Of a stretch of DNA of 64,000 nt, positions 1-64,000 are shown one piece after another (positions within the stretch are counted from its first letter, which is position 1; the number at the start of each line of letters is the position of its first letter). The translations under genes were made by a program, and so were the position numbers. Where the stretch lies: positions 1-64,000 of the forward strand of contig JANQNK010000004.1 in NCBI GenBank assembly GCA_028279595.1, read 5' to 3'. The DNA is from Thermoplasmatota archaeon. Lineage in GTDB: Archaea; Thermoplasmatota; JAKEGO01. The notes under the pieces are model-generated. The model had not been told where the DNA came from, made no database searches, and was given only the letters and a program-made list of their open reading frames with translations.

Positions 1-460
1 CGTCATCGCGCTCCTCGAAGTCGGCTAGCAGGGAGATGTCCTCGGTCTTGAAGGCATTGATGGCATCCTCTATCATTGCAATGGCATCGTCGGCCATCCT
101 GGGTATGTCGATAAGCTTGGCGATGTGTTCCATCTCCGAAATGTCGATGGAAATCTTCGCGATGTCCTTACCGTATCTGCCAATCCTGTTTAGATAGGTT
201 ATGAGCTTCAGGACGCATCCTATAGTCCTCATATCACCAGCTACAGGTGAATAAAGCGCTATCAACCGTAGAGCGTCGGTCTCGATCTGGGTATCCATTT
301 GGGCGAGCCTGTCCTTATTCGCGTAGACGTCATTGGCAACATCGCGGTCCCGCGCCTTCAGCGCCTCAATCGAGCCGCGCAGCATGTCGATGGACAGGTC
401 CGCCATCTCCATGACATCGGTCTTGAGCTGCTCGAGCTCCTCAACGAACTTCTCCGTCAT
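1..460 (-). CDS. phoU: Phosphate transport system regulator PhoU (3' end runs off the window)
   Basis: Not in the ORF track; translated by hand from ATG at 460: MTEKFVEELEQLKTDVMEMADLSIDMLRGSIEALKARDRDVANDV...LIALYSPVAGDMRTIGCVLKLITYLNRIGRYGKDIAK, the PhoU repeat pattern. GGTGA RBS; directly downstream of pstB. Confidence 0.93.
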   Translation of the reverse strand, partial: MTEKFVEELEQLKTDVMEMADLSIDMLRGSIEALKARDRDVANDVYANKDRLAQMDTQIETDALRLIALYSPVAGDMRTIGCVLKLITYLNRIGRYGKDIAKISIDISEMEHIAKLIDIPRMADDAIAMIEDAINAFKTEDISLLADFEERDD

Positions 461-468
461 CTTCTCAC

Positions 469-1311
469 CTATCCGAATCTACCGGTAATATAACGTTCGG
501 TCAACTGCTTCCTTGGGTTCTCAAATATCTGTTCCGTCCGTCCGAATTCGACCAGACGTCCGAGGTACATGAATCCCGTGTAATCGCTGACCCGTGCAGC
601 CTGCTGCATGTTGTGGGTCACGATGACTACAGTGTACTTCTTCTTCAGCTCCGTAATGAGGTCCTCGATCTTCGCGGTCGCTATGGGATCTAGGGCGGAG
701 CAGGGTTCGTCCATTAGGATGACCTCTGGGTCCACGGCCAAGGCACGGGCGATGCAGAGCCTCTGCTGCTGACCTCCGGATAGGCTCATCGCGTGTTCGT
801 CCAACCTGTCCTTAACCTCGTCCCACAGGGCCGCATCTCTCAGTCTCGTTTCGACGATCTCGTCGAGCTCGTCCCTCGACCTTGTCCCGTGGATCCTTGG
901 ACCGAAGGCGATGTTCTTGTAGATGGTCTTGGGGAATGGGTTCGGCTTCTGAAAGACCATGCCGACCTTGTGACGCAGTGCCACGGGATCGACCTGCTTC
1001 GACAGGATGTCGATGTCCTTCCAAATGATTTCCCCCGTTGTCTTGCAGCCCACTATCTCGTCGTTCATGCGGTTGATGCACCTCAGGAGGGTGCTCTTCC
1101 CGCAGCCGCTGGGACCGATGAACGCCGTCACCTTGTTCTTGTAGAGGGGCAGGCTCACCTTCTTGATCGCCCGGACGTCCCTGTAGAATACATCAACGTC
1201 CTTGATCTTGATGGCAACCTTGTTCGGCGTCCTGACCCCGGTTCCGGCACTATCCCCCTGGGTCATTGGTACCTCAGCCATTACTTGCTGGGCGTCGCTT
1301 TCTACACTCAT
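469..1311 (-). CDS. pstB: Phosphate ABC transporter ATP-binding protein
   Basis: Walker [10 protein letters not shown], signature [15 protein letters not shown], Walker B ILMDEP, typical end [10 protein letters not shown]. Start moved to ATG 1311, which overlaps the pstA stop (TAATG). Confidence 0.96.
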
Positions 1312-2342
1312 TACCATTTCCTCCTTGATTGTGCGCGATGACGGATTATTATCGCTATCGAGTTCATGATGAAAAGGATCAATAGGAGCACGAGGATCGT
1401 GCTCGCTGCAAGGTCGTGGAACGCAGCTTTCTCGTGCCGCGTCCAGTAGAAGATCGTGAGCGGGAGGGCCAGGAACGGATCGTGGATGGAGCTCGGTGGC
1501 ACCTTCGCGAAGGTGAAGCCTATGAACAAGATAGGGGCCGTCTCGCCGATAGCCCTGGAAAGGGCTAGGATTGAACCGGTCATTATGCCGGGAAGCGCGT
1601 TCGGCAGTACGTGATGACGAACGGTCTTCCAACGAGATGCGCCAAGTCCACGGGCAGCCTCCCGGAATCCCATTGGGACCGATTTCAATGCTTCCTCAGT
1701 TGACACAATGATGATAGGCAGAGCCATGATGGAAAGGGTAAGGGCCCCAGATAACAGGCTGAACTTCAACTGGAAGAGTCGTACGAAGATCGCAACGCCG
1801 ACCAGGCCGAATACTATTGAAGGGACGCCTGCCAGGTTCTGTATCACGCGCCTAAGGAACCTTGTGTAAATGCTGTCAGGCGCGATCTCCACCAGATAGA
1901 TAGCAGCTCCGACACCTACAGGTACCGCTATTATCATCGTCAGGGCCATCAGGTAGAGGGAGCCGAGGATGACAGGATAGATTCCTGCCTTATCAGGCCA
2001 CCGACTCGGGAAGTAGGATAGGAACTGGCCGTCGATCCCACCGATCCCCTGCGATATCACGGACCACATGAGGTAAGTGAGGAAGACCACGGCAACGACC
2101 AATGAAGAGCCTGTGACCGCCATCCCGATACGGCTCTTGATGTACCTCCTGCGTAGGGTGAGTTCCCTCCTCCTTCTAGGTATCAACCTCGACCTGACCT
2201 GATGGTATTCTTCGGCCAATCTTTTAGTCAAGGGTTTGGCCTTAGGGGAGATCCTGGAGGTCAACGGCTCCAGAGACAACCGGCCCTTCTTCTTGGGGGT
2301 CTTGCCGGTGTGTATCCTCCTCCCGATAGTGGCGGCTATCAT
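1311..2342 (-). CDS. pstA: Phosphate ABC transporter permease PstA; probably the remnant of a PstC-PstA fusion
   Basis: [25 protein letters not shown] (EAA loop), RAIGETAP. The frame continues upstream as [16 protein letters not shown], which resembles the last PstC helix, followed by a basic linker. Confidence 0.88.
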
Positions 2343-2432
2343 GTTGACTATGAAGGTGATGATGGTCGATATTGGTAATTTTATATGAATGGAGAACTAG
2401 GAACATCTGCGAGTAATGACATTGAGAGATTT

Positions 2433-3086
2433 CTACTCGAGCTCGATCTTGGAGTCATATCCGATTTGACCTTGCCTTTCCTGCAATCGTTGCATGATTT
2501 CAATGTCATCAATCCTATTCACAGGTCTATCAAGGGTTACTGGTGCTTCCATGGGATAGTTCGGTAATAATAGTGCGAATAACTCCCGGCCCAGAGGATC
2601 GGATAATCCAAATTTATAGGAGCCACGATGTCCAGAAGAGCCAATTTTAAATTCGTCTACTGCCGCACCCGCTTTTTCTTTACCTTCAATCTTTGCGCCT
2701 TCAATCACTATCTCTTTCTTCAAACGTTCTAACTCCTTCTCTTCTTTAGATGTTCGTTTATCTTTTGCTCGTAGCTCATCTCGACGCTTACGTTTTTTCT
2801 TTAGTGCCTCTTGCTCTTCTTTAATGAGATCTTTCGTGTCTACTTTCTTTGGCTTATCTCGGATCTCAATCTTTCCGGCAATACGAGCTTTCTCTAACTC
2901 AATCTTTTTCTCAAGTTCTTCGATCTTCTCTCGATAAAATCTTTCTCCTACTTCCGAACCCTCTTCAATACATCGGTCTATTTCTCTTTGATATTCTTCA
3001 ATTCGACGTTTCAAACATTTTATTCTATCTTGTTCTTTTGCGATTTCTCGGTTAATCTTATCCTTACGATCACCCATAATTATCAC
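2433..3086 (-). CDS. Hypothetical Lys/Glu-rich coiled-coil protein
   Basis: 217-aa ORF, heptad-like charged helices over about 140 aa, no recognised family. Confidence 0.65.
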   Translation of the reverse strand: MIIMGDRKDKINREIAKEQDRIKCLKRRIEEYQREIDRCIEEGSEVGERFYREKIEELEKKIELEKARIAGKIEIRDKPKKVDTKDLIKEEQEALKKKRKRRDELRAKDKRTSKEEKELERLKKEIVIEGAKIEGKEKAGAAVDEFKIGSSGHRGSYKFGLSDPLGRELFALLLPNYPMEAPVTLDRPVNRIDDIEIMQRLQERQGQIGYDSKIELE

Positions 3087-3172
3087 CTTCCATACTATTC
3101 GGTCTTGTTTTTACAGGACGTAATTTAATCCCCAAATTTCATACTCGTGATATTTGATAAATGGTCTGACCT

Positions 3173-3212
3173 TTTTTTTACAAAATGGAATTGTCCGATT
3201 TTTGTAAAAAAA
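3173..3212. promoter_or_regulatory. Inverted repeat TTTTTTTACAAAA...TTTTGTAAAAAAA (terminator or operator)
   Basis: 13-bp arms with an inner GGA/TCC stem, in the gap between two minus-strand genes. Confidence 0.45.
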
Positions 3213-3242
3213 TGTTTCCTGTAAGAAACGGTGGTACGCTGA

Positions 3243-3278
3243 GGTAAAATTACCGGTCAAACCGTGCTGAAATCCCCC
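3243..3278. repeat. Direct repeat copy A (GGTAAAATTACCGGTCAAACCGTGC...CCCCC)
   Basis: 23 of the first 25 positions match copy B at 3895-3918. Confidence 0.75.
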
Positions 3279-3740
3279 TCATCTACGATATCCACCGACA
3301 AGTTCTCCACAACTTGAGCACTCCTGATCGTACCAAAGGAATCTTTGACCGCACTGGCACCGCCAACGTCTCTCGTTCTCTATTAACCATGCCTCAAAGC
3401 CTTTGATCTTCAATCCTTCAAGGTTGGAGATCGCATCCGCATGATGTGGACGCCCGTCGTTATTGAAGTCAACGAGTTCCACACAGGGAACCTCCCCGCA
3501 CTCAGCGCATGATATGTAATTTCGATCTGAGGCACAACTCCTGCCGGGACAGCTTCGGCATTCCGGATGTACGAGGTTGTCCTCAGCATTGCATCCACCG
3601 CAGATGAACTCTTCGATGGGCTCGTTAGGCTGTTTACGGTCCTCATACAGTTGGGGATTATTTTCTACGTTAAGGACGAAATGAGAGCAAGCACCGCTGA
3701 ATAATCCGCAAAATCCAATACGGACATCATGACCTTCCAT
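3279..3740 (-). CDS. DUF3795-like Cys-rich metal-binding protein
   Basis: CGLFSGAC, CGGC, CRSCPGRSC, CAECGEVPC and C-terminal WRCQCG...CSSCG. GGAGG RBS before ATG 3740. Confidence 0.75.
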   Translation of the reverse strand: MEGHDVRIGFCGLFSGACSHFVLNVENNPQLYEDRKQPNEPIEEFICGGCNAEDNLVHPECRSCPGRSCASDRNYISCAECGEVPCVELVDFNNDGRPHHADAISNLEGLKIKGFEAWLIENERRWRCQCGQRFLWYDQECSSCGELVGGYRR

Positions 3741-3792
3741 ATCATCCTCCAACAAGTCAATTGATAATAATGTTCTCATTCTCAAACCTATC

Positions 3793-3840
3793 CTAAGGGG
3801 CTCTCTAGGGGGGCTTGAAGGGGGCTTCAAGGGGACTTCT
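3793..3840 (+). repeat. Four phased G-runs (11-12 bp period), G-quadruplex-type pattern
   Basis: GGGG ctctcta GGGGGG cttgaa GGGGG cttcaa GGGG; runs start at 3797, 3808, 3820, 3831. Confidence 0.65.
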
Positions 3841-3890
3841 CGACTCGGAATATACAAGGATACCCAGAAGGATCGGACTCTGGTAATCCA

Positions 3891-3928
3891 GCACGGTAAA
3901 AGTACCGGTAAACCGTGCCAAGACCCCC
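3891..3928. repeat. Direct repeat copy B, palindromic (GCACGGT-N14-ACCGTGC)
   Basis: GCACGGTAAAAGTACCGGTAAACCGTGC, just 3' of the beta-helix gene stop. Confidence 0.75.
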
Positions 3929-3952
3929 GCACAGGCGATTCTGGGGACGGTG

Positions 3953-6900
3953 TTACCGACTCCGGTAACGGCTGAAGACAACTATCGCTAGTATCGTGAC
4001 GAATGAAATAGTTGGGAGGATCAGGATTCCGGGAATCTTTTGTGGAGAGTTCGTTTCGACCGGATCTTCAAGAGGATATTTATCCTCGGCATTACCCGCC
4101 CCGTCTATGGAATATGTACCCGAACCGCTCCAATCTGACCAGAAATTCCCCTCGCTGATTCCATCATCCCATCCATTTGATGATGTATTGTCATAAGCTT
4201 GGGAGGATACTCCTGTATTATTCGCGAAGTTATTATGGTGAACTATCAATCGTGTCGAACCTGAAGAATATATTCCGTAATTTCCGTTATTGAATATATC
4301 ATTGTAGACGAATGTAACATTATCAGAGGAGTCAAAGGTTATCCCGTAATCGTCGTTGTTAGAGCAGGTATTGTTTACAAATTGAATATCAACAGAGGAA
4401 TTGAAAAAGACTCCAATGATGTTATCCGACACGTTACAATTCCTGATAATAAAACCATCAGTCCCATTAGAATAAATTCCTAGACCGTTGTCAATTATCG
4501 TGCAATTGAAGATCGTGGCGTTGTTATTAGTTAAGTAAATTCCTGAAGTGCTACCATTCTGGACTGTGATATGTCCGATATTAACACCTGACTCGGAAAT
4601 TTCAATTACATTTCCAGAATTATTACCGTCGATGATTGTCTCTCCAGAACCATTGCCAACAATCGTTATTGATACTGGTATAACTAAGTTCTCTTTGTAA
4701 ATGCCTTCATAAACTAGTATCATATCGCCTGCTGTAGCATTATCGATTGCATCCTGAATGCATTCGTAATCTGCACCTCCATCGTCGTCGACTGTTAGTA
4801 TGATTGAACTATCATTGATGATGCTAATAGGCCAATAATTGGATGTAGAAAATGGCTGGTTAATTCCGTCATCTATTGTCGCACTGATATAATAGGTCCC
4901 TTCCTCTACATTCGTTAGGTCCCAATCCATCACTCCAAACCCATCGTTCTCATCGGAATAACCCAATAAGAACTCACTTGATTCATCATCTGAATAAGTA
5001 AATGTAATATTGGCAGTATTATCATCGTCGCATGCATAATATGTGATCGTTATCGCTGCCGCGATATCTCGATCAACCGTCAATTGGTTTATTCTCGGTA
5101 TGACGATTACATAAGGAATATCATTTCCGCCTATCTCAATATCGAGTTCGTCTACCAAGGGATATCGATCCTTTGCAGGATTATCTCCATCTATGTGATA
5201 TTTTTCTTCTCCAATCCCATCGTCATCGGTGTCCGTACCTGTGTAATCCGACCAATAGTTACCTCTCGATCCATCATCCCAGTCGTTGCTGGAGCTATTT
5301 AACCCATCATCCAAGCCTTGCGCGGTAGCATTGATCGATTTGACATTGTCAATGAACTCATTATGATCCACCGTACATAGAACAGTGTCCCTATCAATGG
5401 ATACTCCGTAACCATGGTTACGACGTAATATGTTATCTTTGATCGATATTTTTCGCGCCTCATCGAGAACGATACCTTCCGCTTGATTACCGACGATTAG
5501 ATTATTTTGAATTAAATATTTCTTCGAGTCCATGATGTCGATTCCTATTGAGTTATTGATAAACGAACAATTCTTAATCATGAGTCCCTCCGAATTGTAG
5601 ATCCGTAAACCTACACCAATAGTATCAGAAATGTTGTTGTTAAAATAAGAATCGTCGATCGCATCCCGTGAGTAAATTGCTTCGTCCCAATTGTTGATCA
5701 TTATGCAGTTAACAAATGAATTTTCATCAGTATTCCTCAAGTATAGGCTTCTTCTGCTTCCGGAGAGGTTCGAATTAATTACGCGATTCCGAAGACATTT
5801 TTCCATAGAAAATGCATTGTTGGAATCGCTTTGGATCACACATCCTGAAATTGTATTATTGTCACCCTCAATCATTGTCAATCCTGTATTTGTCGGGTTT
5901 TCAATCGTACAGTTGAATAGTGTAGAATTGTCGACCCCGAACATGTAAACTGACCTTGCAGAAATATTCAAGAAAAACACGTTGGACGATTGAAATATTT
6001 TGATATTAGCGGGTACTTCAGCTTCCTTAGAGCTCTCGAAAATGATGTTGTTACAGAACGCCATCATTATGTGCGGGCTTGCATTAAATTGCGCCCCATC
6101 ATAAGAGAAATATGAACAGTTAACAACGATTATCTGTCCAACGTCGGCAGGTACTACGAATTCACTGCCATTCAATTTGTGATAAACTCGCTTATCATTG
6201 ACCGTATTATTCAAGATCAAGTGGGTTGTGAAGTGCTCCATGGTTGATCCCATAAATTGTATTGAATCGTTCACGAAAGTACAATCAATGACGCGAGATC
6301 CGGTCGCATAATTCAATAAGATTCCTCCACTAATCCCACTGTTAGAGACAGAGCAGTTGACTATCGTTGTTTTATAACCCATCACGCCAATCCCGGCCCC
6401 CGATGAATTGGTAATTTTGCTATTAATTATCGTTGTGTTATCGCTAGTGGTCCTGATACCGGCCAGACAATTTTCGATTTCAAAATTTTCAAAGATGTTA
6501 TTATTTGAATCATCGAGTCTGATTGCATAATCCTCGATCTGTGAAAATGTGCAATTGTCTACCCTCGTATCGTAGCAGTACTTGAATGTCAGTCCCATTG
6601 GTAATTGGTCGAAATGTGATGATGATATAGTGATGTTATCAGAATATACCGCTAAAAATGTCTCGGTATAATTGAAGCCACAATCATTGATATCTACATT
6701 TGAACTCCCAACGATGATGATCTGAGACACATCAGATTCGATTGAATATGATGACTCATTCTTGATGAAGATGATCGGTTTGCCGTTAAGAGTACAATTG
6801 GTAATCTCATGCGAGTTGTAATATTGTTCCTCGTTCCCTTTAATTGAAATGAACTCATCGATAAACCTGCATCGATCGATGATAACTCCTATCTTATTGT

Positions 6901-8080
6901 ATATTTCGAACCGTCCATGGAAATAATCGTTGAACGTCCATTCGGGGGACTTGATCTTACAACCGATCACTCTCGTGCGATCACCGAAGTGTCGAATGGC
7001 CTTAGAATTGTTTGAAATAACACTTCTTTTAATTAGGATGTCAGGGACGTCCCTCAACCAAATCCCTTCATCGGTATTTGAGATAATTTTAGAATCGAAT
7101 ATTGAGGAATATTGAGAATCATCTCGGAATTTAATTCCAATTTCATTCTGGCTCACGGTGCAATTAATGAATGTATTATTCATTCCGTCCCATACGGATA
7201 TTCCAGATTCGGTATTATTGGTTAGGTGAACATCAGAGATATTGACGTTGTCACTACCCCATATATCAATTCCAACTCCATCATTATCAACGATTGTGCA
7301 GTCTCGGACTACCACCCCGTCCGATCCTCTAAGAAATAATGTTTCTGCTCCGATTACAGAGTGACTGGATTTTGTGTTTCGAAGGGTTGAATTTGAAATT
7401 ATGCAACTGTCAGTCCCCCATGTACCCCATACATATATCGCATTGTCCGTACAATTATCTAACACGCAGGTATCGATGGTTGCATTAGCTGAAGTGATCA
7501 TGATTCCGATTCCATTAATATCTTTGATCTGTGAATTCTCAATTTTCGTGTATTGGCCGTTTATGCTGATACCGGCTCCACAATTAATGACAACAGAATC
7601 GGAGATCGTGTTGTGCGTGCGAGTGTTGTTAATCCGTATTCCCACTGTACTATTGAAGACACGACAATTCTCCACTAGGTTACCATGAGATGCAATGCGT
7701 AGTCCACGGTTATTCTTCGAGCCAGTTATTCCGAATGAAGAAATCGAGCAGTTACTAGCTGAGATCAGAAGACCATCACCATTACCACCGCTTCTAATTA
7801 TCGATTCATTCGTACCATTCCCAATTAGATGGACTCGTTTGTTAACATCGATTTCATCTTCAGTATTATCCGGAGAATAATTCCCTGCAAAAACGCGTAT
7901 TGTGTCACCAATCAATGCGTTTTGTATCCCATCTTGAATTGTCCCATAGGGATTATCTTCAGTCCCGGTGGCAGATGGGTCCCCCTCATTATCGTCATCA
8001 ACATAGATCGTCTCACCTTGTGCATTGATCCCTATCAATACTATTGCAAGAATCGCCACAGCAAATATGGTCCCTCTCAT
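3953..8080 (-). CDS. Secreted right-handed parallel beta-helix (NosD/CASH, pectin-lyase-like) surface protein with C-terminal anchor
   Basis: Signal peptide MRGTIFAVAILAIVLIGINAQG from ATG 8080; PYGTIQDGI and YECIQDAIDNA starts; many GIxl / NxTIxNC coils; two WDDG..GNY/FWSD..D.YPL caps; C-terminal IPG + hydrophobic stretch + RYRSR. Confidence 0.88.
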   Translation of the reverse strand: MRGTIFAVAILAIVLIGINAQGETIYVDDDNEGDPSATGTEDNPYGTIQDGIQNALIGDTIRVFAGNYSPDNTEDEIDVNKRVHLIGNGTNESIIRSGGNGDGLLISASNCSISSFGITGSKNNRGLRIASHGNLVENCRVFNSTVGIRINNTRTHNTISDSVVINCGAGISINGQYTKIENSQIKDINGIGIMITSANATIDTCVLDNCTDNAIYVWGTWGTDSCIISNSTLRNTKSSHSVIGAETLFLRGSDGVVVRDCTIVDNDGVGIDIWGSDNVNISDVHLTNNTESGISVWDGMNNTFINCTVSQNEIGIKFRDDSQYSSIFDSKIISNTDEGIWLRDVPDILIKRSVISNNSKAIRHFGDRTRVIGCKIKSPEWTFNDYFHGRFEIYNKIGVIIDRCRFIDEFISIKGNEEQYYNSHEITNCTLNGKPIIFIKNESSYSIESDVSQIIIVGSSNVDINDCGFNYTETFLAVYSDNITISSSHFDQLPMGLTFKYCYDTRVDNCTFSQIEDYAIRLDDSNNNIFENFEIENCLAGIRTTSDNTTIINSKITNSSGAGIGVMGYKTTIVNCSVSNSGISGGILLNYATGSRVIDCTFVNDSIQFMGSTMEHFTTHLILNNTVNDKRVYHKLNGSEFVVPADVGQIIVVNCSYFSYDGAQFNASPHIMMAFCNNIIFESSKEAEVPANIKIFQSSNVFFLNISARSVYMFGVDNSTLFNCTIENPTNTGLTMIEGDNNTISGCVIQSDSNNAFSMEKCLRNRVINSNLSGSRRSLYLRNTDENSFVNCIMINNWDEAIYSRDAIDDSYFNNNISDTIGVGLRIYNSEGLMIKNCSFINNSIGIDIMDSKKYLIQNNLIVGNQAEGIVLDEARKISIKDNILRRNHGYGVSIDRDTVLCTVDHNEFIDNVKSINATAQGLDDGLNSSSNDWDDGSRGNYWSDYTGTDTDDDGIGEEKYHIDGDNPAKDRYPLVDELDIEIGGNDIPYVIVIPRINQLTVDRDIAAAITITYYACDDDNTANITFTYSDDESSEFLLGYSDENDGFGVMDWDLTNVEEGTYYISATIDDGINQPFSTSNYWPISIINDSSIILTVDDDGGADYECIQDAIDNATAGDMILVYEGIYKENLVIPVSITIVGNGSGETIIDGNNSGNVIEISESGVNIGHITVQNGSTSGIYLTNNNATIFNCTIIDNGLGIYSNGTDGFIIRNCNVSDNIIGVFFNSSVDIQFVNNTCSNNDDYGITFDSSDNVTFVYNDIFNNGNYGIYSSGSTRLIVHHNNFANNTGVSSQAYDNTSSNGWDDGISEGNFWSDWSGSGTYSIDGAGNAEDKYPLEDPVETNSPQKIPGILILPTISFVTILAIVVFSRYRSR

Positions 8081-8417
8081 GTTATCGTTGATTGGTTTCC
8101 TTATCAGTATAAGGTAATATTGGAACGATTCTTTATAGAGTCCTGTCTGCAATACTGAAGCCTCAATTGACTAGATGACTTCAGGGTGAACCGTATGGAG
8201 TATTCATTCTGACGTAAATTCCAGGGGTTGCCGTGATTTCAGTTTCTAATAATTGAACATTTATTATACGGGATTACGGTGCCCTAATCCCCCTTCCCAC
8301 GTTTCTTTGAAGAAATGTACATTATAATATCAATTTAAAGTTTCAGAGGAGCGGGGTCGCTCCCCATTTACCTTTTTTTTAATGGATTATTATCCCATAT
8401 CTCGTTCCTATCCCTAT

Positions 8418-8705
8418 CTAACCATCTGTATCGCCCTCTTCCTCGACATCCGACTCTTCGTCGTCCTCATCATCGGAGTCTTCTTCTTTCGAGGCCTCAT
8501 TAAGATCCTCGTCACATTCTTCATCGTCGAGGGTATCAGTCTCCTCGTCATCCTCGGAATCATCATCTTCCATTAAGGATTCTGGGACATACACCTCGAC
8601 TTTCGAGCGGATAACAACAAGTCTGTCGGGATCATCGTCTATGATTACGACGGACTCGTCGTCATCTTCCAAGGGCGTTTCAGCCCCGTGGCTTCCAGTA
8701 CTCAT
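8418..8705 (-). CDS. Small, very acidic hypothetical protein
   Basis: 95-aa ORF dominated by Asp/Glu, with a short beta-rich core; GAGG upstream of the ATG. Confidence 0.55.
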   Translation of the reverse strand: MSTGSHGAETPLEDDDESVVIIDDDPDRLVVIRSKVEVYVPESLMEDDDSEDDEETDTLDDEECDEDLNEASKEEDSDDEDDEESDVEEEGDTDG

Positions 8706-8822
8706 GGTTCCACATCCTCAAGGAGCATCATGCACCCTGAGTTATTGTTGAATCGGGACCTCGTCAGTGCAGTCTGGGAAGATAATTGAGCTATTGTGTC
8801 ATAGACTGCGTATTGATCGGAT

Positions 8823-9167
8823 TTATTGTATAAATATCTCATATTGTTCGCCAACTGTAACTGTAATATTATCTCCCACATGGAAATCAAATCGTTCGAG
8901 TTCAGGACCGTCAGTACTAATCACAACTCTTTGTTCTCTCGAAATGATGACTCTGTTCTCGTCGATGGAACTCACATATCCAATGAACTGTGTCCAGGGT
9001 CTGATAACGAGACCAGATGCACGTAATTCGCCGTGTATCTTACCAGATACACGAGATTGTTGATCCTTCAAGATAGTGCTTCGGTATTCTTCACCTTGTA
9101 GGGTGGTGTGCTCATTTTTCTGTCGTTCAAATGTTTTCTCTTCCGCCTGGCTGTAGGTTTCGGGCAT
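8823..9167 (-). CDS. Hypothetical protein with a small beta-barrel-like C-terminus
   Basis: FIGYVSSIDENRVII...FHVGDNITVTV suggests OB-like strands; no family recognised. Confidence 0.5.
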   Translation of the reverse strand: MPETYSQAEEKTFERQKNEHTTLQGEEYRSTILKDQQSRVSGKIHGELRASGLVIRPWTQFIGYVSSIDENRVIISREQRVVISTDGPELERFDFHVGDNITVTVGEQYEIFIQ

Positions 9168-9261
9168 CTAGGTACCGAATGATATATAGAATGGATAATC
9201 TTTGGGACCTACAAATTTGATGAATTCTCATAACCGAAAATTAATTAGATGCTGAGACTAC

Positions 9262-9771
9262 ATGCGGATCATGGAATCTCCAAACTCGCCTGATTCAAAT
9301 CATGAGCATGAAATACATGATGAAATCACGAAGGATGATTCACGTTATGGGATTCGCGATGATACAATAGAAATAATTGACGAATATCTAGATGGTTGGA
9401 CAATACCTGATGAGGTCATCTCTCCAAATAAAATCGCGAAAGGGGTGAATACAAATCATAATACTGCGAGAGCATACCTGCGTGACAAAGTCCCTCGAAC
9501 AATACCTAATGTGGATCGACAAGACATTCGGACTCAAGTAAAACATGTCAAAGATGATTGGGCATATATTGAACGTATAAATGATGAACCAATCATCTAT
9601 GTGAAGGGGCGGTTTGAGAATTTACAAAAAACAAAGGCAGCCTTACAACAGAAAGGATTTCGAGCTGGATTAAGGAGCCATAGAAAGGGGCGACGTCATC
9701 GGCGGTTTAAACGGCTCTCCGGACGTAGCAAATTAGTACGTGAGACTGAGTGGATTCTCCCGCCGGAATAG
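9262..9771 (+). CDS. Hypothetical DNA-binding protein (HTH-like) with basic C-terminus
   Basis: ISPNKIAKGVNTNHNTARAYL fits a helix-turn-helix; Arg/Lys-rich tail. Confidence 0.55.
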   Translation: MRIMESPNSPDSNHEHEIHDEITKDDSRYGIRDDTIEIIDEYLDGWTIPDEVISPNKIAKGVNTNHNTARAYLRDKVPRTIPNVDRQDIRTQVKHVKDDWAYIERINDEPIIYVKGRFENLQKTKAALQQKGFRAGLRSHRKGRRHRRFKRLSGRSKLVRETEWILPPE

Positions 9772-9981
9772 TCGAATATTGCACTCAATATTACCTCTGA
9801 TTCTTTCTTCTTCGAGGAAATGTCTGTTCAGACTTAATCAACCATAGGACACGTGGGTGGGGATACCCCTCCCTCCCCCCATAAGATTTATGCCTTTACC
9901 TATGTGTATATGGGCATGTAAGGGGGTGTCTTTGGAGGCTCCGATTTACGATTGAAATTATACTATGAACCATGCCCTTCG

Positions 9982-10041
9982 AGGCATCTCCCTAGGCACC
10001 CCCCAAGGCACCCACCGAGGCATCTCCCCAGGCACCCCCAT
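9982..10041 (+). repeat. Five tandem 12-bp units AGGCAYCHCCCN (iteron-like)
   Basis: AGGCA begins at 9982, 9994, 10006, 10018 and 10030, an exact 12-bp period. Confidence 0.85.
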
Positions 10042-10129
10042 CGCCCACCTTGAACATATTAGTTTACACCTGAATGTGCTGAATACAGGTCCATGATTAG
10101 CGTGCATTAATCGCTCTCTCGGAGGACAT

Positions 10130-11077
10130 CTAGACTCTTAGTTTAGGGATGTACGAGAGGTACATCCGACGTAGCTCAGCGGCATCGATATGATGGTAAA
10201 TGTCTATTGCCTCTGCACGACGATCGCCTCTAAGCTCCTTGACGTGCTCTCTCGGCATTCCGGATCGGATGAGATGCGTGGTGAACCAATGCCTGAGACA
10301 GTGAGGGCCGAAGTGGTCCTCAAATTTATCAGAGTTGGGATTGTGAAATCCGAGCTTGATTGCCGGATTGACGATGGCTTTCCATGCCGCGTTTCGGGAG
10401 AGTCGTGATCCTGTCTGGTAACTCACGAAGAGAGCATCAGTGTTCGTCAGGAGTTTGTCACGGACACGCATCCACCTTTGGAGTGCCCTCGAAGCCTCGT
10501 CGTCGAAGAATACTCGCCGGTTGGACCGCTTTGGGGTGGGTTTAAGCATAAGAGATCCTTCGGACCAATTGATATCGCCGACATCGAGCTTGAGCATCTC
10601 GCCACGACGGATACCCGTCTTTGCTAGAAGAAATATCATTGCCCTGTCGCGGGGATCCATCACTGCACTCACTAGAGCTGAGAGCTGTTCAACCGAAAGT
10701 AACTGACGCGTCGATTGCTCATGCCCGTTCTTGTAACGCTTCAAATAGCGCTTTCGGAACGGGAGAACGAGGTTCTGGTCAACATGTCCGTCGAACAATA
10801 GGTAGTCATAGAACGACGAGAGAACTGAGAAATAATTCTCGAGTGTTTTGAACTTGACCTTCCGTTCCTCCATCAGGTATGATAGAAATTCCCGAAGAGT
10901 GTCCACATCAAGGTCCAATGGAGTGATATTGTGTTCACCGAGATATTGAATGAAGATTTTCAGACTCGTTTGATAGTGACGAATCGATTCCATGGTCATG
11001 TTCTGCAATTTGCAGTCTTCGACGTATGCTTCTAGCAAGTCATCGGGATCCATTTTCTTGCCCTTCTTCTTAGGCAT
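10130..11077 (-). CDS. Tyrosine recombinase/integrase (XerC/D superfamily)
   Basis: N-terminal SAM-like domain; KTGIRRGE (Arg), HCLRH (HxxR), ELRGD, IDIYHH (Tyr). Start moved to ATG 11077, overlapping the upstream TGA. Confidence 0.93.
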   Translation of the reverse strand: MPKKKGKKMDPDDLLEAYVEDCKLQNMTMESIRHYQTSLKIFIQYLGEHNITPLDLDVDTLREFLSYLMEERKVKFKTLENYFSVLSSFYDYLLFDGHVDQNLVLPFRKRYLKRYKNGHEQSTRQLLSVEQLSALVSAVMDPRDRAMIFLLAKTGIRRGEMLKLDVGDINWSEGSLMLKPTPKRSNRRVFFDDEASRALQRWMRVRDKLLTNTDALFVSYQTGSRLSRNAAWKAIVNPAIKLGFHNPNSDKFEDHFGPHCLRHWFTTHLIRSGMPREHVKELRGDRRAEAIDIYHHIDAAELRRMYLSYIPKLRV

Positions 11078-11622
11078 CACGAGCCCCTCCAACGCCATTT
11101 GTTACCAAGACATTCAACGACACCTATCTGTTCTAAAATCTCCAGCTGGATCGAGATTGCATTAATGAAATCAGATTGTGTTGATTTTATCCCGAGCTTC
11201 CGCATTATGTCTTCTTGAGTGAGCGGATTGGTAGAGGACCTTAGTATTTCGATGAGTTCTGGATCGAATGGCCTTGGTCCTTCGAAGTCATCGTCGAGGA
11301 AAGGTGCAGAGCGATAACGTTTCAACTCGGTGTCGAGAGAATCACTGAGATTGCGAAGCATGCGATTCTCCTGTTCAAGTTCCTTGACCATTTCATCCCT
11401 GATTTGAATCTGTTCAAGGAGTTCGAGTCGGGAAGGTCCCTTGTCCTCATCAACTTCTGTATTAAGTGAATCCATCACTCTCTGAACGACGAACTTTGAG
11501 ATCGACAGGTTCTCGTTGATTGCACGAGCCTTCCATTCTTCTGCTAACTCGACCGATGGTAAATACACATACAAAGCACGTTGTTTTATTGTCTCGGTCT
11601 TCCCTTTATTTGGTTTCCCCAT
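11077..11622 (-). CDS. Integrase-associated protein: ribbon-helix-helix + coiled coil + winged HTH
   Basis: ALYVYLP-helix-NLSISKFVV (RHH pattern), heptad segment, LTQEDIMRKLG...LEQIGVVE (wHTH); TGATG coupling to the integrase. Confidence 0.7.
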   Translation of the reverse strand: MGKPNKGKTETIKQRALYVYLPSVELAEEWKARAINENLSISKFVVQRVMDSLNTEVDEDKGPSRLELLEQIQIRDEMVKELEQENRMLRNLSDSLDTELKRYRSAPFLDDDFEGPRPFDPELIEILRSSTNPLTQEDIMRKLGIKSTQSDFINAISIQLEILEQIGVVECLGNKWRWRGS

Positions 11623-11673
11623 GGGTATCGTAATTACAATACCACTAATCCTATTAGTAAGTTACTAGCAAAA

Positions 11674-11760
11674 TGGTGCGGGGGAAGGGATTTGAACCCT
11701 CGGACCGCTAAGGACATGGCCCTCAACCATGCGCCGTTGACCAGGCTTGGCTACCCCCGC
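11674..11760 (-). tRNA. tRNA-Leu(GAG), CCA encoded
   Basis: GCGGGGG/CCCCCGC acceptor stem, anticodon arm CATGG-TTGAGGG-CCATG, long variable arm, GGTTCAAATCC T-loop. Confidence 0.97.
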
Positions 11761-11781
11761 ATTGCGTGTGTAAAAGGGGAG

Positions 11782-11856
11782 TGGGCCTGATGAGATTCGA
11801 ACTCACGACCTCCCGGTTATCAGCCGGGCGCTCCAACCAGGCTAAGCTACAGGCCC
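11782..11856 (-). tRNA. tRNA-Ile(GAT)
   Basis: GGGCCTG/CAGGCCC acceptor stem, CCCGG-CTGATAA-CCGGG anticodon arm, GAGTTCGAATCTC T-arm. Confidence 0.97.
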
Positions 11857-11954
11857 ACGGGAAGTGGCGATTACGGAGGGGATAAATAAACGTTATCATC
11901 CGCCGAAGGACTGGCCAGTGTTGTGAAATGGTGCGAGTCCCCCCAAGGTAGATA

Positions 11955-13016
11955 TCATTCCTCGGGGACGAAGCTCGGATCGACCAGGTCCTTGACGAAG
12001 GGCGAGAAATCGATACCCTTGATTATCTGTGTCTTTGTCAGGTCGAACACGTTGATCACCGGGGGTTCGACGATGTAGTTCTCGCTCCTGAGGTTCCTCG
12101 TGATGTTAGCCTCGTCGGTGCGGTAGGTCTCGAAGTCCGTGTAGACGGAAAGGATGACCGCCTCGTACTTCCGGGAGATCGCCGAGATGCAGTGCGGGGT
12201 GAGCAGTCTGTGGAAGGCCTCCGCGGGCATCGGCTTCTTCGGGTTGATCTTGATGTGCCAGAAGACCAGGAGATTGTATCCCATCTTCTGGATGTTGGGC
12301 ACACGGACGTGCTTGATGAGGCCGTCGGTCTCGAACCTCTTCCTGACGTTGGAGACGGTGTGCCTCGACAGCGGAAGGAGGTCCCCGAGGCTCTTGTCCC
12401 TCATGCCCGGATGGTGGACGAGCGAGTAGTAGACGATGCGCTCGTTCTTCGAGAGCTCCCTCGGCTCGCCGACAGTGAAGTCGGACGGTGCCGGTTCGGG
12501 AAGGTCCTCTGTATCGATACTGAGGTGGAGCCTCAGGAGGTCCGAGTAGGAGAGGAACCTGAAGACGTTGCTGATCCTGAACGGGAAGATCACGGTCACT
12601 GGATGGTCCTCTGCGAGGAGGTTCATCCGGGAAAAGGTCTCCGTCCTGATGTCATTGATGTGCGAGATCGTGGTGTAGTCCTTGGACATGCTGATCGAGA
12701 AGCCCTTGCTCACCTCGCCCATCGAGTAGAAGATCTCGTTGAACACCTCGATCGCCTCGCTGGTGAGTGCGATCCTCTCCTCGAGCGGGAAGACGATGTT
12801 GAAGTTGGTATAGGTGAATGCCACCATCTCGCAGCCGATGTTCTGTGTGAGTGGGACGTTGATGTCACGGAACATCTCCATCTTCTGCATCCGATGGCGG
12901 ATCGAGGTGACGGTCGAGTGCTTGATCCCCAGAACCTCAGATAGTTTGCAGTCGTTGTACTCGGGGTAGGCGATGAGACCGTAGAGTACCCTCTTTTCAT
13001 TCTTAGTGAGGTTCAT
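11955..13016 (-). CDS. Tandem-duplicated Lrp/AsnC-like (wHTH + effector domain) transcription regulator
   Basis: Two homologous halves starting LTKNEKRVLYGL..YP and LSKNERIVYYSL..HP, each with an HTH followed by a P..K/NxG linker. Confidence 0.75.
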   Translation of the reverse strand: MNLTKNEKRVLYGLIAYPEYNDCKLSEVLGIKHSTVTSIRHRMQKMEMFRDINVPLTQNIGCEMVAFTYTNFNIVFPLEERIALTSEAIEVFNEIFYSMGEVSKGFSISMSKDYTTISHINDIRTETFSRMNLLAEDHPVTVIFPFRISNVFRFLSYSDLLRLHLSIDTEDLPEPAPSDFTVGEPRELSKNERIVYYSLVHHPGMRDKSLGDLLPLSRHTVSNVRKRFETDGLIKHVRVPNIQKMGYNLLVFWHIKINPKKPMPAEAFHRLLTPHCISAISRKYEAVILSVYTDFETYRTDEANITRNLRSENYIVEPPVINVFDLTKTQIIKGIDFSPFVKDLVDPSFVPEE

Positions 13017-13170
13017 ATGTGGTGATAAGATAATCTCCTTAAAGTTTTTTTCGATTGAAACAATGAAATCGGGAAAATATTATGAATAGTTATAAATCCT
13101 GCTAAATAATCGATACTTCCCTTAAAAAGGGAAAGTGTAAAATAAGGAATCATTCTTCATAGCGTTACAC

Positions 13171-13791
13171 ATGGAACCAGCGGTATTGCTCATTGGTATC
13201 GAGGCGTCCCACAGCATGACGGACGACGCCCTCGGAAGGTCGAGGTTCGAGGAGGCCCTGTCGTATGCGAGGGACCTCTCGGATGACCCGAACATATACT
13301 GCTTCAATTCCGACTGGTTCATTCCCGGAGAGAACGTCGCGGAGACACCGCTGACCGGATCCGGACTCCTCCGGGCCGGAATGAGGGGGGGTCTCGAGCT
13401 GGCGTCGCAGCACGAGGTCGTACGCCTGATAATATTCACGGACGGCATCGGTGAGCCTGATGTCCCGAAGGCCGAGGCCGGCGCGCTTGCGAACGCGAAC
13501 ATCAAGACGAACTTCATCTACGTCGGGGTCGACAAGAGCGACCTCGCGGTCCTCAAGACCCTCGCGGACGTCGCGGGTGGGAACGCGATACTCCTGCAGG
13601 AAACCGAGGAGGAGGCCTCCGATGAAGAGGAGGACGTGGAGAAGGTCGACCTCGCAAAGCCCGCAGAACTGGTTCCGTCGGAATCCGAGGGCGATGAGAC
13701 CGTCCTAAACATCAAGCCCAAGAGCGACGAGGCAGTCGAGGAGAACGGCGTCAAGAGCGTCATCAACAAGATCAAGGACAAGGTCTGGTGA
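13171..13791 (+). CDS. vWA-like domain protein with acidic tail
   Basis: VLLIGIEASHSM (DxSxS variant), T.L..G, LIIFTDG, L..LA...GG. Confidence 0.7.
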   Translation: MEPAVLLIGIEASHSMTDDALGRSRFEEALSYARDLSDDPNIYCFNSDWFIPGENVAETPLTGSGLLRAGMRGGLELASQHEVVRLIIFTDGIGEPDVPKAEAGALANANIKTNFIYVGVDKSDLAVLKTLADVAGGNAILLQETEEEASDEEEDVEKVDLAKPAELVPSESEGDETVLNIKPKSDEAVEENGVKSVINKIKDKVW

Positions 13792-13858
13792 CCTTCTTCT
13801 CCTTTCTCAGAATCCGTGATTCAACACATTTAAGTAGACGCTGCAAATTCTCTGCAAC

Positions 13859-14092
13859 ATGGCCATCTACGATGTCAGCGTGGAACTGAAGAAGGGCGTC
13901 AACGACGCCGAGGGCAAGAACGTGGAGAAGGCTCTCAACCTCCTCGGTTTCGACGTATCGTCAGTTGGGATCTCCCGCGTCTACCGGATCGAGTTCGATT
14001 CCGAGGACCCTGACGCCGACATCGAATTGATGTGCCAGCGCTTGCTGGCGAACCCTGTCATCCAGGAGCATTCCTTCGAGCGCGTGGAATAG
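13859..14092 (+). CDS. purS: Phosphoribosylformylglycinamidine synthase subunit PurS
   Basis: LKKGVNDAEG...MCQRLLANPVIQ. Confidence 0.93.
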   Translation: MAIYDVSVELKKGVNDAEGKNVEKALNLLGFDVSSVGISRVYRIEFDSEDPDADIELMCQRLLANPVIQEHSFERVE

Positions 14093-14161
14093 GCAGATCG
14101 TCATACTCCAAGGAACACGATTCTTATATACTGTCAATCCATCGGCTCTTCACACATGCGT

Positions 14162-14236
14162 GGGCCCGTAGGGTAGCTTGGTCCATCCTTGGGCGTTCGG
14201 GACGCTCGTACTCCGGTTCAAATCCGGGCGGGCCCA
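14162..14236 (+). tRNA. tRNA-Pro(CGG)
   Basis: GGGCCCG/CGGGCCC acceptor stem, GGGCG-TTCGGGA-CGCTC anticodon arm, CCGGTTCAAATCCGG T-arm. Confidence 0.96.
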
Positions 14237-14366
14237 CATTTTCCATTGGTCTATTGTTTGTATACTTGGAATATGAGGGCGCGCCCTCTCGGGGAACTTG
14301 AACTCAACGATGTCCGATCACGTTCCCCGATCCGGGAAGATTGAGAGGTCACTGATCTCGAGTCCA

Positions 14367-14951
14367 TCATCTCGGCATGCAGATGATCTCCTTGATCTTC
14401 CTGCCCTCGGTCTTGTGCAGGTTCATCGTGGCAGGATAGCTCCACCATCTGTCCGCTGACGTCGCCTCTATTACGACGGCCGTGTCGGAACCACCTCCAG
14501 TAACGAAGTCCTTCCAACCGGTACCGGCGATTGCGATTATCTCCTCTCCCTCTGGTATGTGGCCATCCTCCACGACCGCTATCGCCAGGTGAACGGCGAC
14601 CTTCATACCCTCGCAGAACCGCCTGTAGGACATCTCGGCTTCCGGTGGATATGGATATGCATGCTCGTTGGCATGGATCAGCTTATGTCCTTCCTGCTCC
14701 AGCATGTCTATCATCTTGGGAAGGAACCTGGGGCAACCGTTGCACGCGTCGCACGTAGCGAAGAGTATCCGGATATCGCTTCCAGAGAACGCGTTCAGCA
14801 CCTCGGGAACGGACAAACCGCGAATGGAGGCGATGACGATGCTCTTGATGCCAAGCTCCTCGGCTCGCGCCCTCGCCAGATCATAAGTCTCGCGGCTGTT
14901 GCACTTGCCCGGTTCCTCGAAATAGGTGATCGTCGATCTCATCTGCTGCAT
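14367..14951 (-). CDS. Stand-alone pyruvate-kinase C-terminal (alpha/beta) domain-like protein (MTH1675-like)
   Basis: ITYFEEPGKCN..T, GIKSIVIAS..G, F.EGMKVAV, IIAIAGTG, DTAVVI, IKEIICMPR. Confidence 0.8.
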   Translation of the reverse strand: MQQMRSTITYFEEPGKCNSRETYDLARARAEELGIKSIVIASIRGLSVPEVLNAFSGSDIRILFATCDACNGCPRFLPKMIDMLEQEGHKLIHANEHAYPYPPEAEMSYRRFCEGMKVAVHLAIAVVEDGHIPEGEEIIAIAGTGWKDFVTGGGSDTAVVIEATSADRWWSYPATMNLHKTEGRKIKEIICMPR

Positions 14952-14994
14952 CTCCTTGGTTGGTCTTCCATTTGCTTTATCTCCGTAAGTTGCT

Positions 14995-15009
14995 TACTTT
15001 CGTAAAGTA
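14995..15009. promoter_or_regulatory. Putative DUF24/HxlR operator TACT-N7-AGTA
   Basis: TACTTT-CGT-AAAGTA palindrome in the divergent promoter, just upstream of a TATA-like TAAATATATAA. Confidence 0.55.
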
Positions 15010-15076
15010 GATATACATTGTAAATATATAAGGAATTGCTGAAATCGCGGGAAGCAAGTTACCTGGAGGAAAGTTG

Positions 15077-15400
15077 ATGGAACCGGTGAAATGTCCGATC
15101 GAGCGTACGGTGAACCTGATCGGCAACAAATGGAGCCTAATGATAGTGAGGGATTTCAGTATGAACGACGGGCCACTGCGTTTCAACCAACTGTTGAGGT
15201 CGCTCAGGGGGATAAGTTCAAAGACCCTGTCGGCTCGGCTGAAGCAGCTCACCGAATACGGGATAATCGAGAAGAAGGTGGTGTCCACCACCCCGGTCAT
15301 GATCCATTATTCATTAACGGAGAAGGGCAAGGACCTGACGAGGATCATGGACTCTATGGCCGAATGGGGCCTGAAATGGAACGTGGGTGAAAGCGGATAG
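15077..15400 (+). CDS. HxlR/DUF24-family winged-helix regulator
   Basis: CPIERTVNLIGNKW, RFNQL, GISSKTLS.RLKQL, YSLTEKG. Confidence 0.92.
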   Translation: MEPVKCPIERTVNLIGNKWSLMIVRDFSMNDGPLRFNQLLRSLRGISSKTLSARLKQLTEYGIIEKKVVSTTPVMIHYSLTEKGKDLTRIMDSMAEWGLKWNVGESG

Positions 15401-15422
15401 TGACCTTATACAGTATACTCCC

Positions 15423-15761
15423 CTACTGACCGTTCCGCGCCCTCGCCCAATCCACTAGTGGTACGAGCAGTTCCTTCAATTCCCTTCCATCATCGGTAAG
15501 ATAGTATTCGACACGGGGCGGTATCTCGGCGAACGATTCCCTCCGGATCAGGTCCTCGCGCTCCAATATCTTCAGAATATCGGACAACGCCTTCGGACTG
15601 ATCTCGCCGATCTCGGACTTGATCTCGGTGAAACGCATAGGGGTGTCCACGTGAAGCAGGCTGACCAGGCAGACTGTCCACTTCTTGCTTACAACGTTGA
15701 TTATACCCTTCACAGGGCAGAGGCAGTTCCCTTCCTGCTTGCATTTACCGTTCTCGCCCAC
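15423..15761 (-). CDS. HxlR/DUF24-family winged-helix regulator
   Basis: CLCP...SKKW, RFTEI, ISPKALS..LK.LE, PPRVEYYLT..G. Confidence 0.92.
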   Translation of the reverse strand: MGENGKCKQEGNCLCPVKGIINVVSKKWTVCLVSLLHVDTPMRFTEIKSEIGEISPKALSDILKILEREDLIRRESFAEIPPRVEYYLTDDGRELKELLVPLVDWARARNGQ

Positions 15762-15873
15762 GGCCGCTCACCACCGGTATACCGAGTATGCGAGTATAAA
15801 CTTTTTACTATTAATAGTTTATTTTCTATACTGACTCGGAAGCGGTATGGACCGCTCCAGGAGTGAACGGAAA

Positions 15874-16038
15874 ATGTGTTGCGGAACCAAGAGAGAGGGG
15901 AATGATGGATGCTGCTGCTGCGGTTTCCGGCGCTACCCGACGAGGGAGGAGGAGATCGAGAGGTTGAAGGGATACGGGGAGGAGCTCGAGAAGGAGGCGA
16001 CCGCTGTCGCCGAGCGGATCGAGCAGCTCCAGGGGTAG
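15874..16038 (+). CDS. Small Cys-rich protein with coiled-coil C-terminus (DUF5320-like)
   Basis: MCCG...GCCCCGFRRYPTREEEIERLKGY.EELEKE; GGAGTGA RBS. Confidence 0.7.
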   Translation: MCCGTKREGNDGCCCCGFRRYPTREEEIERLKGYGEELEKEATAVAERIEQLQG

Positions 16039-16104
16039 GCTCGCCTACCCCACATCCGTTTATTATCTACAGGAAATGAGTTCTGGTCCATTCGGGATGT
16101 GGTC

Positions 16105-16506
16105 TTATTTCGCTCGCATCCTGTTGTTCCGCTTCTCATGCTCGACCTCGGCGAGGCCTAGCTCCTCCATGAGTGGAGGGATGTACATGGCGAACCTACC
16201 CCTGAGCCCCTTCTTGAGACCGTAAAAGCCGCCGACGGGATTGTCTGGGGACCGTGCCCAGTGCTCGACGGTGCCCTCCTTGGTGTCGACCTTCTCGTCC
16301 TTGCTTCCCAGGAGCATCCAGTCGCCGTGGTCCCTGAGCATCGCGTGAAGGTCCTCGATCGCCCTTGCATCGTAGTACAACTTCGTCTTTCCGACAACGC
16401 ACATGATGATCTCGGTCCCGTCCTTCTCATCCATGTAAATCTCGTATTCAGATGTCCCGGGCGGGGTCTTCAGCTTCCATGGATCGTCCTCGTACCTCTT
16501 CTCCAC
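16105..16506 (-). CDS. Conserved hypothetical protein (DUF6855-like)
   Basis: DPWKLKTPPGTSEY, GTVEHWARSPDNPVGGFYGLKKGLRGRF; GAGGTGA RBS. Confidence 0.75.
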   Translation of the reverse strand: MEKRYEDDPWKLKTPPGTSEYEIYMDEKDGTEIIMCVVGKTKLYYDARAIEDLHAMLRDHGDWMLLGSKDEKVDTKEGTVEHWARSPDNPVGGFYGLKKGLRGRFAMYIPPLMEELGLAEVEHEKRNNRMRAK

Positions 16507-16592
16507 GTTATCACCTCGTACACGGCATCGCCGTCCACATTACCGCCTAGGATCCGATCATTGATAACTTGTGTCCCTGACCAATGATAATG

Positions 16593-16628
16593 AAAAAAGG
16601 GGGGGTCGCCCGGTCGTCGGACCGGGCG
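16593..16628 (-). terminator. Hairpin plus pyrimidine tract after the giant gene
   Basis: CGCCCGGTC-N4-GACCGGGCG, then C7T6 on the minus strand, starting 12 nt after the stop. Confidence 0.7.
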
Positions 16629-16640
16629 CTTATTTTGGTA

Positions 16641-19600
16641 TTAGTCTCCCATGGCCTTGTCGAGGTCCTCCATCATCTTGTCGTAGTCGTCGGGTCCGGA
16701 GTCATCGGATGCCTCTTCGGCCGGGGCATCGTCCACAGGTGACTCGGAAGGTTCGTCCATCGGTGGTTCGTCGGCAGGGGATTCCTCTGAAGAAGGTTCG
16801 GGGGCCGGATCATCGGTGGCGGCCAATGGTTCCTCGGCAGGAGGTTCGGTTGGAGGTTCATCAGCAGCGGTCGGTGGTTCCTCAGCGGGATCGTCCTTTG
16901 TTGTTTCCTCGTAGAGTTCGTCCTCGGCCGACTCTTCGGGAGGGGTGTCATCCGGCGGTCCATCGACGGGGGTGTCCTCGGAGGGTGTGTCGGCGACGTC
17001 TTCTGAAGGCTTGTCCTCGTCTGGGGTTTCCTCGGAGGGTTTGTCATCGTCGGAGGGTTCGTCCTCCTTCTCCTCTCCATCCTTTTCCTCCTTGTCCTCA
17101 CCCTCCTTGTCCTCGCCTTCCTTCTCCTCGTCGCCCTCCTCCTTGTCCTTCTCCTCGGTCTCGCCCTCCTTGACCTCCTCCTTCTTGCCCTTGGCGGCCG
17201 GCTTCTTGCCCTTCTTCTTTTCGGCCTCCTTCTTCTTCTTGGCTGCTCCGGGCGGGAGGATGCCCTTCTTGAAGAGGACGATGATGAGGAGCACTGCTAC
17301 GACTATCAGGATCAGCAGGAGCGCGATGGCAGCTCCTGCGCCATCGTCTTCCTTGTCCTTCTCTCCGGAAACGGGTTCGACGTAGAACGCTGGTGCGAAC
17401 ACCGTGAAGTGGGTCACGTTGGCCCACATGTAGTTCTCCTCGGTGTTGATGCCCCATACCTCCGGGGTCACCCATTCCTCTCCGTCGTAGTAGTACAGGG
17501 TCAGGTCTGCCTCGTCCTTGCCCTTCGGTATGTTGGACTCGTCGTACGGGATCTCGAAGTATGCCCAGACCATCTCCATGGCTGCCGGTGCGCTGATGTT
17601 GACGAACACGCCGACATCCCTCAGCGTCTCGGGCATGTCGGGTTCCTCCTCGAGGAGCCCGATGCCCACATCACCGATACCGCTGTATGCGATCACGAGG
17701 TGGATACCTGCGTTGTCGTAGGTCTTGATCTCGTTGATGACGGTCAGGTTGCCGCCATCCAGATAGACTTCCGTGATCCCGTCACTGGCGGAGAAGTTGT
17801 ACAAATAGGTGCCCGGCTCCATCGATATGCCCGCGGTGTAGACAACGCCATCCTTGTATCGATTATCCAGTTCCTCCCTGAACATGAGGAACCCAACACC
17901 GTTCAGTAACAGGGTCACATGATCGGGTCGGTCGTTGTCGATATCAGTGTAGACGACAGAGAGATCGAAGGTCTCACCAACGAAATTCCATGATGAGGAT
18001 GCCGTGCCATTGGTAAGAACAGGTGGGGCCAATCCCTTAACCTCGGGTCCGGTCACGTTGTCGGTGAATACATGGTTCAATCCATCGGAACAGAACATCC
18101 AGAAGGAGTGGCGGTCGGCCGGCAGATCGTCGAAGGACCTGTAGTACAGGGTTCCGTTGCCAATGGGGCCACCTTCGAACATCGGGTATCTGACGCCATC
18201 TACCTCGAGGGTCATGTCGGACGTTGGGTCATCGTCCTCGTCGGCGTAGACGACCGTGAAGTTGTATGTGTCTTCGGTCGTCCCGGTGACCGGTGTGACC
18301 GCTGGATCTAACAGCATCGGGACATGGTCGATCACGGTGTACCCGTATGTCCTTGTCATGGAGGTCGGTCCGATCAGCTCCATCGTGACGTTGTAGGAAC
18401 CCCGAGGCGAAGCAGGAATGAGGAATTCGAATTCGGTCTCCGCCTCCTCGTCGAGATCTTGCTCATCCTCCAGGATACCGTTCAGGAGAAGCCTCATGGT
18501 CGTGTTCACCGTCCCGAAGGTGGTGGCTGTGACGGTCACTGTGTCACCTAGCATGTAAACGTCCTTGTCCGTTCCTATACCCAGTATGATGACCCCCTCG
18601 ACGTCGAAGGTCTCAACCCCCTGGTCAAGCCGCAGGTATTCCTCGCCCTCGGCCCAGTAGAGTCCGTAGTTCATCGTATAGACCCCGGGTTCGACCCCAT
18701 TGATCGGGATCGAGATGGTGAAGAAGTTCATATCCTCATGTACAAGGATGTCGTTCTCGGACGTGGTGATCGGCTCGTCCCTTGAATCGTAGATCCAGAA
18801 GTTCAGGTATCCAGTGAATTCATCCCTGCTGTCGATCGCAATATCCAGAGTTACCGTATCGTTAAGCTCGTAGGCGGCCTTGTCCATCTCGATCTCGTCG
18901 ATCTTCGCATAGAGCCCGTCGATCTCGAAGCTGAACATTCCGGGGATGCTGTCGAACGTGTATCTCATCTGATATGTGCCGGCGGCCAACTCTGGGACAG
19001 TGTACTCAAGTACGCCAGGACCGTCGATGTACGCGTCGACGGTCTCGCCATCGGGGCCGGTCACGTTCAGGTCTCCGGTCCTGTTGGCAACTACCTGCAT
19101 CCTCATCGTCTCCCCGGGTTCGTACACCTGTTCCTCCGGATAGATCGAGATTATCGCGGACATGACGCTTACGTATAACGAGCTGAGGTAGAGCGCGCGA
19201 CCCGTGTCCATGTAAACGCCGAAGAACACCTTCTTCTCGCCGACGTCCTCCAGTGGCAGCAGGAACTCAGTGGTCTGCTTCTTCCCGAGATCGAAATGAT
19301 CGATGTACTCGACCCCATCGAAGGTCGCCTTCACGTACATACCAGTAAGGTTGACGTCGAGGCTCTTGGCGGTCGTGTTGATGACCTCGATGGTCAGCAG
19401 GGCGGACTCGCCGGACTGGTATATCGGTGAATCCGTCGATGCATTCACCTCGAAGCTGATCCCCTCGACCGCTAGGGTCGACTCCCAAGTTGCAGTGCCG
19501 ATAGAGTAGTACATGTCGTAGTCGCGGCCTTCGAGGTCATCCGGGATCGGGACCGTGAAGTATACCGTCGTGCTCTCCTGTGGATCGAGGTCGAAGGGTT

Positions 19601-22600
19601 CGAGGTCGGCGTGTATTCCCGGGATGCTCAGCTCGAGGTTGTCGGTGCCTGCGATCTTCCCTACATTGATCACGAGGATGGCTGCTGTGTAGTTCGTGCC
19701 AAGCGTCGCGACCAGTGGAGATGTGACCTGCGCCTCGAACTCGGCTGTCGGTATGGTCATGTTCGTGTCGATGACGACGATCTCCTGACCTCCGACCGAG
19801 AGGATTATCGAGAGGTTGTAGGTCTCCGGATCGAGTGCCGATATGTCGAGAATGAAGTCCTCCTGCAGCTCTCCCCACAATGGGACGTTGACGGACCTTT
19901 CCTCCGTATAGAAGTCAGTGACCATTGACAGGTCGCCGACTATTTCATTGGATCCTATGTTCAGAACGATGACAGATGCGTTGAGCTCACCCTCGGTCAC
20001 CTCGATCTCCAATTCCAGCTCCGCGGTGTTCTCGTCCGCGACGAACAGGTCTTCGGACCCACTGCCGAACAGGGATGTCCAATTCATGAGATAATGGCCC
20101 ACGGTCAGGTTCCATACCGTATTGTCCGAGACCGATCCGCCAGAGTTGACTGTCACCTGTTCCGTAGCCGAGTCTGCTGTTGACCAGCCGTCGACGTCCA
20201 CGGCCTCGAACACTATATCGAAGGTGGAATCTATGTCGCCCGTGTTGTTCACGTAGTACCAGACCTCGACGGACCCGGCGGAGTAGACCACTTCGGGTTC
20301 GACGGATATCTCGTTGGACTCGACCATCTCCACCAGCACGTAGAACTCGTCCTCGACGTCACCTGTCACGTTAACCGTGAACCAGGTGTCCTCCGTGATG
20401 GTAAGCGTCTCCTTGACGGTTGATGTCTCCCCGACCGGAACCGTCACCACATGGTCCTCGGTTATGCGGACGGTGATGTCCGCGTCGACCGTTCCGGTGT
20501 TCTCGACGAGGACGGTCATGTTGAAGGGCGCTAGGCCGACCTCGTCAGGTGCAGTGATGGACACATCGACAGAGGGTTCGAGGACGGGCACGTGCTCGGT
20601 AACGGAAGAGTTTTGGGCCGATCCATCGCCGGCGTCCAATGGTCCGGGTGGAGGATTGATTATCACGATACCGGTGATGTCCGTGGTCACGGCGGCACCG
20701 GTCTCGGCCTGAACGACATAAGTTGTGTAGGCGTCCAGGTCCAGGGTCTCCTCGGTGAGCAGGGTCTCCCCGTCATATATCATCACCGTCATGTTCTCGG
20801 TCTCGTTGCCGTCATTGAACAGGGTCGCATTGATGTAGATCGTCTCACCGACCTTGTAGGCCTTCTTGTTGAGGTCGAGGGTGAGGTATACAGAGCTGTT
20901 CGTGATGTAGATGCTGGTCACGTTCTGCGAGATGACCTGGCCGTATACGTTCAGGAGAGAGGTCAGCAGATAGAGCTTGCCCGTGGCTCCCATATCCGAA
21001 GCGTTCGGATACATCAGGAACTGCTGGGCCTCGAGCTCCGTAATGTTGACCCCGAAGGTCGCGTTCCACAGCGGATTCACTCCGTAGAGTATCGCGGTGT
21101 ACTTCGGCTGCGTCTGGCCGGTGAAGGTCTTTACCGTGGGTTCCGGCGCGACGTCGATGTAGTAGTTCCGTTCTCCGACAGCCGAGCCGGTACAGGATTG
21201 GTCGATGTATGTGGCCTCCATCCCGGTCCCCGGATCGAGCACCGTCACGATGATCTTGTAGTTCCAGTAGGTGTTGCCATAGGACATCCGGATGCGCCAT
21301 GTGCCGGGCTCGTCGAAGTACCACTTGAACGTCCTGGTGCCGTAATTGATCGGGTACTCTCCCTTCTGATTGACGATGCCGCCGATCTCGTCGTAGAGGT
21401 AGAAGTAGGCATAGGTCCAGTCGTAGCTCCAGAACTCCGAGACGACCTCGACGGATAGAAGGGAGCCCTCAACGGCACTGATGGTGTCGCCATTCCCGAA
21501 CTCGCCGGTAGCGTTCGTGACGTTGAAGTAATAGTACCTTGTGTGGACCTGGGTCCCTGAATATCCCTCATGTGAGTAATGCTGGACCGTGCCGTTGGGC
21601 AATACTATTTCGACGTCGAGCCTGTAGTTCCATGCATATCGGTCGAAATGGACATAGATGTACCATGATCCGTTGGTGTTCAGATCGACCTCCAGGACCC
21701 TTTCGGGATCCCATGCCCTCGAGTCGGCAAGGTAGGAGCGCTGCACGGTGCCATCGCCATCGTATATGCGGAGATGCCCATCGTATGTTGGGTCGGTCGA
21801 CGTTATGGTGGTCAGGTTGACCCGCAGGCGGGATCCGGCCGGTACATCGACGATCTCGTCGTAGGTGTATCGGTCGTATCCAGTGTCGGTGACGTTGATG
21901 AAGTAGTGCCTGTGGGAGGAGGTCGAAGAACCTGCCGTTCCACTGTGGCTGGCCGCCTCGACGCCGTTGATGAGGATGGTCACCTCGTAGGTCCAGTAAA
22001 AGTGTGAGTAGTACATGTCGAGGCAGTACGTACCGTTGCTCTCGAGGACGTAGGTGATCGTGCGTTGGCCGAAGTGCTGGACCTGGGAGTACCATCCGGC
22101 GACGGCCCATACACTGTCCCAGACGCCCGGATCGGACTCGGAGTACCTGAGCTTGGCGAAACCATCGTAGCTATGGTAGGAGTAGGACTTCGTGGTGACC
22201 TCGATCTCGACGACGTCGCCCTCCTGAGCGGTGATCACCGAATCGTATGTGAACAGGTCAGCGGTGCCGTTCACGTACAGATAGTAATTGACCGTGTTCG
22301 TGAACCAGGACCCGGCCCACCCGGCGTGTGTGTACGTTATCTCGGTACCGTTCGGGTCAGTGACGTTTATCCTTATCACGTAGTCCCATCTCTCATACTG
22401 GTACCAAAGACCGACCGACCAGTTCCCCTCGGAGTCGGCGATGTAGGACATCTTCCTCTCACCCCACGAGGAGGCATCGTAGATGTACCACCCGGTGACC
22501 CTCGATAGCGGACTGATGATCCAGGATTGACAGTCGCTGCCCGAGTTGATGTAGCCAAGTACCTCGATGCTGACATTGATGGAGGAACCGTACATCACCG

Positions 22601-25600
22601 GGATGCGGGTGCCGTTGTAGTCCCGCTCGGCGATCGTCGGTTGGATGGTGTGGTCGTTGTCGTTCTCGTTTGTCTCCTCGACCTGTGAGTCGGCATCGAC
22701 CGTTACGGTATAGTTCTCCAGACCCTGTCGGACTATGTACATGAATTCGACGTAGTAGGTGTCGGTCTCGTTCAGGCCGTTTATCGTGAAGCCGTCGGAG
22801 TTGACGCCGTTGTCGTATTCTGTAAGGAGGGTGCCATCTCGGTAGAACCTAACGACGAAGTCGCGATGGACGGACGCTCCGGTGTTCTCGATGGTAGCGT
22901 TGAATATCAGGACGTCGCCGTCGCTCAGCGTCCCGACGGGGTCCGAGTCCACCAGGTACGAGTAGGATAGGTCGCTAACTATGAGGTTGGATGCGAAGAC
23001 CTCGGGCATCGTCTCTGTCCTGTCGTTGTTGTCCTCGTGATATTCAGCGATCGTGTCGGTGCTGTCCGTCTCCGCCGTGAAATCCCAGATCCCGGGTGTG
23101 GCGCGCCACGTGAAGGTGGCGACGGCGGATCCGCGCGATCCCAGCATATCTATGGAGTCTGCCCCGATCGAGCTGCCATTGATCTGGAAGTCCACCGTGA
23201 ACGGGACCTCGGCGTCCCATCCTCCTGCATTGTAGACCGTTGCATTCAACTGGTAGTAGTCCCCGTCTATGAAGGGGGTCGGGTACCATGTTAGATCGGT
23301 CACGATGAGGTCCGGTCCGATCACGTGGAAGGCCTGTGACCAGTCATTGTCGTTCTCGTCGGACTCGTCGCATATATCGTGCGGGTCGACCACGATAGTC
23401 ACTGTGTGGTTGCCTGTCCGTGACCACCACATGATGGGCACCGTGACCTCGTAGCCGTCCTCGGTCCCCGTCACGTTCACAAGGGAATCGAGCACGCCAT
23501 CGACGTACAGACCGAGCTGGATCTGGTGGAGGGTGTCCCCACCGGTGTTCTGGACATCGACCTCGAAGGTGATGCCGTCGAGGTTGTGGTAGGTCCTCAC
23601 ATCGTACCAGACGTCGTTTATCGTCAGGTCGGGGATGGTGACGGCCGAATGGGTCTCGTCCCATTCGTTGTTGGTCTCGTCGTCCTCGCGGATGTCATCG
23701 CCGTGGTCGGCAACGAACGTCAGGTTGAGATGGCCGGCTCGCGCAAGCCATGTGAATAACACATCCTCCCACGTGGTTCCGTTCAAACCGTTGACGCGCT
23801 TGGATTCGATGTGTACTCCATCCATCAACATGCCAACGTAGAAGGCACCGCAAGCCACATCGCCGGAGTTCTCGACACGGACCGTGAAGTCCACTCTCTC
23901 TCCGTCGTCAGTGGCCGGGGTGTAGCCCACGGCGAAGATCTCAAGGTCGACGCCGCTAACGTAGATCGCTTCGGTCCTCGAATTGTTCGTTTCGTTGTCC
24001 TCGTTCACCCTTCCGGTGGGGTCCACAGTGACCGTTAATGTCGTGGAATCGCCCATGGTGTGCCACGGGAAGGTCAGGTTCAAGGTCTCGGCGGACATGA
24101 TGGAGGTCACGGTCTGCCTGGCGATCGGGTACCCGTCCGCGTGGAGGTCGACGTAGAAGGATTCGTAGCAATCGTTGCCGTCGTTGTAGACGCTCACGTT
24201 CACGTCCATGGTGCGACCGCTGTTCGGTACGGTGTCCCACCAGATGTCGGTCACGGTAAGGTCGGGACGGAATATGTTCGTGAAACTGGTATGTTCGTTG
24301 TTGGTCTCGTTCGACTCGTCCACGGTCCCCGCGATGTCCGCGACGACCTTGATGTTGTGTCCGGTGTTGATGTCCCTCCAGATCAGTGTGGTGACGATAC
24401 TGTCGCCACCGTCCGGGACGGACTCGCGTGTCACTCCGATGAGGTTGCCGTTCTCGTAGAAGGCAGTGTGGAAGGTCGTTGGCCTCCACAATGTATCACC
24501 GTAATTCGTGACGGTCGCGTTGATGTAGATGTCACCCATGTAGACTGCAGCGGATTTCGAGACGAAATCGACCTGCAGGTCCGCCACGGGCATTGTGCCG
24601 TTGATGGCCCACACGACGGAGTCGTTGAAGATATTACGTCCGACCGAGTAATAGTACTGTGGATCGTATGTGAACATCACGCCGCGACCCCCGGTGGTGG
24701 CGTTCTCCCTTGTGAGCACTGTCTTTCGTTCTGGCGAGTAATTGTTCCGTCCGCGGACGGTCCAACCTGCAAGGGCGGGGTTGGATATCCTGTATGCGGT
24801 TGCGGGGCTCTGGACTGTATGGACACTCCCGACGGTGTAATCGGAGAGGACATTCGAGTTGTCCTCGACATACAGGTTAAGGTATTGAGTTGTGGTGGAA
24901 CCGCTCCAACTTCCACCATATGTGTATCCCGCAGGACCGAGGAGCAGAACAGGTATGGCGTCGTCGATGAGGCCGTTGAAGAAGGCGCTGCCATGACTGT
25001 AGTCGCCGCTGTACGAAGGCATGACGACGATCGAAGCGTTGTCGTAGATCGCATTGCGAGCGCTGTGCCTCGAGATGTATTCCACCGTGTAACCGAGGTC
25101 GTCGAGGTAACCGTCCACCGCGGACTCGCGTGCTGATAGGGTCGGGGTCTCGTCGTCATCACTGACGATGATGAGGACCGCAGCACCACTCGAGAACCTT
25201 ACCTTGTCGACCGGCTCTTCCATCACATAGGCGACCAGTCGATCGAAGGTGTCGTTCCCCTGTACCGTTAGGTACCGTGGATCGTAGGTGAACACGGCGC
25301 CAACCGCGGAGCCGCTCCCTGTGTCCCTTATCAGGCATGTCTTCCTTTCACCGCTGTATGCGTTCCTGCCGATAACCGACCACCCCACCCATGACGGGTT
25401 GGACACTCTATAGGCGGTGCCAGCATACATCATGTGTGAGTTGAAACCGCCATACTCCTCCATGAATCCGGTCGTGGACTCGGTGACCAGCCTCAGGTAG
25501 TTGCCAGTCGAGGACGAGCCCCAGCTCGAGGTGGAGATCAGGTACCCGCCGTTGTAGATGAGTCCAAGGCCGACACCGTTGTCGACGATTCCGTCCATGA

Positions 25601-28600
25601 ACGTCTTGCCCACCGGGTAGTAACTGCTGTATCCGGTCGCAAATACGGCGCGGACTCCCGAGAAGTCGGCCCGCTTGATCTCCTTGTGACTGATGTAATC
25701 GACAGTGTATCCTGCGGCGATCAGCCGGTCCCTCACGTTCGCTTCGTTCGATGAAAGGGTGGGCGTCAGGTAGTCCTCGCTCACCGTCGCGATGACCACG
25801 TCCGAGCTGAAGGTGTGATACGGTGTCTCCTTGTGCTCGATCCAGTCGATGGTCCTGTTGAAGAGCAATCTTCCTGCATAGTTGTAGTAGTACGGATCGA
25901 AGGTCAGGATCACACCGCGACTGCCAATCGTGGTGTTGTCATGGATGATCGCGGTCTTGCGTTCCCCGCTGTAGGCGTTCCTGCCTATCCATGTCCATCC
26001 CGAAGGTATGGATGAACTCGAGAACCGCCATGCCCCTCCTGTCTGGACCTGGAAGTTGTATCCGCCGTAGTCCTCGAGGAACCCGGTGGCAGATTCGGTC
26101 ACGAGACGGAGGTAGTTGGCCGTCGTGGACCAACCCCATCCCGAGGTGCTGATGGTGGTCGCTGCATCGGCGAGCATCAGAAGTGGCGTTCCCGAATCGA
26201 TCAGTCCGATGGCCCACTCGTTCCCGAGTATCTTCCATGAGTTGTATCCGGCCATGACGACCATCGAGACGTTCGAGTAGTCGATGAACTCGGCGAGGTA
26301 CTGGCCGTAGTAGGAGATGGTGTAGCCTCTATCCTCCAGCATATCCCCTGCCGTTACCTCGCGATTGTTCATTATCGAGGGATCGGCGTTCGCCGTCAGG
26401 ATGAGCGCATTCCCCGAGGGTACTGTGTAGGCAGGGGCCGGGTGCCGGGCAAGCCAAGCTGTCGCCTGCCTGAACACCTCCTTGCCCTCGATGGTGAAGT
26501 ATAGCGGGTCGTACGTGATCATCGCTCCCCTTCCGTCGGATACCGAGGATTCGTTGTAGAACATGGTGTGTCGCTCGCCACTGTAGAGGTTCCGGGCTAT
26601 CGTCGTCCAGCCATACGGCGGATCGTTGGAGAGCCGATACGCGTACCCGCCGGATTGCATCGTCATCGAGAAGGAGTGGAAACCTTCCAGGAAGGCTGTG
26701 TCGCTCATGACGCCGGCGTTCAGGTAGTTGCCCGTCGTACTCGCGCCCCAGCTTCCGCCGTAGCTCTCGCCGGAGTTGTACATGAGCAGAAGGTTCACCC
26801 CGGAATCGATCATCTGATTGTAGTAGGTGCCGTCCGGACTGAGTCCTCCGTACCTGTGGGGTACTGCGACGAGGAGCGCATTGGTGAGGTCAACGTTCCT
26901 GAGTTCGATATGGCTGAGATAGGTGACGTCGTATCCGTTGTCCTTCAGGAGGGTGTCGACCGCCCTTTCACGACTCGTCAACGTCGGGTCCCGGGAGGTG
27001 ATGTCCTCGACAACGAGCACTGCTGTGCCATGCTCTACCGCGTCCTCTGGCCAGCTGTTGTTCGCCAGATAGTCGAACGTCCTCCTGTAGAGGTGTCTTC
27101 CGTAAGTATTGAGGTCGAATACGTCGTAGGTCAGGATCGCCCCGCGACCTCCGCTGGTCATGTTCTCGCGGATGAACGCGGTCTTGTGGTCCACGCTGTA
27201 GACATTTCGACCGATGTACGTCCATCCAGCGGGATAATTCGCATAGATGTAAGGCGTGTTGGTGGTGAGGGTCGTATAGAACGACAGGTCCTTGAGCCCG
27301 GATGCGAAAGCGGTGTCGTTCTCGCCGAAGAACTGCCTCATCCTGTAGTCGGTGGACCAGCTCCATGAACCGCCCATGCCCTGTGCGGCATATGCGAACA
27401 GTCCGATGGAGACCCCATCGTCGATGAGCCCGTGGATGAAGGACGATCTGATGTAGTTCCATGTGTTGTACTCGGCCATCACGACGAATTCCGCATTCGA
27501 ATAATCGCCGCGCCTTGCCTCCTTCGCGCTGATGTACTGGATGTCGAACCCGTACCTGTTGAGCAGGTCCCTTACCTCCATCTCCCTGGATGTCAGGCTG
27601 GGGGCCTGGTAATCGTAGCTTGAGATGATGAACGCGACCTTTCCACTATCGATCTGGATCGTCGGTTGGGAGACATCCTCCAGATAGTCGATGGTCAGGT
27701 TGAAGAGCCATTGGCCGTCATCAGCCAGGTATCTCGGGTCGAATACGAAGACGGCGCCCTTGCCGCCGGACGTCCCGTTCTCCTGATACAGCATCCCGTA
27801 GTAGTTGGCGGTGTTGCTGTAGGATGCGACCGTCCAGTTCGCGGGGATATCGGCGTATATGAAATCGTATCGGGTGTCGGTAAGTGTCGTGAAGGTATAG
27901 CTGTCGTAGTCCGATAGATATCCAGTGCTATCGATGATGACGGAATTGTAGTATGATGTCGAGGTGCCGTACGACCATGTCCCTCCGATGTTCCGTCCGC
28001 CGTACGAGAGGAGGAGTACCTTGAGACCGCTGTCGATCCAGTCCTGGACCATCAACGAACCCACGTGGTCGTCGACCGCCCACTCGGTCATGACGATGAG
28101 GGCGGCATTCGACATATCGTATATCCCGACCTCGTGGTCGGAGACGTATGTCACGGTATATCCGTGGTCCTCGAGCATGGACGCTGTCTGCGCTTCCCGC
28201 TCGGTCAGGTACGGGATCTCCTCGTGTTCGGATTGGATGACGAGTACGGCGTTGCCTGCGGGTATCTCCCGCCTCACGACATCCTCGTTGGCAGCCCACG
28301 TCATCACCGATGAGAATACAGCCTCACCCTCGCTCGTCAGCCTGTGCGGCACGTACGGATATATCGCTCCCCTGCCGCCCGACGTCATGTTCTCCCTGTA
28401 TCCGCTGAACCAGTAGGCGCCCTGCTGGTCGAGGGGGGTCCATCCGGATGGATATGTATTGTACCAGTACAGGCAGTACAGGTTCACATCCTGGAATGTC
28501 TGGACCGTCACTCGCGATCCATGGTAGGGCTCCATGAACGCCTCGTCGCTGCTTCCGTAGAGGTATCCATACGACGAATAGGAGCCGGATGATCCAAGGC

Positions 28601-31600
28601 TATAGGCGCCGTACCACAACAGGACGACGGAAACACCATGGTCATCGATCAGCGTGTCGATGTCATCACCGTCAAGGTCCCAGGAGTTGACGACGACGAT
28701 GATCTCGTAGGCCGAGAGGTTCGTCACGTCGGCGCTGTCATCGTCGATCAGCTCGACCCGGAAGTTGTTCTCGGAGAGGAGGAACACTGCGGCGTGTTCG
28801 CCCTGCGACAAGGCCGCCGGATGATCCACGACGAGCGCGACCACCGGTAGGTTGGTCCTGAAGATGGGTGTCTTGTTGATCAACCCGTCGCCGTCGGTCG
28901 CCTCGATGTAGTAATAGACCCTGTCATCGACGGTGACCGTATCGATCGTGGCGGACCAGGTGTCCACCGATGATGTCATCGCGGCGCTCGTCCATGTCTC
29001 CATGTCCGTGGAACTGAAGAGTGTTGCACCATTCACACCGTCGCTATCCGTTATCTCTGCGGATATGACGATGTCGTTCCCGCTCGGTGTCTCGATGATG
29101 TCCGTGATCACCGGAGGACGGTTGGCGAAATAGGTGGTATACGATGACATCGGCGAACGTGCCGTGTTCATAGCCATGTCCGCCGTCTCCACATAGTATT
29201 CGACATCGATCTCGTCGTATGACGGCGGAATGTACGCGCGGTAGTTCACGGTCGGTTCGGTCATGTACTCGATGACCGTGATCTCCGAAACGACGGCATT
29301 GATCCCGGTCAGGGACTCGAAGACCAGGGTCATGTTCCCGTCGGAGTACGAATCCATCGGTACGGGAAGCCGGTAATTGTTCGGCTTGTACTCGGGCAAT
29401 GATATGGGCCCGTGGACGACGTAACTCCCCGACAGGAGGCGCTGGGTCCTCTCCTCGCCAGCGTTCTGCAGGTAGGTGACCTCGACGACGTAATGATCGT
29501 CGGGATCTACGGGGAACCGGTAGATCACCTGGGAGTCATGGCTCCTGACGGTCCTTTCGGCCTTGGTCGTATGAGGCCAAAGTGCCTTCCATAGGGATAC
29601 GGGATCCCCCTGCACGAGGTATTCCTCGTCGACAAGACCGCAGTCCGCGTAATGCAGGACCGATCCGTTCTCGTTGACGTTCTCGTACATCCTCACACGG
29701 GTCTCAGTGCCCGTCGCGTTGTGGACGAGGTAGGCCCCCAGGACGTCGCCGCCCGATATGTCGGCCTCTATCGGTATATAGTCATAGGCGTTGCGGTCCG
29801 TGCCGTATTCGGTGTGATCGTCGATCGAGGGTGCCGACAAATCGATGTCGACAGTGAAGACCTCCGTTGTGTTGACGTTCCCTGCCAGGTCCTCGACCTC
29901 TATGTAATAGTACAACGTACCGCCGGAGGCGCCGGGTATCCGTGCGATGAGATCTCTCGGCACGCCGGAGGACGTGATCGACTGATAGCTGTGGCCAGTC
30001 GTGTAGAAGTAGTTCGTTTCCTCGGGTGTACCGTTCCCGGTGAAGTTGTAGACGTGCAGCCAGTTGTAGTTGTTGTCCGCGTACACGACCTCGACCTCAC
30101 CGTCGCTGTCGAAGTCTCCCCAGTGGGGGACACGGAGCGAGTGGAAACTGGAGGTCCGGTATGATATTATGTCATCGACGACGATCAGCTCGTCCTCGTA
30201 GTCGCTCTCGTCGTAGAATTCATAGACCGTAGTGTTGAAGAAGTACACTGTCGGACCCGAGGGTGGTACATACCAGTCCTCGTACCCGTACACCGCGACC
30301 TCGTTCCTGCCGTCGCCGTCGTAGTCCCAGACATCGCTGACGTATATGTAGTACCCGAGGTCGCCGCTCTGATATTCGAGCTCGATCCCGTCCATGCCGA
30401 TCTCGTAGATGTGGAGCTGGCGGTACGTCCCGACGATTATCTCGTTCAGGCCATCGCCATCAAGGTCGCCGATCTCCATGTACTGGAAGTCGATATCGTC
30501 CGAATACCAGACCAGTTCAAGCACTCCCTCGACCAGGTCGTAGACCTCGAAACGGTACCAATCCCTCCCGATGATTATCTCCTCCGCCGGATCGTCATCG
30601 ATGTTCACCAGTTCCATGTCCCGCGGGTAGATGGAGGTCCTGAACATGTACTTCAGTTGGTAATCGTAGCCCGCCCATTCGTAGACGTAAATCCGGTCGT
30701 AATAGGCCGGGATCACGATGTCGGGGATCCCGTTCCCGTCGATGTCGCCGACATCGATGGTGAACACAGACGTGTCATAGGAGTGATCCACCTCGTCACC
30801 GAGTGTCGTCTGGAGGTCGTATCCGCTGCCGTTCCACTGGTAGACCTGGGCGAACGTGCCATCGGTGTCGCTGTTCGCGGAGATCAGGTTGGGGACACCG
30901 TCCATGTCGGTGTCCGCGATCGCGTAGGCGGAACCCCTTGTATACAGGTAACCGCCATCGGGGTTGTGCTCGATGCCCCAGGTCTTGTTGATGATGTAAT
31001 TGCCGTAGTACGTACCAAGGACTATCTCGGGTTCACCATCCTCGTCGATGTCGGTGGTGTCGCTCCTTGGCTCGAACTCGACCTCGGTGTAGTTCACTCC
31101 GTCGTAGCCGTAATGGAGCGTGTATCCGTCAAGTCCGAGATTGTCCGATGCGAAGGCTGAAACGTCGATCGGCATATTGGCCGAGGGTACGGTGGGGATG
31201 GACGAGATCGTCCATATGTCGGGGGGAGTGTCGTCGGTCACGTAGTAGTTGCCGATCGATGTGGTCTGGTGGCCGAGTGTGTCGTTCACGATAATGTAGT
31301 AGTACACCCAGGTCGTGTTCCCGGTCGCCGGGATCTCCGCACTGTAGATATCACCCGTGTTGTCCATGATCCCGTACGACCAGTTGTAGGCTGCGTACAC
31401 CTCGATCTCAGCTAGTCCTCCGCCGGCGCCGAAGTAGGAGTCGACATGGAACCTCATGTAGCGAGCGGCTACCGGGTTCAGGTTCGCGGTGTACCAGTTG
31501 ACGATGTCGTCCTCGACAAGTGTCCCGGAGTGGACCACATCGAATTCCACACCGTCCAGGGAGACCGAGAGCCTGAAGTTCCCTGTCGACCTGTCCCAGT

Positions 31601-34600
31601 ATCCAGCATTCCTCGTGTTGAGGAGGTTGACCGTGTCGACGAGGTAGGTCCTGTCGAACTCGAGTTCGAGGTATGCGCCCGAATAGTAATTGGATGTCAA
31701 CCAGTAGTTTTGCTGCGTGGAGCCGTCCTCACCCAGCCCGTCGATCGCCTCCTCGGGGGCGAACTGTGAGCTGTAATAGTCGTTCGCCGTTATCGTGGCG
31801 CCCATCTCGGTCGTCGCGATGTTCCAGGGCGAGGACTGCACGCCGTATATCAACACGGCCTCCTCGATCCCCTGAGAATCGGTGATCGGCACGGATACCG
31901 TGACATCGTCATCGCCGGTCGGGTAGAAGGGATCGGGAACGGGGTCCCCTATCCATGCTGGTGTGTCAAGATAGGCTGTGTATGTGGGTGACATCGCAGT
32001 GTTCCCGGCGAGGTCGATGGCGGTGACGTAATAGGCGACCTCGGTGGCGTTGTACGGTACGTTCGCGTACCACACGCGGAGCGTCACGTCGTAGATGTCC
32101 AGATCCTCGTTCCACATGAAGGAGTTCCCTTCCGGATCCAGTCCGTTCAGGGTCCCGGCAACGATGGCGATGGTGTTCGTCCCGTCGAGTATCGTATCGA
32201 ACGGTACTTCGAAGACGTTGCTGGTCGAACCGACCTCGAGGGTGCCGAGGACATTGCCCGCGGTCCTGTTCGGCTCGTTGAACCATACACCATCGGTGTC
32301 GTGGTCGATACCGCCGGTCGATATCGTGAGGGTCGCCCTGACGATGTCCTCCGGATCGTCAACGTAGACATTGACGTATGCCACGTTGCTGGCGCGGCTA
32401 TCACCGATGTAATGGTCGCCGCTGTTGAGGTGGTCCTCGTACTCCTCGTCGTACGCCATGAAAGCGCCCCAGCTATCGTCCGTTTCGTAAACATCGGCAT
32501 GGAACCCGTATCCGGATATTCCGGTGTCAGAGGTGAACCTGATCAGCAGGACGTCATCATCGACCCAATCCGTCCATAGGTCCTCGTGCCGTCCAGTGAT
32601 GGTCTGGATCAGGTTCTCCGAGCCGTCGTAGATCCTGACCTTGTCCAGTCCCTGCTCGAGCTCGATCTTGGTGAAATGGACCCTTATCGCTCCGACGCCT
32701 GTCTCGGTTATTGTGTACCAGTCATCGACGTTCGAGTCGTAGGGATGTGTCGACTCCACGCCGTATACGTATTGATCGACCCCTGCGCCCGCCATGTCCT
32801 CCATGACCTTCTCACCCGTCCACACATCGTCACCATCGTAGGTGAAATGGAGAGAGACGCTCTGGACGCCCGTGTCGTCGCTCAGGCTGGCCGTGACATC
32901 GATCGGGTCCATTGTGTCGAGCAACGGGGTCGTCGGATATGTCAGGATGTCGTCGATGGCCGGTCCTTCTCCGTCGACGAAGTACGACTGCACGGTCGAG
33001 TTCTCCCATGTGTCGTTGATGGTGTCTTGGGTGACGATGTAGAAGTACGTGGTCGTCGTCATGCCGGCAGGTGGCAGGATCGCCTTGAAGATGAAGGCGT
33101 CGTCGTAGAGTGCCTTGAAATGAGCACCGAGGTCCTCCTGCTGGACTGCCGAATAGTCGTCCCAGTCATAACCCAGATAGCCGTCATCATCGTGGTCTCC
33201 ATCGACGATTATCCCGCCGCCGTGATAGATGAAATGGGACGTTGTCGAGTGCGAGACGAAGGATTTTATGCCCGCGTAGGTCACCCTCCTCAGGACCTCC
33301 TCGAACGTATAGTGGTCGGTAACGACCATGTGGCCGGAGGCTGCCCCGTCGATCACCGAGTCCACATAGTTGTTGTAGCGGTAACCGTCGAAGAACAGTA
33401 TCTCGTTGTCGTAGAAGTCATCGTCGGGCAGATAATTGTTGTAGGAGGCGTACCCACTGTTGTCCGTGTCGTAGGTCCCGGCATAGCCGGCGACCGGCTT
33501 GAGCCCGTAGGTGTACTGCCAGTAGTAGCCCTTGCTCCAGCCGGCGGTCGTCGGGGTCTCCGTGGCAGCCTCGATCACCTCTGCCTGGGTCCAGTTGCCG
33601 TCGCCCATCGTCCCGTTGCTGTCGAAGCTGTACATGATCGAATAGAGAGTGTTGTTGGTCTCGTTCCAGAACCCGAAGCTGACCTGGACCTCCTCCGATG
33701 CGTTGACGTACTCGTCGAGCACCCTGACGTTATAGAATCCCTCGGGTGCCTCGATCACGGGATCCATCGGGAGGTCGTCCCCGGTCCGGGAATTGAAGTA
33801 TACCGAGTAGAACCGGGATGCGGTGTCGTTGGTCGTACCGTTCATCGTCCATGTGATCTGGACAAGGGCGTTGTTCTCCGCATCGTAGGCACGGTCTAGG
33901 TAGTGCCCGAACTGGGTCGCATATCGGAACATATTCCGGGCCTTCCAGGTGCCCTGGGTGTTGTACGGATATCCTACCTCCTGCGCCTCGAGGATGAGGG
34001 TTCCGTCGCCTATGAACCTCTCCAGGGTAACGCCGAATTCGTCCGTGTCGGCCGAATCGACGTAGATCGGGTCGAAATCGTCCGACTCCCAGTTGGTCCA
34101 GTATCCGTTCGTCTCAGAGTAGCTCCATCCGTTGTAGCTCTGTCCGCCGCTGATGTCCGCGAGCGGGTGGTCATCGTCCACCAGAACGACGTTGTCGTTC
34201 CTCCATCCGGAGACGTGGTGGACCCCGAAGACGTCCATGGAGATGGTCGGGCACATGAAGATGAAGACACCACCTTCAGTGACGTAGTCGACTATCGTGT
34301 CCTGAGTATCCTGGTTCCCGATGTCGAACTCCGATGTGGCCTGGATGCCATCCATGATGACGATGTCGTAATCGTCCAGGTCCTCGATGATCGTGGAGGC
34401 CTCGGCATCGTTGTACTGGACGCGTTTTACCGATTGATAGTATCCTGTCGTCCTTGCAGCAAGGTTGTAATCCGTCCTGCTTCCGACCAGGTAGAGGAAT
34501 TTGGGCTTCGGTGAATAGGTGTTGTGGAAGAGGTCGCTCGCAAGAGGTACCCCTGCCTTGACCTCCGACTCCACCACCCATTTGATGGTGTTGTCGGCCG

Positions 34601-37600
34601 AGTATTCTACAACGATTATCGAATCCTCGTCCAAGGCCCGGTCGAATATACCCATGTCGGCGAAGACCTCGGTGAAGTTGACCATCAGCCGGACCTCTGC
34701 GTCCGTCCGGTTCTCCCCGGATGTGTTGATCTTCAATGGCATCCTGTAGCGCAGATTGGTGCTGTACCACGGGCTCTCGCCCTCCATCTCGCTGAGGTCC
34801 GACGAGAATGCCTGGACCAGCAGTGTGCCGTTCTCGATGGCCTTGCCGATGTTCGTCACGTTCACCATTATCTCGACGCCGTCGGCAACATAGTACACGG
34901 TGTCGTTCGCCGCCACGGTCATATGGGCCTCCAGTCCGTCGATCACGAGCGTTGCCGTAATCTGGATGAGGTCCCCGGTCTCGGTGTCCTTGGCGTTGAT
35001 GAGGGTGAAGTACTCGCCCGAAAGGGCCTGGTCGAAGATGTCGTATCCGAAGGTGATGTTCTCGTCGGCCATTATCGAACCGTTCTCCTCCATCCTCGTG
35101 AACCTCTGGTAGTGCGGATCGAAGATGTCGAGACTGAAGGTGTAGTTGGTATCGACACCGCCGTCGTTCCTCAACATGACGTCCAGGGTATCCTCGATGC
35201 TGAAGGAGAGGTTTGCCAGGTGGAGTTCGAGCTGCGAGGACGGTATCGTGAACTGGAACTCGTGATAGGCCGTTTCGTTCTGGGTGACGGTTACGTTGAT
35301 GAGGTGGGCGCCAGCCATGAGATATGTCGGAAGGGCGAAGACGGCCGACTGAGTGCTTCCATCTCCCGAGTCCAACAGCACGTTGTAGGCATCGCTGTCT
35401 CCGGTCTCGGGGATCGATATGACGATGTCAAGGTTCTGCTGCCATACTCCGGAATCGGTGATATTGAGGGTGTATCCAAGGTCCTCGCGGATGCGGTAGG
35501 AGGGCTTGTCCAGGTCGACGGTCAGGGCGTACCTGTTGGGGAGATCCACCCGTCCGGTCAGGGAACGGACGTCCCACAGCACCTCGTAGGCGAGGTAGTA
35601 CGTCCCGAAAACAGGCTCCGGCACGGTGATGTTGATCTCCTTCGATATCTCTCCATAGGCTGGTATTCCGAAGGAGCTGTTGACCATGGCGAGCTCGACG
35701 TCGTATGGATCGAACAGCTTGACGGAGAGCTTCGCGCCGGTCGCCGGGAGGGGACTATCGTTAGAGATGTAGACAGTGAACGTGTTGTTGGTGTTCGGAA
35801 CGATCGGATCCGGCAGGTCGACCTTCCGGACGAGGAGCTTCGGTCCGACCTCGATGAACTTGCGGTCCAGGGTCTGTTGACGAGATCCGCTGAACAGTCG
35901 TGCGCGGACCATGTACTGGCCGAACTGCATCGGGGCCGTCATGTCGTAATACTTGATCTCAGTCGAGTGGGCGGGCACTGTGATGTATGTAGTCGCCGAG
36001 CTGTAGGTCGTCTGCTGCAATCCGTCAAGGATGTCGAGGTATATCGTGTAGCTGAGTTCGTTGGCGTTCGGATTGTAAACGGACATGCTTACATTGATGG
36101 TCTCGTTCGGAGCGTAGTCGTCAAGGTTCGTGATGATATTGATTATGCTGGCTTGGCCTTTCAGTACGCCGTACCGGCGCTCTATGAAGGCGATCTGGTC
36201 CCCTGACCAATCGGATCCGGTGTACAGATAGGAGACCGTTCTGAAATCCCACTGCGAGGTCGCAAAGCGTTCCGTGTACTCGCCATAGGAGTTCGGGGCG
36301 ATGTTGACGTTCACCTTGTGGTACCAACCGTTTGCAGCGCCGCCGTAACCCCACCATAGGACGTGGCCCCTGCCCCACACACCGAACTTGACGCTGCCAT
36401 TGAACCAGGTGTCCTCGTGGTTGTTGATGAAGAACGTGACGAACCCAGGTTCGCCTCCGTCATCGTCGGGGCTTCCGTACGAACCTGTGACGTAGTAGTA
36501 GTTCTTGTCGAAGACCACCCAGAAGTCCACACCTTCCGGTATCACCTTCTTCAATGATTCGTTGAAGTCGCTTAGAGCAAAGGCATCGACGTCGTTCACG
36601 ACCGTGATGTTGTGGAACCCGTTATCGGCTCCGATGTAGTCGACCCGGTAGACACCGTGATCGTCGTATCCGGCGAGGTCGTTGAAACTCCCACCGACAG
36701 CTTTCACGCAATCTACGACCGTGCCGTTCGGTCCGATGATTATGGCGTACTCCGCTTCCATACCGGTCGAGTTCATCTCGAGCGGTATCGGGGTCTCGGG
36801 CTCGATCGTCTCTACGCTCGATGGTTCCGGCACCATGAGATAGGAGAGCATCGCGTCGAGGATCTCGATCTCGTCCGAGGTCCCGGACCCGAAGACCATC
36901 GCGAAGTCAGGATACATCGTCGTGGCCATGATGTACCCGTTCCCGTATGGATACATGACCATGGCCGGCATCTTGTTCGCGGCCCTGGTCAGCAGAACGG
37001 TGGCGTTCGTCGGCCAATCCATGAAGAAGCCGTCGATGTTCAGATCGAGGTAGACCTCGCCCTTGGAGTTCGGGGCCTTGACCTGGGACATCGGAGAGAA
37101 GACCGGATTGTAGTTCTCGATGTAGACGGAGCCGAGGAGACAGTTCTGGTCCTCCTGGTAGCCGTACCCGTCGAGTCCGCCGGGGAGTCCGGCCCACTCG
37201 TATCCGTACTGCTGGGTCATCGCAAGGATGTTCCCGCCGTTCTCGAGGAAGAGTTCGAGCTTCAATCTGACGATGTCCGATCCGCCGGAGGGATCGGTGA
37301 GGTCGTAAAGACCGCCCGAGGGGACGACAAGGACCTTCAGTTCGTTGAGCTCATTGATTGTTATGGTTCCGAGGTCCACGAATCGAGCATCGCGTCCCGT
37401 GCTGTTTATCAGCGTCATCATCTCGTTCGGGAATCCCTTGTCAACGATGCCGATCTCGGATTCCGGGGCATCCGTTGAGGTCACGTTGACCACATTGCTC
37501 CCGAGGACGAATACGTCGTCCGGATTGTAGGGCGGACAGTCCTTGGGGTCCTTGCATGGATCACAATTCGGCTGGTATGGGTCCTCGCAACACCATCGCT

Positions 37601-40600
37601 CCTTGTAATCCTGGATATGGCTACATTTATCACGTCGGCATTTCTTGTCGTCTGGGTTGATACAACATTTCTTGTTGTCACCTTCCAGCTCGTCGCAGCA
37701 CTGGCCGGTCTCGGGGTTCGGATCCTTGCACTCATCGCACTTGATCTTCATCCTGACCGTGTGTTTGGGGCGTTTACTGTCGTCGGTGGTCCTCTGGAAG
37801 ATGCAGCCGTACTTGTCGACCACCTTCATCTCGTAGTTCTTGGTCTCGCCGGCCGGTATCGTGACACGGTGCGTCCCCTTCCAGACGTCTGTATCCACGT
37901 ATTCGGCGGGATCGAGCTTTTCGATGATGGCGGTGAAGACCACGCCGCCATCCTCCTTAAGGGACACCTCTATCCCTTTACTTGGAACGGTACCGAGATT
38001 GTAGACCTCCATGTTTATGTCGTAGACACACGGTTCGTTGTTCTCACCGCCCGAGACCTTGACGGCCCGTATCTTCGCCCTGGGTTTGACCTCGCATTTT
38101 CGACCTTTGTCGGCAATGTAATCAATGAGCTTCCCGACCTGGGGACATATCAACTTGTTGCCGAGCCACCGGGCAGCGTAGAACGTGATCCTGTAGATCA
38201 GTGGAGCCGTCGCCGCGCCGATCCCAACCGTTAGTCCGGTGACGCCGGTGACCATGATGTTCCCGAGGGTAGCGTCGGCGATCAACCCTATGATCTCACC
38301 GCAGGCCCAGTCGAAGACTATCGTTAGGAACAGGCGTATACAACACCAGATGTACGTGGCGACGTTGAGCGCGGTCGCTGCCGATCCGAGGACACATTCG
38401 ACGAAACGCCAAACTTGGATTATGGCTTTCGCTATCTTTGGTATCAGGTCCAGCGGGATACCGAGTACGTCTCCGATCGGGCCCAGGATCTCAGCTGCGA
38501 AATCGAGAGCGCCCTCGATGGTATTACGGAACCATTCGAGACCTTCCCTCTCGCCTCTCCAGAGCTTTCGGAAGTTGTTCAGGACCTCCTGGACCTTTGC
38601 CTTTGCCTTGTAATACAGGTTCTTGATGATCGATACTGCCTTGATGCCCAGTTGCTTGGCGATGGGCTTTATCACCTTCCATTGCTCAACGATCCAATCC
38701 TTGATGTCGCCCGCAAGGGCCCAAAGGTCCTTGATCACCTTGATGAACCAGATGGCGTGCTGGTATTGGGTCGACAGAACGATGTTGGCGACGGCGCCGG
38801 TCTCAGGATCGACTATCCTGAAGGCGTAATAGAGCACACCGTCGACGATTATGCCGGCAGCGATGATGTCGACCTCGTATCCAAGGTCGATCGCATCCAT
38901 TATCCTCTCTAGGACCTGAGAGGGAAGCGTGACGTTCGCCAGTACTTCTTCGTAGTTGTCGGGCGTGATGTGAATTACCGCAATCCCAACCTGCGAGGCT
39001 ATCCCGAGCAGGTCCTCGTAACTCACGGCCCGGGTCTCGTTGAAGATGATGGCACCGACCATCGACTCGATGTAGGACGAGTATTCGCCCGAGTTCAGGG
39101 TGAACAGATAGTCGGCCGTGACCGGGTCCCGCTGCTCCGGGCGGAAGCTCGCCTGGACGGGATCCCTGAGCAGGTCCAGCGAGTACAACGGTGCGAAGAC
39201 AAGAGGTGCCCCGAATCCGAAATAACCGCCGCTGTTGGCGATGACCGCCGATGGGCCTGGGCGCCACCACCATCCGAGGAGGTCCGCAGCCTCGGTGTCG
39301 TAGCTCTCAGCGACCCAGACGTGGAGCATCGTTGCGGCCATCTCGAGATAGGCGTCTGTGGCGTCAGAGAGGGAGGCGTTCTCGACATCCCCGTGGTTCT
39401 CGAGTCGGAAGTTGAGGGTCCTACCGTTCATCTTTCCAACGTCGAAGCTGACCACGGAATCCGCACCGGCCACCGATACGGAGTTGGTGGTGTCCTCGCC
39501 CCAGGGCGCAGTGAATGTGATTGTGAGGTCGAGCGTATCACCGCCGTGGAGCACCATCGACGAGGTATCGATGGTCCTGGCGTTCATTTCGAGTGCCGGG
39601 GTGTAGCCTATCAGGAAGGGGGGAGCATCCCTGCCCATCTCGTCGATCAGGTCCTGACCGGTAGAGGTCGGCTCATACCTGATGTGCATCGGGAATGTGG
39701 CCATTCGCCCGGCGAAGCCGGAATAGCCCACCACGGAGGTGCCGTTATCCTTCAAAGTGACCGTGATCGTATGGCGCAGCGCGGTCGGGACCTCGGCGTA
39801 GTTGTCCGCTCTGGCCGTTACCGTATAGTTGAGACCTGTCGGGAACGCTGTCCTGTTGGAGACATCGGGCTCCTCGTAGGCGCTGAAGTTGGCGGCCCCC
39901 GAAACATAGGTAGTGCCGTCACTGACGAAGGTTCCGTTGATGGCCTCGAGGTCCTCGAAGTTCCATGACGGGTCCATCTCGACCCACTCCCCGTCCACCC
40001 AGGCCGCAACCCAGTGGTGCTCGAATATGATATCCGAGCCCATCATGTCGGCGGGTATCCCGCAGGACCGGAGGATAGCGGTCGCATTCTCCTGGGTATC
40101 GGTCCGCAGCCAATCTGCGACGTCGGCCCAGGGCGCTCGAACAGTACCGAAGACATACCGGCTGGCCACGTCCCTCTCGCGGAGCATGGCGATCAGTAGT
40201 GACGCCTGGTCGACATCGTTGCCGGACCTCTGCATAAGGGTCTGGTCCGCTCCCTTGAGCGACCCGAGGTACGGCTCATAGGCCACACCCTCGAGGACCC
40301 ACCAGAAGAGCTTCTCGACATCCATCGAGTTGGCCTTCTGATACACGGACTCGGATGACCAAGCATCCTTGGTCTCGTTCAGGTCCGCAGCCGTAGTGCT
40401 GACCGGCAGCGCGCTCGTGTCCATCACCGGTTGGTCCCCTCCATCGAGCTCGATGGTGAAATGTGACAGGGGATCGAGGTCAACACCCGAATCGGGGTCG
40501 GCGACGGTCGCTTCGTACACGACGTCCAGGACGTCCTGTATCTCAGCCTGATAGTTGCGGATGGATCGGAGTACCGCAACTTCACTGATGTCCTCGGGCC

Positions 40601-41285
40601 TCGATAGGATCGGAACTATCGTCTCTTCGAGCCAATCGGCCCGGCCCAGGACATCGTCCATCTCCGTCCGGTACGAGGTCAGAGAGGTCGAGAATGAAGC
40701 GTAGGCTTCATCCATCTGTGAGTCATTTCCACCGGCCATATCGCCAAGGAAATCGTCATAATCGTCGGAGATATCGATGAACTCCCCATAGGATGCCTCG
40801 AGCTTTTTGATGTCGAGTATCGTTGTTATCGTGTGGGCCTTCACGTATTCGAGGTACGACCCTCCCTCCTCGCTCTCGATGCCGAGCGCCACGGCCGCCT
40901 CGTTGCTGACATCCGTTATCTCTAGGGTCTGGGAACCGCAGAATGAACAGTTATCGTCCTCCTCCTCCTCGGGTTCCTCCTCTGTCGGATCGATTATCTC
41001 CCTGTAAAGGTTCTGGAGATCGAGGGTAAGGTTGTTCAGGTTCTCCTGCACGGCCATGAACGATCCGTAGAACTCTGCTGATTCGTTCAGGTAACCGGTC
41101 CTTGTTTCATTTCCCTCGTCCTGTGCGATCGGTACTGCGGCAGCGGCACCGCTGTCTCTCTTCCCATCGTCGGCGAATGCCAGGGCCTGAAGGTAGGCTC
41201 CGGCGAAGGTCGACGAAAGCAGTAGCACGACAAGGGCTACGCTGACGAACATTCCTCTCTTTCCAACACTAAATCTCCATCTCAT
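16641..41285 (-). CDS. Giant (~8,200 aa) membrane-anchored multidomain surface glycoprotein: transglutaminase-like, GATase-like, Ig/MG2-like, CUB, F5/8-type C, FG-GAP, CARDB, PGF-pre-PGF-like
   Basis: One uninterrupted ORF; signal peptide; many NxS/T sequons; motifs detailed in the findings; TM helix at 17272-17334 followed by a Lys-rich then acidic tail. Start chosen at ATG 41285 (GGAGA upstream); the track starts at TTG 41312. Confidence 0.92.
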   Translation of the reverse strand: MRWRFSVGKRGMFVSVALVVLLLSSTFAGAYLQALAFADDGKRDSGAAAAVPIAQDEGNETRTGYLNESAEFYGSFMAVQENLNNLTLDLQNLYREIIDPTEEEPEEEEDDNCSFCGSQTLEITDVSNEAAVALGIESEEGGSYLEYVKAHTITTILDIKKLEASYGEFIDISDDYDDFLGDMAGGNDSQMDEAYASFSTSLTSYRTEMDDVLGRADWLEETIVPILSRPEDISEVAVLRSIRNYQAEIQDVLDVVYEATVADPDSGVDLDPLSHFTIELDGGDQPVMDTSALPVSTTAADLNETKDAWSSESVYQKANSMDVEKLFWWVLEGVAYEPYLGSLKGADQTLMQRSGNDVDQASLLIAMLRERDVASRYVFGTVRAPWADVADWLRTDTQENATAILRSCGIPADMMGSDIIFEHHWVAAWVDGEWVEMDPSWNFEDLEAINGTFVSDGTTYVSGAANFSAYEEPDVSNRTAFPTGLNYTVTARADNYAEVPTALRHTITVTLKDNGTSVVGYSGFAGRMATFPMHIRYEPTSTGQDLIDEMGRDAPPFLIGYTPALEMNARTIDTSSMVLHGGDTLDLTITFTAPWGEDTTNSVSVAGADSVVSFDVGKMNGRTLNFRLENHGDVENASLSDATDAYLEMAATMLHVWVAESYDTEAADLLGWWWRPGPSAVIANSGGYFGFGAPLVFAPLYSLDLLRDPVQASFRPEQRDPVTADYLFTLNSGEYSSYIESMVGAIIFNETRAVSYEDLLGIASQVGIAVIHITPDNYEEVLANVTLPSQVLERIMDAIDLGYEVDIIAAGIIVDGVLYYAFRIVDPETGAVANIVLSTQYQHAIWFIKVIKDLWALAGDIKDWIVEQWKVIKPIAKQLGIKAVSIIKNLYYKAKAKVQEVLNNFRKLWRGEREGLEWFRNTIEGALDFAAEILGPIGDVLGIPLDLIPKIAKAIIQVWRFVECVLGSAATALNVATYIWCCIRLFLTIVFDWACGEIIGLIADATLGNIMVTGVTGLTVGIGAATAPLIYRITFYAARWLGNKLICPQVGKLIDYIADKGRKCEVKPRAKIRAVKVSGGENNEPCVYDINMEVYNLGTVPSKGIEVSLKEDGGVVFTAIIEKLDPAEYVDTDVWKGTHRVTIPAGETKNYEMKVVDKYGCIFQRTTDDSKRPKHTVRMKIKCDECKDPNPETGQCCDELEGDNKKCCINPDDKKCRRDKCSHIQDYKERWCCEDPYQPNCDPCKDPKDCPPYNPDDVFVLGSNVVNVTSTDAPESEIGIVDKGFPNEMMTLINSTGRDARFVDLGTITINELNELKVLVVPSGGLYDLTDPSGGSDIVRLKLELFLENGGNILAMTQQYGYEWAGLPGGLDGYGYQEDQNCLLGSVYIENYNPVFSPMSQVKAPNSKGEVYLDLNIDGFFMDWPTNATVLLTRAANKMPAMVMYPYGNGYIMATTMYPDFAMVFGSGTSDEIEILDAMLSYLMVPEPSSVETIEPETPIPLEMNSTGMEAEYAIIIGPNGTVVDCVKAVGGSFNDLAGYDDHGVYRVDYIGADNGFHNITVVNDVDAFALSDFNESLKKVIPEGVDFWVVFDKNYYYVTGSYGSPDDDGGEPGFVTFFINNHEDTWFNGSVKFGVWGRGHVLWWGYGGAANGWYHKVNVNIAPNSYGEYTERFATSQWDFRTVSYLYTGSDWSGDQIAFIERRYGVLKGQASIINIITNLDDYAPNETINVSMSVYNPNANELSYTIYLDILDGLQQTTYSSATTYITVPAHSTEIKYYDMTAPMQFGQYMVRARLFSGSRQQTLDRKFIEVGPKLLVRKVDLPDPIVPNTNNTFTVYISNDSPLPATGAKLSVKLFDPYDVELAMVNSSFGIPAYGEISKEINITVPEPVFGTYYLAYEVLWDVRSLTGRVDLPNRYALTVDLDKPSYRIREDLGYTLNITDSGVWQQNLDIVISIPETGDSDAYNVLLDSGDGSTQSAVFALPTYLMAGAHLINVTVTQNETAYHEFQFTIPSSQLELHLANLSFSIEDTLDVMLRNDGGVDTNYTFSLDIFDPHYQRFTRMEENGSIMADENITFGYDIFDQALSGEYFTLINAKDTETGDLIQITATLVIDGLEAHMTVAANDTVYYVADGVEIMVNVTNIGKAIENGTLLVQAFSSDLSEMEGESPWYSTNLRYRMPLKINTSGENRTDAEVRLMVNFTEVFADMGIFDRALDEDSIIVVEYSADNTIKWVVESEVKAGVPLASDLFHNTYSPKPKFLYLVGSRTDYNLAARTTGYYQSVKRVQYNDAEASTIIEDLDDYDIVIMDGIQATSEFDIGNQDTQDTIVDYVTEGGVFIFMCPTISMDVFGVHHVSGWRNDNVVLVDDDHPLADISGGQSYNGWSYSETNGYWTNWESDDFDPIYVDSADTDEFGVTLERFIGDGTLILEAQEVGYPYNTQGTWKARNMFRYATQFGHYLDRAYDAENNALVQITWTMNGTTNDTASRFYSVYFNSRTGDDLPMDPVIEAPEGFYNVRVLDEYVNASEEVQVSFGFWNETNNTLYSIMYSFDSNGTMGDGNWTQAEVIEAATETPTTAGWSKGYYWQYTYGLKPVAGYAGTYDTDNSGYASYNNYLPDDDFYDNEILFFDGYRYNNYVDSVIDGAASGHMVVTDHYTFEEVLRRVTYAGIKSFVSHSTTSHFIYHGGGIIVDGDHDDDGYLGYDWDDYSAVQQEDLGAHFKALYDDAFIFKAILPPAGMTTTTYFYIVTQDTINDTWENSTVQSYFVDGEGPAIDDILTYPTTPLLDTMDPIDVTASLSDDTGVQSVSLHFTYDGDDVWTGEKVMEDMAGAGVDQYVYGVESTHPYDSNVDDWYTITETGVGAIRVHFTKIELEQGLDKVRIYDGSENLIQTITGRHEDLWTDWVDDDVLLIRFTSDTGISGYGFHADVYETDDSWGAFMAYDEEYEDHLNSGDHYIGDSRASNVAYVNVYVDDPEDIVRATLTISTGGIDHDTDGVWFNEPNRTAGNVLGTLEVGSTSNVFEVPFDTILDGTNTIAIVAGTLNGLDPEGNSFMWNEDLDIYDVTLRVWYANVPYNATEVAYYVTAIDLAGNTAMSPTYTAYLDTPAWIGDPVPDPFYPTGDDDVTVSVPITDSQGIEEAVLIYGVQSSPWNIATTEMGATITANDYYSSQFAPEEAIDGLGEDGSTQQNYWLTSNYYSGAYLELEFDRTYLVDTVNLLNTRNAGYWDRSTGNFRLSVSLDGVEFDVVHSGTLVEDDIVNWYTANLNPVAARYMRFHVDSYFGAGGGLAEIEVYAAYNWSYGIMDNTGDIYSAEIPATGNTTWVYYYIIVNDTLGHQTTSIGNYYVTDDTPPDIWTISSIPTVPSANMPIDVSAFASDNLGLDGYTLHYGYDGVNYTEVEFEPRSDTTDIDEDGEPEIVLGTYYGNYIINKTWGIEHNPDGGYLYTRGSAYAIADTDMDGVPNLISANSDTDGTFAQVYQWNGSGYDLQTTLGDEVDHSYDTSVFTIDVGDIDGNGIPDIVIPAYYDRIYVYEWAGYDYQLKYMFRTSIYPRDMELVNIDDDPAEEIIIGRDWYRFEVYDLVEGVLELVWYSDDIDFQYMEIGDLDGDGLNEIIVGTYRQLHIYEIGMDGIELEYQSGDLGYYIYVSDVWDYDGDGRNEVAVYGYEDWYVPPSGPTVYFFNTTVYEFYDESDYEDELIVVDDIISYRTSSFHSLRVPHWGDFDSDGEVEVVYADNNYNWLHVYNFTGNGTPEETNYFYTTGHSYQSITSSGVPRDLIARIPGASGGTLYYYIEVEDLAGNVNTTEVFTVDIDLSAPSIDDHTEYGTDRNAYDYIPIEADISGGDVLGAYLVHNATGTETRVRMYENVNENGSVLHYADCGLVDEEYLVQGDPVSLWKALWPHTTKAERTVRSHDSQVIYRFPVDPDDHYVVEVTYLQNAGEERTQRLLSGSYVVHGPISLPEYKPNNYRLPVPMDSYSDGNMTLVFESLTGINAVVSEITVIEYMTEPTVNYRAYIPPSYDEIDVEYYVETADMAMNTARSPMSSYTTYFANRPPVITDIIETPSGNDIVISAEITDSDGVNGATLFSSTDMETWTSAAMTSSVDTWSATIDTVTVDDRVYYYIEATDGDGLINKTPIFRTNLPVVALVVDHPAALSQGEHAAVFLLSENNFRVELIDDDSADVTNLSAYEIIVVVNSWDLDGDDIDTLIDDHGVSVVLLWYGAYSLGSSGSYSSYGYLYGSSDEAFMEPYHGSRVTVQTFQDVNLYCLYWYNTYPSGWTPLDQQGAYWFSGYRENMTSGGRGAIYPYVPHRLTSEGEAVFSSVMTWAANEDVVRREIPAGNAVLVIQSEHEEIPYLTEREAQTASMLEDHGYTVTYVSDHEVGIYDMSNAALIVMTEWAVDDHVGSLMVQDWIDSGLKVLLLSYGGRNIGGTWSYGTSTSYYNSVIIDSTGYLSDYDSYTFTTLTDTRYDFIYADIPANWTVASYSNTANYYGMLYQENGTSGGKGAVFVFDPRYLADDGQWLFNLTIDYLEDVSQPTIQIDSGKVAFIISSYDYQAPSLTSREMEVRDLLNRYGFDIQYISAKEARRGDYSNAEFVVMAEYNTWNYIRSSFIHGLIDDGVSIGLFAYAAQGMGGSWSWSTDYRMRQFFGENDTAFASGLKDLSFYTTLTTNTPYIYANYPAGWTYIGRNVYSVDHKTAFIRENMTSGGRGAILTYDVFDLNTYGRHLYRRTFDYLANNSWPEDAVEHGTAVLVVEDITSRDPTLTSRERAVDTLLKDNGYDVTYLSHIELRNVDLTNALLVAVPHRYGGLSPDGTYYNQMIDSGVNLLLMYNSGESYGGSWGASTTGNYLNAGVMSDTAFLEGFHSFSMTMQSGGYAYRLSNDPPYGWTTIARNLYSGERHTMFYNESSVSDGRGAMITYDPLYFTIEGKEVFRQATAWLARHPAPAYTVPSGNALILTANADPSIMNNREVTAGDMLEDRGYTISYYGQYLAEFIDYSNVSMVVMAGYNSWKILGNEWAIGLIDSGTPLLMLADAATTISTSGWGWSTTANYLRLVTESATGFLEDYGGYNFQVQTGGAWRFSSSSIPSGWTWIGRNAYSGERKTAIIHDNTTIGSRGVILTFDPYYYNYAGRLLFNRTIDWIEHKETPYHTFSSDVVIATVSEDYLTPTLSSNEANVRDRLIAAGYTVDYISHKEIKRADFSGVRAVFATGYSSYYPVGKTFMDGIVDNGVGLGLIYNGGYLISTSSWGSSSTGNYLRLVTESTTGFMEEYGGFNSHMMYAGTAYRVSNPSWVGWSVIGRNAYSGERKTCLIRDTGSGSAVGAVFTYDPRYLTVQGNDTFDRLVAYVMEEPVDKVRFSSGAAVLIIVSDDDETPTLSARESAVDGYLDDLGYTVEYISRHSARNAIYDNASIVVMPSYSGDYSHGSAFFNGLIDDAIPVLLLGPAGYTYGGSWSGSTTTQYLNLYVEDNSNVLSDYTVGSVHTVQSPATAYRISNPALAGWTVRGRNNYSPERKTVLTRENATTGGRGVMFTYDPQYYYSVGRNIFNDSVVWAINGTMPVADLQVDFVSKSAAVYMGDIYINATVTNYGDTLWRPTTFHTAFYENGNLIGVTRESVPDGGDSIVTTLIWRDINTGHNIKVVADIAGTVDESNETNNEHTSFTNIFRPDLTVTDIWWDTVPNSGRTMDVNVSVYNDGNDCYESFYVDLHADGYPIARQTVTSIMSAETLNLTFPWHTMGDSTTLTVTVDPTGRVNEDNETNNSRTEAIYVSGVDLEIFAVGYTPATDDGERVDFTVRVENSGDVACGAFYVGMLMDGVHIESKRVNGLNGTTWEDVLFTWLARAGHLNLTFVADHGDDIREDDETNNEWDETHSAVTIPDLTINDVWYDVRTYHNLDGITFEVDVQNTGGDTLHQIQLGLYVDGVLDSLVNVTGTEDGYEVTVPIMWWSRTGNHTVTIVVDPHDICDESDENDNDWSQAFHVIGPDLIVTDLTWYPTPFIDGDYYQLNATVYNAGGWDAEVPFTVDFQINGSSIGADSIDMLGSRGSAVATFTWRATPGIWDFTAETDSTDTIAEYHEDNNDRTETMPEVFASNLIVSDLSYSYLVDSDPVGTLSDGDVLIFNATIENTGASVHRDFVVRFYRDGTLLTEYDNGVNSDGFTINGLNETDTYYVEFMYIVRQGLENYTVTVDADSQVEETNENDNDHTIQPTIAERDYNGTRIPVMYGSSINVSIEVLGYINSGSDCQSWIISPLSRVTGWYIYDASSWGERKMSYIADSEGNWSVGLWYQYERWDYVIRINVTDPNGTEITYTHAGWAGSWFTNTVNYYLYVNGTADLFTYDSVITAQEGDVVEIEVTTKSYSYHSYDGFAKLRYSESDPGVWDSVWAVAGWYSQVQHFGQRTITYVLESNGTYCLDMYYSHFYWTYEVTILINGVEAASHSGTAGSSTSSHRHYFINVTDTGYDRYTYDEIVDVPAGSRLRVNLTTITSTDPTYDGHLRIYDGDGTVQRSYLADSRAWDPERVLEVDLNTNGSWYIYVHFDRYAWNYRLDVEIVLPNGTVQHYSHEGYSGTQVHTRYYYFNVTNATGEFGNGDTISAVEGSLLSVEVVSEFWSYDWTYAYFYLYDEIGGIVNQKGEYPINYGTRTFKWYFDEPGTWRIRMSYGNTYWNYKIIVTVLDPGTGMEATYIDQSCTGSAVGERNYYIDVAPEPTVKTFTGQTQPKYTAILYGVNPLWNATFGVNITELEAQQFLMYPNASDMGATGKLYLLTSLLNVYGQVISQNVTSIYITNSSVYLTLDLNKKAYKVGETIYINATLFNDGNETENMTVMIYDGETLLTEETLDLDAYTTYVVQAETGAAVTTDITGIVIINPPPGPLDAGDGSAQNSSVTEHVPVLEPSVDVSITAPDEVGLAPFNMTVLVENTGTVDADITVRITEDHVVTVPVGETSTVKETLTITEDTWFTVNVTGDVEDEFYVLVEMVESNEISVEPEVVYSAGSVEVWYYVNNTGDIDSTFDIVFEAVDVDGWSTADSATEQVTVNSGGSVSDNTVWNLTVGHYLMNWTSLFGSGSEDLFVADENTAELELEIEVTEGELNASVIVLNIGSNEIVGDLSMVTDFYTEERSVNVPLWGELQEDFILDISALDPETYNLSIILSVGGQEIVVIDTNMTIPTAEFEAQVTSPLVATLGTNYTAAILVINVGKIAGTDNLELSIPGIHADLEPFDLDPQESTTVYFTVPIPDDLEGRDYDMYYSIGTATWESTLAVEGISFEVNASTDSPIYQSGESALLTIEVINTTAKSLDVNLTGMYVKATFDGVEYIDHFDLGKKQTTEFLLPLEDVGEKKVFFGVYMDTGRALYLSSLYVSVMSAIISIYPEEQVYEPGETMRMQVVANRTGDLNVTGPDGETVDAYIDGPGVLEYTVPELAAGTYQMRYTFDSIPGMFSFEIDGLYAKIDEIEMDKAAYELNDTVTLDIAIDSRDEFTGYLNFWIYDSRDEPITTSENDILVHEDMNFFTISIPINGVEPGVYTMNYGLYWAEGEEYLRLDQGVETFDVEGVIILGIGTDKDVYMLGDTVTVTATTFGTVNTTMRLLLNGILEDEQDLDEEAETEFEFLIPASPRGSYNVTMELIGPTSMTRTYGYTVIDHVPMLLDPAVTPVTGTTEDTYNFTVVYADEDDDPTSDMTLEVDGVRYPMFEGGPIGNGTLYYRSFDDLPADRHSFWMFCSDGLNHVFTDNVTGPEVKGLAPPVLTNGTASSSWNFVGETFDLSVVYTDIDNDRPDHVTLLLNGVGFLMFREELDNRYKDGVVYTAGISMEPGTYLYNFSASDGITEVYLDGGNLTVINEIKTYDNAGIHLVIAYSGIGDVGIGLLEEEPDMPETLRDVGVFVNISAPAAMEMVWAYFEIPYDESNIPKGKDEADLTLYYYDGEEWVTPEVWGINTEENYMWANVTHFTVFAPAFYVEPVSGEKDKEDDGAGAAIALLLILIVVAVLLIIVLFKKGILPPGAAKKKKEAEKKKGKKPAAKGKKEEVKEGETEEKDKEEGDEEKEGEDKEGEDKEEKDGEEKEDEPSDDDKPSEETPDEDKPSEDVADTPSEDTPVDGPPDDTPPEESAEDELYEETTKDDPAEEPPTAADEPPTEPPAEEPLAATDDPAPEPSSEESPADEPPMDEPSESPVDDAPAEEASDDSGPDDYDKMMEDLDKAMGD
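22650..24590 (-). repeat. Six tandem CARDB-like domains within the giant protein
   Basis: Each starts with a (P/A/V)DL.v or SNL.v motif and ends D....i.E..E.N/DN. Confidence 0.85.
24600..28850 (-). repeat. Seven ~205-aa alpha/beta (class I GATase-like) repeats within the giant protein
   Basis: A GxGAvlTYDP-type motif recurs at about 615-bp spacing (~28350, 27740, 27130, 26510, 25895, 25280, 24665). Confidence 0.8.
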
Positions 41286-41585
41286 GGTTTCATCTCCGAT
41301 CCTCGCACCCAAGGATTAGCCCCCACGGCGCCCATCCACGGTCCCCTGGATAGCGACCGTACGGTAACGGATGCAGGGATAATAAGATTAACCCTCGTAA
41401 TTGACCTACTGGATTGTCAAATTTTGCACAACTAATTAATATCGAAATCCATGTCAAATCTAGCCCGATCTTACCATTGTTCCAATGATAAAGGTCAGGT
41501 CGAGAATAAACGAAACGATGTAAAAGAATGTTCAAAAAGGTAATATATCAATTACCGCGAAGAGGAATGTAGAGAAGGGATCGAC

Positions 41586-42506
41586 GTGGTGGTTTGTGTA
41601 AAACGTATGTTAGCCAGCGGTGGCTTTGTCGGCGCGATCGTACTTGTGGTCGTGTTGATATTGCTCATGACATCTGAACAGGCGAGCGGGCAGACGATGA
41701 ACGAGATAATCATCAGGATTACCGAGACCAGTGGTGAGGTGGATGTCGAGCCGGGGAATCCCACCAACGGTATGTTCTACATGAACGGAACGGTCCGGAT
41801 CAAGAATCAAACAGACCCCCACATTGTTGTTACACAGACCATCTCTGCTGGCGGGTGGCCTTCGAACATTCATCCCGGTGGATTCGACTTCTGGGCTCAT
41901 GAGAGAGAGAACCGTGTCAAGCCATTCGCTGTCAGGATCAGAGCTCCAATCGGATATTCGACGAAGGTCTCTCAAAACGTCATTCTAGGGGGTTCATGGC
42001 AGGGTTCGGAAGGATTGGTGGGAGATCTCGACCAGAAGAGTTTCATCATCTTCGTCAAGCAATACTTCGCAGCTATGATCGAAGCGCCCGAACTTCACCT
42101 GACCGATGGTGGAAAACAGGTGTCAATCCCGATCTCATTATGGAATACCGGAAACGGTGTTGATGAGTTCTCTTTCAGGATCGAGAACCGGAGGTTCCTC
42201 GAAAAGAAGGGATGGACGATAGGTAGGACCGAACCTGTGGTCATCGAGGAGAAGATGAATACCAATTTCAAGATCAATGCACGAGCTCCAGAGGAGGCGG
42301 GTACGTACGAGTTCGTCTTTAACGTGACGTCTCTGGGATCGATCGAGAGGGGTGACAATTACACAAGATATTTTCTGAAGGTGTTCCACGTCAAGGTAGA
42401 GGTCGACAAGACATTGGAGATCTCATTGATGCTTATCGGAGGTTCCGCTGCAGTAACGACTGCGGTATTCTGGAGATGGAGGAAAGGGAGTTGGTCCTAT
42501 GCGTAG
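41586..42506 (+). CDS. Secreted two-Ig-domain protein with C-terminal TM (choice-of-anchor T-like)
   Basis: Signal peptide; VDVEPGNP, NTGNGVDEF; C-terminal hydrophobic helix + WRWRK; clear paralog of the next gene. Confidence 0.7.
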   Translation: MVVCVKRMLASGGFVGAIVLVVVLILLMTSEQASGQTMNEIIIRITETSGEVDVEPGNPTNGMFYMNGTVRIKNQTDPHIVVTQTISAGGWPSNIHPGGFDFWAHERENRVKPFAVRIRAPIGYSTKVSQNVILGGSWQGSEGLVGDLDQKSFIIFVKQYFAAMIEAPELHLTDGGKQVSIPISLWNTGNGVDEFSFRIENRRFLEKKGWTIGRTEPVVIEEKMNTNFKINARAPEEAGTYEFVFNVTSLGSIERGDNYTRYFLKVFHVKVEVDKTLEISLMLIGGSAAVTTAVFWRWRKGSWSYA

Positions 42507-42688
42507 GTTATTAACAGTTTTTTAAAAATACATTCATTGTTGGTCATAGTAGGATCCTGTTGTTTCATCGGCTGGACCAATATCGGTAGGAAGCGGAGTG
42601 GGTGATCGAGGGCTGCGCCAACGGGAGAACGGCGCAGCCCTTCGATAGGTTTAAGATGAGATAGATTCTTGAATATTGGGGACCAGAC

Positions 42689-43633
42689 ATGAACCGACGC
42701 GACTTGAGGGTGTTCGCCCTGATTCTATTCGTAATAATATTCAGTCTATCGATGATGTTTTTCATACAGCCAGCGGAGGGACAGACCATCATCCCTGTTG
42801 TTAATGCACAATTCGATGATTCCTCGAAGACAGCGGACGTCGAGCCGGGAAATCCTTCCGGCGGTATTGTCAAGAACACCGGAACGATCCATTGCGATTG
42901 TGGCAGTCAGCCACAGGTGGATGTCAGCCTGACCATTTCGGCCGGAGGATGGGGTGCTGCGATAACTCCCAGCAGCATGACCTTCGTCTGGGGAGGTGAA
43001 GAAGAAAAGCCGTTCTCGGTGACGATAGCCGCACCGGAGGGCACGAGCCACAAGGTCGCCCAGAATGTCATTGTCGGGGGTTCATGGACCGGCTCTCTAG
43101 GATTGGTAGGTGACGTTGACGAAACCAGCATGATCGTTTTCGTCGAGCAGTACTTCGATTTAGTACTGGAGCTTGATGAGCCGGAATCCATCGCGCCAGG
43201 TGGAGGCGGAAACATATCATTCCAAATATTCAACCTGGGCAACGACGAGGACGATTTCATCGTTGATGTGGACAATCTGGCAGACCTCGCCCGGGACGGG
43301 TGGTCAATCCCGACCATTGGAAAACTGACCATAGAGGAAAAAGGAGCCCGGAGGATCAGTATCTATGTAAGTGCCCCCGATGAAGAGGACACATACCATT
43401 TCGAGATCACTGTGACCTCGGAGAAATCGCGGCTTGCGAATCCGGATGACGAGAGATCAGCCTCGCTCGATGTATTCGTCGAGGTCAAGAAGGGGGGGTC
43501 AGGTTCTGGAGGCGGGGGCGGTGGATCGAGTGACGACGACGATGGACTGCCTTTCCTTTCGCCATTCGAATTGATGGCAATGGTATGTGTTGTCTCGTTG
43601 GCCCATCGTCATCAAAGAAGAAGATCATCATAA
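42689..43633 (+). CDS. Secreted two-Ig-domain protein (choice-of-anchor T-like) with PGF-CTERM-like sorting signal
   Basis: ADVEPGNP, NLGNDEDDF; Gly/Asp linker, then LPF + hydrophobic stretch + RHQRRR. Confidence 0.72.
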   Translation: MNRRDLRVFALILFVIIFSLSMMFFIQPAEGQTIIPVVNAQFDDSSKTADVEPGNPSGGIVKNTGTIHCDCGSQPQVDVSLTISAGGWGAAITPSSMTFVWGGEEEKPFSVTIAAPEGTSHKVAQNVIVGGSWTGSLGLVGDVDETSMIVFVEQYFDLVLELDEPESIAPGGGGNISFQIFNLGNDEDDFIVDVDNLADLARDGWSIPTIGKLTIEEKGARRISIYVSAPDEEDTYHFEITVTSEKSRLANPDDERSASLDVFVEVKKGGSGSGGGGGGSSDDDDGLPFLSPFELMAMVCVVSLAHRHQRRRSS

Positions 43634-44437
43634 CTCGAACTCGGCGAATCCGTCGAAAATGGTGTGCGCCATTATCCCCTCATCAGTGTCTATAACGACA
43701 GCATGAAGTCTATCGGGACGCATGCCAGCGTTCACGGAGATCGTCCTACCGGTCTTCGTGAACCATTTCTCGGAGATGTAGGGCGCGTCGTGGATGTGTC
43801 CGTGCAATGTTATCGGAGGCTGTACCAGCCGTATGAAGTCCCGTATAGCCATGCTGCCTATGTGTCCACGGTCCGACATATCGCAATGCGTCCCGTACGG
43901 AGGGGCGTGGAAAAGGAATAACGTGTTAGGTGCATCGATCCTGTCGATCACACCGGCGAGGTCCTTCTCGATCGTGTCCGACCTGTCCGTCGGATCGAAC
44001 CTGATGTTCTTCCGCTCCGGGAACGAGACTACGCCCTCGAGGCGGTCCCATGGATTGGTCCTTGTCTCGTTGTCGAACTTCTCCCAGTCCTTGACGTCGA
44101 AGGGTGTGATGTCGACATGGGCGTAGCCGAAGACGTTGTGACCGAATAGGTCGACGTGCTGCATGTGAACATGCTCGATGTACTGTGAATCGTGGAGGAG
44201 ATGTTCGAACTCCCTCCTATCGTTGTTGCCCATCACCGCAAGGACCGGCACCCCTAGATCTTCAAGCCACGGTTCCATGAAACCTTTGAAGAACGCGTCC
44301 TGGTCCGTTGACCATCCGGCCGGGAACATGTCCCCGCCGATGAGTACGGCGTCCGCAGACTCGTCCCTAGCAAGTTCGCCGAGCTGTCCGTAGAGGTCTG
44401 CTATCCCGTGGAGGTCGGATGTGAATACGGCCCTCAT
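43628..44437 (-). CDS. Metallophosphoesterase (calcineurin-like, Icc-related)
   Basis: SDLHG, GGD, GNND, HAPP, HGHIH. Confidence 0.9.
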   Translation of the reverse strand: MRAVFTSDLHGIADLYGQLGELARDESADAVLIGGDMFPAGWSTDQDAFFKGFMEPWLEDLGVPVLAVMGNNDRREFEHLLHDSQYIEHVHMQHVDLFGHNVFGYAHVDITPFDVKDWEKFDNETRTNPWDRLEGVVSFPERKNIRFDPTDRSDTIEKDLAGVIDRIDAPNTLFLFHAPPYGTHCDMSDRGHIGSMAIRDFIRLVQPPITLHGHIHDAPYISEKWFTKTGRTISVNAGMRPDRLHAVVIDTDEGIMAHTIFDGFAEFEL

Positions 44438-44444
44438 CTGTTCG

Positions 44445-47297
44445 TCACTCCATGTTGCCTATGAATATCGCGGGTTTGTACGGCAGAGCGTTCTTCGCCT
44501 TGCCCATCGGGTCCTCCGCCTGTCCCTCGGTCCAGACGTGGACCTTCCTGCCGAACTCCTGTGAGAGGAAGTCCGCCTCGTCGGATAACTTCTCGTTCTC
44601 GGCATCCATTCCGATGCCGTACGAGGCACGCTCCTGTATGAGGCGCTTGACGAGGGGCGGGACGACCTTTCCGTTCTTGCGGATCTCGGGGTCCGACATC
44701 ACCTTGGACATGACGTCCTGGAACTTGACCACGCCGTCGTCGACGGAATCGCGGACCGCATCGGCAAGGTGCCATTTCCAGTCGGCGGCGGTGTAGAGGT
44801 GGATGTCGCCCGGCGTGTCGCCGACCAGGCCCAGGACCTCCCTCAGGTCGTCCATGAGGTCGACGAGTACGGACTCGGCGTCGAGCGCGTCCGAGTCGAT
44901 CGAGCCAGGGTCCGGATCAGGTATCTGGCTGACAGACACGAATCCCGATCTACCGATGGTCTCCCAGACCTCCTCGGAGACGTGAGGTGCGAACACGGAG
45001 AGCATCTGTGTCGTCACCTTGATGAACTCGGAGATCACCGAGCGGTTCGGCTCGTCGCAGCGCCTGAGGTACCATCTCAGGTCTCTCTGAAGATCGTAAT
45101 ATCCCCGCTTGACACCCGCCCGGAACTCCATCAGGTCCATGTGGTCGCAGTAGTCCTCCACCGCGGAGTACAGGGCCGAACGGAACCACCGGTCGATGGC
45201 GCGTTCATCGTCGACGCCCTTTCCGTACCTTTCCTGAGCGAACTCGAGCCAAGTGTTGAACTTATCGCCTATGGTCCCGGCGAGGTCAGGATCGAAGTTC
45301 GGGTCGTCGAGCCCGTCGCCACCGTAGGCGAGCGTGAAACGGATAGCGTCGGCTGACCACTCCTCGATGGCGCTCCTCAGGGTGCGGAAGCTGCCGGAGG
45401 ACTTGCTCATCTTCTGTCCACCGATGAGTATCCATCCGTTCGTGCCGAACCCGCGGGGCCAGTGCTCCTGGGGGAAGATTGCGGTGTGGTTGAATATCGT
45501 GAACGAAAGGTGGTTCTGGATGAGGTCCTTCCCGGAGACCCGGAGGTCGAAGGGATACCAGTAGAGGAACTCCTCGCGCATGCGCTCGACGGTGTCGATC
45601 TCGGTGCCTGTCTCCATGGCGACCGTCGCGGCATCGCTCTTTCCGAGGAAGACATGGTCGAACAGCGAGTCGGTGAGTGCAGCCTCCGGAAGATCTGTGA
45701 TGATGTGTGATATCGTGTAGTACGCCATGTAGATGGTCGAGTCCGACAGGGATTCCACCATCCAGTTGTCGTCCCACGGCAGCTTGGTGCCGAGGCCGAG
45801 CTCGCGGGTGCAGGCCCAGTCGCGCAGCCAGCCGAGGACGTGCTCGAACTGCTTCCGGGCGACTTCGGGGTACAGGTTCATCCCGGCCAGGCATTCCCTC
45901 GCCCGTGCCTTCCAGTCGTGATCGCCGTACGCGATGAACCACTGGTCATCGACGACCTTGACTATGGACGGTGTCAAACATCGGCAGACCACTGGGTTGG
46001 AGAGCTCGAACATGAGAGCTGCTTCGCCTTTCTCCAGCATCTCGTCCCGGATCCGGTCCTTCGCCTCCTCGACGGGCATGCCAGCGTACTCACCTGCGAC
46101 CTCCCTCATGACGCCGGTGTAGAAACCGGACCTGTAGATGACGTGCTTAGCCTCAAGGAGCTTGTCCCGCTCCGTCTGGTCCTTGATCCCCATCCTCTCG
46201 ACGATCTCTCCAGCCGGGAAGTCACCCCAACCCTCGGAGGTTATTATCGCGATCGGTTCGACGGACCTGACCATCTCCGGGTCCAATCCATACCGATCCA
46301 TCCCGGCTTCGTCGGCCTTGATGTCGACGAGCGCGATCCAGTCGTCGGGAGCGTCCGACGGAACGGATGTCACTATTCCGGTCCCCTTCTCGGGATCGCA
46401 GAACGAGGACGGAAGTATCGGAATCGGCCGCCTGATCATCGGTGCGACGGCCTCCTTTCCCAGGAGTTGGGAGCCGAACACGGAGCCGACGGTCGCCACC
46501 TCGTGCTTCTGTTCAGATAGCTTCTGGGCGGCCTGCTTCGATAGTATCCACACCTCGCCGTCGACGTCCGCCTTGACGTACTCCTCCTCGGGATCGACCC
46601 AGAGGTTGGTCTGTCCGAAGACCGTCTCCGGCCTCAACGTCGCTGCGACGATGTACTCTCCATCTATCTCGAACTTGAGAAGGACGAACTCCTGGGGCAT
46701 CTCGCCCTCGCCCTCGATCCTGGCGTGGTCGCCGACTGGTGAGTTGTCATGGGTGCACCAGACCACCGGGTGCCTGCCCTTGCGGACCAATCCCTGTTCA
46801 TGGAGCCGATTGAACTGCCACCTGATGAAAGCGTCGTAGGCCGGGTTCAGGGATGTGGTCATGAACTTCCGGCGCCAGTCCACCGACACGCCGAGCCGGT
46901 TGAGGTCGCGCTCCGCCTCGATCGGAAAGTACTCGACCCAGTGGAGCGGATCGCTGAACGCGGACAACTCGTCCTCGGGTATGTCCATCGACCGGAGGAT
47001 GTTCATCTGGGACTCCTCGCCGTCCGCCACCCTTCCCGCCGCCGCCACGATAGGGGTGCCGGTCGCGTGGAAAGCGTACGGAAATAGGACATTGTACCCG
47101 CGAAGCCGCTTGTACCTGGCCATGAACTCGGTCCTCGAGTAGGTGAGCGTGTGACCGATGTGCAGGAGGCCGTTGATGTACGGATAGGGCACGTTGAGGA
47201 AGTACTTCTCCCCGTTGCCCGGCTCCGCCTCGAAGACGCGCTCCTCGCGCCATCGTTCCTGCCATTTCAGCTCCATTTCGGCCGTGTTCATCGCCAT
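44445..47297 (-). CDS. leuS: Leucine--tRNA ligase (archaeal type)
   Basis: HIGH and KMSKS motifs, ATLRPET, GTGIVTSVPSDAPDD editing domain, SGKDLIQNHL. Start moved to ATG ~47297. Confidence 0.97.
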   Translation of the reverse strand: MAMNTAEMELKWQERWREERVFEAEPGNGEKYFLNVPYPYINGLLHIGHTLTYSRTEFMARYKRLRGYNVLFPYAFHATGTPIVAAAGRVADGEESQMNILRSMDIPEDELSAFSDPLHWVEYFPIEAERDLNRLGVSVDWRRKFMTTSLNPAYDAFIRWQFNRLHEQGLVRKGRHPVVWCTHDNSPVGDHARIEGEGEMPQEFVLLKFEIDGEYIVAATLRPETVFGQTNLWVDPEEEYVKADVDGEVWILSKQAAQKLSEQKHEVATVGSVFGSQLLGKEAVAPMIRRPIPILPSSFCDPEKGTGIVTSVPSDAPDDWIALVDIKADEAGMDRYGLDPEMVRSVEPIAIITSEGWGDFPAGEIVERMGIKDQTERDKLLEAKHVIYRSGFYTGVMREVAGEYAGMPVEEAKDRIRDEMLEKGEAALMFELSNPVVCRCLTPSIVKVVDDQWFIAYGDHDWKARARECLAGMNLYPEVARKQFEHVLGWLRDWACTRELGLGTKLPWDDNWMVESLSDSTIYMAYYTISHIITDLPEAALTDSLFDHVFLGKSDAATVAMETGTEIDTVERMREEFLYWYPFDLRVSGKDLIQNHLSFTIFNHTAIFPQEHWPRGFGTNGWILIGGQKMSKSSGSFRTLRSAIEEWSADAIRFTLAYGGDGLDDPNFDPDLAGTIGDKFNTWLEFAQERYGKGVDDERAIDRWFRSALYSAVEDYCDHMDLMEFRAGVKRGYYDLQRDLRWYLRRCDEPNRSVISEFIKVTTQMLSVFAPHVSEEVWETIGRSGFVSVSQIPDPDPGSIDSDALDAESVLVDLMDDLREVLGLVGDTPGDIHLYTAADWKWHLADAVRDSVDDGVVKFQDVMSKVMSDPEIRKNGKVVPPLVKRLIQERASYGIGMDAENEKLSDEADFLSQEFGRKVHVWTEGQAEDPMGKAKNALPYKPAIFIGNME

Positions 47298-47599
47298 CGT
47301 ACCGTGAAGGCGGAACCTGACATTTAAAGATGGTCCTCCTACCGACCATATCTTATCCCGACTGGTCAACCGCGTGGAGGACAGGTAGACTCGGATACCA
47401 TCACCATCATGGGTGTTGCGCGTTGAGGCCCGAACGATCCGGCCTCGAGCGCGTTTTCCAAGGGATCGATGTTGGTCCCCGGAGGATCGGGAATGGTCCA
47501 CATGGAGGGTCCCACGCTGCCAGTATTATTTTCGTATATCGGCCTGTAAGTGCCGGAGAACCGCAGGTTCTTTATAAATGAATGCCGTTTCGGATATCG

Positions 47600-49780
47600 A
47601 TGACGATCTCTCTTCGCGTCAAGGAAGCTCATTCTGCGGACCCCGGATATTCCCGTGCTAGGATCGACCAGGACACGAGGGAGAAACTGGGCGTGAAGCT
47701 CGGTGATCCCATCGTGATCGAGGGCGTAAGGTCCACCAGCGCGGTGGCCCACCGCCTCTTCCCGGACGAGGAGGGGCGCGGGATCATCAGGATGGACGGA
47801 ATATTGAGGAAGAACGCCGGGGTATCGGTGGACGATGCCGTGACCGTCAAGACCGTCGAGGCAACGGATGCCAAATCGGTCACCCTGGCATTCTATCAGA
47901 CCGTGCCGGACGTCACCGTGGACGACGAGTTCCTGGGCTACGTCAAGAGGAACCTCCTCCAGAGGCCGATGATGGAGGGCGATGTCGTCGCGTTCCCGAT
48001 ATCGGCGTTCAACGCCCGGGTGCTTCCCTTCAGGGTCATGACGACGGAGCCAGAGGGAGTCGTCCTGCTCACCAAGGATACGGAACTGTCGATCCAGAAG
48101 GAGGCGGAGCTCGAGGAGGAGGAGCGCGGCGTCGGCATCACCTACGAGGAGATCGGCGGCCTGAAGGACGAACTCATGCGTGTAAGGGAGATGATCGAGT
48201 TCCCGCTCAAGAGGCCCGAACTGTTCAGGCGCCTCGGCATCGATCCTCCGAGAGGGGTCCTGCTGTACGGTCCGCCAGGCACTGGCAAGACGCTGATGGC
48301 GAAGGCGGTAGCGAACGAATCAGGAGCAACCTTCTTCCTCATACAAGGTCCAGAGATAGTTTCCAAGTACTACGGAGAGAGCGAGGAGCATCTGAGACGG
48401 AAGTTCGAAATGGCCGAGGAGCACGCCCCCGCCATCATTTTCATCGACGAGATCGATTCCATCGCGCCCAAGAGGGCCGAATCCTCCGGCGAACTGGAGA
48501 GGCGCGTCGTCGCCCAGTTGCTGACCCTGATGGACGGCATGGTCGGCCGCGGCCAGGTCATAGTCATCGGCGCCACGAACCGTGTGGACGCCATCGATCC
48601 AGCGCTTCGCCGTCCGGGACGTTTCGACCGGGAGATAATGATCGGTGTGCCCGACAAGATCGGCAGGAAGGAGATCCTCGAGATCCACACCAGGGGGATG
48701 CCCCTCACCGAGGACTTCGACCTCGAGAAGATCGAGGACATCACACACGGCTTTACGGGAGCGGACCTCTCGGCGCTTAGCCGCGAGGCCGCCATGAGGG
48801 CGCTCAGAAGGCTTTTGCCCACCATCGACGTCAACCAGTCCATCCCGCCGAAGGTCCTGGAGGACCTCCACGTGTCGATGGACGACTTCATCGAGGCGCT
48901 CAAGGGGATCGAGCCATCAGCCCTTAGGTCGTTCTACGTCGAGCTCCCTGACGTCGGGTGGTCATCCATAGGAGGACTGGACGAGGTCATCGAGGACATC
49001 AAGGAGGCCGTGGAATGGCCGTTGGAGAAACCGGAGGTCTTCACCGACATGGGTGTCAAGCCTCCCAGCGGTATCCTCCTTTTCGGACCTCCAGGCACCG
49101 GAAAGACCCTGATGGCCAAGGCCGCTGCGAACGAGGTCAAGGCCAATTTCATCCCCGTCCGGGGACCCGAGGTCATGTCCAAGTGGGTCGGTGAGTCCGA
49201 GAAGGCAATCCGGGAGATCTTCAAGCTCGCAAGGATGGCATCGCCGTCGATCATATTGCTGGACGAGCTGGACGCCCTCGCACCATCGAGGGGATTGGGT
49301 GCCGGCAGGGCCCACGAGCAGGTCGTCAACCAGCTGCTGTCCTCCCTGGACGGACTGGAGCAGATGAAGGGCGTCGTCGTCATCGGAACGACAAACCGAC
49401 CCGACATCATCGATCCGGCGCTTCTCCGAGCTGGCCGGTTCGACAGGCGTATCTACGTCAGACCGCCCGGCCTGGACGGAAGGAGGAAGATAATCGAGAT
49501 CCACACCAAGGACATGCCCAAGAAGGGCGTGGACATCGACGCCCTGGCCGCAAGGACCGACGGTTATGTCGGAGCCGACATCGAGGCCGCATGCAGGGAG
49601 GCGGGGATGATGGCCCTCAAGGACAATGTCAAGACGGTCAAGATGGCCCACTTCGAGGCCGCGTTCGACCGGATAGGCCCCTCGATGGACGATTCGACCA
49701 CGAATTTCTACGAGAAGATAGCCGGGGAACTCGAGGGAATGGGCCGCCGCGTCAAGGACGACGTCGAGGGATATCATTAG
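47600..49780 (+). CDS. cdc48: CDC48/VAT family AAA+ ATPase
   Basis: N-domain and two AAA modules (GPPGTGKT twice, FIDEID / LLDELD, DPALRRPGRFD); ends in the HbYX-like GYH. Confidence 0.96.
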   Translation: MTISLRVKEAHSADPGYSRARIDQDTREKLGVKLGDPIVIEGVRSTSAVAHRLFPDEEGRGIIRMDGILRKNAGVSVDDAVTVKTVEATDAKSVTLAFYQTVPDVTVDDEFLGYVKRNLLQRPMMEGDVVAFPISAFNARVLPFRVMTTEPEGVVLLTKDTELSIQKEAELEEEERGVGITYEEIGGLKDELMRVREMIEFPLKRPELFRRLGIDPPRGVLLYGPPGTGKTLMAKAVANESGATFFLIQGPEIVSKYYGESEEHLRRKFEMAEEHAPAIIFIDEIDSIAPKRAESSGELERRVVAQLLTLMDGMVGRGQVIVIGATNRVDAIDPALRRPGRFDREIMIGVPDKIGRKEILEIHTRGMPLTEDFDLEKIEDITHGFTGADLSALSREAAMRALRRLLPTIDVNQSIPPKVLEDLHVSMDDFIEALKGIEPSALRSFYVELPDVGWSSIGGLDEVIEDIKEAVEWPLEKPEVFTDMGVKPPSGILLFGPPGTGKTLMAKAAANEVKANFIPVRGPEVMSKWVGESEKAIREIFKLARMASPSIILLDELDALAPSRGLGAGRAHEQVVNQLLSSLDGLEQMKGVVVIGTTNRPDIIDPALLRAGRFDRRIYVRPPGLDGRRKIIEIHTKDMPKKGVDIDALAARTDGYVGADIEAACREAGMMALKDNVKTVKMAHFEAAFDRIGPSMDDSTTNFYEKIAGELEGMGRRVKDDVEGYH

Positions 49781-49836
49781 CCGTATACCAGTCCCAAAGC
49801 AACCTTTAAATCCATCAACCCAATGCGCAGAGTACC

Positions 49837-51906
49837 ATGGGTAAGGTATTCAAATCACCGTATCGGAGACCACCGACCCCCGAGGGGCTGCACAAGATCG
49901 AGAACAACACGATGGAGTGGTTCGACATCGAGATGTACTCGAACTTCAACACGGGTGTTCTCGAGCAGTACTTCGAGGAGAAGAATAAGTCCGACGGCTT
50001 CCATCGCAGTACATGGACATGGTGGAAGATCATCGTCGGCATCATCGTCGGAACCCTCTTCGCCGCCATCAACCAGTACGTCGGCCTGAAGGTCGGCATG
50101 GTCATCGGCGGTTCGTGGTACATATCCTACCTCATAGGTATGGGGCTGTTCTGGAAGCCCACCGAGATCAATCTATCCAGCGGCGCATCCACGGGTGCGT
50201 CGATGATCTGCACGGGATTCGTCTTCACGTTCCCTGCGATGTACATCCTGGCCTACGAGGACGGTTACATCTCGACAGGTTCGTTCCCGCCGATGTACGT
50301 GCCCATCACGGCAACGATCTTCGCCGGGTTCCTGGGCGTGATGTACTTCATCATCTTCAGGCGTGTCTGGCTCGTAGAGGACCCGCTCCCCATGCCCACC
50401 TTCGAGGCATGGGTCCAGCTCCTCGACATCGCGAACGACGTGTCGGAAGGAGAAGCGTCGAGAGCGAAGGAGACCATCAGAAAGGTGTCCATGATGGGAC
50501 TCCTGTCAGGTGGTTTCACATTCCTCAGGGACTTCCCGATAATGGAGAACAACCACAAGGACATCTTTCAGTCACACACGGCGGCAGGGACATCCTACGA
50601 TGAGCACATCTCGGTAATGGACCACTACTTCGCCGGCGATCACTACGATATAGGCGACGTCCACCAGCCCTACGCGAGCGCGGAGTACACGTGGATCGAC
50701 TTCCAGCTCTCGCCGATGCTGATCGCGACGGGATGGTTCATGAGGTGGAGGGCCGCCCTCCTGGTCTCGCTTGGCACGCTCTTCACATGGTTCGTCGTCG
50801 TACCGATAGCAGTCCATCACGGGATGCCCGTCGTGATCGAGGGGCTCACATACAATGTCCGGGACCTCGATCCTCCAGCCCTCACCGCTGCGGGTCAGGT
50901 CGCCAGGATAATGGCGATAGGGGCCATCCTCGGCGGTGGATTGACGGGGCTAGCAAAGATGGCACCCGTGTTCAAGACGGCAACCGCTGACCTCAGGAAG
51001 ATCAAGGGCGGCGGGGGAGGCGCGACCTCGGAGTTCATACCTGGACTCGGGTGGTACGAGTGGCCCATGTCCCATATCCTGGTCATGACGGTCGTGACGT
51101 TCTTCGGTGTCTCGATCGCCTTCATTTCCGCAGGGTATCCGGCACCCCAGGTACTCATGCTGTCACTCCTGCTCGTATCGCTCACCTTCTTCCTCGGGGC
51201 GATAGCGGTCAAGGTAATGGGCGAGACGTCGATCGAGCCGGTGTCAGGCACCAGCTTCATCGTACTGCTCATGCTCGTCGGTGTCTTCAAACTCATGGGC
51301 ACATCGAGGACCGAAACGGTCATACTGGCGATCATCGGCACCACCGTGTTCGGCGGCGCCATCTCGATGTCCGGCGACATCATACTCGACTTCAAGAACT
51401 CACTCTACATAGGCAATCGGCCCTACCAGCAGATGCGGGCCGAGATCCTCGGCATCATCCCGGGCGCGATAATCGCGGGTGTCTTCGCGATGATCTTCTC
51501 GGAACAGCTCGCAAAGGGCGAATTGAACCTCATCGCCCCGCAGGCCCACGCGTTCGCGTTCTTCACCAAGATGCTTGTAGGAGGCGATGTCAATCTGACG
51601 ATCTTCGCTCTGGGCTTCTGCATAGGCATCTTCATGGAACTGCTCACCGGCATGGGTACGGCGTTCGGTCTGGGGATGTACTTCCCGCTCGGACTGGCGT
51701 TCCCGCTGATGCTCGGGGGTGGCATGCGCGACCTGTGGCAGGAGAAGGTCTTCGAGAAGCAGGCGAAGGAGGAGAACTGGAGCGAGAGGACGAAGACACT
51801 TAAGCTCCTGGACACATACATGCTTGCGACAGGATTGATCATAGGCGAAGCCCTTGTCGGGACCATCGTCGCGATCTTCCTGTTCACCGTACCGGGGTGG
51901 GTATGA
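49837..51906 (+). CDS. OPT/YSL-family oligopeptide transporter
   Basis: NQYVGLKVG, FTFPA, GETSIEPVSG, APQA, ATGLIIGEAL; many TM helices. Confidence 0.88.
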   Translation: MGKVFKSPYRRPPTPEGLHKIENNTMEWFDIEMYSNFNTGVLEQYFEEKNKSDGFHRSTWTWWKIIVGIIVGTLFAAINQYVGLKVGMVIGGSWYISYLIGMGLFWKPTEINLSSGASTGASMICTGFVFTFPAMYILAYEDGYISTGSFPPMYVPITATIFAGFLGVMYFIIFRRVWLVEDPLPMPTFEAWVQLLDIANDVSEGEASRAKETIRKVSMMGLLSGGFTFLRDFPIMENNHKDIFQSHTAAGTSYDEHISVMDHYFAGDHYDIGDVHQPYASAEYTWIDFQLSPMLIATGWFMRWRAALLVSLGTLFTWFVVVPIAVHHGMPVVIEGLTYNVRDLDPPALTAAGQVARIMAIGAILGGGLTGLAKMAPVFKTATADLRKIKGGGGGATSEFIPGLGWYEWPMSHILVMTVVTFFGVSIAFISAGYPAPQVLMLSLLLVSLTFFLGAIAVKVMGETSIEPVSGTSFIVLLMLVGVFKLMGTSRTETVILAIIGTTVFGGAISMSGDIILDFKNSLYIGNRPYQQMRAEILGIIPGAIIAGVFAMIFSEQLAKGELNLIAPQAHAFAFFTKMLVGGDVNLTIFALGFCIGIFMELLTGMGTAFGLGMYFPLGLAFPLMLGGGMRDLWQEKVFEKQAKEENWSERTKTLKLLDTYMLATGLIIGEALVGTIVAIFLFTVPGWV

Positions 51907-53214
51907 ATGGCAAAACTGGCGGTCCTGGGAACAAGCTACGTCGGCCTGATAACGGGCGTTGCGTTCGCCGAGTGGGGACACGACGTGACCTGTGTGGACA
52001 TAATCGAGTCCAAGGTAAGTGTCCTGAACGAGGGGAAGGCCCCCATCCACGAGGAGGGCCTGGACGAGCTGCTGAGGAAGCATGTCCCGGGCAGTCTGCG
52101 TGGCACCACTGACCTCGCTGAGGCGATGGAGGGTGCCGAATTCATTTTCATAGCTGTCCAGACACCAGAGGGGGAGGACGGCGCGATCGACCTGTCCTTC
52201 GTCAGGAAGGCGTCCGAGGACATAGCCGGTCATCTGAAATCTGGCCAGACCGTCGTCGTGAAGAGCACGGTCGTCCCGGGAACGACGAGCGATGTCGTCA
52301 TTCCCGCACTCGAAGGCTCGGGACTCGGGAAGGAAGAATACAACGTCGCCGTCAATCCGGAGTTCCTGCGTGAGGGGATAGCGGTCCACGACGCTCTGGA
52401 GCCGAGCCGGATCGTCATAGGAGCGACGGACGGGGAAACGGCCCGGGCGGTCGCCGACCTGTACGATGTCGAGTCGAAGTTCATGTTCACCGATCCTACC
52501 ACGGCCGAGGCCGTGAAATACGCCTCGAACGCCATACTGGCGGTCAAGATCTCGTTCGCGAACGAGGTGGCCACACTCTGCGAGGACCTGGGGATCGACG
52601 TCTACGACGTCATGGATGGGGTCGGCCTGGACCCCAGGATCTCCAGGAAGTTCCTGAACGCCGGCATGGGCTTCGGCGGTTCGTGCCTCCCGAAGGACAC
52701 CAAGGCGTTCGAGCGCCTGTTCGTCGACAGGGGCCTCTATCCAGGGCTCCTCGAGGCTGTCCACGAGGTAAATGACACGATACCGGTCCACGTCGTCAAG
52801 AGATTGAGCTCTATGATAGGGGACCTGAATGGCAAGAGGGTCGCCGTCCTGGGCCTTGCGTTCAAGGAAGGCACGGACGACGTCAGACAGTCACGGGCAC
52901 GTCCGCTCGTGAGGGAACTCCTGGAACGAGGGTGCGTGGTCGTTGCCCACGATCCGATCGCTTCCGGGAACTTCAAGCGTTTCGGGCTCGAGATCGAGTA
53001 TGCCGATAGCATATCCGATGCCCTCGAGGGGGCCGACGCTGCGATAATACAGACTGCCTGGGAAGAATATTCTGGTCTCGATGTCGATGACTTCGTCAGA
53101 ATGGCTGGACGCACGGTAATAGACGGCCGCCGCATTCTGAGCGCTGCGGCGATAGACAGGCTCTCCTCGGAGGGCTTCTCCGTCTACCTGCTGGGACGCG
53201 GGCCTATTCCGTAG
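51907..53214 (+). CDS. UDP-glucose/GDP-mannose dehydrogenase family protein
   Basis: GTSYVGL, KSTVVPGT, NPEFLREG, GFGGSCLPKD, GLAFK..TDDVR.S. Confidence 0.94.
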   Translation: MAKLAVLGTSYVGLITGVAFAEWGHDVTCVDIIESKVSVLNEGKAPIHEEGLDELLRKHVPGSLRGTTDLAEAMEGAEFIFIAVQTPEGEDGAIDLSFVRKASEDIAGHLKSGQTVVVKSTVVPGTTSDVVIPALEGSGLGKEEYNVAVNPEFLREGIAVHDALEPSRIVIGATDGETARAVADLYDVESKFMFTDPTTAEAVKYASNAILAVKISFANEVATLCEDLGIDVYDVMDGVGLDPRISRKFLNAGMGFGGSCLPKDTKAFERLFVDRGLYPGLLEAVHEVNDTIPVHVVKRLSSMIGDLNGKRVAVLGLAFKEGTDDVRQSRARPLVRELLERGCVVVAHDPIASGNFKRFGLEIEYADSISDALEGADAAIIQTAWEEYSGLDVDDFVRMAGRTVIDGRRILSAAAIDRLSSEGFSVYLLGRGPIP

Positions 53215-53308
53215 CCCTTCGCTTCCTGTGGTCCAAGTTCACCGACATTCGCATGAGGGCTATCTCCTCGACGACCCTCCTGGAACGGATCTCATCGCTT
53301 TCTTGCAT
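53204..53308 (-). CDS. Candidate 34-aa small protein
   Basis: MQESDEIRSRRVVEEIALMRMSVNLDHRKRRATE; AAGGTG RBS; TATATA about 40 nt upstream. Confidence 0.4.
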   Translation of the reverse strand: MQESDEIRSRRVVEEIALMRMSVNLDHRKRRATE

Positions 53309-53441
53309 CTCGACACCTTTCGTCCGTATACCTGATTTCACGTTCAGAGTATATATACCGTCGTTGGTGATTACCAACGATTTTGACGGTGTTATTACCA
53401 AAAAACAACGGTATTTGCCGTATGTTTCGTTCCTACCGACA

Positions 53442-54641
53442 TCAGTAGTCCTGAAGTGATATCGGATCGTCCGGTAGCTCGGCGCTGCCGTACTGGCCTC
53501 CTCCACCGGGGTGCAGTATGACCCTGCCGTCCCTGAAGGCCCGGATCGCGTGGACGACCCTGGGCTCGGCCACACTGGCTATCTCATCCATGGGGCTGTC
53601 GACGAGGACGCTCACCTCGTCGCCGAAGGCCTCGATCAGCGGGGTCCATCGCGACATCGCCTTCTTCGAGGAGGGGGACTTCACCCCAATGGCCATCGCG
53701 ATTATCTGGGCCAGTGGGATTATCGACACATATTCCGGTCGATGCCCGGGATGCCTGGGCTCAGGCCAGGAGGCCAGCTCGTTCACCCTGTCAACGACCC
53801 CCTTCTTGATCCGGCCGCCGCATGGGCATCGCCAGGACAGCTCTATTGCCTGCTCGAGGCCGTAGTGCACGAAGCATCTGCTGCAGCCGCTCTCGTTGTA
53901 CTTGCCCTCCTGGGGCGGCATGCCGACGTTGAGCACTGGCTTGCGTCCACCCTCGCGGTGAAGCGCCTTCCTCAGTTCGGGAAAGGTAGGCTCCTCCATT
54001 TCGAACCTGTTGAACTCGCGCGCCAGTCTCAGCGGGACAGGACTGTGTGCATCCGAGTTCGTAAGGAAAGTGACGTCCTGAAGGTGCTGGATCCTGTCAG
54101 CATAGTCCGAATTCGCACTCAGGCCCAACTCGAGGTACGAGACGCGGTCCGATAGGTCTCCATAACAGTCCTCCAGGGAATCGTGGAACCGGTACATGGC
54201 CGTCCACGGCGTGAATGCGTGACAGGGACCGTAGAGGGCGTCCACATCGACCGCCGCCTGGGCGATCTCGACGCCGTCCATCTTGACGTTCGGCCGGCCG
54301 TCCTTCGCGATGTTCGTTGACCGATCTCCGATTATCTCGATGAAGCCCTCGACCGAGGACAATGACGGGAATATCAGAAGATGATGTATCTTGTGCGCCG
54401 CCTCGACCTCGGCGGTCAGGACGACGCTGAGGTCCCCGACCCTGTATGTTCCCTCGTCGACCTCCTCGTGCGAGGCCACCTCCGACCTCCAGACGGGATG
54501 GAGGCAGTCCGAGCACCCTATGAGCTGGATCCCCTTCTGGGACGCTCCGGTGGATAGGTTCTCCATGGTCATGTCCCTGCTCGTGGCGAGGGAGAACCGG
54601 CTGTGGATGTGAAGGTCGGAATTGATCAGCAGGGAGGACAC
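53442..54641 (-). CDS. TIGR00375 / endonuclease Q-like PHP-domain protein
   Basis: DLHIHSRFS.ATS, HAFTPW, ELGLSA, FLTNSDAHS, REFN, GKY and a CxxC...CxC zinc site. Confidence 0.88.
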   Translation of the reverse strand: MSSLLINSDLHIHSRFSLATSRDMTMENLSTGASQKGIQLIGCSDCLHPVWRSEVASHEEVDEGTYRVGDLSVVLTAEVEAAHKIHHLLIFPSLSSVEGFIEIIGDRSTNIAKDGRPNVKMDGVEIAQAAVDVDALYGPCHAFTPWTAMYRFHDSLEDCYGDLSDRVSYLELGLSANSDYADRIQHLQDVTFLTNSDAHSPVPLRLAREFNRFEMEEPTFPELRKALHREGGRKPVLNVGMPPQEGKYNESGCSRCFVHYGLEQAIELSWRCPCGGRIKKGVVDRVNELASWPEPRHPGHRPEYVSIIPLAQIIAMAIGVKSPSSKKAMSRWTPLIEAFGDEVSVLVDSPMDEIASVAEPRVVHAIRAFRDGRVILHPGGGGQYGSAELPDDPISLQDY

Positions 54642-54665
54642 CTCCTACCGGTCAGGACCGTGGGA

Positions 54666-55472
54666 TCACCTCGCGGCGGTCGCCACGACCGACCTGAAAA
54701 GACGGAAGCCGTCGCCCCACTCGTCGTCCCTGGCGCCCTTCCATCCCTCCGGGTGGAGGTGCCTGTAGAGCGACCTCTCGGGATGCGGCATCATTCCGAG
54801 CACGTTGCCGGCGGGATTGCATATCCCGGCGACGTCCCGCTGGGAGCCGTTGGGGTTCCACGGGAAGGCATCGGCCTCCCCGTCCGTGTTGACGTAGGTG
54901 AAGATCGCCTGGCCCTCCTCGAAGAGACGGCCGTACTCATCGTTCTCGATTATCAGCTTGCCCTCGGCGTGCGCGGAGGGCGCGAATATCACCGAGCCCG
55001 CGTCCAGTTCCCTCGTGAAGGGGGTCTGTATCCCTCCGACCTTCAGGAACGTCGGACGGCATTCGAAGTGACCGGAATCGTTCTGTGCAAGGATGGCCGT
55101 CGGCTTCTCGGTCATGGGGTCGTCGAAGGCGGGAAGCAGCCCGAGCTCGACGAGGACCTGGAATCCGTTGCAGACCCCGAGGACCGGGCGCTCGTCCTCG
55201 ACGAAGGACCGGATGTCCCGTCCGAGGGACGCCTTCAGGCGTGCGCCGAAAAGAGCGCCGGCCCTGACGTAGTCGCCGGCCGAGAATCCGCCGGGGAACA
55301 TCAGGATATCGTAATCCTCCAGGGATCGCCTCATGTCGAGGGGTGCATGGCCGGTCAACTGGTTGAGGTGGACCTTCTCCGGCTCGGCCCCTGCCTCCCG
55401 GAACGCCCTCTCGGTCTCGTCCTCGCAGTTGGTTCCCTCGATCCGCAGTATCGCGACGCGCACGTCACCCAT
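54666..55472 (-). CDS. purQ: Phosphoribosylformylglycinamidine synthase subunit PurQ
   Basis: GTNCE.ET, PGGFSAGDY, GVCNGFQ, AHAEG, NPNGS, MMPHPER. Start moved to ATG 55472. Confidence 0.96.
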   Translation of the reverse strand: MGDVRVAILRIEGTNCEDETERAFREAGAEPEKVHLNQLTGHAPLDMRRSLEDYDILMFPGGFSAGDYVRAGALFGARLKASLGRDIRSFVEDERPVLGVCNGFQVLVELGLLPAFDDPMTEKPTAILAQNDSGHFECRPTFLKVGGIQTPFTRELDAGSVIFAPSAHAEGKLIIENDEYGRLFEEGQAIFTYVNTDGEADAFPWNPNGSQRDVAGICNPAGNVLGMMPHPERSLYRHLHPEGWKGARDDEWGDGFRLFRSVVATAAR

Positions 55473-56553
55473 TCGCCCATCCTCCAGACAGTTCCCGGAA
55501 GGCTTCCCACAGTTTATCAACGTTTCCCGGCCCAAGCGACCTCCCTGCCACCGCTAGGTTCCTCTCCGACTCCCGCGCGGTCACGGCGGCATCGGCCGAG
55601 TACCTTGAGATGGCGTCGGCGATGGCCTTTCCTTCGGCTGCCTCGTCGATCGAGCCCTTGACGAGCTCCGGTACACCGCGGACGCCGGGGACGACCACGG
55701 GTTTGCCGGCCGCCACTGCCATCACGACGTCGTACGGCAGGTCCTGGTCGTGGGGGAGTTCGGGGATGCACACCATGTCGCACGATCTGAACACCAGCGG
55801 ACGCTCCACGGGAAGGAGCTCGTCGAAGTAGGTGACCCTTCTGGAGAGATGGGTCCGCTTGATGATCGCCTTGAAGGATTTCGGTATAGCCCCCGCGATC
55901 CACAGGACAACGGCCGGGTCGAGACGGTGCAGTGCGTCGATGACGGCCCTGCTCTCCGAGGGAAGCTGCGGGATGAGGACCGCGAACGACGTGCCGGTCC
56001 TTTCAAGGACTGCGCCTGTCGAGGCGGGATCGTAGGCAGAGGGATGGTTGACACCTGCTGTGATCCCCCTCTCCTTCAACCAGGATGCCGTGTACCTGCT
56101 CGATGCGAAGACGCGGTCGGCGTTCGATATCGCATCGACCATGGCCGGGGTCAGTGAATCGACCGAGTGGACCGTGATCGCGAGGGGGATCCCGGCCAGG
56201 TGCTTGGCGAAGACCGAGGACATAGCGGGGTTCCACCCTGTGTGGGTATGTATGATGGACGCATGGTCGCTCAGCACCCATTCCGCGAGGTTCGTGCCGA
56301 CCCTGAGGTCCTTGAACGCCTTCCACTTCATGGCCCTGGGATACAGGGATGCCTTCTCGAAGAAACCGGGCCTGGTCCCCTCGGCGAGAACGTCGCGGGA
56401 GTCGGAGGGAATGTTGGGCTCGGTGCGCCCGTCGGAGCTGTAGACGAATGCCTCGCATGGCCCCAGCTGCTTCAATCCTGAGATCTCGTCCCGGATCAGG
56501 GGCCCGAGGGTCCCCCCCGGGGGAACGATGTACGCGACCCTCGTTGGGTGCAT
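55465..56553 (-). CDS. Divergent GT-B (GT4-like) glycosyltransferase
   Basis: IIHTH, ITVH, AxS.YT, AVAAGKPVV...GVPELV; the usual E-x7-E motif is degenerate. Confidence 0.7.
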   Translation of the reverse strand: MHPTRVAYIVPPGGTLGPLIRDEISGLKQLGPCEAFVYSSDGRTEPNIPSDSRDVLAEGTRPGFFEKASLYPRAMKWKAFKDLRVGTNLAEWVLSDHASIIHTHTGWNPAMSSVFAKHLAGIPLAITVHSVDSLTPAMVDAISNADRVFASSRYTASWLKERGITAGVNHPSAYDPASTGAVLERTGTSFAVLIPQLPSESRAVIDALHRLDPAVVLWIAGAIPKSFKAIIKRTHLSRRVTYFDELLPVERPLVFRSCDMVCIPELPHDQDLPYDVVMAVAAGKPVVVPGVRGVPELVKGSIDEAAEGKAIADAISRYSADAAVTARESERNLAVAGRSLGPGNVDKLWEAFRELSGGWANG

Positions 56554-56560
56554 GGCCGCC

Positions 56561-57850
56561 TCAGAAGCCCAGCACTTCCTGGTAACCGTTCATGTCCATG
56601 AAGCCGTGCCCGCTGATGTTGAAGACGATGGTCTTCTCCTCGCCCGTCTTCTTGCACTTCAGCGCCTCGTCGATCGCGCATGCAGCGGAATATGCGGACT
56701 CCGGAGCGGGCAGGAATCCCTCGTTCTGGACGAAGATCTTCGCCCTCTCGAAGACGTGCCTCTCGTCTTTCGGATACGCGACCGTGTCGATGAGCCCAGC
56801 GTGCCTGAGTACGCTCAGGACGGGAGCGCAGCCGTGGTAGCGCAGGCCGTCGCCCTTGATCGGGTCCATGGAGGCGTGATGTCCGAGTGTGTACATCTTG
56901 AGCATCGGGGTTATCTCCGCATGGTCCGCGTGGTCGTACCTGTACTCTCCTTGAAGGTTGGGTGCGACCTCCGACTGGGCGGCGATGAACTTGATGTCTG
57001 CCTCGCCCCGGCAGACCTTGCCCAGGAACGGTATCGCGAACCCGCCGAAGTTGCTGCCTCCCCCGAGGCATGACACCATGATGTCGGGCTCGGCCTCGGC
57101 AGCGGCGAGCTGCTCCATGGTCTCGAGACCAATGACGGTCTGGTGGAGCAGGACGTGGTTGAGCACTGACCCGAGGGAATAGATGACGTTCGGGTCCTTG
57201 TCGGCGACCTCGAGGCCCTCGGACACCGCGATCCCCAGTGAACCGGGGTGGTTCGGGTCCTCGGCGAGGAGCTTCCTTCCGCACTCGGTCTGGTCGGACG
57301 GTGACGCATAGACCTCCGAGCCGAGCATCCTCATGAACGCGAGCCTGTCCGCCTTCCACGAATGGACTGCGCGGACCCAGAAGACCTTGGCCTTCAGTCC
57401 TGCGATGGAACACGCATACGAGAGGGCGGTTCCCCACTGGCCGGCGCCGGTCTCGGTGCTGAGGTGTTCGTATCCCTCCTTCACCGCGTAGTAGGCCTGA
57501 GCAAGGGCGGTGTTCACCTTGTGGCTGCCGGTCGGGCTGTAGAACTCGGATTTGTAGTATATCTTGGCCGGAGTGCCGAGATATTCCTCAAGACGGGTCG
57601 CCCTGAATAGGGGGCGGGGCCTGCCGGCCTTCGCGAAGAGCTCCCTTACGCCCTCGGGAATGTCGATCCAGGTATCCTCCGAGAACTCCTGCTTCAGGCA
57701 CTCGCCCAGAAGGAGGTTCGGGAGGTTCTGCACGCGGGAAGGGCCCTCCTCGGGGTCCATGGGCTTCGGCATGGGCTCCGGAAGGTCTGGAAGTATGTTG
57801 TACCACTTCTTCGGGATGTCGTCAACTGAGATGTTGAACTGGTTCTCCAT
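56561..57850 (-). CDS. trpB2: TrpB2-type PLP-dependent enzyme (tryptophan synthase beta, type 2)
   Basis: IPKKWYNILPDLP, GSHKVNTA, ETGAGQWG, GSLGIAVSE, GGGSNF, PAPES, NISGHG. Confidence 0.93.
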   Translation of the reverse strand: MENQFNISVDDIPKKWYNILPDLPEPMPKPMDPEEGPSRVQNLPNLLLGECLKQEFSEDTWIDIPEGVRELFAKAGRPRPLFRATRLEEYLGTPAKIYYKSEFYSPTGSHKVNTALAQAYYAVKEGYEHLSTETGAGQWGTALSYACSIAGLKAKVFWVRAVHSWKADRLAFMRMLGSEVYASPSDQTECGRKLLAEDPNHPGSLGIAVSEGLEVADKDPNVIYSLGSVLNHVLLHQTVIGLETMEQLAAAEAEPDIMVSCLGGGSNFGGFAIPFLGKVCRGEADIKFIAAQSEVAPNLQGEYRYDHADHAEITPMLKMYTLGHHASMDPIKGDGLRYHGCAPVLSVLRHAGLIDTVAYPKDERHVFERAKIFVQNEGFLPAPESAYSAACAIDEALKCKKTGEEKTIVFNISGHGFMDMNGYQEVLGF

Positions 57851-57938
57851 TGTGTCACCGACCCAACATATCAGTGCGAGTTATAAAACTGTTGGTCGGC
57901 GGCGGAACCTAGATAACCTGGACGGCCGATTCGGACCC

Positions 57939-58397
57939 ATGTCCGGGGAGATCGGGAAGGTGTACTTCGAGCCCATCGGGGTGATCCGGACCCCGTTCCG
58001 GACGAGGAACGATGCTCCCTTCCGACCGGGGGATGCCCGGGGCGAGGTCATCGTCAGACAGGGGCTGCAGGAAGGTCTGCAGGACCTCGAGGGGTTCTCC
58101 CACGTGGTCCTCGTCTTCCACTTCCACCTCTCGGAGGGTTACACGTTGACTCCGACGCCCCCGAGGGAGACGGAGCCCAAGGGGCTCTTCGCGACGAGGT
58201 CCCCGAACCGGCCGAACGGGATAGGTGTCTCGCCCGTCCGGCTCATTGGCATCGAGGGGATTGTCCTCAAGGTCGAGGGGGTCGACATGATCGACGGGAC
58301 TCCTCTACTCGACATCAAACCCTACATCCCGTACGTCGACAGCGACGAGATCGCGCTCGGGTGGCTTGCGGGATCGAGACATGAGGAAGGTGCTTGA
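57939..58397 (+). CDS. tsaA: tRNA m6t6A37 methyltransferase TrmO/TsaA family
   Basis: PIGVIRTPF, GLQDLEGFSH, GLFATRSPNRPN.IG, DGTPLLDIKPY. Start moved to ATG 57939. Confidence 0.9.
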   Translation: MSGEIGKVYFEPIGVIRTPFRTRNDAPFRPGDARGEVIVRQGLQEGLQDLEGFSHVVLVFHFHLSEGYTLTPTPPRETEPKGLFATRSPNRPNGIGVSPVRLIGIEGIVLKVEGVDMIDGTPLLDIKPYIPYVDSDEIALGWLAGSRHEEGA

Positions 58398-58841
58398 ATG
58401 GAAGTGGACGATATTACGATCAGGGATTTCACGATGGACGATTTCGATGCTGTCATCGCGTTCTGGACGGAGGAGGATTCTGAGCACAAGCCCCTTGGGC
58501 GGGACCGAAGGGAATGCATCGAGAAGGAGCTCTCCCTTCCGACCTCTGCGTTCCTCGTCGCCGAGCTCGACGGACGTATCGTCGGCACAGTCTTCGGCAC
58601 CCATGATGGGCGGAAGGGCTGGATCAACAGGCTTGCGGTCGCCTCCGACCTCAGGAGGCAGGGGTTGGCCGGAAGGCTCGTCGCGGCGGCGGAGGAGAGC
58701 CTTCACGAAATGGGCATCGAGATCATCGGAGCCCTCATATGGGACACGAACGCCCCGTCGATCGCCTTCGCGGAGGGCATTGGGTACGAGAGGCACGACG
58801 ACTGCCTCTACTTCTCAAAGCGGAAGGGACCCGAGGTCTGA
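58398..58841 (+). CDS. GNAT-family N-acetyltransferase
   Basis: HDGRKGWINRLAV...RRQGLA (motif A); N..SIAF....GY. Confidence 0.9.
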   Translation: MEVDDITIRDFTMDDFDAVIAFWTEEDSEHKPLGRDRRECIEKELSLPTSAFLVAELDGRIVGTVFGTHDGRKGWINRLAVASDLRRQGLAGRLVAAAEESLHEMGIEIIGALIWDTNAPSIAFAEGIGYERHDDCLYFSKRKGPEV

Positions 58842-58963
58842 TCCTGATCGGTCGTCTAGCCCCGAGATCCAAGGCATAGCCAGACGGTCTGAACGAACGC
58901 ATTCCATCTGTGTCAAATCATGATGGGAAAGGATTTATAAGCATTCGGGTTCTGGACGGGGTA

Positions 58964-59770
58964 ATGGTCGACCAGGTGACCGCCGTCGTGATGGCGTCGA
59001 GCCTCGCACTCCTGGCAGTGGGCTATATCCTCAGGGACAGGAGGGCGTACGTATTCCAGTCCGTCGGATGGATCGCCATGGCGGGATTCTGGGCCATACA
59101 GACCGTCGTCTACGAGGCGGGCAACATGAGCAACGGCATCTTCACGGCGCTGGGTGCCTCGTTCTCGCTCTACCTCTCGTACTATTCCTTCGAGGCGTTC
59201 TACCGCAGTGTGGAGAGCGAGCCGCTCAGGTTCATCGCGGGGATGTCGGTCATCGCCGGCGGGATATACTACCCCTTCGAGTGGGTACCTGCCCTCGCCG
59301 GAAGATTGATCTACTTCACCGCAGCGCAGACCGCATGGGCGCTAAACCTCATAGGCTACGACGTCTACGCTGGTGAGATAATCACCGTCGGCGGGAACAC
59401 GTACGTCCCGATCGTGGGCACCAACGTCTCGATAATCCTGGCCTGCACTGCCATACAGGCGTTCGCGCTTTTCACAGGCGCCCTCATCGCCGTGAAGGCG
59501 CCATGGCGGACGAAATTGAAGGGGCTGGCCATCTCGCTCCTCGTCATACACGTGCTCAACATCGTCAGGAACGTGAGCATCATCGTACTCGTCAACGACC
59601 ACGGATACGACTTCGACTTCGCGCACAACGGGCTAGGCAAGGGCTTCAGCCTCCTGGTGCTCATCGTGATACTCTACTACCTCTTCGAGATGATCCCGAG
59701 CCTCTACGACAACATCATGGGGCTCTTCTCGCTGGACACGGACCTGCCGAAGGCGAAGAGGAGGTCTTGA
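58964..59770 (+). CDS. artA: Archaeosortase (ArtA-like)
   Basis: Multi-TM protein with IILACTAIQ (Cys), LNIVRN (Arg) and FAHN..GK. Start moved to ATG 58964. Confidence 0.85.
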   Translation: MVDQVTAVVMASSLALLAVGYILRDRRAYVFQSVGWIAMAGFWAIQTVVYEAGNMSNGIFTALGASFSLYLSYYSFEAFYRSVESEPLRFIAGMSVIAGGIYYPFEWVPALAGRLIYFTAAQTAWALNLIGYDVYAGEIITVGGNTYVPIVGTNVSIILACTAIQAFALFTGALIAVKAPWRTKLKGLAISLLVIHVLNIVRNVSIIVLVNDHGYDFDFAHNGLGKGFSLLVLIVILYYLFEMIPSLYDNIMGLFSLDTDLPKAKRRS

Positions 59771-60253
59771 ATGCTCGATCTCGGGTTCCTGCCGCCTCCG
59801 GTGGCGGTCTTCCTCATGGCCATGCTGCCATTCGGCGAGCTCAGGCTCTCGATACCGGTGGGCATCTTGCATTACAACATGGACCCTACCGCGACCTTCA
59901 TCGTGTCGGTCCTCGGAAACCTGCTCCCGATACCTTTCATCCTGGTCCTCTTCCACAGGGTGGAGAGCTACCTGCGGAAGTATGACAGGTTCAACAGGCT
60001 GTTCGACCGCCTCTTCGACAGGACCATCAGGCGGGCGAAGGCGAAGATCCACACCTACGAGGAGATAGCACTCATCCTCTTCGTTGCCATCCCTGCACCG
60101 TTCACCGGTGCATGGACCGGTGCGCTCATCGCATACCTGTTCGACCTCGAGAACAAGAAATCGTTCCTGATAATCGCCCTGGGCGTGATAATCGCGGGAC
60201 TGGTCGTCACGGCGGTCGTGGTATGGGGCGGCGGTTTTCTGGGGATCCGATGA
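59771..60253 (+). CDS. COG2426 / small multi-drug export family membrane protein
   Basis: AMLPFGELRLSIP, GNLLPIP, FVAIPAPFTGAWTG. Confidence 0.88.
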   Translation: MLDLGFLPPPVAVFLMAMLPFGELRLSIPVGILHYNMDPTATFIVSVLGNLLPIPFILVLFHRVESYLRKYDRFNRLFDRLFDRTIRRAKAKIHTYEEIALILFVAIPAPFTGAWTGALIAYLFDLENKKSFLIIALGVIIAGLVVTAVVVWGGGFLGIR

Positions 60254-60304
60254 ACGGACCCGTGGATATCATGATCTACCAGGTCTACAGACCCCTCAGC
60301 GGAT

Positions 60305-61249
60305 TCATTCCCACTCGATCGTGCTGGGCGGCTTGTTGGTGATGTCGTAGACTATCCTGGTGACCTCTTCGCCCATCTCGTTCGATATCCTTCTCGATAT
60401 CCGGTCCAGGACCTTGTGGTCTATTGGGCAGTAGGCGGCGGTCATCCCGTCCAGCGAGTAGACCGCGCGAACGACGATCGTGTAGCCATAGGCACGGAGG
60501 TCCCCGTGGACCCCGACGGAGCGTACCGGAAGGAGAACGGCGAAGTACTGCCACGGCTCCTCGTAATATCCCTCCTGGGCACCCTTGAGTATCTCCTCCT
60601 CGGCGATGTGGCACGCCTCCCTGACGATCCTGGTCCTGTCCGGCGTCGCCTCGCCGAGGATCCTTATGGCGAGTCCGGGCCCTGGGAAGGGCTGCCTGTC
60701 GTGGACCGGTATCTCGAGGAACTTGGCCACCTCGCGGACCTCGTCCTTGTAGAGGTCACGGATCGGTTCGATGAGGTCGAGACCGAGCTCATCGGGGAGC
60801 CCGCCGACGTTGTGATGGGACTTGATCGTGTCGCGGATGCCGCCCCCGGACTCTATCCAGTCGGGAGCGATCGTGCCCTGGATGAGGTGCTCGGCGTCAG
60901 TCTCGCCCGCTGCGTCCGTGAACACGTCGATGAACGTCCCGCCGATGACCTTCCTCTTCTCCTCCGGCTCGATCACGCCCTCGAGGGCCTTGTAGAACCG
61001 CTCCGACGCCTCGACGTAGTTGAGGTCGATGCCGAGGTCCTTGAAAATGCCCTTGACGTTCTCCCCCTCGCCCTTCCGCATGTAGCCCGTGTCGACGTAG
61101 ATCGGTATCAACCGGTCGCCTATGGCCCTGTGCGCCAGACAGGCGACGACCGTGCTGTCAACGCCTCCGGACGCCGCAACGATCGCCTTGCCCTCTATGC
61201 GGGACCTCAGGTCCGCTACCGCCTCCTCGATGAATGCCTCTATGTCCAT
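60305..61249 (-). CDS. guaAB: GMP synthase subunit B (ATP pyrophosphatase)
   Basis: SGGVDS, QGTIAPD.IES, IKSHHNVGGLP, PFPGPGL, YDITNKPP.TIEWE. Confidence 0.96.
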   Translation of the reverse strand: MDIEAFIEEAVADLRSRIEGKAIVAASGGVDSTVVACLAHRAIGDRLIPIYVDTGYMRKGEGENVKGIFKDLGIDLNYVEASERFYKALEGVIEPEEKRKVIGGTFIDVFTDAAGETDAEHLIQGTIAPDWIESGGGIRDTIKSHHNVGGLPDELGLDLIEPIRDLYKDEVREVAKFLEIPVHDRQPFPGPGLAIRILGEATPDRTRIVREACHIAEEEILKGAQEGYYEEPWQYFAVLLPVRSVGVHGDLRAYGYTIVVRAVYSLDGMTAAYCPIDHKVLDRISRRISNEMGEEVTRIVYDITNKPPSTIEWE

Positions 61250-61258
61250 ATGGTCACC

Positions 61259-62059
61259 TCATGTTCCTATCCTTGTGCTCCGCACGTATGCGTGCAGGGC
61301 GGCTATCGCTGACATTACGGCGAGCTCGCTCGTTCCAGGCGTCTCTGCCGATGGGACGTTGTCGAGGGCGAGGGTCATCCTACCGAAGTCCCCCTCGACC
61401 ACGAGTTCGTGCCTGTTCCTCTCTATATCCGGGTCCAGCGTGACCCTCACGATCAGACCGGCCTCGGCCATTGCGGCTATCGCGAGTGTCGATGATACGT
61501 TGACGTTACGCGGGAAGTACCTGATGGCCTGCTCGGGCGAGCCCTCGAATATCAGGGTCCGCTCCTTGATGGACACCGGGTCGATCCCGACCTCCTCGGT
61601 AAAGGCGTCCGAGGGCCTTACGGAGCCCGGATGCTTGACCGTGTTGAGCTCGAAGCGGTGGACCTTGCCGACGGAGGCGGCCTTCAACACGTCGATTCCC
61701 CCGATGGCTCCCGATGGGACCGAGATGATCGAGCCGGACCTGGCCGCCGCGGCCTCTGCCCAGCTCCTCAGTTCTGGGTCGACCAGTCCGCCGGAGCTCA
61801 GTACCATGACGTCCGCCCCGCGATCGAGGGTGCCCTCGAGTACCTCGCGGACGACGTCTGGCGCAGCTGCCTCGATGACGAGATCGGCCGCCGAAAGCAG
61901 GTCTGGAAGGTCGACGGCTTCCACCATGCCGCCCTCGAGCCCTCTGGCCCTCTCTCCGTGCCTGTCATGGACCAGAATGCGTTCCACGACGTCAAGGACG
62001 GCGGCCTCTTCGACCATCCGCCTTCCAATGGCTCCACAGCCGACGACTCCAAGGATCAT
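61259..62059 (-). CDS. nadX: L-aspartate dehydrogenase
   Basis: GCGAIG, EAA, PSGAIGGID, FEG....A...FPRNVNV, N.HEL, P.TS.LA. Start moved to ATG 62059. Confidence 0.88.
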   Translation of the reverse strand: MILGVVGCGAIGRRMVEEAAVLDVVERILVHDRHGERARGLEGGMVEAVDLPDLLSAADLVIEAAAPDVVREVLEGTLDRGADVMVLSSGGLVDPELRSWAEAAAARSGSIISVPSGAIGGIDVLKAASVGKVHRFELNTVKHPGSVRPSDAFTEEVGIDPVSIKERTLIFEGSPEQAIRYFPRNVNVSSTLAIAAMAEAGLIVRVTLDPDIERNRHELVVEGDFGRMTLALDNVPSAETPGTSELAVMSAIAALHAYVRSTRIGT

Positions 62060-62137
62060 CGGTCCTCGATTGGCAAACAACATGGACGCATTAAAAAGGA
62101 TTTGCATTGAACTGTTCGCATTGGTAAAGGCTCAGGC

Positions 62138-62518
62138 CTAGAACGAATAGGACCTTTCGGGGAGGGTCCAGGCGCCGAAAGCTGAGAATATCATGCAGAC
62201 CGCGTAGATGGCGATGATGGCCGTCCATTCCAGGAACTCGAGCAGGATGAATCCCCTCATCACTCGGAGGAGCATGACGACCGTCGACACCACGATGGAG
62301 GCCTCGACCAGTCCCAGCATGACGGCGAAGGGAACGGCCCTGTCGCGGTGCTCCCACATCGCCATCCTGGCCCCGAAGTACGGACCGAGGATGAGCCAGA
62401 CAGCGATACCGACGATCGGCAGCAGGATGGTCGGTATGAAGAGGAAGAACACTATGAGGCCGAGGAGCATTGCTGAGGGTCTCGTCGTCCTCATCCTGTC
62501 GGCGAAGGAGATGGTCAC
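62138..62518 (-). CDS. Hypothetical membrane protein (about 4 TM)
   Basis: Hydrophobic 126-aa ORF with a TATA-like TTTTATA upstream on the minus strand. Confidence 0.65.
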   Translation of the reverse strand: MTISFADRMRTTRPSAMLLGLIVFFLFIPTILLPIVGIAVWLILGPYFGARMAMWEHRDRAVPFAVMLGLVEASIVVSTVVMLLRVMRGFILLEFLEWTAIIAIYAVCMIFSAFGAWTLPERSYSF

Positions 62519-62747
62519 ATATGGCTATTCGGCCGAAGGATATAAAAGTTGTCCGATGGACCGTCCTAGACGGTCTGCAAGGACCGAGGGGCATCTCCAT
62601 GGACGGTACGATCGGACGCCCGGGACTTGTCGCCAATATCGTATCTGTACCATTTTTTCCCGATGCCAGAGCCTGACAATAACCACCACCGGTCTGGGAT
62701 GACCACCAGATTAAGTTTTTATGCTTAAACTGTATTAAGGGACCGCA

Positions 62748-63086
62748 ATGACATTGGATATGATTGAGATCATCCAACAGAAGGTGGCGGAGTTCAACGA
62801 GAAGGTGTCCGCGGACGAGAAGATGTCCAAGGACCTCGGGGGCGTGACTAAGAACATCCTGATCGATCTGGGTGGCGAGAGGGTTTTCCTGGAATTGAAG
62901 GATAACGCGATAGGTATAGTCGATGAATTGGGTGACATCGACATGAAGATCGTGACCACCCCCGAAGTTCTCAGCGGAATAATCAACAAGGAGATCAGTC
63001 CGATGAGGGCGCTTCTGATCGACAGGACCCTGAAGGTCGAGGCGAGCCTGGAGGACAAGTTGCGGCTCCGAAAGCTGTTGGAATGA
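62748..63086 (+). CDS. SCP2 sterol/lipid-binding domain protein
   Basis: D.KI.TT.EVL.GI...EISPMRAL....LKVE.S.ED.L.L matches the SCP2 C-terminal pattern. Confidence 0.78.
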   Translation: MTLDMIEIIQQKVAEFNEKVSADEKMSKDLGGVTKNILIDLGGERVFLELKDNAIGIVDELGDIDMKIVTTPEVLSGIINKEISPMRALLIDRTLKVEASLEDKLRLRKLLE

Positions 63087-63099
63087 GGGTGGAGGACCA

Positions 63100-64000
63100 A
63101 TGAGCGGCCCGGACGAAGCGGAGAAGCACCGACTGAAAGGCAACGAGCATTTCAAGAGTGGTAATTATAGAGGGGCGCTCGACGAGTTCGAACTGGGTTT
63201 GAAGGACGACCCGGACAGCATCAGGATACTCAACAACATGGCCATAACGCAGAGGGCGCTGAAGCTCTTCAAGGAGGCTCTCGGCACCTATGACAGGATA
63301 CTCGAGATAGACGCGGACAACGACAAGGCCCTCGTGGGGAGGAAGAAGTGCCTCGAATCGATGCCCGATGAACCGGAAGAGGAGGAGGTCGAGTTCGAGG
63401 CGGGGGAGCCGCCGGCCGAGGAGGCCGAACTGGAGCCCGAGAAGGACCTTCTGGACGACGATGCCAGTTTCGACGACGTTTTCTCCGATCTCCTGTCCGA
63501 TGATGAGGATGAGGAGCCGGCCGTCGAAGAGGAGCCTGAGGAGAGACCGGTAGAGAAGCCAGGAAAGGAACCAGAACCAGAGCGAAAGAAGGCACCGGAA
63601 CCCGAGAAGGTCGTCGAGGAGAAGCGAGAGGCAAAGGTCGATACATCCAAGACGGACGATGAGATCAAGGCGGTGAAGGCTGCAGCGGAGGAGCAGAAGC
63701 AGGCCATAACGGACGAGCTCGAGGATGTCCGCGCAAGTGCCGAGAAGAAGAAGGAGTCCATCGTCCAGGAGATCGCCGACCTGCAGGCCAGCATGGACGA
63801 GAAGAAGCGCGAGATCGAGGAGGAGATCCAGCGAGAGACGGAGTCCGTGCGGAGGGTCACCGAGGAAAGGAAGCGGGTGATCGAATCCGACCTCAAGAAG
63901 CTCGAATCCCGGCTGGAGAGGAGACAGGGCGAGCTTGCTGGCGAGATCGAGGAGCTCGAGGAGGCCGCCAATGCGAAGAAGGCCGTCCTGCAGAGCGAGA
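63100..64000 (+). CDS. TPR-repeat protein with acidic linker and long coiled coil (runs off the window)
   Basis: Not in the ORF track; translated by hand: MSGPDEAEKHRLKGNEHFKSGNYRGALDEFELGLKDDPDSIRILNNMAITQRALKLFKEALGTYDRILEIDADNDKA; GGAGG RBS; no stop seen before 64000. Confidence 0.85.
   Translation, partial: MSGPDEAEKHRLKGNEHFKSGNYRGALDEFELGLKDDPDSIRILNNMAITQRALKLFKEALGTYDRILEIDADNDKALVGRKKCLESMPDEPEEEEVEFEAGEPPAEEAELEPEKDLLDDDASFDDVFSDLLSDDEDEEPAVEEEPEERPVEKPGKEPEPERKKAPEPEKVVEEKREAKVDTSKTDDEIKAVKAAAEEQKQAITDELEDVRASAEKKKESIVQEIADLQASMDEKKREIEEEIQRETESVRRVTEERKRVIESDLKKLESRLERRQGELAGEIEELEEAANAKKAVLQSE

Follow-up and report, generated by a model that had tools for sequence, protein, structure and literature searches.

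In work on bacterial adhesins, split domains guide the search for ligand-binding regions; the passengers known from such proteins are single domains. In Gram-negative bacteria, Ig-like 'split domains' have been described for the RTX adhesins AhLap, FrhA and MpIBP (Graham et al., 2024, as cited in PMC12077191; PMC10865825). There, a passenger is a single domain with a mass of about 17-30 kDa, for example a CBM, a vWFA domain or a beta-roll, and nested inserts occur (PMC12077191). Insertions are also known from alpha-2-macroglobulin and C3, in which the LNK and bait region (or ANA) lie in MG6 and the thioester domain lies in CUB (PMC9156758).

The gene analysed here comes from an uncultured archaeon of the Thermoplasmata and encodes a surface protein of 8,223 aa. 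From the N to the C terminus, the protein consists of a signal-like segment, a transglutaminase-like head region (Pfam Transglut_core at residues 330-448), a stalk, the proposed split domain with its passenger, a second stretch of stalk, a predicted transmembrane helix and an acidic tail, which in the translation is Lys-rich and then Asp/Glu/Pro-rich. The features are as follows, with coordinates in the window (the whole 64,000-nucleotide stretch of DNA that was analysed).

16641..41312, minus strand: giant surface-protein gene, a single uninterrupted reading frame of 8,223 codons (from the open reading frame list and translation)
Residues 21-45: N-terminal hydrophobic, signal-like segment
35235..36161, minus strand: intact stalk domains d1-d3, MG2/CARDB-like beta-sandwiches, residues 1718-2026, collinear with residues 570-1096 of the homologue P0016
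34929..35234, minus strand: intact stalk domain d4 with the motif 'NDGGVDT', residues 2027-2128, directly before the candidate split domain
34803..34928, minus strand: N half of the candidate split domain, residues 2129-2170 (42 aa), ending in GTLLVQAF
21075..34802, minus strand: putative passenger, residues 2171-6746 (4,576 aa), from Pfam and an internal repeat map
20901..21074, minus strand: C half of the candidate split domain, residues 6747-6804 (58 aa), strands C', E, F and G
18348..20900, minus strand: intact stalk domains from d5 onward, residues 6805-7655, collinear with P0016 residues 1405-2270
17271..17333, minus strand: predicted C-terminal transmembrane helix, residues 7994-8014, from hydrophobicity of the translation only

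An earlier note on this DNA had claimed that a passenger of ~4,570 aa sits inside one stalk domain, which breaks off at ~34925-34800, finds its matching second half at ~21080-20900 and is followed by regular stalk domains. These claims were confirmed: the halves are 4,576 aa apart, the stretch that the note quoted for the first was located at residues 2133-2169 (from about 34916 down) and that for the second at residues 6747-6804 (21074-20901), and after residue 6804 the stalk resumes with AlphaFold2 pLDDT values of 70-86. The N half carries strands A, A'/B and C according to DSSP of a low-confidence AlphaFold2 model of the N junction (mean pLDDT 39, four sequences), which was used for strand positions only. 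The C half contains the motifs W, TGKLYL, GQVI and IYIT. In our estimate, it is about 85% probable that the two halves are one split host domain, an MG2/CARDB-type beta-sandwich with the passenger in its loop.

The halves are a conserved pair that is contiguous in some relatives and holds unrelated inserts in others, and joined together they match an intact domain. Searching 1.84 billion representatives with a profile returned 257 matches, 150 of which are listed. Of these 150, about 100 break off where the N half does, at profile position about 145, and they conserve d4 together with the N half. Downstream, an HMM of the C half plus d5 matches 74 of these at about 23-73 bits. These distant homologues come from bacteria and archaea, and the inserts between their halves measure 134-1,490 aa and belong to at least 21 unrelated classes, including Laminin_G_3 in P0045, VWA in P0028 and a parallel beta-helix in P0014. 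Homologues with shorter or different inserts, which the earlier note had named as a check, are thus present. Conservation of the N half across the family ends right after 'LLVQAF' and that of the C half begins exactly at the W of 'PLW', while the sequence directly beyond these points differs from one insert class to the next. P0016 is collinear with the 8,223-aa protein on both split flanks (E 5e-50 and 2e-71); its insert of 372 aa has the first passenger domain in common with that protein. Among listed homologues, the longest other insert (1,490 aa) is one third as long as the 4,576-aa insert.

Two homologues carry no insert. In P0149 (residues 1100-1204, 58.7 bits, HMM positions 3-98) and P0144 (residues 1515-1618, 41.3 bits), a continuous match to the HMM of the joined halves reveals one domain of ~105 aa with a loop of 10-12 aa, directly after a d4-like 'NTGGVD' domain. 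For this HMM of 100 positions, the two halves of each of 74 other proteins were concatenated, and the 8,223-aa protein was excluded. The 8,223-aa protein matches it in two complementary pieces, residues 2129-2172 on positions 1-44 (19.6 bits) and residues 6747-6804 on positions 45-100 (21.3 bits), which is more than chance. A weak full-length match lies at residues 1725-1813, within the d1-d3 region, and no half-like segment was found within the passenger in an HMM scan of the protein.

Comparison of family profiles by hhalign points to the same pairing. The joined halves align with d5 at 97.7% over 76 columns and with d4 at 94.7% over 83 columns, thus scoring as well as the reference pair d4 and d5 (97.3%). 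Alone, the N-half profile aligns with positions 5-42 of intact d5 (97.1%) and the C-half profile with positions 44-85 of intact d4, that is, only with the second half of intact domains. In the controls, halves in swapped order align by one half only, and column-shuffled profiles reach at most 1.5%. Shallow profiles from 3-4 orthologues gave probabilities of at most 47%, too weak to decide; HMM iteration from d3 picked up no other stalk domains, and MAFFT gave no usable alignment of the stalk domains. Covariation between the N half and the C half, a weak signal from 75 sequences (Neff 72), resembles two within-domain controls and lies above all 12 between-domain blocks, and the top DCA couplings join residues 2162-2168 with 6749-6757 at the same Neff.

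For the type of the host domain, Foldseek with the stalk model returned chains of MG/Ig-like domains in alpha-2-macroglobulin (A2ML1, ECAM), C3/C5 and GhpA. The Pfam family MG2 (PF01835) has no match at E<=0.01 in the 8,223-aa protein and is matched by homologues at 83-100 bits (cut-off 32.8), among them the collinear P0016 (residues 563-651, 94.7 bits) and P0149 (99.6 bits). No relative was found in metagenome scans, in a word-index protein search at similar length or among solved structures in a PDB sequence search, and a genome-contig scan returned only a contig already known, from genome G022.

The passenger comprises about 40 binding-type domains. Its first domain, which is DUF2341-like, has an alpha/beta insert nested within it. 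Next come Ig-like carriers with CUB, discoidin-like and FG-GAP propeller modules, the CUB being a lone Pfam match barely over the gathering score. Further on lie, in order, seven alpha/beta repeats of about 205 aa, six CARDB domains and four to five PPC-like domains. Collinear orthologues occur in three other Thermoplasmata genomes, and the passengers of these close relatives are collinear at 42-51% identity. The idea of a 'swappable cassette' in the earlier note therefore stands for the family as a whole, with its at least 21 insert classes, but not among these three related genomes, in which the passenger is stably inherited. Recent swapping of cassettes among close relatives is ruled out by the collinear orthologues.

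Each half might instead complete a domain with its adjacent sequence, the case that the earlier note had named against its own reading. In that case the C half and the upstream 25 residues (EPTVKTFTGQTQPKYTAILYGVN) would make up a small Ig-like domain of six strands, and d4 or the first passenger domain would gain the strands of the N half. Residues 6719-6804 (86 aa) do have the size of intact d5 and d6, AlphaFold2 places a strand at residues 6737-6744, and the conserved strand QPKFTALLYG just upstream of the C half is kept in three close orthologues. Against this, conservation in the family sets in no earlier than the W of the C half, and the residues before it are those of the respective insert; the C half directly follows the N half in P0149 and P0144; and the C-half profile fits nothing but the second half of intact domains. 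In an AlphaFold2 model of residues 6592-7620, moreover, residues 6725-6805 have pLDDT values of 41-48 at an alignment depth equal to that of the complete domains (70-86), and the C half, modelled without the N half, is the sole long stretch of the stalk model below 50. We regard completion by neighbours as improbable. An equally small probability goes to the halves being relic linkers of a split domain that ceased to dock once the passenger grew. An insert three times as long as any other among the listed homologues would suit such decay, but both halves keep the core motifs of the family, scoring 21.0 bits (N half) and 29.3 bits (C half) against family HMMs made without this protein. Across the junctions the halves are also conserved at 47-60% identity in orthologues, as are the adjoining intact domains.

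Misassembly, by which two giant genes were joined and the halves belong to different proteins, is less probable still. The genome is a MAG of 21 contigs, 86% complete, and repetitive adhesin genes are prone to such errors; however, the span is covered by independent assemblies: a single HSP aligns contig C70 of genome G001 collinearly with residues 35-6575, contig C39 of genome G022 is collinear with residues 4439-7667, and more than 2,000 residues are common to both. Both junctions lie on one contig in no relative, and it is these overlapping contigs that cover them. GC content is even along the whole gene. An intein or other self-excising insert was rejected: there is no Pfam match to Hint, the insert starts with SDLSEM and ends with ILYGVN followed by P, junction motifs are lacking, and the inserts of the relatives are ordinary binding domains. 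A mobile cassette was likewise rejected, as the two boundaries share no DNA words of 10 nt or more and the GC content is even.

The reading of the earlier note, an extreme domain insertion with the passenger looping off one stalk domain, is largely supported. One domain of roughly 100 residues would form from three to four initial strands (residues 2129-2170) and four final ones (6747-6804), and the 4,576 residues between them would exit and re-enter through the loop that is a short C/C' hairpin in unsplit relatives. If the halves fold together with the passenger leaving through this loop, the protein would have three arms that meet in a three-way junction. One, the C-terminal stalk, would rise from the membrane anchor to the split domain; the second, made up of the N-terminal stalk and the transglutaminase-like head, would continue from there; and the passenger with its lectin-, propeller-, CARDB- and PPC-like domains would form a closed side loop pinned at both ends. 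We infer docking of the halves in the 8,223-aa protein and, with the same reserve, the geometry of the branch and its function, which is likely the lateral display of a multivalent binding array away from the axis that bears the tension between the head and the anchor. Carrying the folding of short-insert relatives over to a protein whose insert has three times the length of the next longest one is an extrapolation.

An MG-type socket of 42 and 58 residues with its halves 4,576 residues apart probably represents the largest domain insertion yet described. If so, the halves have to meet outside the cell in spite of this distance. This poses a concrete folding question, since the first half of the socket has to wait until the entire passenger has followed, and the protein may offer a natural test case of a host domain that folds long after export of its first half. 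The socket is common to bacteria and archaea, in which it is empty (a loop of 10 aa), holds single domains or, in the present case, would hold about 40; it may thus be a general, size-tolerant site of cargo display on fibrous surface proteins and a natural scaffold for very large insertions. What appears new is the occurrence of the split-domain design in giant surface proteins of archaea, with a host domain of probable macroglobulin type; a single conserved socket that takes anything from nothing to 4.6 thousand residues; and a fibrous protein that could branch, with more than half of its mass on one loop. For annotation, it is a caution that domain-by-domain parsing of giant proteins can overlook pairs of halves far apart.

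In comparison with known systems, the proposed arrangement is like that of the RTX adhesins in that a small beta-sandwich stalk domain is interrupted, the passenger buds sideways and the chain returns to complete the host domain. The insert nested within an insert, here in the DUF2341-like domain, is a further likeness. The host domain is MG2/CARDB-like here and BIg in the RTX adhesins, and unlike these the protein is archaeal, with a predicted C-terminal transmembrane anchor and an acidic tail. Pfam found no match in the whole 8,223-aa protein to the RTX or type I secretion families, the BIg extender or the N-terminal retention domain. As in alpha-2-macroglobulin and C3, the host is probably a macroglobulin-type (MG) domain that has about 100 residues and accommodates an insert. 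The thioester domain, the receptor-binding domain and the A2M family have no Pfam match in the 8,223-aa protein, and no evidence was found for orthology of the split domain with MG6. The clearest difference is that of scale: inserts in alpha-2-macroglobulin and C3 range from tens to about 300 residues and RTX adhesin passengers are single domains, whereas the passenger proposed here comprises 4,576 aa and about 40 domains.

The giant surface protein is encoded by an uninterrupted ORF (ORF list, translation), along which the GC content is even (0.56-0.585). The features discussed here, with window coordinates where nucleotides are given, are as follows.

16641-41312, minus strand: giant surface-protein ORF, 8,223 codons
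34803-34928, minus strand: N half of the split stalk domain, residues 2129-2170
21075-34802, minus strand: insert (passenger), residues 2171-6746, 4,576 aa
20901-21074, minus strand: C half of the split domain, residues 6747-6804
residues 7994-8014, minus strand: hydrophobic helix near the C terminus, read from the translation, with a charged tail after it

A transglutaminase-like core lies close to the N terminus of the 8,223-aa protein, and CUB, FG-GAP, six CARDB and PPC-like modules occupy its middle (Pfam). The tail past the predicted TM helix (window 16644-17270, residues 8015-8223; ~210 residues) is Lys-rich at first and then extremely Asp/Glu/Pro-rich, and is presumably cytoplasmic. The earlier note had described a passenger of ~4,570 aa between two half-domains, and translation, which places the stretches it cited at residues 2133-2169 and 6747-6804, recovers this layout. 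Elsewhere in the window, a low-GC island at 4001-10000 (0.39-0.43 vs 0.55-0.60) holds a 1,399-aa ORF on the minus strand (3953-8152).

When family profiles of 75 sequences were compared, the joined halves aligned with d5, the first intact stalk domain after the split one, at 97.7% across 76 columns (score 63.9) and with d4, the intact domain directly before it, at 94.7% across 83 columns, as well as d4 and d5 align with each other (97.3%). By itself, the N half aligns at d5 positions 5-42 (97.1%) and the C half at d4 positions 44-85 (73%); with the halves in swapped order one half alone aligns, and ten column shuffles gave at most 1.5%. In a joined HMM built without the giant protein, residues 2129-2172 take positions 1-44 and residues 6747-6804 take positions 45-100, and no additional half was found inside the passenger with this HMM, which argues that the two halves would pair with each other and not with hidden partners. 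The hhalign comparison with profiles from 3-4 orthologues was too shallow to decide the pairing, and HMM iteration stayed within the starting domain, with no spread among the very divergent stalk domains. Furthermore, two bacterial homologues carry the domain unsplit, directly after a d4-like 'NTGGVD' domain: P0149 (residues 1100-1204; positions 3-98, 58.7 bits) and P0144 (residues 1515-1618; positions 2-94, 41.3 bits) match the concatenated-halves HMM continuously, and just a 10-12-residue Cys-flanked loop occupies the insert site. These continuous matches argue that the halves are, as predicted from sequence, parts of one ordinary stalk domain of ~105 residues.

The alternative, that the C half completes a domain with its adjacent sequence, was weighed on the C-junction model (mean pLDDT 67.7); the N-junction model (mean pLDDT 39) was unusable. 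The PPC-like domain ahead of the junction and nearly all later stalk domains reach pLDDT 55-86, so regular stalk domains do resume after the C half. The sole long stretch below 50 is residues 6725-6805, the C half with the preceding 25 residues (pLDDT 41-48), which would fit a domain deprived of its partner strands rather than a self-sufficient small domain; the flanking sequence, moreover, is group-specific. Pairing between the halves is also consistent with covariation, in which the signal is weak (Neff 72): mean MI-APC and DCA scores are positive for the N-half by C-half block, as they are for the two within-domain controls, and all 12 between-domain blocks lie below it. The top couplings run between the last outgoing strand (residues 2162-2168) and the first returning one (residues 6749-6757), as expected if the insert stands in for a beta-hairpin turn.

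A profile of d4, the N half and the passenger start, searched against 1.84 billion representatives, gave 257 matches; among the 150 listed, about 100 end at profile position ~145, the final residue of the N half. In 74 of those listed proteins an HMM of the C half and d5 matches downstream at full length (~23-73 bits), leaving a gap of 134 to 1,490 residues. Sequence directly past the N half and directly ahead of the C half is wholly different between groups of these 74 proteins, and the inserts form at least 21 unrelated clusters (BLAST), including Laminin_G_3 in P0045, VWA in P0028 (both Pfam) and a parallel beta-helix in P0014 (ANME-1). Archaeal members of the family come from Thermoplasmata and ANME-1; the bacterial ones are an RHS protein, a protein bearing a type IX sorting domain and one from a Pseudomonadota MAG. 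No relative was found in two metagenome scans or one word-index search. In one bacterial subgroup (P0095, P0099, P0068, P0149, P0144) a Cys directly follows the N half and another directly precedes the C half (..IVN-x-C ... C-Q-E..); both persist with a 10-aa loop and a 134-142-aa domain alike, which suggests a disulfide clamp at the insert base. The archaeal giant protein is without this pair.

Orthologues of the giant protein occur in three further genomes of the same phylum (one lies on a Thermoplasmata MAG contig, another orthologue is named a Thermoplasmata protein), with 47-60% identity across both junctions. Contig C70 of genome G001 matches residues 35-6575 in a single HSP, contig C39 of G022 matches residues 4439-7667, and from G002 there are matches at both ends. 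These independent assemblies overlap, and therefore the 4,576-aa passenger is real, not an assembly product, and has been inherited collinearly among the three relatives. The proposal of a swappable cassette thus stands for the wider family, where unrelated inserts share the site, but no swapping is seen among these close relatives. The sole module-level difference seen among orthologues is a ~126-residue module (residues 2957-3082, window 32067-32444) missing from G022, with collinearity on either side, which would be a module gain or loss within the passenger.

In the small version P0016 (3,062 aa), residues 570-1096 align with residues 1733-2254 of the giant protein and residues 1405-2270 with 6754-7612; an insert of just 372 aa lies between, and it has the first passenger domain in common with the giant one. 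In the giant protein (window 33768-34772) a ~220-aa alpha/beta module (residues 2255-2474) interrupts this domain in turn, leaving one piece at residues 2181-2254 and another at 2475-2515. P0016 and P0041 have a contiguous DUF2341-like domain with which both pieces align, which makes this a second level of nesting. We infer that the giant passenger arose by accretion within an older, smaller insert. A recent mobile insertion was rejected: the two insert boundaries share no DNA words of at least 10 nt and no GC break occurs along the gene, therefore nothing points to such an event.

The protein would be anchored through its C-terminal helix; the C-side stalk would lead up to the split domain, beyond which the N-side stalk and then the head would follow. 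From the docked halves, predicted from sequence, the passenger would hang as a closed loop of putative binding-type domains, and head-to-anchor tension would run via the host domain, bypassing the passenger. The N half would stay unpaired until the entire passenger had been made and exported.

An interrupted host domain with a projecting passenger is the design of the RTX adhesin 'split domains', which project single 17-30 kDa ligand-binding domains (PMC12077191; PMC10865825), and also matches the insertions that proteins of the alpha-2-macroglobulin family carry in MG6 and CUB (PMC9156758). The stalk is macroglobulin-like: homologues match Pfam MG2 at 83-100 bits, and Foldseek matches of the stalk model include A2ML1, ECAM, C3 and C5. 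The giant protein is neither an RTX adhesin nor an A2M-family member, because the defining modules of both were not found in it (Pfam). Its insert exceeds the next longest one of the family ~3-fold and the classic examples more than 10-fold. What is new is this insert size, the archaeal host, and a host domain seen as a socket that is empty, filled with one domain, or filled with ~40 domains.

Follow-up and report, generated by a model that had tools for sequence, protein, structure and literature searches.

A Trp-Rich, Hydrophobic Helical Module in the Head of a Giant Archaeal Surface Protein as a Candidate Membrane-Docking Domain

Introduction

In the window analysed here, a stretch of 64,000 nucleotides from an uncultured Thermoplasmatota archaeon, a giant open reading frame (ORF) of 8,223 amino acids carries an internal module of about 240 residues (aa 852–1089), which is set apart from the rest of the protein by its anatomy, its statistical distinctness, its pattern of conservation and its rarity. 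The module may represent a membrane-docking or membrane-insertion domain of an adhesin head, a reading to which an approximately even chance is given. How uncultured archaea employ giant proteins on their surface is little understood, and the module provides a compact and testable candidate for membrane contact. The region 38095–38753 (minus strand), corresponding to aa 853–1072 with the quoted peptides in frame, had been described in an original prediction as a membrane-inserting toxin or fusogen resembling leaderless bacteriocins and colicin pores, possibly recently exchanged. Whichever reading holds, the bacteriocin or colicin label should not be propagated for this module.

The Giant Surface Protein and Its Neighbourhood

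The ORF carrying the module was identified by ORF calling and by Pfam, and extends without interruption over positions 16641–41312 on the minus strand, to which all coordinates given below refer. Pfam matches were obtained for Transglut_core, CARDB (six times), FG-GAP and CUB. As judged from its sequence, the protein is a type I surface protein composed of a signal peptide, a pseudo-transglutaminase head, a CARDB/Ig-like stalk and a C-terminal transmembrane (TM) anchor. It is strongly acidic, with 1293 Asp and Glu residues versus 441 Lys and Arg residues. The N-terminal signal peptide or anchor (aa 18–47; 41172–41261) was recognized by hydropathy and by basic residues preceding the hydrophobic core, and the C-terminal TM anchor (aa 7987–8024; 17241–17354) by a Kyte-Doolittle value of 3.81 and an approximate Hessa sum of −5.2. 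Behind this anchor, a Lys-rich segment is followed by an acidic cytoplasmic tail. The module is found at 10–13% of the ORF and is separated from the C-terminal anchor by 7,100 residues; it is located near the tip of the surface protein, in the N-terminal head.

Within the head, a transglutaminase-like core (aa 330–448; 39969–40325) was assigned by Pfam (PF01841, E = 2.3e-13) and by an alignment of ten giant ORFs. The Cys-His-Asp triad is incomplete in this domain, with an Asp in place of the catalytic Cys and with His and Asp kept. Across the ten giant ORFs, the Cys position is occupied by D, S, P or A in the nine that cover it, and His and Asp are kept. Directly in front of the module, a conserved beta-hairpin closes the linker domain (aa 828–846, including DPETG; 38775–38831; identified by alignment and AlphaFold2 strands). 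A CARDB-type beta-sandwich (aa 1090–1170; 37803–38045; Pfam CARDB, E = 0.0025) is present right behind it. This domain was predicted by AlphaFold2 with a pLDDT of 65–87 and matches 3idu_A structurally in VIA-align (Z 9.3, rmsd 2.6, 89 aligned residues); no other domain was recognized by this comparison. A Cys-rich knot follows at about aa 1190–1262 (37527–37745), as revealed by Cys counts per 50-aa block.

The neighbours of the giant ORF belong to a four-copy surface-protein family or code for a metallophosphoesterase and a tRNA synthetase. The small ORFs upstream of the giant gene are members of the four-copy family and are unlinked to the giant gene. Among these neighbours no immunity-like gene was identified, in agreement with the original prediction.

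Anatomy and Composition of the Module

The module consists of about nine helices. Its first part, delimited by amphipathicity, charge and alignment, is formed by Trp-rich amphipathic helices (aa 852–954; 38451–38759), which in the source genome are also Lys-rich and which are hypervariable, with indels at the N-terminal end. Two hydrophobic hairpins, recognized by alignment, hydrophobicity and charge, provide four hydrophobic helices in succession (aa 955–1050) that are almost devoid of polar residues. Hairpin 1 (aa 955–1002; 38307–38450) comprises two helices with an uncharged tip and contains the invariant Cys973, a YIWC motif with Cys990, and Arg993. Hairpin 2 (aa 1003–1050; 38163–38306), with short arms of about 16–18 residues, contains the invariant Cys1004 and Asp1013 and a Gly/Ala-rich tip of the sequence TGxTxGxGxAxAPLIY. 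The module ends with a cationic C-flank (aa 1051–1089; 38046–38162; alignment and charge), which has a net charge of +7 in the source protein and of +3 to +7 across five homologues, and which contains the invariant Cys1056 and Cys1073. A glycine-zipper membrane peptide or toxin was considered for the invariant motif TGxTxGxGxAxAP of hairpin 2 and rejected; the small residues are spaced i, i+2 with one GxxxG only, a spacing that agrees better with the tip of a hairpin than with a zipper, and no Pfam match was obtained.

The switch in composition behind DPETG, as it had been noted originally, is real, since charge, Trp content and hydrophobic moment all stand out. The net charge per 60-aa window of the giant protein has a mean of −6.2 (sd 4.7), and three of the eight regions reaching at least +4 are located inside or adjoining the module. 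Trp accounts for 5.5% of aa 852–960 versus 2.0% overall, a 2.7-fold enrichment. The helical hydrophobic moment of aa 852–954 is the maximum of the protein (mean 0.45 versus 0.19; 99.4th percentile; z 5.3) and was reached by none of 2000 shuffles. The Wimley-White interfacial hydrophobicity did not discriminate the module, aromatic-rich beta domains scoring equally.

If signal peptide and anchor are set aside, TM-like segments occur in the 8,223 residues only at about aa 980–1000 and 1019–1039. Their Hessa sums, approximated on a simplified scale, are +2.4 and +3.7, compared to −5.2 for the C-terminal anchor; in the orthologues, the first hydrophobic helix of aa 955–1050 is more hydrophobic, with sums of 1.4–3.0. 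Because of this marginal hydrophobicity, the segments are expected to pass the Sec translocon rather than to integrate. The tips of both hairpins are uncharged in four orthologues. In combination with the basic flanks, this arrangement is opposite to the one implied by the positive-inside rule for co-translational TM hairpins with outside flanks. N-glycosylation sequons are absent from the module in all four orthologues, and the longest sequon-free gap of the protein (aa 793–1276) spans it, although this gap extends over the CARDB domain and the Cys knot as well, and sequons are lacking in 3.7% of equal-size windows.

Homologues, Conservation, and Inheritance

When the module was compared by phmmer to 1.84 billion representatives, a single relative, P0003, was retrieved, and word-indexed searches of 5.8 billion proteins returned P0003 or nothing. 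P0003 is a protein of more than 5,000 residues. The scan of GTDB genome contigs yielded no more than two named MAG contigs of Thermoplasmata, both of them loci already known from the genome search, and in the scan of JGI metagenomes nothing was found for the module. It is known from four sediment-type Thermoplasmatota genomes and from one divergent paralogue. Unrelated large proteins, G009 and G076, were picked up by an HMM built from the five homologues. They contain Trp/Lys-rich helices but lack the hairpins, and were not counted among the family.

Both halves of the module differ in their conservation. The hydrophobic half shows 56–62% identity and retains the Gly/Ala motif together with Arg993 and Asp1013, which are invariant in the orthologues. 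The spaced Cys residues that had been pointed out before are confirmed, with six of them (aa 973, 990, 1004, 1056, 1073 and 1095) invariant in the four orthologues. Variability among homologues, which the original prediction had listed as a check, is seen in the Trp/Lys-rich half, which is hypervariable yet stays Trp-rich and amphipathic, and not in the hydrophobic half. Within the module, conservation is lowest in the bacteriocin-like segment, with 22% identity and indels in comparison to the closest orthologue, in which its net charge is −3 and the cationic character is lost.

On the DNA level, the remark that the region is AT-richer holds only in part (GC 0.548 for the module versus 0.575 for the gene), and a foreign composition was not supported by the GC3 profile, which is 0.723 for the module versus 0.782 for the gene (7th percentile, z −1.8). 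Its codon preferences match those of the rest of the giant gene, in which other windows are equally low in GC3. Orthologues of the module occupy the same place in four Thermoplasmatota genomes from two classes, and their identity of 42–51% is on par with the mean of 51% for the whole protein. Searches of the IMG/VR, phage and plasmid collections returned no relatives. The module is taken from these comparisons to be a vertically inherited, lineage-restricted part of the giant surface protein, and the proposal of a recent exchange is not supported. Nor is a polymorphic toxin or exchangeable cassette, with the same module in four genomes, native codons and no immunity gene.

Family and Fold Searches

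With Pfam, no match at E values up to 10 was obtained for the module, its halves, the four orthologues, or the 59-aa and 103-aa segments, and with NCBIfam and PADLOC nothing significant was found for the module. PHROGs returned mostly sub-threshold tape-measure matches (E = 0.045–0.65) and two families of unknown function, each matched by one member (E = 0.00039 and 0.0052); these matches were treated as compositional. A profile search of PDB sequences with the module identified de novo designed helical proteins only, matches which are compositional, and the 59-aa segment (aa 852–910) retrieved only two unrelated PDB chains with E values above 1. AlphaFold2 was run with inputs of four and five sequences and reached a pLDDT of 31–61 for the module. 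Foldseek with the first of these low-confidence models gave no match at or below E = 0.001, an outcome that carries no information on the fold. Neighbours in the ESM Atlas were found at scores of 0.77–0.81, including viroporin 2B, TrbL and phage proteins, and serve as leads only, since such scores are often reached by shuffled sequences. On the level of sequence comparison, the module presents itself as an orphan domain without kinship to any known family. For aureocin A53, lacticin Q and the colicins, to which kinship had been suggested, no match was found in Pfam, NCBIfam or the PDB sequences at E values up to 10.

Comparison to Known Systems

Aureocin A53 and lacticin Q are leaderless class II bacteriocins, which are free-standing peptides of about 50 residues. 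They share Lys/Trp-rich amphipathic helices with the N-terminal 55 residues of the module as encoded in the source genome. However, the segment in question is aa 852–910 of an 8,223-aa ORF without an immunity-like neighbour. The colicin pore domain, the diphtheria toxin T domain and the Bcl-2 proteins are 'inside-out' helical bundles of about 200–240 residues with nine to ten helices, in which amphipathic helices are combined with a marginally hydrophobic hairpin with an uncharged tip, and their basic surfaces could bind anionic lipids. While the module resembles them in size, in the number and kinds of its helices and in its basic surfaces, no sequence match was obtained, two hairpins are present instead of one, and six invariant Cys residues are added. 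Further, a colicin-type toxin is released, has its killing end at the C-terminus and is encoded next to an immunity gene, whereas the module is internal in an anchored adhesin, and no such gene is present. Its all-helical secondary structure and hairpins are compatible with the ten-helix colicin fold, which proves nothing.

Phage tape-measure or ejection proteins and TrbL/VirB6-type proteins are, like the module, helical, Trp-rich and Gly/Ala-hydrophobic. For the former, the likeness is reflected by sub-threshold PHROG matches to several families (E = 0.045–0.2), none of them significant, and for the latter by TrbL-bearing phage clusters among the language-model neighbours (0.77–0.80, not significant). 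In contrast to these proteins, the module has neither a phage context nor phage or viral relatives. For the large clostridial toxin TcdB, the translocation domain includes a hydrophobic, alpha-helical, pore-forming stretch at residues 956–1115 (PMC6978384). As in the giant ORF, this stretch is part of a very large multidomain protein and is located downstream of a papain- or transglutaminase-like fold, and beta-rich and repeat regions follow it. However, the module does not match the TcdA_TcdB_pore Pfam model, its upstream domain lacks the catalytic Cys, the protein belongs to an archaeon and is anchored C-terminally, and neither autoprocessing nor a delivered enzyme is evident in the giant ORF.

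Proposed Role of the Module

In the proposed mechanism, the Trp-rich amphipathic helices would sit in the lipid interface, and the two marginally hydrophobic hairpins with their Gly/Ala-rich, uncharged tips would dip into or across the bilayer from outside. The cationic flanks would remain on the near side, facing the anionic head groups. The pseudo-transglutaminase head might thereby be tethered to a membrane, which could belong to the cell itself or to a cell that it contacts. The interaction with a membrane, the side from which the module would insert and the consequence, be it anchoring, permeabilisation or fusion, are what we infer from the features of the module. Docking to a membrane is favoured by the marginal hydrophobicity of the only TM-like segments besides signal and anchor, by the strongest amphipathicity of the protein together with the Trp enrichment and the net-positive regions, by the uncharged tips with the cationic C-flank in a sequon-free module, by the conservation of the hydrophobic half while the interfacial half varies freely, and by the hydrophobic helices at the same site in five other families. 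It is weakened by the low pLDDT and the simplified hydrophobicity scale, by the net charge of −3 in one orthologue, by a sequon-free gap that is wider than the module, and by the shuffle-level scores of the language-model look-alikes.

The invariant Cys, Arg and Asp residues would equally suit a soluble core that is closely packed and stabilised by disulfides. Accordingly, the hydrophobic helices might form the buried core of a static bundle that serves as a soluble spacer between head and stalk and has no membrane role, in which case the module would be an ordinary orphan domain. This case, which the original prediction itself had named as one that would refute it, is conceivable but rather doubtful: the six Cys residues, Arg993 and Asp1013 lie in or next to the hydrophobic helices, a module of 240 residues with about nine helices could bury two hairpins of marginal hydrophobicity, and the module keeps its place in the architecture, but four consecutive helices nearly without polar residues, cationic flanks in an acidic ectodomain and enriched Trp speak against it. 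So do the modules that occupy this site in other families: they are as hydrophobic or more so, although no homology to the module is detectable, which points to selection for hydrophobic helices and not for a single fold. Ordinary co-translational insertion of aa 955–1050 as four TM helices into the cell's own membrane, as a second anchor holding the head at the surface, is considered improbable. An even number of helices would leave both flanks outside, the first helix is more hydrophobic in the orthologues, and some same-site modules of other families attain signal-peptide-like values (−0.4 to +0.6). However, the positive-inside rule would be broken, with would-be cytoplasmic tips devoid of Lys and Arg and strongly basic outside flanks, the sums are far from that of the true anchor, and the arms of hairpin 2 are short.

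Of the original prediction, the features suited to membrane insertion have held up, namely amphipathic Trp-rich helices, hydrophobic hairpins and cationic flanks, but the toxin role is not supported for an internal module of an anchored protein without an immunity gene. An embedded bacteriocin- or colicin-like pore toxin or polymorphic effector cassette, recently acquired and killing competitors, is very improbable. The composition typical for cationic Trp/Lys-rich peptides, the Gly-rich hairpin tip, the mild GC3 dip and the hypervariable N-terminal helices would fit, whereas no sequence match exists to bacteriocin, colicin, Bcl-2, diphtheria T or large-clostridial-toxin pore families, and the internal position, orthology in four genomes with average divergence, native codon use and loss of the cationic character in one orthologue speak against it, as does the lack of phage, plasmid and viral relatives.

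Modules at the Same Site in Other Giant ORFs

In five further families of Thermoplasmatota, giant pseudo-transglutaminase ORFs carry Gly/Ala-rich hydrophobic helices at the equivalent position. A comparison of the module to these position-equivalent modules by hhalign gave probabilities below 1%, and no homology was detectable. This suggests that hydrophobic helices as such are kept at the site, pointing to a general design of the head. Going further than docking, it is imaginable, though unlikely, that the module is a previously undescribed archaeal helical insertion domain, which plugs the adhesin head into the membrane of another cell after contact, for contact-dependent anchoring, permeabilisation or fusion, with the same-site modules as lineage-specific versions. 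If the module does insert into foreign membranes, it would add a new protein family to those involved in the interaction of archaeal cells with other cells.

The helices at the equivalent position in the five families follow the same type of beta-turn as in the source protein, where DPETG (aa 835–839) lies 13 residues N-terminal of the first amphipathic helix. A sortase-like or Asp-Pro self-cleavage site was considered for DPETG and rejected, with Pro replaced by Arg in one orthologue; the motif behaves as a beta-turn, and the turn [DNQ]-[PQR]-x-[TSDN]-G recurs in distant giant ORFs.

Domain organization of the giant protein

The stretch under study (aa 853-1072) is part of a single open reading frame encoding 8,223 aa (window 16641-41312, minus strand), and all peptides quoted in the original prediction were found in its translation. 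Long plus-strand reading frames over the same stretch were rejected as antisense shadows. The protein is extremely acidic, with 1293 Asp and Glu residues and 441 Lys and Arg residues. An N-terminal signal peptide (aa 18-47) and an acidic helical region precede a transglutaminase-like core (aa 330-448; window 39969-40325, minus strand; Pfam E 2.3e-13), followed by a beta-rich and alpha/beta linker ending in a conserved hairpin with the DPETG motif (aa 835-839). Then comes the helical module (aa 852-1089), consisting of amphipathic helices (aa 852-954), two hairpins (aa 955-1002 and 1003-1050) and a C-terminal flank (aa 1051-1089). Directly after the module, a CARDB-type beta-sandwich was identified (Pfam E 0.0025; AlphaFold2 pLDDT 65-87; 3idu_A with Z 9.3, rmsd 2.6 and 89 aligned residues). 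A Cys-rich knot (window 37527-37745, minus strand) connects it to a stalk of about 6,700 aa with FG-GAP, CUB, CARDB and other domains. The knot shows paired CC motifs, with nine Cys within aa 1201-1250 alone; the rest of the protein is Cys-poor. One strong transmembrane (TM) helix (aa 7987-8024) is followed by a low-complexity cytoplasmic tail of about 200 aa (window 16641-17240, minus strand), with a Lys-rich juxtamembrane part and then an acidic Pro-rich stretch. By its signal peptide, ectodomain domains and C-terminal TM helix, the giant protein is therefore a type I surface protein anchored at its C-terminus, with the module located in its N-terminal head.

Distinct features and conservation of the helical module

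The module differs from the rest of the protein to an extent exceeding chance. The mean helical hydrophobic moment of aa 852-954 is 0.45, compared to 0.19 for the protein and 0.29 for the runner-up stretch, and was matched by 0 of 2000 shuffles (z 5.3). Trp accounts for 5.5% of the amphipathic part versus 2.0% overall. The net charge per 60-aa window averages -6.2 over the protein and reaches +4 in only eight regions, three of which lie within or beside the module. TM-like hydrophobicity outside the signal peptide and the anchor was identified only at about aa 980-1000 and 1019-1039. On a version of the Hessa scale that, like all hydropathy scales used, was simplified, these segments gave marginal sums of +2.4 and +3.7, respectively, and the anchor gave -5.2. 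No stretch of the protein without N-glycosylation sequons is longer than aa 793-1276, which spans the module; the protein as a whole has 1.8 sequons per 100 aa.

A phmmer search of 1.84 billion representatives matched a single protein, the closest orthologue P0003 (6,578 aa, contig-truncated, 51% identity), labelled 'discoidin domain-containing protein, partial [Thermoplasmata archaeon]'. Of 401 genomes sampled across the phylum, whole-genome searches located the module in 4, namely all three from the window's class and one of the two from a second small class. A paralogue in genome G022 is still alignable at 22% identity.

In alignments of just four to five sequences, most of them contig-truncated, the hydrophobic half is well conserved: Cys973, 990, 1004, 1056, 1073 and 1095, Arg993, Asp1013 and the tip motif TGxTxGxGxAxAPLIY are invariant in the four orthologues, and aa 951-1100 share 56-62% identity with P0003 (protein mean 51.6%, sd 12.5). 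Both hairpin tips are charge-free in all four orthologues, and the net charge of the C-terminal flank ranges from +3 to +7 among the five homologues. The amphipathic half is variable, with 22% identity and 10 gap positions for aa 851-900 against P0003, near the minimum of the whole protein. It is amphipathic and contains five to seven Trp in all homologues, at net charges of +4, -3, +3, +8 and +7; because of this range, its cationic character is common, not obligatory.

Comparison with known families

Models from Pfam, NCBIfam and PADLOC matched neither the module nor its halves or orthologues. A PHROG search yielded mostly sub-threshold tape-measure families (E 0.045-0.65), PDB-sequence searches gave only de novo helical designs or no match, and relatives were not found in phage, plasmid and IMG/VR collections. 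Neighbours in the ESM Atlas (picornavirus 2B, TrbL-bearing phage clusters) scored 0.77-0.81, a range often reached by shuffled sequences. AlphaFold2, run with four or five sequences, predicted an all-helical module at a pLDDT of just 31-61, too low for fold searches to bear on it. In view of these results, the likeness to aureocin A53, lacticin Q and colicins seen in the original prediction is a compositional one; membership was rejected on sequence, gene organization and position. As judged from these searches, the module represents an orphan domain found in a few rare lineages of Thermoplasmatota. In the literature, no description was found of the module or of a head combining a pseudo-transglutaminase with hydrophobic helices. 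The translocation region of large clostridial toxins, also very large proteins, offers a useful analogy, and no more than an analogy: at TcdB 956-1115 (PMC6978384), a hydrophobic helical stretch is located after a domain with a protease fold.

The equivalent site in other giant proteins

With the transglutaminase-plus-linker region as the query, giant ORFs of several other families were identified in the phylum. The core was compared in the window's ORF and nine others from eight related genomes (loci L029-L037; L036 is truncated at the Cys position). The position of the catalytic Cys is occupied by D, S, P or A (motif GN-x-x-DQ), with His and Asp of the triad retained, and the core looks like a family-wide pseudo-enzyme.

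Five other families have giant ORFs with a DPETG-type (DPxTG-type) turn and, just after it, helical hydrophobic segments rich in Gly and Ala (L030 aa 790-1020, L031, L033, L032 aa 1110-1225, L034, L035 aa 850-1000 and L037 aa 1370-1400), which are rare elsewhere in these ORFs, the signal peptide and the C-terminal anchor (where present) excepted. In L032, a CARDB domain also follows directly. Some of these modules are more hydrophobic than the one studied here (sums of -0.4 to +0.6). Homology to the latter was not detectable in the two groups compared (hhalign probability <1%). Hydrophobic helices are therefore kept at this position of the head, irrespective of their sequence.

In L035, Lys-rich helices are located after the hydrophobic part, not before it. 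An HMM of the module also picked up two unrelated large membrane-anchored Thermoplasmatota proteins, L044 (G009:C13; aa 874-960, E 1e-7) and L045 (G076:C81; aa 1172-1270, E 1e-4), with Trp/Lys-rich amphipathic helices and no hydrophobic hairpins. Surface proteins of the phylum may share a recurring helical element, or the matches may be compositional.

Putative role of the module

The marginally hydrophobic helices should pass the translocon together with the remaining ectodomain. Hairpins entering a bilayer from the near side have uncharged tips and basic flanks, the principle of colicins and the diphtheria T-domain. The module matches this pattern, so that its hairpins might insert likewise, and the Trp-rich amphipathic helices would be suited to the lipid interface. 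Given the marginal hydrophobicity, the charge pattern and these amphipathic helices, a membrane-docking or membrane-insertion module tying the pseudo-transglutaminase head to a bilayer is favoured, with about an even chance of being correct. This bilayer could belong to the cell itself or to another cell that it contacts, and insertion could be permeabilising or merely anchoring. Ordinary TM hairpins would agree with the even helix count and with the greater hydrophobicity of some relatives, but are improbable: the insertion sums are positive, and the charge distribution is the reverse of the positive-inside pattern for co-translational TM hairpins with outside flanks.

A static, disulfide-stabilised helical core would account for the invariant Cys, Arg and Asp; however, it leaves unexplained the charge reversal, the Trp enrichment and the hydrophobicity kept at the site without detectable homology, and is considered rather unlikely. 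The originally proposed toxin, possibly recently exchanged, is highly improbable as a cassette, since orthology, average divergence and native codon use contradict exchange, and the module is internal and lacks an immunity gene. None is present, as had been noted; two small upstream ORFs belong to a four-copy family without specific linkage to the giant gene. The presumed AT-richness amounts to a weak shift in GC3 (0.723 versus 0.782, z -1.8), which other windows along the gene equal, with the same codon preferences. An embedded polymorphic effector was likewise unsupported by orthology, divergence, codon use, position and the missing immunity gene.

Genomic neighbourhood

Genes near the giant ORF code for a Cdc48-type AAA ATPase, a class I tRNA synthetase and a TrmB-like regulator and are archaeal in character; among relatives, the contigs that carry a name are 'Thermoplasmata archaeon' MAGs. 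Two paralogous ORFs, divergently transcribed and each about 310 aa long (window 41586-42506 and 42689-43633, plus strand), have a signal at the N-terminus, a hydrophobic segment at the C-terminus and no Pfam match. This family has four copies in the window's genome (contigs C1, twice, C7 and C9) and weaker relatives in sister genomes. Downstream of the giant gene, a tyrosine recombinase (window 10130-11098, minus strand; Phage_integrase, E 4e-27) and a right-handed beta-helix/NosD-type protein of 1,399 aa (window 3953-8152, minus strand) were identified.
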